Below, one piece after another: positions 1 through 20,000 of a stretch of DNA of 20,000 bases. The stretch is taken from the IMG/VR virus record IMGVR_UViG_3300042893_001183; one strand, 5' to 3'. Within the stretch, counting starts at the first letter, position 1, and each line of letters begins with the position of its first letter. Origin of the DNA: an uncultured virus (IMG/VR IMGVR_UViG_3300042893_001183). Its lineage: Duplodnaviria; Heunggongvirae; Uroviricota; Caudoviricetes. The notes below the pieces were generated by a model. The model was not told the DNA's origin, ran no database searches, and saw nothing but the letters and a program-made list of their open reading frames with translations. The translations under genes were made by a program, and so were the position numbers.

Positions 1-621
1 ACTCATCTGAGATTCATCAGAAATGTTACTTAATATGATTGGAACATATTGTCCTTTAATAAAAGTATATGCCTGTCTTGATGAGAATTTTTGCATAACG
101 ATTTTATTTAATTCGTTAAGCTCCCTCATTCTATTACAAATAATTTTTACACTATAGTTAATATCGACAGGTACTGGCTGTGGTATTGTGTATATATCCA
201 TACCTTGCTCGTTACCATTCCAAGTTGGAACAGATGCATAATAAAATTGTTTTCTATTAGGTATTGTATATAGAAGAGCGGGATTAGTTCCAAATTTAAC
301 TTCAGGACTTCTTACCACCGTAATGAATGGTGGAGAAGGGTTATAATCTAAATCAACAAATAAAGCGGTCTCAACATATTGAGTCCAGTTTTGAGTTGTA
401 ATAATAATATCAACCATAGGTACTACCTTACCTGCGGTTATAACTTCTAAATCCCCCTTAACAAAATCAAGCATACCTCTATCCAAGTCGGCATGTAATA
501 CTGACTTAGGTAGATAAGTTCCATCTTTGTTAATGTATTCCAACAACTGCTCTCTACGAGCAGACAAAGTTTTTTTAGGAACTAACGGCAATGTTGGTTT
601 AACTTGTTTTGGTAATGGCAT
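1..621 (-). CDS. Putative tail terminator / tail completion protein (T4 gp15-like); partial, runs off the window start
   Basis: Not in the ORF track. Manual translation from ATG at 621 gives an open frame of 207 codons to base 1: MPLPKQVKPTLPLVPKK...IPQPVPVDINYSVKIICNRMRELNELNKIVMQKFSSRQAY... The P-x-P-x-x-I-x-Y-x-V-x-I...ELN-x-L...F pattern resembles gp15-like terminators. Starts 2 nt after the stop of the gp14-like gene. Confidence 0.6.
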   Translation of the reverse strand, partial: MPLPKQVKPTLPLVPKKTLSARREQLLEYINKDGTYLPKSVLHADLDRGMLDFVKGDLEVITAGKVVPMVDIIITTQNWTQYVETALFVDLDYNPSPPFITVVRSPEVKFGTNPALLYTIPNRKQFYYASVPTWNGNEQGMDIYTIPQPVPVDINYSVKIICNRMRELNELNKIVMQKFSSRQAYTFIKGQYVPIILSNISDESQMS

Positions 622-623
622 TA

Positions 624-1136
624 TTAAATTCCTCTAAATTCATTTTCACTAACATAAGTGGCAACAATAGTTCTATAAAAAGGTTTGTATCCACCGTAAG
701 TGTGTTTATTGTCTGACTTAACATATCCATCATCAGACACTACATAATATCTAACCCTATCTTCAGATTCATAATATCCAATATAATCACCTTGGAATAT
801 CTCAACTTCCAAATCTACAAGAGTTTTTTGATAAATAGAAAATTTCATATTACCAGGTTCCTGTTGTTCAACTTTAGAATTACCTAATAATTTATGTGCA
901 GGTGCCATAATTTGCACCAACCCTTTAAGTTCAACAGGTGCCAAGAATTGGATTCCGTCTTCAAGTACCTCACCATAAACATCATCTATTTTTGTTTTTT
1001 GTCTATCTACTCTATAAAGAACAATAGTAAAATTCATATCACCTAGCAACCACTCCTCACCCATACCAATGTCGAGCGAATAATCCTCAGCTCCGAAGAA
1101 CTTACCTAATCTTGTAATTGGGACTAACTTTTGCAT
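624..1136 (-). CDS. Putative head-closure / neck protein (T4 gp14-like)
   Basis: ORF 624..1154. The second ATG (1136, MQKLVPITRLGKFFG) is preferred because it lies 6 nt downstream of a TATTTAT motif. 'IVLYRVD...DDVYGE...F..PVEL' and 'GDYIGY...YYVV' resemble head-closure proteins. Adjacent to the gp15-like gene. Confidence 0.55.
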   Translation of the reverse strand: MQKLVPITRLGKFFGAEDYSLDIGMGEEWLLGDMNFTIVLYRVDRQKTKIDDVYGEVLEDGIQFLAPVELKGLVQIMAPAHKLLGNSKVEQQEPGNMKFSIYQKTLVDLEVEIFQGDYIGYYESEDRVRYYVVSDDGYVKSDNKHTYGGYKPFYRTIVATYVSENEFRGI

Positions 1137-1139
1137 ATA

Positions 1140-1170
1140 TTGATAAATACTCAAACATTAACTATATTTA
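1140..1170 (+). promoter_or_regulatory. Candidate Bacteroidota-type (-33/-7) promoter for the helicase
   Basis: TTG (1140-1142)-N20-TATATTTA (1163-1170), compared with the consensus TTTG-N19-21-TAnnTTTG. Lies 21 nt before ATG 1192. Confidence 0.4.
1143..1149 (-). promoter_or_regulatory. TATTTAT motif (candidate phage late promoter)
   Basis: Coding strand reads gagTATTTATcaatatATG. The same heptamer precedes most structural genes in the window. Confidence 0.6.
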
Positions 1171-1191
1171 AATCAAATATTTTTCCTATTA

Positions 1192-2943
1192 ATGGATGCT
1201 AGTTTAGAATCAAAGGCAATGTCTCTCTTGGAGGCTTATGAAGGAGGGAATAACTACCTTATTGAGCTTAAAAGAAAGTCTCAAATAAATAGAAGATTTT
1301 ACCCCACAAGGAGTCAGTCTGAGTATATTATTAATAACCACGACAAACAACCAAAGGTTGCAAAGAAGTGGGTGATACTTGATGCATATTTCGCACAGAA
1401 ACTTGCTGATGATAAACTTATGACCGAAATTCCCGAAAAGGTTTGGGTAGAAAAACTATTAGCAGAAAAAGAAAAGGCGTTCCATATTTGGGGTAAGATA
1501 ACCGAATCAGAACAACTACATGATTTTTGGTTACCTAAAGCAGCAATTATTAAAGACAACACAGTTAAAAACGTTGTAATAAACTATGAAAAATATTCTC
1601 ATCGTCCTCCTCTTGAACATCAAAAAGAAGCTATCCAAAAATTGGTTGAAAATAAAAAATTCATACTTGCAGATGATATGGGTCTTGGAAAGACTACTTC
1701 TACTATTATAGCAGCATTAGAATCAGGTTCCAAGAAAGTATTAATTATTTGTCCAGCAACTTTAAAAATTAACTGGAAAAGAGAGATTGAAAATTATTCA
1801 GACAAACCAGTTTATATCGCTGAAGGTAAAAACTTTAGTACGGATGCTGACTTTGTAATAATAAACTATGATATTATAAAAAATTTCCATGATACAAAAA
1901 AGAAAGGCGAATCGCAAATTCTTGATGCCAATTTTGATTTGGTGGTCGTTGATGAAGCACACTATATCAAAAACGCTACAGCCCAAAGAACAAAATTAAT
2001 TAACGACCTCGTTAAGAAAGTAGACCGACTTTGGTTACTAACAGGAACACCAATGACATCAAGACCAATTGATTATTTCAATTTGTTAAGTTTAATTGAA
2101 TCTCCTGTGGCAAAAAACTGGATGGCTTACGCTATCAGATATTGTCAAGGATACCAATTCAATGTTGGTGGAAGAAAAGTGTGGAATGTTATGGGAGCTT
2201 CAAATCTTGAAGAATTAAGAGACAGGACCACAGGACTTACATTAAGAAGACTTAAAGAAAATGTTCTTGATTTACCAGATAAAATAATCACACCAGTATA
2301 TCTTAGATTAAAATCTAAAATGTATGAAGAAATAATGGGTGAGTATTATGATTGGTATGATAAAAATCCAGAAGAATCAAAATCACTTACAGTTCAATTT
2401 ACCAAACTAACTAAGATACGACAAGTTATTGCCGACGAGAAGATTGCTCAAACAATAGAACTTGCGGAAAACATTGTTGAACAGGGAAAGAAAGTAATCA
2501 TCTTTTGTAACTTTACTGACTCACTTAATAAGATATGTGAACACTTTGGTAAAACTGCGGTTAAGTTAGATGGGTCAATGTCAAAACCCGAAAGACAACA
2601 TAGCGTTGACGGATTCCAAGAAAATGATAAAGTTAAAGTATTTGTTGGTAATATTAAAGCGGCAGGTGTCGGACTTACTCTCACCGCTGGTGAGGCAGTT
2701 ATTATGAACGACTTATCATTCTTACCATCAGACCACGCCCAAGCAGAAGACCGAGCTTACAGATACGGTCAAAAAAACAATGTATTAGTTTACTACCCCA
2801 TATTCGAAAACACAATCGAAGGAATTATCTACGACATATTAAATAATAAAAAACAAGTGATTGCCACAGTTATGGGGGACAATCAAAATACGGCCGATGC
2901 TGCCGAAGAAATTTTGAATAGAATTAATGAAATGCGTCGTTAA
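1192..2943 (+). CDS. SNF2-family (SMARCAL1/HARP-like) helicase/ATPase
   Basis: 583 aa. Motif I ADDMGLGKT, Ia IICPATL..NW..EI, II DEAH, III LTGTP, V AAGVGLTL, VI QAEDRAYRYGQ. Confidence 0.93.
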   Translation: MDASLESKAMSLLEAYEGGNNYLIELKRKSQINRRFYPTRSQSEYIINNHDKQPKVAKKWVILDAYFAQKLADDKLMTEIPEKVWVEKLLAEKEKAFHIWGKITESEQLHDFWLPKAAIIKDNTVKNVVINYEKYSHRPPLEHQKEAIQKLVENKKFILADDMGLGKTTSTIIAALESGSKKVLIICPATLKINWKREIENYSDKPVYIAEGKNFSTDADFVIINYDIIKNFHDTKKKGESQILDANFDLVVVDEAHYIKNATAQRTKLINDLVKKVDRLWLLTGTPMTSRPIDYFNLLSLIESPVAKNWMAYAIRYCQGYQFNVGGRKVWNVMGASNLEELRDRTTGLTLRRLKENVLDLPDKIITPVYLRLKSKMYEEIMGEYYDWYDKNPEESKSLTVQFTKLTKIRQVIADEKIAQTIELAENIVEQGKKVIIFCNFTDSLNKICEHFGKTAVKLDGSMSKPERQHSVDGFQENDKVKVFVGNIKAAGVGLTLTAGEAVIMNDLSFLPSDHAQAEDRAYRYGQKNNVLVYYPIFENTIEGIIYDILNNKKQVIATVMGDNQNTADAAEEILNRINEMRR

Positions 2944-2951
2944 AGAAAATC

Positions 2952-2980
2952 TGGATTATTTATATGAAATGGATAATCCA
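2952..2980 (+). promoter_or_regulatory. Inverted repeat overlapping a TATTTAT motif upstream of the SOD gene
   Basis: TGGATTAT (2952-2959) and ATAATCCA (2973-2980) form a perfect 8-bp inverted repeat. TATTTAT is at 2957-2963 and the ATG at 2986. Confidence 0.45.
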
Positions 2981-2985
2981 AAATT

Positions 2986-4524
2986 ATGAAAAAAATAAAA
3001 GAGAAAATCCAACAACTCGAAACACAAATACTTGAAAACCACATCACAAAAGAAAAAGAGTTGTTGATTAACGAAATGAAAAAAATAGGAATAGAAAAAT
3101 TACCCTATTCTTACTCAGCCCTGAAACAGTTTATTGACCCCGAGACAATGAACTTTCACTATAACAAACATTATAAGGGATATGTGGATAAATTGAATGA
3201 CGCTTTAAATAAAAAGAAATACGGGGATTTAGAGTTAGAACAAATAATCAAAACAATAAGTCGTTTTGATAAGACAATAAGAAACAACGCAGGAGGAGCA
3301 TTTAACCACGCATTGTTTTGGAATATGTTAACACCAACTCCAAAGAAATTAGAAGGAGAATTACTTAAAAAAATCACAAAACAATTCGGAAGTTTCACTG
3401 CGTTCAAGAAACAATTTGATACTGTTGCCAAAGATAGATTCGGTTCAGGGTGGGTATGGTTAGTCCTTACTGCCAAGAACACATTAAAGATTATGTCGAC
3501 TCCAAATCAAGACAATCCTTTAATGAATGTGATTGAAGGTGGTGGGTTTCCAATATTAGGGTTAGACTTATGGGAACACGCTTACTACTTGAAGTATAGA
3601 AACAAGCGAGACGAATATATTGTTAACTTTTGGAAAGTTGTAAACTGGGAATTTGTTTCCAAGTTATATGAAATGAAAACGGAAACTAAATTAGTAGAAT
3701 CCGTTAAGTTAGAAAAGTTGATAACAGAATCCAAAGAGGCAAAATTTTGTGACGCCAAGGAAGTTCAATTCTACAGAGAACTTATTAATAATTCAAACAT
3801 TAAGAGAATATACCAAGACGGAGTAACTAATGCTTTAAAAGAAGTGTTTAGTCAATTTTGGGTTGATAGTACAAATAAAGAAATGTCAGGGTTTTATGGA
3901 TTAGAGTCTAAAGAAGGAAGGTCTATTTTAAATAACCTAAACACAAACTTCAACACTTTTTGTTTATTAACCAAAGCAATTAATACTCAAATTGAAAAAA
4001 TAGGTAGACCTGAAAAGAAATTTGATTTTTCTAAAAAAGAAAATAGAACCATTAAAGAGATTAACAGATTAATGAATGCGTTGTATCATTTCAAAACAGA
4101 AATATTCACAAAAAACAACGAGGAGTTTATTAACATAATTAAAGTATTAAAAAAATTGTGGGATAGAGGACAAAAATCTGAAGATGATGTTTTAATTAAA
4201 ATTGAAAAATATTTTGGGGATTCCGCAAAACTTGAAAAGACTGGAGGACATGGTCAAAAAACCGACGCACTCCTTGGTGTTGATTTAACAATTACTTTAA
4301 ATGAAACAAGATATACCGCTCAGGTTAAACCATTTTCAAGAATAATAAACGAAGATGGAAAAATTACTGTAAAAGATACAGGAAATGTTAAACCGTACGA
4401 TGTTGATTGGTTGATATTTATTAATACAAAATCAAACGAGATTTTGATTTTTGAAAACAACCCGATTAAAAATCATAATCAATATGTGTTTAATGAGAGT
4501 TCATTAATTCATAAAATAGAATAG
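2986..4524 (+). CDS. sodA: Fe/Mn superoxide dismutase (Mn-type signatures) fused to a C-terminal PD-(D/E)xK-like domain
   Basis: aa ~36-229: LPYSYSAL..IDPETMNFHYNKHYKGY, NNAGGAFNHALFW, FGSGWVWL, PNQDNP, LDLWEHAYY. All four metal ligands are present, and GG and QD are Mn-type signatures. The ~280-aa C-terminal extension has G395xxxE399...GVD433...Q446VK448. Confidence 0.88.
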   Translation: MKKIKEKIQQLETQILENHITKEKELLINEMKKIGIEKLPYSYSALKQFIDPETMNFHYNKHYKGYVDKLNDALNKKKYGDLELEQIIKTISRFDKTIRNNAGGAFNHALFWNMLTPTPKKLEGELLKKITKQFGSFTAFKKQFDTVAKDRFGSGWVWLVLTAKNTLKIMSTPNQDNPLMNVIEGGGFPILGLDLWEHAYYLKYRNKRDEYIVNFWKVVNWEFVSKLYEMKTETKLVESVKLEKLITESKEAKFCDAKEVQFYRELINNSNIKRIYQDGVTNALKEVFSQFWVDSTNKEMSGFYGLESKEGRSILNNLNTNFNTFCLLTKAINTQIEKIGRPEKKFDFSKKENRTIKEINRLMNALYHFKTEIFTKNNEEFINIIKVLKKLWDRGQKSEDDVLIKIEKYFGDSAKLEKTGGHGQKTDALLGVDLTITLNETRYTAQVKPFSRIINEDGKITVKDTGNVKPYDVDWLIFINTKSNEILIFENNPIKNHNQYVFNESSLIHKIE

Positions 4525-4530
4525 TTAAGA

Positions 4531-4537
4531 TATTTAT
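4531..4537 (+). promoter_or_regulatory. TATTTAT motif (candidate late promoter)
   Basis: gaTATTTATtgacATG, 4 nt before the neck gene start at 4542. Confidence 0.6.
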
Positions 4538-4541
4538 TGAC

Positions 4542-5666
4542 ATGGCAGTATTACCAGAACCAGAAAGAAGTAGGATATATACGAGAATCAAACATCAGTT
4601 AGGTGCACCACTAAGAAGTGTTGAACTTGAAGATGAGATGATGGATTCGTTAATGGAATTAGCAATTGGGGATTACGAAGAGTATATCCTACAATGGTTA
4701 ATTGATTCTCAATGGGTTAACTTAGTTAACTTGAATATGAATGAAAGGTCTGTTGCAAGAGCGTTAGTTACAAGAACTATGGATTTTGAACAACAGTTTA
4801 GCTATTCATATTCCAAAATTGTTGGTCTTCAAACTGAAGGTCCGTGGGTTTTAAAGAAAGATTATTTTGTTCTTGAAAAAAATGTTCAAACATATGAAAT
4901 TCCTGCAGGTAGAGAGGTTAACGAACTATTATGGTTTAGTGACCAACCTTGGACAGCATTTGGAATAGGTGGTATGGCTGGTGGTTTTGGTGGTATTGGT
5001 TTAGGTGCCGACCAAGCGGGATTCGCCCAAATGGGTAATCAAGGTTCTTATTTTATGATGTCAGGGTTTGATTACTTAATTAGAATGCAAGAATCAAATA
5101 TTCTTAATAGAATATTGGGAGGTTCAATGACATATAGAATAACAGGATTACCTGACGGTAAAAAGTTAATTCACCTAATGAACACTCCTGGCGGCAAATT
5201 TAATTGGTCTAGTTATAGTCAATATGTTGGTAAAGCCGTATGGTATTGGTATTATGATGTTGAGCCTGATAGTAGAGCAGATTGTCTCAAAAACAATCCT
5301 GATATTATTAAATTACCTACAGATGTTCCAATCGAATCACTTAGTTGGGAGGACTTAAATGTCCCTGGTCAACAATGGGTAAGAAGATGGTTTACAGCTT
5401 ATTGTAAAGAAACTTTAGCGAGAGTTAGAGGTAAGTATAGTGGTAACTTAAAAACACCTGATTCTGAAATTATAATGGATTATCAGAGTTTACTTACTGA
5501 AGCTAAAGACGAAAAAACCAAACTTATTGATGAACTTACAGGTGCTGAAGGATGGTTGACAAGAATGAGACCCGATAAAGTAATGGAACGAGAAGCGTTA
5601 ATCGCAGAAAATTTGAACAAACAAATGAAGTTCAGAGCAATGCCTCGTCAAATATATGTAATTTAA
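4542..5666 (+). CDS. Neck / head-tail adaptor protein (T4 gp13-like)
   Basis: N-terminal IKHQLGAPLRSVELEDE and C-terminal WVRRWFTAYCKETLARVRGKYSGNLKTPDSEIIMDYQSLLTEAKDEK match the characteristic LGAP..xVEL and WV..Y..A..K...G...P......L..EA..E segments of gp13. Confidence 0.8.
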   Translation: MAVLPEPERSRIYTRIKHQLGAPLRSVELEDEMMDSLMELAIGDYEEYILQWLIDSQWVNLVNLNMNERSVARALVTRTMDFEQQFSYSYSKIVGLQTEGPWVLKKDYFVLEKNVQTYEIPAGREVNELLWFSDQPWTAFGIGGMAGGFGGIGLGADQAGFAQMGNQGSYFMMSGFDYLIRMQESNILNRILGGSMTYRITGLPDGKKLIHLMNTPGGKFNWSSYSQYVGKAVWYWYYDVEPDSRADCLKNNPDIIKLPTDVPIESLSWEDLNVPGQQWVRRWFTAYCKETLARVRGKYSGNLKTPDSEIIMDYQSLLTEAKDEKTKLIDELTGAEGWLTRMRPDKVMEREALIAENLNKQMKFRAMPRQIYVI

Positions 5667-5670
5667 TTTT

Positions 5671-6006
5671 ATGGCAATAATAAAAACAATACCATCAAGA
5701 AAGGTAATCAACGGGTTTGTTGTAGACACCTCAGAAATTTCTATAGTATCTGAATCAGAATATAAAACAAACGGTGAATCCTGTATTGTGATTAAAGGAG
5801 TTTCTGACTCTACAGTTATTTTAGATTCTACAACTACAGACCATATTGTTGTTAAATCAATGACAAGACTTACAATCAAACCAGACATCGGTAAAATTGA
5901 TGAAGACTATGACGAAATAGTCGCTGATAAGTACGCTTGTATTGAATTTAGATTTATGGGTGGAAGTTGGTATATTCTATCATCAGACGGTTTGAAGCAA
6001 TCCTAA
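5671..6006 (+). CDS. Small beta-rich protein, possibly T4 gp9/gp10-like baseplate/fibre-connector domain
   Basis: 111 aa, 4 nt after the gp13-like stop. Pattern TVIL....HIVVK....TI....GKID....I....IEF.F.GGSWYI is typical of that small structural domain. Confidence 0.4.
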   Translation: MAIIKTIPSRKVINGFVVDTSEISIVSESEYKTNGESCIVIKGVSDSTVILDSTTTDHIVVKSMTRLTIKPDIGKIDEDYDEIVADKYACIEFRFMGGSWYILSSDGLKQS

Positions 6007-8781
6007 TTTTTCTTTCCAACCCTCTTCGGCTAAGTGGTACATATAAAAAGGATTTAACCCTCTTTTTGCCCAATAACTTAATTCCTGTTCGGTAATATCC
6101 AAAACATCTTCTTGTAATTTATCTTGGGAACCTTCATCTAATGGGTGACCGTTGATAAGTTCACACTGAGTTGTTGTAAAAATACCTCTATCTGCAGGGT
6201 CATTAACAATTAAAGCATTTCTAACCTCATCTTTAAAGACGACCATTAAAGGTTCAATTCTTTTATTAAATGTTGCAATTGCTCTTGGTACATTATAATC
6301 ACCAGTTAAATCAGGGTCATTATCTAATATATCTTTATCCAACATATAACAGTTTACCATAACACCATCAGTTACAGGTTTTGATTTAGGATTCATAAGG
6401 GCGTTATAAGCATTCGTATCTTTAATTTGTTTTACAGTCATCTTTTGAACATCTCCTTGAGATGACTTAGTTCCGTTGTTAACATACAAAATAACATCAC
6501 CTAAATTTACATTTAAATTATTTTTTAATGCTAATTCCATGTGAGCCATTCTACTCATACTATTACCAGATTTAGTCTTTGTAGTTAACCTTTTAGTATA
6601 ATCATCAAGACTTAATTTAACTTTAGCTCTCTGAGCAATCTTACTTAATGGAATCTTTTTGTCAAATATGATTTGAAGATATTCATAATAATATTCAACA
6701 AATGCCTTACCATCACCTTGTAATAACATTTTAATACCCTTATCTAAAAACGTTTCAATATACAATGGAAGTTTCTTCGATTTAATACTATTACCTGTTA
6801 ACTTAATTTTACCCTTGGAATCCATAACGGCATAGTTCTTACGAGCCAAGTTAATACAAGACGGCCATACCCCATCGGTATCAAGAGCCATCTCACCTCT
6901 CATAAAGATATCGTTATACTCCGCAACATCAGCCTCAGGTCCATAATATTCTTTACCTAATTCAACCTTCCAATTCAAACCACGACCAACATAAACTCGG
7001 TCTTTTGCCTCATCAGGAGTCGAGAAGTTTACACCATCCGTATCCATTACCAATGGAACATATCCCTTGGTCATAAAGAATCTAATCATCTGACGAAGAT
7101 ATTGTCTACCTGTACAAGTGATTTGTTCTCCCATATACATGTCACCCCAAGCAAATACTTGTGGAGCGGACAACGCACCAAACATCGAGTTAATGAAAAT
7201 CTTAATCGGTAATTGTTTATTACCATATGATTCAGATTTCTTACGGTCAACATTATAAAACTCTTCGGCAAGTTGTTTGTATTTGATACGGGTGTTACGG
7301 AAATAACTTAACATTCCTTTCATTGCGCCTGTAACATCACAGTCAGGGAATACATCGTGTACTAATTGAATAGAAGGGTATAGAGACGAGAAATCGAGCT
7401 TAAGTACGTTCTTACTATAACCAACTTTAAGTAGTCGAGAAAGACCTCCTACGAAGTCTGTCTTGGATTCTTTGGCAGGTATTGCAAGTCCATGTTTATA
7501 AGACCAAGCCAACATTAACATTTTCCATAATGTTGCGGTACCCATTGTGGATACTCTTTCATATGTTGTTGGAATCATCGCAGCCAACAAGAACGAACCT
7601 TGGTTAAACTCTTGGTCAACCTTTAGAGTTTCATCTAAGTCATCATCAAGATACATCTCAACTAACTTGTCACCAGCAATCTGATTATAAACATCTGAAC
7701 GTTTAGAACAAGCGTCATCAATCTTAGAATCAACACCGACTTTCTTGTACTTACCGTTTTGAGTATTTAACCAATAATTTTCTTTCTTTGTATAGAATGG
7801 TCCAATATCTGAATGGTCAATGTATACACGGTCAGGTGCTTCGGCATTAATGAATTGGGTAATGTATTTCAAACCCGCAGCTTTAATACTTGAATTAATT
7901 GCCTGAGCTCTACGAACGGCATGAATAATATCAATAACGTTGTAACCCCAAATAGAAGTCTGAGTAAAGTTCTCAACCTCATTGGCAAGTTTTAACATAC
8001 TATCTTTTCTTGTGAAAGAATGTTCAGGGTGTAATGATTTACAAATCTTCTTTGGGTCAATATTTAAGATTCTACATCTTTCGAATATCCAATGCCAGTC
8101 GAAGTTTGCTGAATTATACCCACCAATAATACTCGGCTTAAGTTCATTAATCACGTTGAAAAATTCAATGATGGCATTTCTCTCTTCAGATTCATCCATA
8201 CATTCAATCACTTTGTGATAACCTTTATTAGTTTTAATTCCAATCATGAAGATACGACCGTCCTTAGGTTCAAGTGCAGTCGTCTCTAAGTCAAATACAA
8301 GACGAGTAACCTCTTCATAGTTTTCAAAACCTTTGAATAGTCTTTTTTCTTTTGAAATTAAATATTGTTCTACAGGAGGTAGAACCATCACCTTATCTTT
8401 AGTATTATCTCCCCATGGGTCACACCCACCTTCTCTAAAGAATTGGATTAGTTCTCTATAACCTTTTAAGGATTTAACCATAAAAGTCATACCCTTTTGT
8501 AATCTCTCATTACCATGGGTTTCTAACTTTTCAATCATGATACCATGTTTGGTCATAGCATCTTTCTGAGCTGCTTTTGAACCATTATAAAAGTTAATCT
8601 CACGCAAGTCACCAACCCACGCAAATGGTGTGAATGTATCTTTTCGGATTTCTTTTCCTTTACCAGGGATTTCTTTGATTTTGTAAATGCAGTTCTCGCG
8701 ATAGTCGTATTCGATAGCGACTATAAATTCTTCGGGGTCGTTTCCATGTAGGAACGATTCAATATCTTGGTCTGTAAACAT
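5983..8781 (-). CDS. polB: Family B DNA polymerase with 3'-5' exonuclease
   Basis: 932 aa. ExoI FDLETT, ExoII GYNSANFDW, ExoIII YLDDD, motif A LDFSSLYPSI, motif B KIFINSMFG, motif C MDTDG, then ARKNYA and KSKK. No intein is evident. Confidence 0.95.
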   Translation of the reverse strand: MFTDQDIESFLHGNDPEEFIVAIEYDYRENCIYKIKEIPGKGKEIRKDTFTPFAWVGDLREINFYNGSKAAQKDAMTKHGIMIEKLETHGNERLQKGMTFMVKSLKGYRELIQFFREGGCDPWGDNTKDKVMVLPPVEQYLISKEKRLFKGFENYEEVTRLVFDLETTALEPKDGRIFMIGIKTNKGYHKVIECMDESEERNAIIEFFNVINELKPSIIGGYNSANFDWHWIFERCRILNIDPKKICKSLHPEHSFTRKDSMLKLANEVENFTQTSIWGYNVIDIIHAVRRAQAINSSIKAAGLKYITQFINAEAPDRVYIDHSDIGPFYTKKENYWLNTQNGKYKKVGVDSKIDDACSKRSDVYNQIAGDKLVEMYLDDDLDETLKVDQEFNQGSFLLAAMIPTTYERVSTMGTATLWKMLMLAWSYKHGLAIPAKESKTDFVGGLSRLLKVGYSKNVLKLDFSSLYPSIQLVHDVFPDCDVTGAMKGMLSYFRNTRIKYKQLAEEFYNVDRKKSESYGNKQLPIKIFINSMFGALSAPQVFAWGDMYMGEQITCTGRQYLRQMIRFFMTKGYVPLVMDTDGVNFSTPDEAKDRVYVGRGLNWKVELGKEYYGPEADVAEYNDIFMRGEMALDTDGVWPSCINLARKNYAVMDSKGKIKLTGNSIKSKKLPLYIETFLDKGIKMLLQGDGKAFVEYYYEYLQIIFDKKIPLSKIAQRAKVKLSLDDYTKRLTTKTKSGNSMSRMAHMELALKNNLNVNLGDVILYVNNGTKSSQGDVQKMTVKQIKDTNAYNALMNPKSKPVTDGVMVNCYMLDKDILDNDPDLTGDYNVPRAIATFNKRIEPLMVVFKDEVRNALIVNDPADRGIFTTTQCELINGHPLDEGSQDKLQEDVLDITEQELSYWAKRGLNPFYMYHLAEEGWKEKLGLLQTV

Positions 8782-8847
8782 ATGTAATATACGAGTGGTT
8801 TATTGGCAATCACATTATTGTGAAGTTTACCTTACTCATCTTACATA
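8781..8847 (-). promoter_or_regulatory. Structured 5' leader (nested hairpin) of the polB mRNA
   Basis: mRNA: UAUGUAA-G-AUGAGU-AA-GGUAA-ACU-UCACA-[AUAA]-UGUGA-UUGCC-AAUAAACC-ACUCGU-AUA-UUACAUA(UG). Four nested helices end at the A of the start codon. Confidence 0.55.
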
Positions 8848-8876
8848 AATATAGAAAATTAAATTGGTTAATCAAA
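8847..8876 (-). promoter_or_regulatory. Candidate Bacteroidota-type promoter for polB (also contains TATTTAT at 8845-8851)
   Basis: Minus strand TTTG-attaaccaatttaattttc(19 nt)-TATATTTA, one mismatch to TTTG-N19-21-TAnnTTTG. Confidence 0.45.
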
Positions 8877-9254
8877 TTAACAACAAGCAGTTTCTGAAAT
8901 AAAACTATCTTGGATATTAATATAAAGTTCCTCTCTGATTGGTAGAATTAAATTTCCTTCGTCGTTTTTAATTAAAAATTGACCTTGGTATCTACCAGGA
9001 GTATTTGTATCTCTTGCAGTAAATTTAAAATAAATGTAATACTCGGGGTCAGCACCTTCAGGTAAAATCAAATTTACAATTTCAGCAGGAGCAGAAACAA
9101 TTTTAGGAATTCCAGTTTCTACCTCAACCATAGTGAAAAATATAGTAGAAACTTCCAAGTCTTGCATAAGTTGCAAATAACCCGACCTTCCGTCTTTTAC
9201 AACCTGCATTTTTAATACAGGTAAAGTTGCATTCTTTTTTATATAAAATTCCAT
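8877..9254 (-). CDS. BppU N-terminal-like (baseplate upper / Ig-like) structural protein
   Basis: 125 aa. FYIKKNATLPVLKMQV...YFKFTARDTNTPGRYQGQFLI...LILPIREELYINI is the typical 'IK..DT.P.L...DT..PG.Y.GEF......P' pattern. TATTTAT lies 4 nt upstream. Confidence 0.6.
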   Translation of the reverse strand: MEFYIKKNATLPVLKMQVVKDGRSGYLQLMQDLEVSTIFFTMVEVETGIPKIVSAPAEIVNLILPEGADPEYYIYFKFTARDTNTPGRYQGQFLIKNDEGNLILPIREELYINIQDSFISETACC

Positions 9255-9258
9255 AACA

Positions 9259-9265
9259 ATAAATA
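9259..9265 (-). promoter_or_regulatory. TATTTAT motif (candidate late promoter)
   Basis: taTATTTATtgttATG before 9254. Confidence 0.55.
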
Positions 9266-9270
9266 TACTG

Positions 9271-10944
9271 TTATGATTCTTTACGCAACTCTCTGTTATA
9301 ATGTTCGAATCTATCGTGTTCTGTTGGTGTCATAAGTAACAATCCAGGGTATAACTCATCTTTTTTAACTAACTGATACATATGACTCATCCATGTTTGT
9401 TCAAACGGATGTGCCCATGTTGTATCTAAAAACATTTTTTTGTTTCCTGGCCTACTAACAATCTGAGGCCAATTACAATAATAAACGTCACCAACCGCAT
9501 ATGGAACACCCTTGTGGGATAACACAGCATGGAATTCTGTTTTTGGTGCATTAGGGTCAAGTCCCATTTCTGGAAGTCTTGGTTTACCTGGCCAAAATTC
9601 ATCTCTTACATGTTGAGGCACATTATACCAAGCCCACTGAGTTCCATTGTCTCCATAAAACTCAGAATAATTCATCTTTAAAAAATCAAAATTTTCTTTC
9701 TTAATAATTTCTAAAGACTTTGTATATAAATTTGGAACGTATCTATTAAATCCATTTCTACAGGATGTCCCCTCATTTGGAAAGAAGAACATATCATCTT
9801 CGAAAAATAAATAATAATCTAAATCGGTTTTATCAAAATGTTCGGCAATCCATTGTCTACCACCACATATACCTAAATTATCTTTCTTAATATGTTCAAA
9901 TCCAAATTCTTCACAAATTGTTAAGTATTCTTCGGTAGTTGATAAGTCACTTGAATTATCTAACAAAAACTTTTTAGTTTTTAGTATGTAGTCCTTATCA
10001 TATGCCAACATAGAATCAATAAGAGTTCTAAATTGTTTTGGACTATTGAATGTAATAACATACAATCCAACTTTGTTTGGGTCCAAAGTATTACTAACTT
10101 TTTCTGTATTTTCACTTTTAACTTTGAGCTCATCGTTTTTTAAATTTTCAAAAAATGTTCCGATTAAACCATTTGATTCAATTTCAAAATAGTTAATCAT
10201 ATCCGAATGTTTATAAGTCATAATACTGAAAATTGATTCTTCAGTACCCATGTATCCATCTTCTAATGTAGATTTAAGTAACCCATAATAAATTCCATTG
10301 ATATCTCCTATTGTATGTTTTGGTCCACCAAAAAATCCTCCTCTAGAAACTTTGGTAACTTTGGCTCCAGCAAGAGCATTTAATTTAGGATAATTGAATC
10401 CATGTATTTCAGTCTCAGCACCATATGGAAAACTAACAAATGAAAATTTTGAAATATATTTTGATAAATTATTTAATACTTTATCATGAGTAAAGTATCC
10501 TGGATGAACTGTATTTGTTAAACCACCATCAATCCAAAACATATATTCTGAATCAAATTGGTCCATTATTTTAGCATCATGTAATAAAAAAACTTTAGAC
10601 ATAACTAATGGATTGTAATTATCTAATCTTGCTTGAGTAGATTCTTTTAACCAACCAACTTGATTATACCATTCTGGATTTGTTCTTATTTTTTGAATCA
10701 TTGGGAAAAACTCTGAATTAGTAAACCAACTTAATGGCCTTACAATAAACTGAGTGGTTTTAGAACTTCTTCTTTCAAAAACAAATTCTTTTAATTCTTC
10801 GTCTCCAAAGATTATTAAGTTTTCTTCAACCTCTAAAAGTTTTTCAAACTTATCTAAATAATGTTGATAAGGTCTTGACCATCCTTCGGTCAATTCACCT
10901 CTTCCGATATCCCAAATACCTGTTACTAATGTTATATTACTCAT
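9271..10944 (-). CDS. Two-domain glycosyltransferase: HtrL/YibB(WlaTC)-like N-domain plus GT-A (GT2-like) C-domain
   Basis: N-domain: ITLVTGIWDIGR, YNPLVMSKVFLL, MFWIDGG, GGFFGG, GTEESIF. C-domain: LYVITFN, LLDNSSD, NLGICGGRQW, LFFEDDM (DxD-like). Confidence 0.75.
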   Translation of the reverse strand: MSNITLVTGIWDIGRGELTEGWSRPYQHYLDKFEKLLEVEENLIIFGDEELKEFVFERRSSKTTQFIVRPLSWFTNSEFFPMIQKIRTNPEWYNQVGWLKESTQARLDNYNPLVMSKVFLLHDAKIMDQFDSEYMFWIDGGLTNTVHPGYFTHDKVLNNLSKYISKFSFVSFPYGAETEIHGFNYPKLNALAGAKVTKVSRGGFFGGPKHTIGDINGIYYGLLKSTLEDGYMGTEESIFSIMTYKHSDMINYFEIESNGLIGTFFENLKNDELKVKSENTEKVSNTLDPNKVGLYVITFNSPKQFRTLIDSMLAYDKDYILKTKKFLLDNSSDLSTTEEYLTICEEFGFEHIKKDNLGICGGRQWIAEHFDKTDLDYYLFFEDDMFFFPNEGTSCRNGFNRYVPNLYTKSLEIIKKENFDFLKMNYSEFYGDNGTQWAWYNVPQHVRDEFWPGKPRLPEMGLDPNAPKTEFHAVLSHKGVPYAVGDVYYCNWPQIVSRPGNKKMFLDTTWAHPFEQTWMSHMYQLVKKDELYPGLLLMTPTEHDRFEHYNRELRKES

Positions 10945-11818
10945 AAATTCTATTAAATTCTTCTAATATTCTATAGAAGCTTTTATTGTTTAAGAAGAGT
11001 TCTTCATCAACTCCTCTAGGCGCGTTGTCTCTACACCACCAAATATCGAAATGTTTTCTAACAAATAAATCTAAATGGTTAAAATACATTAAAGTCATAA
11101 CGTGTTCTTCATGTGGTATACCCTTATCTTCAGTTATTATTTTTTGAATATAGTCTTCAAATAAATTAACAACCTCATCCCACTTATCTCTGTGTCCACC
11201 AAACATACCACCAATCACATGAATACTTCTATCGTATTCAGTATACCATTTTCTATCTACAGTACCTGACCAATAGTTTCTATCATTTTCTTTACCTAAA
11301 ATTAAAAACTTATCACTCGTATCCTCAATAAGATTCTTTAAAAAATCATTATTAAACAAACTACTTTCATAATATCTTTGTTGGATATGTTCATTTGTTA
11401 GATATTTTAGAGGAATCAATCCACAATGAGATAATCCAGCATCAATCCAATAATAATAATCATAAGATTTATCTTCGTTCCACCACCAATGGAACTTACT
11501 GTATTGAACCTCAACACATCTGTCTCCATTTTTAGTTTCCTCAATATTCTTATATTGATTAATCAAATCTTTAAATTTGGTATTTCCAATATCAAAAACC
11601 TGAAACTTAAGTTTGTCTTTTGGAATTGAGTATTCGACATAAAAAAACTCTTCTAATGAAGGTAATTCTCTATCTGAAGTGTAACATAGGAAATCCGCGT
11701 CTGTCATCTTTAAAAGTGACAACAAACTATACCTATAATGTCCTCCTCTATTTGGTCTACCTCCGAATTCAGTACCATATAGGTCACTGTAAATTGATGT
11801 TATAAATTTAACTGACAT
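10937..11818 (-). CDS. HtrL/YibB(WlaTC)-like putative glycosyltransferase
   Basis: 293 aa. VQYSKF, YYWIDAGLSH, IGGMFGG, HEEHVM. Parallels the N-domain of the downstream gene, with an 8-nt overlap. Confidence 0.65.
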   Translation of the reverse strand: MSVKFITSIYSDLYGTEFGGRPNRGGHYRYSLLSLLKMTDADFLCYTSDRELPSLEEFFYVEYSIPKDKLKFQVFDIGNTKFKDLINQYKNIEETKNGDRCVEVQYSKFHWWWNEDKSYDYYYWIDAGLSHCGLIPLKYLTNEHIQQRYYESSLFNNDFLKNLIEDTSDKFLILGKENDRNYWSGTVDRKWYTEYDRSIHVIGGMFGGHRDKWDEVVNLFEDYIQKIITEDKGIPHEEHVMTLMYFNHLDLFVRKHFDIWWCRDNAPRGVDEELFLNNKSFYRILEEFNRIYE

Positions 11819-12557
11819 AATAAAATTCTTTATGTTCCCCGTTATCTTTCATTTCTTGAACTTTGTATTGGTCCATAAATTCGTTAGGGATTTTAGTTGG
11901 GCACCACCTATTCCAATTATAGGTTTGCATGTACCAATTACTATACATACCTTCAGATATGTTTGAGTAACCAGATTTCTGTGGAGCTATTGGTAAAATT
12001 GGACAGTAGCTTTGATGTTTTTGTACAATAAATTTAAAAGTATAATCATCTAAGGCATGGAAATAATCACCACTGGTAAATGCCGTCAAACCAATATCAA
12101 AGATATCATCGTAAATTGATTGGTCATAAATTATCATATTTGCAGCATATATACCACGAGCATTTTCACCTTCACTAGGTTCAGGTAAGTTAGTCATATC
12201 TAACAATAAATCATATTCCTTGCTAACAGAAATCTCTCTATTTTGAGTTGGAGCCAAATTAAACATCGCAAATTCTAAATTAGGATAACTATCTTCTATT
12301 TTTTGAAGTAAATCTTTTGCATATGGCATAAAACCACAATCATCCTCAATAATCATAACACGAGGATATTTTTGTTCTTTAGCAATCTTAATAATTTCAA
12401 AAGTTGATTTGGTGATGCCCATATAAGAATTAGTATCTATTGCGGGAAATCTTTGAAAATCCCATCCGAGATATTTCATTTCCTTTGTAATTTCTTCTAA
12501 CCTATCAGGTCGTCTATCTAAATTTACAATAAACTTAGGGATTTCATTAAATTTCAT
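11808..12557 (-). CDS. Glycosyltransferase family 25-like protein
   Basis: 249 aa. FIVNLDRRPDRLE...FQRFPAID and MIIEDDC are GT25 (Lex2B/LgtB-type) hallmarks. Confidence 0.8.
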   Translation of the reverse strand: MKFNEIPKFIVNLDRRPDRLEEITKEMKYLGWDFQRFPAIDTNSYMGITKSTFEIIKIAKEQKYPRVMIIEDDCGFMPYAKDLLQKIEDSYPNLEFAMFNLAPTQNREISVSKEYDLLLDMTNLPEPSEGENARGIYAANMIIYDQSIYDDIFDIGLTAFTSGDYFHALDDYTFKFIVQKHQSYCPILPIAPQKSGYSNISEGMYSNWYMQTYNWNRWCPTKIPNEFMDQYKVQEMKDNGEHKEFYYVS

Positions 12558-13822
12558 TAACTAATTACATTGTGATTTAATTGACCAGTTATCCTATCAC
12601 ACCATCCTTTTGATTCTGAGTGAGGCCAAACTACCCAATAAGAAGGTAATTCTGTTGTTGGGAATTCTCTCCAAACTTTACAATACTTATCAGGGTCTCT
12701 CATAAATCCTGCAATTTCATTCTTATCCGCATCTTTTCTATATAATGTTTCGTCAGAACCATTGTGGAATGCAACAACCCAAAAATCATAATCGGTTTCA
12801 GTAACTTGTGAATATCCAATATCAATACAATGTTTAAATATTGTTGAGAATGAATTTTTCCAATCTTCTTCAGTTTCAAAGTTATAAGGACTTGGTGGAT
12901 ATTGTTTGTCCAAACAATGTTTGTCTACTGCTCTTTTTTCAAATAATAAACCTGAATATTTTTCATAATCTTTTAAACTTCTAACAGTACCAAATCCGTA
13001 TTGTCCATCATGTCCTTGTTGAGTTTCACCATCCATACCAAATAACTTTCTATTTGTTAAGTGAGAGTGGGTATTTTTTTGACCCCAAGTTTTATCATCA
13101 TCCCATTGTTTAGTTCTACCTTTACGAGTATACTCGTGATAAACAACAGGAATGTGTGGGTGAAATAAATCATAACCCCATGTATAAGCTCTTGCTGCAA
13201 TTGAAATCTCTTCTCCGTGGAAATAATATTCAGGGTTGTGTTGAACTTCTTTTGAAAATTCTCCTAAAGTAAAACAGAAGTGAGCAGAATAGAATCTTGA
13301 TGTAACAGGTTTTTTCATTTCTCTCCAACCTGGAATTGTTTCAGGTAAGAAGAATACCGCACCTTCAGGAATGAATCTATCGAAGGCCATTCTCCAAGCA
13401 TCTTGCGCTCTACCTGCTGGTTCATTATCAGGGTCGAAGGATGGTACATATCCCGTAAGTAGAGGTTTCTTGTGCCCATCCTTTTGTAGACCCTTTATCA
13501 TCTTGATTAAGATATCATCCCAATCTTTGACAAATCTCATATGAGAGTCAATTTGTAGTGTATATGATTCTCCATCATAAAGTTGTTGTGTTAGGTTTCT
13601 TGCCCAACAAACACCTTTTGCATCTTGATAAGGAATGTCTAAGATTTTAAATCTTTTGTCATCTCTATATTCATCTAAGTTATCAAACCCATCTTCTTCT
13701 GCGAATTGTCTTGCAATTGAGAATACTAAATTTTTAGGTTTCTTGGCGTTTTCCAACATGTCTTTTATTGTTGGTATTAACTGTGGGTCTCTGTAGGACG
13801 CAATTTGAACGAATATTTTCAT
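12557..13822 (-). CDS. GT60 / Gnt1-like (PF11397 'GlcNAc') polypeptide or hydroxyproline N-acetylglucosaminyltransferase
   Basis: 421 aa. IFVQIASYRDPQL, AKGVCWAR, LQIDSHMRF..WD, YFHGEEI..AARAYTWGYDLFHP, VYHEY, YGFGTVRSL.DYE are signature motifs of Dictyostelium Gnt1/Gnt2 and trypanosomatid OGNT. There is an extra ~90-aa C-terminal domain. TAATG overlap with the next gene. Confidence 0.85.
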   Translation of the reverse strand: MKIFVQIASYRDPQLIPTIKDMLENAKKPKNLVFSIARQFAEEDGFDNLDEYRDDKRFKILDIPYQDAKGVCWARNLTQQLYDGESYTLQIDSHMRFVKDWDDILIKMIKGLQKDGHKKPLLTGYVPSFDPDNEPAGRAQDAWRMAFDRFIPEGAVFFLPETIPGWREMKKPVTSRFYSAHFCFTLGEFSKEVQHNPEYYFHGEEISIAARAYTWGYDLFHPHIPVVYHEYTRKGRTKQWDDDKTWGQKNTHSHLTNRKLFGMDGETQQGHDGQYGFGTVRSLKDYEKYSGLLFEKRAVDKHCLDKQYPPSPYNFETEEDWKNSFSTIFKHCIDIGYSQVTETDYDFWVVAFHNGSDETLYRKDADKNEIAGFMRDPDKYCKVWREFPTTELPSYWVVWPHSESKGWCDRITGQLNHNVIS

Positions 13823-13846
13823 TAATGTCTATTTTGTATTAAAAAT

Positions 13847-13878
13847 AAAAAACCCTCCACAAAAGTAGAGGGTTTTTT
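13847..13878 (-). terminator. Rho-independent terminator (A-tract/U-tract, potentially bidirectional)
   Basis: Minus strand AAAAAA-CCCTCTAC-TTTT-GTGGAGGG-TTTTTT, 23 nt downstream of the stop at 13902. Confidence 0.85.
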
Positions 13879-13901
13879 GAAATATATTATTTTTAATTTT
13901 A

Positions 13902-14513
13902 TTAACTATGTGTTGGCGTATTAGTTAATGTTGGTGTATTAGTTGGTGTTTCAGTATTTGTAGGAGTTTGAGTATTAGTTGGCGTTGGAGTGTTAGTAGG
14001 AGTCGGTGTATTAGTTGGTGTTTCGGTGTTAGTTGGAGTTTGAGTATTTGTTGGCGTTTGTGTATTAGTTGGTGTTTGTGTATTAGTTGGTGTTTGTGTA
14101 TTAGTTGGTGTTGGAGTGTTTGTAGGAGTTTGTGTGTTAGTTTGGGTTTGTGTTGGAGTTTCGGTGTTAGTTGGAGTTGGTGTTGAAGTTTCAGTGTTAG
14201 TTGGAGTTGGTGTTGGAGTTGATGTGTTTGATGCAGTTATACTTACTGTTGGTGTATTAGTCGGAGTTTGAGTATTTGTTGGTGTCGGAGTCGCAGTCTC
14301 ACTAATTGGAGGGAAAGACCCCTGATTAATCAAAGAAACTGAACTAGTATAAACAGGAGAAATTGTATACGTCCCGTTAATTACCCAAATATTCTTTGTT
14401 TGATTTGGATTTAATTCAACTTGATACTCCCAAAGAGAGTCATCACATCTTCTATAATTAAAGTTCACAATTGTGGAACCTGTATTTGTTAAGGTATATT
14501 TGCTACATGCCAT
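13902..14513 (-). CDS. Putative virion-surface protein: small Cys-containing N-domain plus mucin-like Thr-Pro tail
   Basis: 203 aa. ~70-aa beta domain (C.KY.LTN...Y.RCDD...LNP) followed by 129 aa of TPTNT(Q/E) repeats running to the C-terminus. Confidence 0.7.
13911..14297 (-). repeat. Coding Thr-Pro repeat (18-nt/12-nt units; [16 protein letters not shown])
   Basis: Includes three exact copies of GTTTGTGTATTAGTTGGT at 14056-14109. Other units differ mainly at synonymous positions. Confidence 0.9.
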
Positions 14514-14532
14514 CTTAAATGTTATTTATTTA

Positions 14533-14539
14533 ATAAATA
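14533..14539 (-). promoter_or_regulatory. TATTTAT motif (candidate late promoter)
   Basis: gTATTTATtaaataaataacatttaagATG, 19 nt before 14513. Confidence 0.5.
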
Positions 14540-14593
14540 CTACGATTTTCTCTAATTTTATAAAGTAATCTTATTTTATTTCTTAAATAAGAT

Positions 14594-14656
14594 TTATGTT
14601 GTTGTAGTGGTTTGAGTATTAGTTGGAGTTTTCGTATTTATTGAGGTTGTTGTTGG
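14594..14656 (-). pseudogene. Orphan Thr/Pro-repeat coding remnant
   Basis: Translates as PTTTSINTKTPTNTQTTTTT*. Preceded by in-frame TAA TAA and no start codon, in the intergenic gap. Confidence 0.5.
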
Positions 14657-14691
14657 TTATTATAAAATAATTACAATCTGTTGAATACGTA

Positions 14692-15771
14692 TTAACTCAA
14701 TAATCCCGAAAGATAATCAGAAGTTAAATCAGTCCAAGTACCTGCGGATGTTACACTATTCCATGTCCACGCAGAAAATCCATCAACTTGAACATAAGAT
14801 TCATAACCATAGTCTGTGTTTATAAAAATACCGTTACACAAATATACTGGATTTTCACTAACATATCCTAAAGCAGATAATGTTCCTCCTGTAACTGCAG
14901 CTGGTAAATAATCATATAAAAATTGGTTAGCATTATTTCTAATAACTCTTGTAGCATGTACCATACTCTCACCATATGTCATTGCCGATAAAGTTGCTCT
15001 TTCAGGCCATAACATATCTTGAAGATAATAAAATTCATAATCTCCAGTTCCTGACCAAGATGGAAAGATTGGTTGTGTTGCACCTGATGCAATAACTTGA
15101 GCGATTGCTCCAGCAACTGCACCGCAAGTTGTTGACAAAGTAGTATTACTAACATTACCTTTACGATATATGTAACCTACATCACCATCAAGAGTAATTC
15201 CAATATGTGGTGTACTTGAAATAAATAATGTTCCTCCAGAAATTGTTGAACCTGTTGTTATATGACTTGCCCACGCTCCCAAACCAACTTGACCAACAAA
15301 TGGATAACCAGCTAAACCTCCTGACATAAATGGCCCAAGAAGAGAACTCATCGATGTAGGAAATTGACCAATATTACTAACTCCTTGTACTACTAGAGCA
15401 TCAACATCATCAGAACAAATTCCTTCAGCATATACAATATCTTCAGGTGCAAACCCTAATGATTGCATAAATCCTGTAGTATATGAACCCCAAAAACTAG
15501 ATAAAACAGAACCTGTAAATGTTAAATTAACAGTTTCAGTATACGCCGATTGAGCTGGTGCTGGTTCAGGTATTGTTATGGTATATTCTGTTTGATATTC
15601 AGTGATGAATAAATCGTACTCTCCATATGGATATTCTGAATAATAATTAAATGGAACTATTTGGGTACCTAAACTAATTGTTCCTCCAGTTACTGGCCTA
15701 AAAACAGTAGGATTTGATGTTTTTCCTATTAAACTGTTACTTGAGATTCTAACTCCTTCTATTGTTGACAT
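14692..15771 (-). CDS. LCIB/LCIC-family (theta-class) carbonic anhydrase-like domain fused to an N-terminal virion module
   Basis: 359 aa. GIC119SD121D, GPF..GGLAGYPFVG..G..AWASH, PH189IGIT.DG..G.IYR.G, TTC216GA and GIFINTD are the LCIB_C_CA motif set with a Cys/His/Cys Zn triad. aa 1-70 are paralogous to the N-terminus of 15808..16191. Confidence 0.8.
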   Translation of the reverse strand: MSTIEGVRISSNSLIGKTSNPTVFRPVTGGTISLGTQIVPFNYYSEYPYGEYDLFITEYQTEYTITIPEPAPAQSAYTETVNLTFTGSVLSSFWGSYTTGFMQSLGFAPEDIVYAEGICSDDVDALVVQGVSNIGQFPTSMSSLLGPFMSGGLAGYPFVGQVGLGAWASHITTGSTISGGTLFISSTPHIGITLDGDVGYIYRKGNVSNTTLSTTCGAVAGAIAQVIASGATQPIFPSWSGTGDYEFYYLQDMLWPERATLSAMTYGESMVHATRVIRNNANQFLYDYLPAAVTGGTLSALGYVSENPVYLCNGIFINTDYGYESYVQVDGFSAWTWNSVTSAGTWTDLTSDYLSGLLS

Positions 15772-15783
15772 ATTTTTTTATTT

Positions 15784-15790
15784 ATAAATA
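15784..15790 (-). promoter_or_regulatory. TATTTAT motif (candidate late promoter)
   Basis: aaTATTTATaaataaaaaaatATG, 12 nt before 15771. Confidence 0.5.
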
Positions 15791-15807
15791 TTATGATTTA
15801 TTGAAAT

Positions 15808-16191
15808 TTAATTTTGAATTATGGCGTATAATAAATCACCATTAGGTATGTCCAATGCCGACAAATTATCCAAAGGAATTGTTTCATACAATAATTCACC
15901 ATTAGGTATGTCTAATGCCGACAAATTATCCAAAGGAATTATGTCATATAATAATTCACCTGTAGGAATTAATTCGTATGTTGGTGATGGACAAGGTACA
16001 TTAATTGTATAAGTATAATTATATATTGCAACATAGCAATCATAAGTTCCATACCAATAATCGGTAATATAAGTAAATGGAAATGTTTGTTCACCTAAAC
16101 TAATTGTACTACCAGTACAAGAATGAAAGGTAACATTTGCGGTTAATCCGCTTAAATTATCACTAAATATTGATACACCACAATCTGCCAT
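15808..16191 (-). CDS. Putative virion protein: shared N-module plus 10/20-aa IPxxxLxY repeats
   Basis: 127 aa with no Lys or Arg. N-terminus GV.I.S..L.G.T.N..F...TG.TISLG.Q..PF.Y...Y.YG.YD. C-terminus IPLDNLSALDIPNG(E/D)LLY twice. Confidence 0.65.
   Translation of the reverse strand: MADCGVSIFSDNLSGLTANVTFHSCTGSTISLGEQTFPFTYITDYWYGTYDCYVAIYNYTYTINVPCPSPTYELIPTGELLYDIIPLDNLSALDIPNGELLYETIPLDNLSALDIPNGDLLYAIIQN
15827..15960. repeat. 60-bp coding tandem duplication (~2.2 copies)
   Basis: 15841-15880 and 15901-15940 are identical except for one base (attaggtatgtc[c/t]aatgccgacaaattatccaaaggaatt). Confidence 0.9.
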
Positions 16192-16195
16192 GTTA

Positions 16196-16202
16196 ATAAA
16201 TA
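16196..16202 (-). promoter_or_regulatory. TATTTAT motif (candidate late promoter)
   Basis: gagTATTTATtaacATG, 4 nt before 16191. Confidence 0.6.
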
Positions 16203-16224
16203 CTCAAAAATTTTATTTTATCTT

Positions 16225-16794
16225 TTAACATACCCCAACATTAATAATTTGATTACCGCTAAGTTGAATAAATCTACCTCCGTTTGAGATTGTAAAATTG
16301 GCATCTATTGGTGGAATAGTTAAAGATTGGTTACCATATACGTAATCTCCAACTTCCAAAATTTCAAAAGGTTTTGAAGTGTAGATTGTAACGTTTTTAG
16401 GATTTGCTGTCATACTAACAGATTGACAAACATTTTGATACCATCCACCTGTTCTTAGATTATACATATAAACTGTTGTTGGTGTAACCGTTGGTGTTGT
16501 TGTGGGTGTTGGAGTTGGAGAAGTTGAGGTTGGAGTAGGTGTTACCGAACTTTGAGTTGGTGTTGATGTAATAGTTGGAGTTGGTGTTGTCGAGGGACAT
16601 AATCCTACTAAAGATATTGTAAGAGGAGCTCCATAACTTTCAACAATTAAATCCTTAGCACAAACATATTGTACTTCTAACGGGTTAATTGGTGAAACAC
16701 TAATTATATCCGTACAACCAGTCCATCTATAATATCCTTCTTCGACATTATTGTAGTTGGTTATAATAAAATAGTTACAGTCTGTTGTATTCAT
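16225..16794 (-). CDS. Putative virion-surface protein: two small Cys domains joined by a Thr-Pro linker
   Basis: 189 aa. N-domain C.YF.ITN...YRWTGCTD...INP resembles the 203-aa protein. A 41-aa PSTTPTPT...TPTT linker is at 16474-16596. The C-domain ends in GVC. Confidence 0.65.
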   Translation of the reverse strand: MNTTDCNYFIITNYNNVEEGYYRWTGCTDIISVSPINPLEVQYVCAKDLIVESYGAPLTISLVGLCPSTTPTPTITSTPTQSSVTPTPTSTSPTPTPTTTPTVTPTTVYMYNLRTGGWYQNVCQSVSMTANPKNVTIYTSKPFEILEVGDYVYGNQSLTIPPIDANFTISNGGRFIQLSGNQIINVGVC

Positions 16795-16795
16795 T

Positions 16796-17308
16796 TTAAC
16801 TTACTTTAATATATCCGTAATTAACCGTAAAACCTGATACCGTATTGTTTTGAATACCGAATACAAATGTATTTGTTGATGTACCTACAGATGGTGAAGC
16901 AGTAGATATTGAACCCGCGGTTCCTATAATCTGTGCAGGTATAGTTGTAAACAATATTGGACTACCCCCACCAGTATAATTCCAGGCATACTGAACACCA
17001 ATTACTGGTACATTAGTATTACTAACACTTACTGTAGCATTATAAACTATTATACCATTTGGTATATTTCCAAGAACCCATAAGTTATACACATTATTAA
17101 TATCAACTGTAAAACTGTAGTTATTAGTCCCTGGAGTCACCGTCCAACTACCTGAGACTGGTGACACCACATTTGTTGAATATCCACTAAATAGTGTTTC
17201 TTTAGCCACCTTAAATGATTCCGTATTACCACTATTGTTCATAACAATAAACGACCCATTAGTATTTCCCGTAAATGTCGGTAATTGACTTATTTTTGTA
17301 TTTGCCAT
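16796..17308 (-). CDS. Putative fibre/virion structural protein with N-terminal KISQLP motif
   Basis: 170 aa. MANTKISQLP...IVM.....SFKV...TL N-terminus is typical of phage fibre attachment segments. The remainder is beta-rich in S/T/G/N. Confidence 0.55.
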   Translation of the reverse strand: MANTKISQLPTFTGNTNGSFIVMNNSGNTESFKVAKETLFSGYSTNVVSPVSGSWTVTPGTNNYSFTVDINNVYNLWVLGNIPNGIIVYNATVSVSNTNVPVIGVQYAWNYTGGGSPILFTTIPAQIIGTAGSISTASPSVGTSTNTFVFGIQNNTVSGFTVNYGYIKVS

Positions 17309-17323
17309 TTTATTCTATTTTTT

Positions 17324-19927
17324 TTATATAATATCTATTTCAATATTATCGTTATTTTCTGCCGTAGCAATTGAATCATCTTCAAATAATAAGAAGTATA
17401 GTTGGGTTGATGTTGGGGTTGGAGTTGTTGTTGGTGTATTAGTCGGTGTAGATGTTGTAGTTGGTGTTGGTGAACTAGTCGGTGTAGGTGTTGGAGTTGG
17501 GGTTTCTGTATTAGTTGGAGTTTGTGTTGGAGTTTCACTTGGTGTATTTGTAGGGGTTTCAGTTGGAGTTGGTGTTTGAGTTTCTGTTGTAGTTGGTGTT
17601 ACTCCAATAGTACCACTTGGAGTATTTGTTGGAGTAACACTTGGAGTATTTGTTGGAGTCTCTGTATTAGTAGGAGTTTGAGTTGGTGTATTTGTAGGTG
17701 TTTCAGACGGAGTATTAGTAGGAGTTTCCGTATTAGTAGGTGTGTTGGTAGGGGTTGGCGTTGGAGTTTCGGTATTTGTAGGAGTTACAGTATTAGTGGT
17801 GGTAACTGTTGGAGTCGGAGTTGGCGTTGGAGTCGATGTTTCAGTATTGGTTGGAGTTACTGTGTTGGTAGGAGTACTAGTTGGAGTCTCAGTGTTAGTA
17901 GGTGTTGGTGTTTCTGTTGCAGTATTTGTTGGAGTTTGAGTTGGAGTTTGAGTTGGGGTTGATGTTGGGCATGGATAGAAAGAAGAAAACAAATCATTAC
18001 ATGGTACCGTCAAATATCCTAAATCAGTACAAGGTACTGAGATATATAATAAATCGTTATTAGGTATAAAGATTCTACAATTAAGACAATTAGGGTCTAA
18101 TAGGTTATATCTGTTTTTTAATAACTTAAAGTTGTGTCTAATTTGAGATGCATTCAACGGTTCAGTATACATTCTAAATGCACTAACATCACCAATCATA
18201 CTACCACCAAAAATTTCTTCTAATCTTATTTGAGTTGTAAGACCTGAGTATTCAGTATGTTCTAAGTCATAATCAGTTAAACATTCAGGGTCTTGTTGAT
18301 ATGTAATACCACTTAACTCTGCGGGACACCCTGCAGAGAATGTTAAGTTGTCGTGAAGACCTTGAGTACCTCCTCCAACTGAAATATTATACCCAACCCC
18401 AATTTGTTTTTCTTTTTCAACATTAAGAAGTCTTGGGATTATTTCTTCAAAATTTTCAGCCACCAAAAATAATTTACCGTTAACATAAAATTTAAGAGTA
18501 CCTAATCTATATTTTTGTTCTTCGGTCCACATATCAGTAAATGTTACAACCTCTGTTGAAGGTGGAATATATCCTGGGTCATGTGTTATTGGTGGTTCAA
18601 CTAATGTTACACTTCTATTCTCTAATGTTGCAAAATATACATCATCAACTAAAAGACCAAGACCTCCCTTTTCATATAAGTCACAGGTATCAAACCATTC
18701 TCTTCTTTGGAATACGGCGTCTATTTGAACCCAATGTTCAACGTTAGGGTAAGTTGTTCCACTACAATCATCAAAGATTCCTCTTGTAGAACACCATTCA
18801 GTTACAGAAGTTCCTGTGTGATAAGTCAATCCTGTAAGACAAGTTCCACTGTATTCACACCCTCCTGTTATTCTATATGTCTTAACACATAGTCTTGGAC
18901 TACCAGTATCACCACTTAATCTTAAAGACAATGCATTTGAAACCCCATCATATAATGGGTCTTTCTCAGCGTATTTGGCTGTTGTTTGGCAATCACAAGG
19001 GCAACCACAAGTGCAATGAGTTATCGTACCTCCCGATGGTTGATACACCTGCAGACATTCAGATGAAGTATTTGCGGTACTTGCACAACCACAAGTATGC
19101 ATACAAGTTAACCCTGAAGTCACTCTTGTGTACCCTGTATCTTGTTTTGGTTCACCATCAGCATAATGATAGAATTTGTTTTCGGCTCTCGCCCCCATGT
19201 AGAAAAAAGTTCCCTTATTATCTGGATACCTTGCGTTAAGTCCGACAGAAGTATCTCCTGTCCATCTGTATCTTAACATAAATTCAGCTGTCCACCCTAA
19301 CGATACTCTTTGAGGGAACACCTGATAGTCGTATCCTGGTAACTTATAAAAACCTTGGAAGAATCCTCCGTTTAATCTGGCAAAATAACCCACAGGATTA
19401 CCATCCGTGGCGTAATACATATTATAGGAGTAAGAGTCATCATTCCACAATCTATTTTCTGAAGTTGTGAAACCAGTGATAGGGTGCATTTTCATTCTCC
19501 TATCATATTTGTATCTACTAAATCTGTCTGACTCTGTTTCGTAAAGACCAGTTGTTATTTCAATAGTCTCACCTGACATGTTTTTAACAAGTCCATTGTC
19601 AATACCTGTCAAACCAACATCACATAACTCAGTAACAATTGGACAAAAATTAGGGTCGGTATCAGTTGGATTCCAATAGTTTTCAGATACAATAGTATCA
19701 TCATCAAATGTGCATGAATTTGTTTGACATTTTGTAGTTCCTGAACTATTAAAGTCAAATTTGAACGGCATTCTATTACCATTATCCTCACCAATTAGTA
19801 ATGGTGAAAAAATAACTTCTTGGTCGTAGTCTTTCTCATCTGACGCGAGACAAATGTCCGTGACTTCGTTGACAGGTTTAATACCCCATCGTCTAAAATT
19901 ATATTGATTAATATTTTGATATGCCAT
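17324..19927 (-). CDS. Large virion protein: Cys-rich LamG/ConA-like lectin domain plus long mucin-like Thr-Pro stalk
   Basis: 867 aa. [21 protein letters not shown] and [28 protein letters not shown] are LamG/Laminin_G_3 motifs. Has [13 protein letters not shown] inserts, a 188-aa TP repeat and an acidic C-terminal LLFEDD..A.AENN.I motif. Confidence 0.7.
17405..17968 (-). repeat. Coding Thr-Pro repeat (188 codons; [14 protein letters not shown] units)
   Basis: Degenerate GTTGG-rich repeats on the + strand, conserved at the protein level with heavy synonymous variation. Confidence 0.9.
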
Positions 19928-19936
19928 AAACTAATG

Positions 19937-19963
19937 ATAAATACATTGTGTCGTGGTATTTAT
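19937..19963. promoter_or_regulatory. Back-to-back divergent TATTTAT motifs
   Basis: Minus-strand TATTTAT at 19937-19943 (9 nt before ATG 19927) and plus-strand TATTTAT at 19957-19963 (16 nt before ATG 19980). Confidence 0.6.
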
Positions 19964-19979
19964 ATGATAAAAAGAACAG

Positions 19980-20000
19980 ATGATTGCAACAGATACCGAA
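19980..20000 (+). CDS. Start of a probable gene (MIATDTE...), truncated by the window end
   Basis: ATG at 19980 after TATTTAT and an A-rich leader. Only 7 codons are visible. Confidence 0.35.

Follow-up and report, generated by a model that had tools for sequence, protein, structure and literature searches.

A candidate phage-encoded system for mucin-type O-glycosylation of fibre-like proteins in a giant freshwater-type phage

In the protists Dictyostelium and Trypanosoma cruzi, O-GlcNAc is initiated in the Golgi by enzymes of glycosyltransferase (GT) family GT60. The characterised GT60 enzymes are polypeptide alpha-GlcNAc transferases that work on mucin-type domains; every one named in a review of the subject acts on polypeptides, Thr/Pro-rich tracts are described there as what GT60 and GT27 enzymes modify, and in Dictyostelium the glycan is capped with fucose (PMC8724618). 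The GTs of mycobacteriophages Che8, Corndog, and Myrna, whose hosts are Actinobacteria, are reported to modify the phages' own structural proteins in the host cytoplasm, and the sites described are the C-termini of capsid and tail-tube subunits (Freeman et al. 2023). Among giant viruses, chlorovirus PBCV-1, with its capsid glycans, and Mimivirus, with collagen-type GTs such as R699, provide virus-encoded, ER-independent glycosylation of virion proteins. T-even phages, which glucosylate their DNA, have phage-encoded sugar transferases beside replication genes.

The locus described here lies in a window of 20,000 nt (the whole stretch of DNA that was analysed) within a 59,480-bp contig, a jumbo myovirus fragment that is ~14% complete. 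The phage is a giant of freshwater type, and it is called a huge phage because its complete relatives measure 321-326 kb; since the contig is so incomplete, the absence of a dCMP/dUMP hydroxymethylase gene from it is uninformative. Dense Ser/Thr/Pro tracts and a gene for an initiating transferase, the pairing by which membership in a mucin-type O-glycosylation system is judged, are encoded together, and the locus is read here, with a probability of roughly 0.5, as a candidate phage-encoded system for cytoplasmic, mucin-type O-glycosylation of fibre-like proteins, with its likely substrates alongside. The idea is not wholly new, because virion glycosylation has been published for mycobacteriophages and suggested for phage XacN1. 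The locus resembles the protist system in its PF11397 family member, D-x-H...H pattern, GT27-like catalytic fold, and Thr/Pro-rich tracts, present here as candidate acceptors; the contig also encodes GT10/GT11 fucosyltransferase-family genes. It differs in that its GT60 is a predicted soluble phage protein of the bacterial cytoplasm, has an extra C-terminal beta-domain, and has as its partner an HtrL/GT6-like + GT-A enzyme that is not known from the protists. As with mycobacteriophages and giant viruses, the proposal is that virion proteins are modified by the virus's own enzymes; however, the sites would be long Thr/Pro (TP) stalks on fibre-like proteins, and the giant viruses infect eukaryotes and use different linkages.

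A first-pass annotation of the window had reported four coupled GT genes with five GT-like domains. The four are indeed present as ORFs, all on the minus strand between positions 9271 and 13822, and because consecutive genes overlap by 8 nt (g557/g293), 11 nt (g293/GT25-like), and 1 nt (GT25-like/GT60), they are considered coupled. The count of five domains is upheld by profile matches, a profile-profile alignment, and an AF2 model; profile assignment is firm for GT60 and partial for GT25, the weakest of the five, and finds HtrL in the N-terminal part of g557. Upstream of the GT operon are six further co-oriented ORFs (13902-19927), which encode proteins of 867, 170, 189, 127, 359, and 203 aa. 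A scan for signal and transmembrane segments detects no hydrophobic stretch in the four GTs or their six neighbours (maximum KD19 1.36). Consequently, any reaction would be cytoplasmic, and the cytoplasmic site that had been proposed fits both the enzymes and the TP proteins.

The GT60-family protein (12557-13822, 421 aa) matches PF11397 (8.4e-67, 226.5 bits vs. a curated cut-off of 21) and phrog_24687 (4e-167), in agreement with its earlier assignment. Its catalytic domain, of GT-A type, spans aa 1 to ~327 and is followed at the C-terminal end by a beta-rich domain (aa ~326-414). Residues D92 and H94 (D-x-H), together with the downstream H229, are invariant across 35 and 42 diverse sequences and presumably form the metal/UDP site common to GT60 and GT27. 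The closest solved folds to the catalytic domain, by a clear margin among the matches listed, are polypeptide GalNAc-transferases (GT27). There is no solved GT60 member among the best 50 structural matches listed, and PDB sequence and profile searches for one are also empty; thus, the fold evidence points to GT27 only. The protein is predicted to be a polypeptide alpha-HexNAc transferase.

At the far end of the operon, g557 (9271-10944, 557 aa) encodes a two-domain GT, for which the AF2 model (pLDDT 93.8) contains two GT-A domains: the first, at aa 1-268, is HtrL/GT6-like, and the other, at aa 286-555, includes the invariant E382-D383-D384. Residues 3-252 match HtrL_YibB (PF09612; 1.4e-20, 74.4 bits vs. 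a cut-off of 24.1), and the N-domain scores 82.8 bits against the NCBIfam equivalog TIGR02192, below the cut-off of 264.9; judged by these profiles, it appears to be a member of the HtrL_YibB family rather than a YibB orthologue. Foldseek places Mimivirus R699 and human LH3/COLGALT1 among its best matches over two domains (E 6e-10 to 5e-12), but since the rmsd over both domains is 17-19 A, only the tandem GT-A layout is common to them and g557. The neighbouring g293 (10937-11818, 293 aa), an HtrL-like single-domain putative GT, has no Pfam match in a profile search and is placed in the HtrL_YibB family by profile-profile alignment only (hhalign of its family profile with the g557 N-domain: probability 99.35%, E 6e-21, 228 columns). 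In the GT25-like protein (11808-12557, 249 aa), the match to PF01755 (1.6e-8, 35.1 bits vs. a cut-off of 24) is confined to aa 7-46, equivalent to positions 3-42 of the 199 in the profile.

The gene conserved together with GT60 is g557 (HtrL+GT-A), not GT25. Within 10 kb of GT60, g557 is found in 50 of 81 distant viral loci (30 of 46 when the count is limited to loci with 8 kb on either flank), while g293 is present in 12 of the 81 and a GT25-like gene in four; GT60 and full-length g557 also occur in the same four cultured phages, and in no other among 50,697 records. The GT25-like protein is merely 47-57% identical in many close relatives and is missing from 10 of 80 close loci. Together with g293 it constitutes a swappable cassette between GT60 and g557, a position occupied in relatives by other GTs and by methyltransferases.

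HtrL/YibB is a bacterial family that sits in the LPS-core locus of E. coli, and the Pfam family of the GT25-like protein is named 'LPS biosynthesis protein'. These affiliations favour a rather unlikely alternative, that during infection the four GTs make or alter a glycan of the host envelope (LPS, capsule, or exopolysaccharide), perhaps so as to prevent superinfection or the sticking of progeny to debris, with the TP tracts as unglycosylated linkers and the co-location as a clustering of fast-evolving accessory genes. It would also suit a second, much larger sugar-nucleotide/GT cluster on the same contig (GT2, GT4, GT10, GT11, DegT, PglD-like, UDP-Glc dehydrogenase, and epimerase genes) and a 2026 preprint that classes huge-phage GTs as envelope-associated (10.64898/2026.10.24.761521). 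However, a Pfam profile search finds no flippase, polymerase, or lipid-carrier priming enzyme in the window's operon, and both the polypeptide acceptors of the characterised GT60s in the review cited above and the closest folds argue for a protein substrate.

The array extends into DNA polymerase, with the GT operon two genes from PolB. A terminator-like hairpin (13847-13878, minus strand; 14-bp stem with 5 GC pairs and a T-run) lies within the 79-nt gap between g203 and GT60, although the region as a whole is not enriched in such sites (8 vs. 6.1 expected); given this hairpin and the continuation of the array into DNA polymerase, co-expression with late genes is only presumptive, a point against the glycosylation reading. 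The position near the polymerase gene, at which the XacN1 operon is also found (~5 kb away), would fit a role of the GTs in glycosylating phage DNA (hypermodified bases) and so evading restriction. Weak matches of the g557 C-domain to the PHROG of T-even beta-glucosyl-HMC alpha-glucosyltransferase (5e-4, 50 aa) and to a TET-associated GT (0.15) point the same way. Nevertheless, this explanation is highly improbable: the matches span only the generic nucleotide-binding core of GT-A, and the 50-aa match is the sole sequence shared with the T-even system. Complete relatives G001 and G002 and XacN1 each have a single thymidylate-synthase-family gene (PF00303), and the one that was typed, in G001, is a true ThyA (TIGR03284, 303 bits vs. 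a cut-off of 108), so that no dCMP/dUMP hydroxymethylase is seen in these genomes, unlike the T-even case. A search for Tet/JBP also gives no match, but the controls of the same search were silent as well. In addition, XacN1 DNA has been mapped with BssHII, NaeI, and SpeI digests (PMC5852040).

The six upstream genes had been designated putative virion-surface genes, three of them with TP tracts of 129, 41, and 188 aa. The six are co-oriented and upstream as described, and the tracts measure ~130 aa (g203), ~42 aa (g189), and ~190 aa (g867); the virion-surface designation, in contrast, is given by no family library, and searches of Pfam, PHROGs, and cultured phages found no match of the six to known virion proteins, so that such a location is a prediction. 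The tracts are imperfect tandem repeats with units of 18-102 nt, far from chance composition. In g203 (13902-14513), a 70-aa N-domain is followed by a tract that runs to the C-terminus (aa 66-203, core ~72-203; nt 13905-14300). All of 69 complete relatives retain the N-domain, with a tract of 0-408 residues (at least 20 in 65 of them) and a total length of 71-1095 aa; four close relatives have the N-domain without a tract. In the close lineage, 65 of 69 loci have 78-100 nt between the end of the g203-type gene and GT60. In g189 (16225-16794), the tract (aa 66-115, core 67-108; nt 16471-16596) separates two domains, and a tract of 41-53 residues is retained in all 43 complete relatives.

The largest of the six, g867 (17324-19927), has a conserved Cys-rich N-domain of 645 aa, a TP stalk of ~190 aa (aa 648-847; nt 17387-17986), and a 20-aa acidic tail. 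In 120 homologues among the matches listed, the N-domain is 80-98% identical, total length is 631-1462 aa, and 105 carry a TP tract (0-396 residues overall); their distal parts are Laminin_G_3, DUF285 'surface protein', or short tails, and an Atlas lead points to concanavalin-like lectins (0.92). From its sequence, the layout of g867 seems fibre-like and modular, and g203 is suggestive of a fibre in the same modularity. The product of g359 (14692-15771) contains an LCIB-type beta-carbonic-anhydrase-like domain (PF18599, 6.9e-29, aa 102-332) and is found full-length in few close loci only; it is sporadic cargo. Over its first 67 aa it shares 49% identity with g127 (15808-16191), and sequence comparison thereby reveals a common N-module; g127, which has a 60-nt tandem repeat at 15816-15960, continues into a repeated C-terminal tail module that also terminates some g867 homologues. 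The small protein g170 (16796-17308), whose family has no name, occurs in part of the relatives only; it has no Pfam or PHROG match, and Atlas gives viral hypothetical clusters only.

An association between GT60 and TP-tract genes across related phages, set by the first-pass annotation as a test on which the reading could fail, does exist, though only in part. Among distant clades of GT60 (45-76% identity), a TP-tract ORF lies immediately upstream on the same strand in 26 of 79 loci (18 of 55 clusters), against ~5.3% of genes overall, a roughly sixfold enrichment (binomial 2e-10). The comparison has its caveats: the loci share ancestry, the background gene density is an approximation, and only four genomes serve as the negative control. 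These upstream neighbours carry PA14, InlB-B-repeat, RCC1, or P-domain modules and, except in the closer relative L152, are not detectably homologous to g203; enrichment across clades in non-homologous proteins speaks against the envelope-glycan alternative. The pattern TPTxTPT occurs 220 times within 10 kb of GT60 vs. 101 expected by length (37 records), and has no match in four GT60-less phages of 190-484 kb; per genome there are 22 matches in RAS14, 51 in XacN1, 74 in G001, and 36 in G002. On the other side, at 40 of 81 distant loci a TP ORF is lacking in the 10 kb around GT60, a point in favour of an envelope target; TP tracts occur only elsewhere in 6 of 10 contigs of at least 150 kb; and 39 of the 74 matches in G001 and 27 of the 36 in G002 are far from GT60.

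The data establish which families and folds the enzymes have, that their genes are coupled, that GT60 and g557 form a conserved pair, and that TP-tract genes are statistically associated with GT60. From this, tempered by the partial association, the phage probably O-glycosylates its own TP stalks, and the acceptor, sugar, order of action, and virion location would be as follows. Soluble GT60 would take a HexNAc, probably GlcNAc, from a UDP-sugar and attach it as the first residue to Thr of (Thr-x)n/Thr-Pro tracts in phage proteins made in the infected cell. Elongation would fall to its constant companion g557, with its GT6-like HtrL domain and second GT-A domain, and the swappable cassette (here the GT25-like protein and HtrL-like g293) may diversify the product. 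The stiffness and protease resistance that the first-pass annotation claimed for such fibres would be further, putative consequences. The candidate acceptors g867, g189, and g203, with conserved N-domains, variable-length stalks, and interchangeable distal adhesin-type modules, have no secretion signal and are perhaps best regarded as fibres or decorations carried out of the cell by the virion.

Among cultured phages, homologues of GT60 (44-47% identity), g293, and full-length g557 are found only in the Xanthomonas jumbo phage XacN1 and its relatives Xoo-sp13, Stenotrophomonas phage CM1, and RAS14, in which the three genes likewise form one operon near DNA polymerase. In XacN1 the identities are 45%, 28%, and 41%, respectively (the g293 homologue of RAS14 is also at 28%), and TP tracts reach 265 aa. 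This group differs from the present locus in having a carbamoyltransferase and another ORF in place of GT25, in hosts that are high-GC Gammaproteobacteria, and in TP-tract genes far from the operon, except for short tracts that the giant ORF325 carries ~9 kb from GT60. XacN1 virions contain at least two Schiff-stained (PAS-positive) glycoprotein bands, according to the legend of Supplementary Fig. S4, and a candidate enzyme put forward by the authors is the GT60 homologue ORF334, whose link to the glycoproteins they only suggest (PMC5852040). Glycoproteins in the virion speak against an envelope target; however, they were seen as stained bands and not traced to particular proteins. These bands, the mycobacteriophage precedent, and the many GT60 loci with no nearby TP gene would be compatible with glycosylation of virion proteins at other sites, such as capsid or tail-tube termini, with the TP tracts as bare spacers. 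Such targets are quite unlikely, given the positional enrichment of TP genes beside GT60, the co-occurrence of TP tracts and GT60 at the genome level, and the Thr/Pro-rich substrates of GT60 and GT27 enzymes.

In bacteria, g557 is near GT60 in 29 of 78 loci, and the neighbourhood is of polysaccharide type, with a Bac_transf priming sugar transferase and GT4, as an envelope role would have it; 54 of the 78 loci have no TP frame. It is nonetheless tentatively suggested, at somewhat less than even odds, that GT60 and the HtrL/GT6-like/GT-A enzyme form a portable two-enzyme core, present in one widespread lineage of jumbo phages from aquatic habitats as well as in distant phages and some bacteria, by which mucin-like O-glycans would be assembled within the cytoplasm of the bacterium on the (Thr-x)n stalks of adhesins and virion fibres. 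If so, bacteriophages would own a eukaryote-type mucin pathway and their own 'glycocalyx', the hypervariable GT/methyltransferase cassette would be a generator of glycan diversity analogous to O-antigen loci, and the GT6-like and GT11/GT10 genes could even hint at fucosylated epitopes that resemble blood groups. In G001, one of the complete relatives, a second cluster of TP-protein genes adjoins GT9 and FkbM methyltransferase genes, and on a Gemmatimonadaceae chromosome a protein with a C-terminal TP tract is encoded directly upstream of GT60-g557.

The minus-strand gene array in this stretch of DNA may, with a probability of about one half, encode a phage system for O-glycosylation of fibre-like proteins with Thr/Pro-rich, mucin-like (TP) tracts, initiated by the glycosyltransferase (GT) GT60. 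The array is co-directional and runs g867, g170, g189, g127, g359, g203, GT60, GT25-like, g293, g557, g125 and PolB. Its first six genes, named by product length in amino acids, occupy 13902-19927 (-), and the four GT genes, GT60 to g557, occupy 9271-13822 (-) and overlap each other by 1, 11 and 8 nt. The assignment of GT60 is unambiguous (PF11397, 8.4e-67; phrog_24687, 4e-167); that of GT25 is based on 40 N-terminal residues only (35.1 bits versus a cut-off of 24). The g557 product has an HtrL_YibB domain (1.4e-20), and g293, which has no library match, belongs to a family whose profile can be aligned to the N-terminal domain of g557 (hhalign probability 99.35%, E 6e-21). PDB searches with GT60, g557 and the GT60 profile gave no match. 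The TP tracts are real: g203 has one of about 130 aa, which extends to the C-terminus, g189 one of 42 aa and g867 one of about 190 aa; they are encoded by degenerate tandem repeats of 18-102 nt. Taken together, the profile matches, gene overlaps and measured tracts confirm the observation of the first-pass annotation that a GT operon adjoins genes with TP tracts. Sigma-70-like promoter matches are rarer than in shuffles (57 versus 67.9), and no promoter was assigned.

Bases 33,545-53,544 of a 59,480-bp virus contig (32% GC; 14% complete by the CheckV estimate in IMG/VR), read on the reverse strand, make up the window. Genes on this contig specify a tail sheath of 1,068 aa, a gp19-like tube protein and baseplate-like proteins, along with a family-B DNA polymerase, an SNF2 helicase, PhoH and a dUTPase, which makes it a fragment of a contractile-tailed phage. 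The closest cultured sheath is that of Microcystis phage Mel-JY01 (32% identity), and megablast of the locus against cultured phages gives no match. GT60 genes 85-100% identical to that of the window are present in 80 IMG/VR loci (the close lineage), on contigs of up to 326 kb. Two of these relatives, with lengths of 321 and 326 kb, have a completeness rating of 100%, one of them with terminal repeats, and through them the earlier label of 'huge phage' is justified.

Comparison of these loci separates a constant from a variable part of the array. The close lineage keeps the gene order g203, GT60, cassette, g557, g125, PolB. The g557 gene is found in 78 of the 80 loci and the g203 N-domain in 73, most misses of both falling at contig ends, while GT25 is missing from 10 and g293 from 9. 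Variant loci have 1-7 other ORFs between GT60 and g557; in about 10 of the 80 (L033, L045, L047, L055-L057, L059, L063, L065 and L081), GT25, and usually g293 as well, is replaced by 3-7 other small ORFs relative to window 10937-12557. The GT60-g557 interval is a swappable cassette. More distant loci were gathered using an alignment query, a single-protein query (the distant GT60 P0172) having given one locus; the resulting set consists of 81 viral loci with GT60 45-76% identical to that of the window, which form 57 clusters at 80% identity. Of these 81 loci, 50 have g557 no farther than 10 kb from GT60, 12 have g293 within that distance and 4 have GT25; g557 adjoins GT60 in 29 of 78 bacterial genome loci. 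Only four of 50,697 cultured-phage records have GT60 (XacN1, Xoo-sp13, Stenotrophomonas CM1 and RAS14; 44-47% identity), and the same four alone have a full-length g557 homologue (39-41% identity). Because g557 recurs beside GT60 while GT25 and g293 vary across loci, the predicted functional unit is GT60 plus g557, with the rest exchangeable. Homologues of GT60 make up 7,332 of 8,000 scored metagenomic candidates at E of 1e-10 or better, and there are 4,508 cluster representatives (50% identity) at E of 0.001 or better. Among the metagenomic homologues P0121-P0270, many are very large and multi-domain, reaching 2,461 aa and as many as four GT60-like stretches; S/T/P-rich tracts of their own are present in only 4 of these 150.

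The cultured phages provide a precedent. In XacN1, a Xanthomonas jumbo phage, and in RAS14, GT60, homologues of g557 and g293, and a carbamoyltransferase lie in one operon, which is flanked on one side by baseplate genes and a 3,313-aa protein and on the other by DNA polymerase. The XacN1 GT60 homologue is ORF334, and alternating-Thr tracts of up to 265 aa are found in its ORF384, ORF174, ORF180 and ORF325. The XacN1 report names ORF328 and ORF334 as the two GTs of the phage and describes at least two Schiff-stained bands for the virions, for which the authors suggest that the phage GTs are responsible (PMC5852040, with Supplementary Fig. S4); the virion proteome of XacN1 is deposited as PXD008065. 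Virion glycosylation in mycobacteriophages has also been published (Freeman et al. 2023, as represented in citing papers). Since phage virion glycosylation as such is already published, the proposed system is a variant rather than wholly new; the GT60-initiated, TP-tract version would be a new form of it, and the literature searches gave no paper linking GT60/PF11397 to phages or to phage proteins with TP tracts.

If GT60 acts on TP tracts, the two should occur together. For 65 of 69 complete cases from the close lineage, the end of a g203-type gene lies 78-100 nt upstream of GT60; these genes conserve a 70-aa N-domain, followed by a tract of 0-408 residues (20 or more in 65 of the 69), and their products range from 71 to 1,095 aa. 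In the distant loci, the immediate same-strand upstream neighbour of GT60 is a TP-tract ORF in 26 of 79 cases (18 of 55 clusters), against a background in these loci of about 5.3% of genes at an assumed density of one gene per kb (binomial 2e-10, for loci that are phylogenetically non-independent). Apart from one closer relative, L152, these neighbours have no tblastn similarity to g203, g189 or g867; they include a recurrent family in which a 55-aa N-domain and a TP tract are combined with InlB-B-repeat or PA14 domains, as well as lectin-like proteins, an RCC1-repeat protein and large fibre-like proteins. On a wider scale, a back-translated TPTxTPT pattern was searched for, with the same pattern read backwards as a control. 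Across 37 records, 220 matches lie within 10 kb of GT60 versus 101 expected by length; 19 of the 27 records with any match have one near GT60, and matches are present in each of the 9 records that carry GT60 and have a completeness of at least 90%. The complete relatives G001 and G002 have 74 and 36 matches, XacN1 51 and RAS14 22, and four large phages that lack GT60 (190-484 kb, 1.12 Mb together) have none. The backwards control gave zero matches in the scans of G001, G002, XacN1, RAS14 and the GT60-less genomes, and 25 across the 37 records, 18 of these in one record.

The association that the first-pass annotation had proposed to check is nevertheless partial. No TP ORF lies within 10 kb of GT60 in 40 of the 81 distant loci, TP tracts are solely elsewhere in 6 of 10 contigs of 150 kb or more, matches away from GT60 amount to 39 of the 74 in G001 and 27 of the 36 in G002, and a TP frame is absent at 54 of 78 bacterial loci. 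That the enzymes instead glycosylate phage proteins other than TP tracts is, in our estimate, improbable.

Several TP genes lie near other glycan genes. A second TP cluster in G001 (L249, G001:C1:303000-316000) encodes four proteins (456-1,433 aa), of which one contains SprB repeats, a type of repeat typical of Bacteroidota surface adhesins; the cluster abuts GT9 and FkbM-methyltransferase genes, which it faces. The giant ORF325 of XacN1, which has short TP tracts, is three ORFs from the GT9 gene ORF328. On a 1.17-Mb Gemmatimonadaceae MAG contig, a gene directly upstream of GT60-g557 (L182:7230-7955, +) encodes a protein that combines a PqqD (peptide-binding chaperone) domain with a hydrophobic segment and, at its C-terminus, a TP tract. 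This gene also lies next to NTP_transf_5, Bac_transf and GT4 genes, and the locus may represent the system in a cellular form. Close to the window but outside it, a gene for a protein of 152 aa (G000:C1:31518-31976, -), which matches the WYL domain weakly and has a short C-terminal Thr-Pro run, is the sole TP-pattern match in the contig beyond the three TP genes next to GT60.

The layout of the upstream genes bears on what the tracts belong to. Homologues of g867 keep a 645-aa N-domain (80-98% identity among the 120 listed), then a stalk of 0-396 TP-tract residues, and end in Laminin_G_3, DUF285 ('surface protein'), the 20-aa acidic tail of the window's form or a repeated g127-type tail. This last tail (60-nt tandem repeat, window 15816-15960) replaces the TP stalk at the end of some homologues (P0303, P0331, P0335), and its presence in both genes shows module shuffling between them. 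An N-module is common to g127 and g359 (49% identity over 67 aa); in g359 (14692-15771, -) it is fused to a domain resembling LCIB-type beta-carbonic anhydrases (PF18599, 6.9e-29), unusual cargo among fibre-like phage genes, and full-length g359 is present in only a few close relatives. A common N-domain of g203 and g189 had been suspected; BLASTP gives no support for it. None of the twelve proteins of the array has a hydrophobic stretch fitting a signal peptide or membrane helix. With its conserved proximal domain, variable stalk, shuffled adhesin-type tip and lack of a secretion signal, the g867-type architecture resembles that of phage fibres or decorations, and on this ground the upstream genes may encode virion proteins. 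The six upstream genes have no virion-protein match in family libraries or cultured phages; even with thresholds relaxed, no informative family emerged from Pfam, PHROGs or NCBIfam for g867, g170, g189, g127, the g203 N-domain or g125, and neither the g867 N-domain nor one representative distant upstream TP protein matches cultured phages. Atlas offers leads only (g867, concanavalin-like, 0.92; g170, Gp53-like_C, 0.83).

The O-glycosylation interpretation of the first-pass annotation is thus partly supported, by the association of GT60 with TP genes and by XacN1; the incompleteness of that association and a serious rival count against it. In this rival, which we consider possible, the enzymes remodel envelope glycans: GT25 and HtrL are LPS-associated families, bacterial GT60-g557 pairs lie among polysaccharide-type genes, and the contig has a second large glycan cluster. 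This cluster (G000:C1 about 10,200-30,800, outside the window; loci L001 and L002) encodes several GT2, GT1/GT4, and GT10 and GT11 fucosyltransferase families, together with an NAD-dependent epimerase/dehydratase, a DegT aminotransferase, a PglD-like acetyltransferase, a UDP-glucose/GDP-mannose dehydrogenase, a Zn-ADH, methyltransferases and an NAD synthase. The cluster and the GT6-like fold of HtrL domains raise the idea that fucosylated, blood-group-like epitopes might be made. Glycosylation of DNA by the enzymes is very unlikely. G001, G002 and XacN1 each have one thymidylate-synthase-family gene, that of G001 being a true ThyA (303 bits versus a cut-off of 108), and matches to DNA GTs are limited to generic GT-A ones; the lack of a Tet/JBP match carries little weight, since the controls of that search were also silent. 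XacN1 DNA, according to its report, was mapped with three restriction enzymes (PMC5852040).

If O-glycosylation of TP tracts by GT60 is correct, mucin-type O-glycosylation would extend beyond the secretory pathways of eukaryotes: phages would carry it out inside bacteria, and the metagenomic homologues would put its scale in the thousands. It would account for the Thr-Pro tracts common in proteins of large aquatic phages, and would give a function to GT genes that recent jumbo-phage surveys list as core or frequent with no decided role; four core GT orthogroups, for example, are reported in the 'moraphage' paper on aquatic jumbo phages of Bacteroidota (PMC12619734). A glycan coat on the fibres would matter for adsorption, for protease resistance and for the stickiness of particles in water, and the enzyme pair would be a compact means of producing defined O-glycans on proteins expressed recombinantly in bacteria.

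The best bacterial matches to GT60 (67-69%) are on low-GC Saprospiraceae/Bacteroidia MAG contigs; with the SprB-repeat TP protein of G001, they suggest either that the host belongs to Bacteroidota or that phage contigs were mis-binned. Elsewhere in the window, a 512-aa protein (2986-4524, +) joins a complete Fe/Mn superoxide dismutase, with both Pfam domains, to a C-terminal region of about 280 aa of no known family, and the family-B DNA polymerase (5983-8781, -) has an unexpected above-threshold match to a BofC C-terminal domain (PF08955, 7.8e-7, aa 60-116) before its exonuclease domain.

Follow-up and report, generated by a model that had tools for sequence, protein, structure and literature searches.

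An LCIB-type carbonic anhydrase domain carried on a reused N-terminal module in a lake jumbo phage, a candidate virion payload

The gene analyzed here appears to encode a late two-part protein, in which a handle of ~70 residues with an Ig/FN3-like fold is connected by a short Pro-rich linker to a complete zinc enzyme domain of the LCIB/theta type. The protein is a real, unusual variant of a known enzyme family. We propose, tentatively and with somewhat less than even confidence, that the handle docks it onto the virus particle, in the manner of the conserved N-terminal anchors of tail-fiber and tailspike proteins, and that the LCIB domain would be an exposed payload. Bound to zinc through C119, H189, and C216, and acting with D121, H170, and R203, this domain would convert CO2 to bicarbonate and H+, and back again, in the layer that surrounds the host cell while the phage adsorbs, possibly to the benefit of the phage.

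The window (the whole stretch of 20,000 nucleotides analyzed, from IMG/VR record IMGVR_UViG_3300042893_001183) comes from a record of 59.5 kb, which is part of the AT-rich genome of a T4-like jumbo myophage, an uncultured phage of lakes. Runs of DNA sequencing from lakes show that the phage recurs there.

Protein Architecture

The initial annotation had placed a gene for 359 residues at 14692..15771, with no strand given, and an ORF with an ATG start spans exactly this interval on the minus strand; the plus strand of the same interval is full of stops. The gene and the parts of its product are as follows.

14692..15771 (-), gene of the handle plus LCIB/theta-CA protein, 359 residues, from the ORF list; stop codon at 14692-14694
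15556..15771 (-), N-terminal handle, residues 1-72, a six-strand Ig/FN3-like β-sandwich in the AF2 model
15547..15570 (-), Pro-rich linker IPEPAPAQ, residues 68-75, joining handle to enzyme, from the sequence
14719..15543 (-), LCIB/β-CA-fold domain, residues 77-351, from VIA-align superposition on PtLCIB4 (5b5y_A)
15409..15417 (-), C119-S-D121 motif, predicted zinc ligand Cys and catalytic Asp, aligned to CSDEV of 6kfs/PtLCIB4; C119 codon at 15415-15417
15205..15207 (-), codon of H189, predicted His ligand of zinc, in a PHIG motif that aligns with PHVG in 6kfs
15124..15126 (-), codon of C216, predicted second zinc ligand Cys, motif TCG; C216-G217 invariant

The strands of the handle run from E5-9 to E61-67 with pLDDT values of ~77-95 in the AF2 model, and its likeness to other small β-sandwiches (3fcg_B, T9SS C-terminal domains, and FN3) is at a generic level (VIA-align Z 5-6.2). 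In the linker, P68, P70, and Q74 are invariant or nearly so in the alignment of phage homologues (A1). The protein as a whole is acidic, with a pI of ~4.1.

A module of ~70 residues had been reported as common to this protein and its neighbor, and the comparison bears this out: the handle is also found at the N terminus of the adjacent 127-residue protein, with 33 of 67 residues identical (49%; E 5e-16), and it is N-terminal in every match found. The present record has two copies, and G001, a 272-kb relative that is 91% complete, has five, in its LCIB protein, in proteins of 803, 744, and 1040 residues, and as a stand-alone protein of 70 residues. The genes for the three large proteins sit between those for the terminase and the T4-type portal, and two of the three proteins carry DUF285/BspA-type LRRs (E ~1e-240). 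One N-terminal handle thus heads a set of proteins that are otherwise unrelated in their C-terminal regions, which is the arrangement expected of modular virion-attached proteins. A profile of the handle found no match in the two nearest isolates, Microcystis phage Mel-JY01 and Flavobacterium phage immuto, an empty answer that carries little weight, and the ESM Atlas gave no usable match for it.

Family, Fold, and Active Site

The assignment of the larger part of the protein to the LCIB/theta-CA family, made initially from motifs, is upheld by the HMM comparison with Pfam LCIB_C_CA (PF18599), in which residues 102-332 align with positions 15-219 of the 223 in the profile at 101.2 bits versus a cut-off of 25 (E 6.9e-29). 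Five other phage architectures also match PF18599, as does a sixth ORF that is cut at a contig end (E 1.6e-12 to 2.9e-33). An AF2 model of the 359-residue protein, built from an alignment of 84 sequences, has a pLDDT of 92.9 and a pTM of 0.86; it supersedes an earlier model from 23 phage-only sequences, with a pLDDT of 69.8 and values below 50 for residues 118-159. Foldseek matches the model to the solved LCIB structures with a probability of 1.00 (6kfs, E 8e-16; 5b5y_A, E 1e-14; TM 0.84-0.87). In VIA-align, the superposition on PtLCIB4 (5b5y_A) gives a Z of 26.8 and an rmsd of 2.3 Å over 236 of 237 residues within the model range 77-351, and CrLCIB (5k5w_B) gives a Z of 21.3, versus 8-12.6 for classical β-CAs.

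The structural matches also include a CS2 hydrolase (3ten_A, Z 7.5) and a COS hydrolase (3vrk_A, Z 7.0) of β-CA fold, and the same fold might conceivably carry out another chemistry, the hydrolysis of COS, CS2, a cyanate-like molecule, or an ester instead of the hydration of CO2. However, these two matches are far weaker than that to PtLCIB4, and weaker than those to ordinary β-CAs (Z 10-12.6), and in sequence the domain bears the signature of the LCIB family; we regard this explanation as very improbable.

The motifs that had been described as intact, with a putative zinc triad of C119, H189, and C216 together with D121, are indeed so. The four residues, and H170 and R203 with them, are invariant in 23 phage homologues, in 84 diverse sequences of the LCIB family, and in all 58 of the 58 distinct full-length viral LCIB ORFs, which represent all architectures and reach down to ~40% identity. 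In 6kfs and PtLCIB4, C119 and H189 align with the motifs CSDEV and PHVG. For C216 the position comes from the 84-sequence alignment, where C216-G217 is an invariant column, the pairwise alignment being 3-4 residues off register relative to the CCG motif. Judging solely from the 2.3 Å superposition on PtLCIB4, C119, H189, and C216 would lie together around one metal site. H170 and R203 are the likely counterparts, by spacing and not by structural superposition, of His162 and Arg194 of CrLCIB; one review names His162/161 and Arg194/193 as important in LCIB/LCIC (PMC5876011).

The initial annotation had also described the domain as domesticated and possibly exapted. This is not favored, because D121, H170, and R203, which are not zinc ligands, are as invariant as the ligands, as would fit a working active site. 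It should be noted that membership in the family, of which PtLCIB4 is an active and CrLCIB an inactive example, is no guarantee of activity. According to the same review, CA activity was lacking in recombinant LCIB homologues that have the β-CA fold (PMC5876011).

These considerations bear on the possibility that the protein is attached to the virion but noncatalytic, the LCIB fold serving as a zinc-stabilized scaffold that binds a ligand on the host surface, as an adhesin or receptor-binding domain. The evidence for association with the particle applies equally to such a protein; the payloads carried by the same handle in relatives are of a binding type (DUF285 LRRs), the recombinant homologues described as lacking CA activity in vitro are algal members of the same family (PMC5876011), and a parallel is offered by vaccinia virus D8, in which a CA-like domain serves as an adhesin for chondroitin sulfate. 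A mere scaffold would, however, be expected to lose active-site residues, as D8 has lost its zinc site, whereas the zinc ligands and D121, H170, and R203 are kept throughout the 58 viral ORFs and the 84 family members, and a noncatalytic role is accordingly rather unlikely.

Genomic Context

The gene lies in a block of six genes whose products are low in lysine. The other features of the block, all on the minus strand, are as follows.

17324..19927 (-), gene for an 867-residue protein, with TATTTAT before its start
16796..17308 (-), gene for a 170-residue protein of the low-lysine block
16225..16794 (-), gene for a 189-residue protein of the low-lysine block
15808..16191 (-), gene for the 127-residue neighbor, a handle (residues 1-71) followed by three ELLYxxIPLDNLSALDIPNG-like repeats, with no Lys
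15784..15790 (-), TATTTAT, candidate late/structural promoter element, 19 nucleotides before the ATG of the LCIB gene
13902..14513 (-), gene for a 203-residue protein, the last in the block, with a small N-terminal domain, a long Pro/Thr-rich tail, and its own TATTTAT
13847..13878 (-), intrinsic-terminator-like hairpin of 14 pairs with a T-run, which closes the block; no other site of this kind was found between 13700 and 17400

The TATTTAT motif that had been said to precede the gene is present (read on the minus strand, 15790-15784). The 59.5-kb record contains 31 copies, of which 14 fall at most 60 nucleotides upstream of starts on the same strand, a zone that makes up 3.2% of positions, and these starts include those of the tail sheath, the tail tube, an adaptor-like protein of 374 residues, and proteins of 867, 127, 203, and 125 residues. 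Of 32 related loci examined, 12 have kept the motif upstream of the LCIB gene. It also precedes the gene for a superoxide-dismutase fusion, and the motif therefore marks a timing class rather than virion proteins as such. The T4 late promoter, TATAAATA, was discarded as a candidate element, only 3 of its 10 copies in the present record lying upstream of genes; read by eye, TATAAATA stands upstream of LCIB genes in a clade of 46% identity.

The count of only two lysines among 359 residues given initially is correct and amounts to 0.6%, versus a genome median of 8.1%. Products of the six-gene block range from 0 to 2.5% Lys (1.6-2.5% in the 867-, 170-, and 189-residue proteins, two of which have Pro/Thr-rich linkers), and the next lowest proteins are the sheath (2.9%) and tube (3.1%). 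In phage groups, the LCIB domain itself has median Lys contents of 2.1% (n = 120) and 1.9% (n = 20), versus 4.9% in 115 more distant representatives. No recognizable structural family was found in the block, for which Pfam and PHROGs give only Pro/Thr-rich low-complexity matches besides PF18599; the LCIB protein and most other products of the block are without a PHROGs family, and tblastn searches of 50,697 phage records returned no match for the LCIB protein, the 170-residue ORF, or the N-terminal part of the 867-residue protein. The 127-residue neighbor is a putative structural protein, and the block as a whole a putative virion block.

Homologues of the protein number 365 in a large protein collection, the best 120 of which are all PF18599 proteins of 298-363 residues, and 152 relatives are encoded on IMG/VR contigs. 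Every phage form has additional N- or C-terminal parts. In two loci (L069 and L071) the LCIB domain is inserted into an orthologue of a 502-residue protein of the present record, with identities of 77% before and 83% after the insert. The gene for the 502-residue protein has its own TATTTAT, and the protein contains 3.2% Lys. Pfam and PDB sequence searches gave nothing meaningful for this protein or for the 511- and 697-residue proteins, and tblastn found no match for the 502- and 511-residue proteins in the 50,697 phage records. The one lead for the 502-residue protein is CBM96, which the ESM Atlas gives with a score of 0.95 from a cluster that has this family in 14% of its members. In another locus (L096) the domain follows an N terminus of 61 residues that recurs, with 87% identity, on a non-LCIB protein encoded at the corresponding place in L102; this N terminus is unrelated to the handle but is likewise reused on differing C-terminal parts, and in both loci its gene is one to three genes upstream of the tail genes for sheath and tube, which match phrog_23 (E 2e-71 and 2e-76). 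In three further loci (L109, L117, and L120) a gene for a major head protein precedes the LCIB gene by two to four predicted ORFs, and a gene annotated as "virion structural protein" follows it by one to three ORFs.

Among nine LCIB loci scanned, the neighbors are structural in five and nonstructural in four. The LCIB gene of L101 directly follows two genes for NodU-type carbamoyltransferases (phrog_1601, E 1e-124 and 7e-119) and precedes PolB; L107 and L116 have tandem LCIB genes among genes of nucleotide metabolism (dCMP deaminase, HNH, and RNA ligase); the neighbors in L098 have no recognized function. In genomes of the G001 type the LCIB gene adjoins PolB and glycosyltransferase genes.

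These latter settings suggest a different explanation, in which the protein is an intracellular auxiliary enzyme that interconverts CO2 and bicarbonate in the cytoplasm of the infected cell, the handle mediating some intracellular interaction. Such an enzyme could supply reactions that depend on bicarbonate, among them the synthesis of carbamoyl phosphate for nucleotides or for carbamoylated sugars, or it could buffer pH. The carbamoyltransferase, polymerase, nucleotide-metabolism, and glycosyltransferase neighbors are in keeping with it, as is the proposal, in a preprint, that viral CAs of the α, β, and γ classes are auxiliary genes (10.64898/2026.01.21.700432). The gene is also probably expressed in infection: contigs from RNA libraries of four of four lake metatranscriptomes cover parts of it. 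These contigs are no proof of transcription, because strand and start are not visible in them and carry-over of DNA is possible. On the other hand, with 0.6% Lys and a pI of ~4.1 the protein resembles in composition the sheath, tube, and fiber-like proteins and not the lysine-rich enzymes of the phage; its candidate promoter motif is that of the sheath and tube genes; its handle is common to LRR proteins whose genes lie between those for terminase and portal; and the LCIB domains of some relatives are inserted in or fused to late nonenzyme proteins beside sheath or capsid genes. An intracellular enzyme is therefore unlikely.

In an unrooted FastTree phylogeny, 81 of 82 viral and near-viral LCIB sequences group on a separate branch (SH-like support 84). 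A search of GTDB species genomes yielded, among 69 stretches matching the sequence pattern, one cellular LCIB relative, with 28% identity, from a Spirochaetales MAG. The close cellular homologue that would mark an auxiliary metabolic gene was not found among these stretches of the GTDB species genomes, nor its stand-alone architecture among the phage forms. BFVD contains no viral protein of LCIB fold (no matches at E ≤ 0.001), its best CA being a Pandoravirus protein with an E of 0.058.

The nearest portal protein is that of a Microcystis phage (39.5% identity), and for this reason a cyanophage was considered, with a cytosolic CA that collapses the cyanobacterial CO2-concentrating mechanism. 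This was ranked low, since psbA and psbD are found in none of five related records, including the 91%-complete one. G001 carries SprB-repeat and DUF285 proteins, and of 63 genes only 2 have an SD-like motif before them, which we take to be hints of a Bacteroidota host. These indirect clues point to a heterotrophic member of that phylum rather than a phototroph.

Discussion

Display of the LCIB domain on the virion is plausible from several independent, circumstantial lines: the sharing of TATTTAT with the sheath and tube genes, the depletion of lysine common to the sheath and tube, the recurrence of the handle on LRR proteins whose genes stand between terminase and portal genes, and the location of LCIB domains of some relatives within late proteins or in structural gene clusters. 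The broader proposition, that a widespread group of AT-rich freshwater phages, jumbo myophages among them, use an active CA as an exchangeable virion payload, borne by N-terminal handles of the kinds that also bear their LRR adhesins, and that the particle thereby alters CO2, bicarbonate, and pH in the microlayer at the host surface as it adsorbs, is more doubtful. That such a domain might sense the CO2 or pH of active hosts is pure speculation.

Literature on LCIB, theta-CA, or PF18599 in phages or viral metagenomes, judged by titles, reports no LCIB protein in a virus, and among papers on CAs as auxiliary metabolic genes of phages none concerns an LCIB-type enzyme by its title or the start of its abstract. 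LCIB/theta-type CAs have been regarded as specialized parts of algal CO2-concentrating mechanisms; here they are common in lake phages, where the domain has moved among handles, linkers, and late proteins in the way of tail-fiber payloads. If the broader proposition is correct, this would be the first phage virion enzyme aimed at inorganic carbon as opposed to glycans, peptidoglycan, or lipids. If the domain is active on the particle, enzymes borne by virions would gain a new category, and viruses a new route to inorganic-carbon chemistry; if it is inactive, it would be a second case, independent of poxvirus D8, in which a CA fold has come to serve on the virion surface. In either case it provides a compact, acidic, lysine-poor LCIB variant for biochemistry and a defined module of ~70 residues with which to search for a docking partner.

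The closest structural relatives are PtLCIB4 and PtLCIB3 of Phaeodactylum tricornutum and the structure 6kfs, which have the same Pfam family (PF18599), fold, and Cys-His-Cys and Asp positions as the phage domain, but PtLCIB4 and 6kfs are only 21-24% identical to it. The present protein is encoded by a phage and not by an alga or bacterium, and has its N-terminal Ig-like handle in place of a transit peptide; it is also acidic and very poor in lysine, and it belongs to the separate branch of viral and near-viral sequences. Chlamydomonas LCIB and LCIC (5k5w and 5b5x; Z 21.3, Foldseek E 7e-9 and 2e-8) belong to the same family and fold and are reported to form LCIB-LCIC complexes and to act around the pyrenoid as part of the CO2-concentrating mechanism (PMC5876011). 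This context has no counterpart in the phage, psbA and psbD being absent from all five related records. CAs of the α, β, and γ classes with conserved active sites are encoded on aquatic viral contigs, as the preprint describes (10.64898/2026.01.21.700432). In contrast to the phage protein, those enzymes are of other classes, stand alone, and are read as genes of host metabolism, and none is of LCIB type or fused to a structural module.

A second comparison is with modular receptor-binding proteins. Tail fibers and tailspikes combine a conserved N-terminal anchor with exchangeable enzymatic or binding C-terminal domains, and the payloads known for them either bind receptors or have glycans, peptidoglycan, or lipids as their targets; we know of no carbonic anhydrase described as a payload of this kind. 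The phage handle is likewise reused on unrelated C-terminal parts, some of the genes lying in or near structural clusters, but attachment to the particle is in this instance putative. A parallel on a virus exterior is vaccinia virus D8, an α-CA-like domain without zinc ligands in the envelope of an animal virus. D8 sits in the virion envelope, where it is reported to act in adhesion by binding chondroitin sulfate (PMC4256255). It thus gives a virus particle an external CA-related domain, but the phage domain has the β-CA/LCIB fold and has kept every catalytic residue.

The LCIB Domain

The features of the window discussed first are the following.

14692-15771, minus strand: the LCIB gene, a single ORF with an ATG start encoding 359 aa
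15790-15784, minus strand: a TATTTAT motif, 19 nt ahead of the LCIB ATG
13878-13847, minus strand: a strong terminator-like hairpin, which closes the block of six Lys-poor genes that includes the LCIB gene

An ORF scan finds the plus strand closed across 14692-15771. By every test available here, of sequence and of predicted structure, the enzyme domain belongs to the LCIB family, whose members are known in algae and some bacteria (PMC5876011). Among the 18 proteins of the window, the Pfam model PF18599 (LCIB_C_CA) matches the LCIB gene product alone, over residues 102-332 (E 6.9e-29, 101 bits versus a gathering score of 25), and a PDB sequence search returned LCIB-family chains only (6kfs_A, 2.6e-14; PtLCIB4 5b5y_A, 1.1e-7; CrLCIC, 2e-3; CrLCIB, 0.04). 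A first structure prediction from 23 phage homologues was weak in the active-site region (pLDDT 69.8), and a second from 84 diverse family members reached a pLDDT of 92.9 and a pTM of 0.86. With the latter, Foldseek ranked 6kfs (E 8e-16, TM 0.84) and PtLCIB4 (E 1e-14, TM 0.87) ahead of CrLCIC/LCIB and then classical β-carbonic anhydrases (CAs). An aligner independent of Foldseek superposed PtLCIB4 on model residues 77-351 (Z 26.8, rmsd 2.3 Å, 236 of 237 residues), with CrLCIB at Z 21.3 and the β-CAs at Z 8-12.6. The HMM and structural comparisons bear out the LCIB-type domain of the initial annotation; that the protein is a different small-molecule hydrolase appears very improbable, the CS2/COS hydrolases aligning with the model only at Z 7-7.5.

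The putative zinc ligands C119, H189, and C216 are invariant in the 23 phage homologues, in the 84 diverse LCIB-family sequences, and in 58/58 distinct full-length LCIB ORFs of every architecture from viral contigs, as are D121 (the Asp of the C-x-D motif), H170, and R203. The triad and D121 are intact, as had been noticed at the outset, with zinc binding putative. Since the non-ligand catalytic residues are fully conserved across very different fusion contexts, the sequences argue that the active site is in use. A virion-borne but non-catalytic binding domain would share the particle location considered below and make no catalytic use of these residues; it is judged unlikely.

The N-terminal Handle

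In the second model, residues 1-72 are predicted to form a six-strand β-sandwich, here called the handle, which a short Pro-rich linker (IPEPAPAQ) connects to the enzyme domain. Its structural neighbors are small Ig/FN3-like domains, including an usher middle domain, several type-9-secretion C-terminal domains, and FN3 modules, at Z 5-6.2, a level that indicates a common arrangement and no more. The module said to be shared with the neighboring gene is indeed present: the handle is 49% identical (33/67 residues, E 5e-16) to the N terminus of the 127-aa protein of the adjacent ORF (15808-16191, minus strand), and no further copy occurs in G000, the 59.5-kb record containing the window. In G001, a related virus record, it heads proteins of 803, 744, and 1040 aa, two of them DUF285/BspA-type LRR proteins (E ∼1e-240), and occurs as a 70-aa stand-alone copy; all four are encoded between the terminase and portal genes, which are adjacent in the two nearest isolates. 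Every match places the handle at the N terminus.

Beyond its handle, the 127-aa protein has three ∼20-aa ELLYxxIPLDNLSALDIPNG repeats, and a similar DLLY...P..DL motif stands immediately ahead of the Pro/Thr-rich region of the 867-aa protein (17324-19927, minus strand). A 733-aa orthologue in the related locus L004 is 59% identical to the 127-aa protein over 73 aa. The gene for a 125-aa protein (8877-9254, minus strand) has its own TATTTAT and, in L006/L007-type relatives, sits directly before the LCIB gene; in L007 (9249-9935) this protein is lengthened to 228 aa, the added part resembling the 127-aa neighbor.

Promoter Motif and Composition

The two strands of G000 together have 31 copies of TATTTAT, of which 14 fall in the 60 nt preceding a start on the same strand, a zone comprising 3.2% of positions; their distances to these 14 start codons, those of sheath and tube among them, are 11-43 nt. 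Several copies end just 4-5 nt ahead of the ATG; transcripts would then have very short leaders or none. The marked genes include those of the tail sheath and tail tube, an adaptor-like 374-aa gene, four local block genes, and a superoxide dismutase (SOD) fusion; sites in the window include 15784-15790, 16196-16202, and 14533-14539, and G or A often precedes the motif. The copy ahead of the LCIB gene, found where the initial annotation had described one, is conserved in 12 of 32 related loci; in a 46%-identity LCIB clade, TATAAATA-like sequences (judged by eye) take its place upstream.

The low Lys content that had been remarked on likewise holds: 2 Lys in 359 aa, or 0.6%, versus a genome median of 8.1%. 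Each of the six block genes (13902-19927, minus strand) encodes a protein of 0-2.5% Lys, and the next-lowest values in G000 are those of the sheath (2.9%), the tube (3.1%), and a 502-aa protein (3.2%). Median Lys contents of LCIB domains are 2.1 and 1.9% for phage-type sequences and 4.9% for more distant representatives. The block proteins are rich in Ser/Thr/Asn/Gly/Tyr, and three carry long Pro/Thr-rich linkers (PTPTNT-type) that may be glycosylation targets. A divergent promoter region and the terminator border the block, and five glycosyltransferase-type genes (9271-13822) follow directly.

In the intergenic DNA separating the LCIB stop from the 203-aa gene (14598-14640, minus strand), a short out-of-frame remnant reads TKTPTNTQTTTTT* in one frame and resembles the Pro/Thr linkers of neighboring proteins; it may be a recombination scar through linker repeats. 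An RNA-library contig from a related strain has a 12-nt insertion at 14615.

Distribution

A large protein collection yielded 365 homologues of the LCIB protein (E≤1e-3), the best 120 of which are all ∼358 aa long and have the handle. The enzyme domain alone gave 522 matches, 19 below 1e-30, among 1.84 billion cluster representatives; of the 20 next-nearest representatives (P0121-P0140), P0121 alone has this handle, the other 19 carrying different N-terminal extensions. From 152 relatives in an IMG/VR scan, 80 loci were kept; their 82 LCIB ORFs represent six or more architectures, tandem pairs included. Prokaryotic genomes, one per species, gave a single relative (28% identity) among 69 pattern matches. 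In an unrooted FastTree tree of 196 LCIB domains, most rows lacking taxon labels, one split (SH-like support 84) contains 81 of 82 viral-contig and near-representative sequences and one other. In the literature searched, no LCIB-type domain was reported from a virus, and the databases searched gave no PHROG family, BFVD structure, or isolate genome carrying such a protein.

Location of the Protein

In two close relatives (L069 and L071), an LCIB domain (Pfam LCIB match, E 1e-32) is inserted in the orthologue of the 502-aa protein of G000, with identities of 77% over aa 1-139 and 83% over aa 397-776 versus 121-500; Pfam, PDB sequence, and phage-isolate searches gave no family identity for the 502-aa protein. 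Another lineage shows a second exchange of handles: the LCIB protein of L096 opens with 61 residues that share 87% identity with the start of a non-LCIB protein encoded at the corresponding place in L102. In both loci, tail sheath and tube follow one to three genes downstream; the next gene in L102 encodes YadA-head repeats. At three further loci (L109, L117, and L120), the LCIB gene comes two to four predicted ORFs after the major-head-protein gene, with a "virion structural protein" gene one to three ORFs beyond it.

The initial annotation had proposed a domain domesticated for virion display. The promoter motif, Lys depletion, handle reuse, insertion, and sheath/capsid neighbors speak indirectly for a place on the particle, but the neighbors are non-structural at 4 of 9 scanned LCIB loci (L101, with carbamoyltransferases and PolB; L107 and L116, with nucleotide-metabolism genes; L098, with neighbors of no known function), and searches of Pfam, PHROGs, and phage isolate genomes recognized no structural family in the window's own block. 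A cytoplasmic auxiliary enzyme, with which such neighbors would agree, is considered rather unlikely. A particle-borne protein is the best single reading, and a fairly probable one, because the domain is found time and again within late proteins or behind exchangeable N-terminal handles and because of its virion-like composition and promoter class; six indirect lines agree.

In L101 (969-5900), the LCIB gene and PolB come immediately after a pair of NodU-type carbamoyltransferase genes, one of which is part of a fusion encoding 1090 aa, an arrangement in which a link between bicarbonate supply and carbamoylation is possible. Tandem LCIB genes (401-406 aa and 285-299 aa) occur amid nucleotide-metabolism genes in L107 (5602-7668), L108, and L116 (5608-7732).

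The Phage and Its Host

G000 (an IMG/VR virus record of 59,480 bp, judged 14% complete) encodes tail sheath, tail tube, PhoH, dUTPase and, by Pfam, a family-B polymerase, an SNF2 helicase, the SOD fusion, and many glycosyltransferases. G001 (272 kb, 91% complete) encodes a T4-type portal, terminase, gp23 capsid protein, prohead protease, gp25, gp32, ribonucleotide reductase, Hsp70/DnaJ/ClpB, and a σ70-type sigma factor. By portal protein, the nearest isolates are Microcystis phage Mel-JY01 (39.5% identity) and Flavobacterium phage immuto (37.7%); the LCIB gene is absent from both, and a profile search found the handle in neither. The window stretch is present in lake-water metagenomes of many studies. 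G001 has a SprB-repeat protein and several DUF285 LRR proteins, SD-like motifs precede only 2 of 63 genes, and photosystem genes occur in 0 of 5 related records, indirect clues that tentatively point to a Bacteroidota rather than a cyanobacterial host.

Loci of G001 (L128, L134, L135, L136, and L140) encode ClpB-like, DnaJ, and Hsp70 chaperones, a PAS-domain protein, an SPFH/Band-7 protein, a class-II aminoacyl-tRNA-synthetase-like protein, and the SprB-repeat protein (1190 aa). The SOD fusion (2986-4524, plus strand; 512 aa), preceded by TATTTAT, comprises a complete Fe/Mn SOD at aa 36-226 (Sod_Fe_N, E 6.5e-22; Sod_Fe_C, E 5.3e-40) and then ∼285 aa without a family; relatives retain it at 33-73% identity, and in the L007-type form it has just 294 aa. 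The SNF2-family helicase (1192-2943, plus strand) has 583 aa, versus 959 aa in L006 (16783-19662) and 421-601 aa in other relatives; the alignment of the L006 version falls into two separate blocks, which suggests an inserted element.

Contigs from 4 of 4 lake metatranscriptome libraries cover part of the LCIB gene, some without mismatch; such contigs do not reveal strand, ends, or expression level, and they may stem from carried-over DNA. One 151-nt contig of run X18 (15628-15778, no mismatch) ends 7 nt upstream of the LCIB ATG and 6 nt downstream of TATTTAT, which is compatible with a start there, although this is one contig end only.

Proposed Role

In the proposed model, the LCIB protein would ride on the virus particle and act there as a catalytic CA. 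Location and catalysis taken together make this a tentative proposal, somewhat short of even chances, and a local shift in pH or bicarbonate at the cell surface is a guess at its effect. Vaccinia D8, a CA-related virion adhesin (PMC4256255), offers a comparison.
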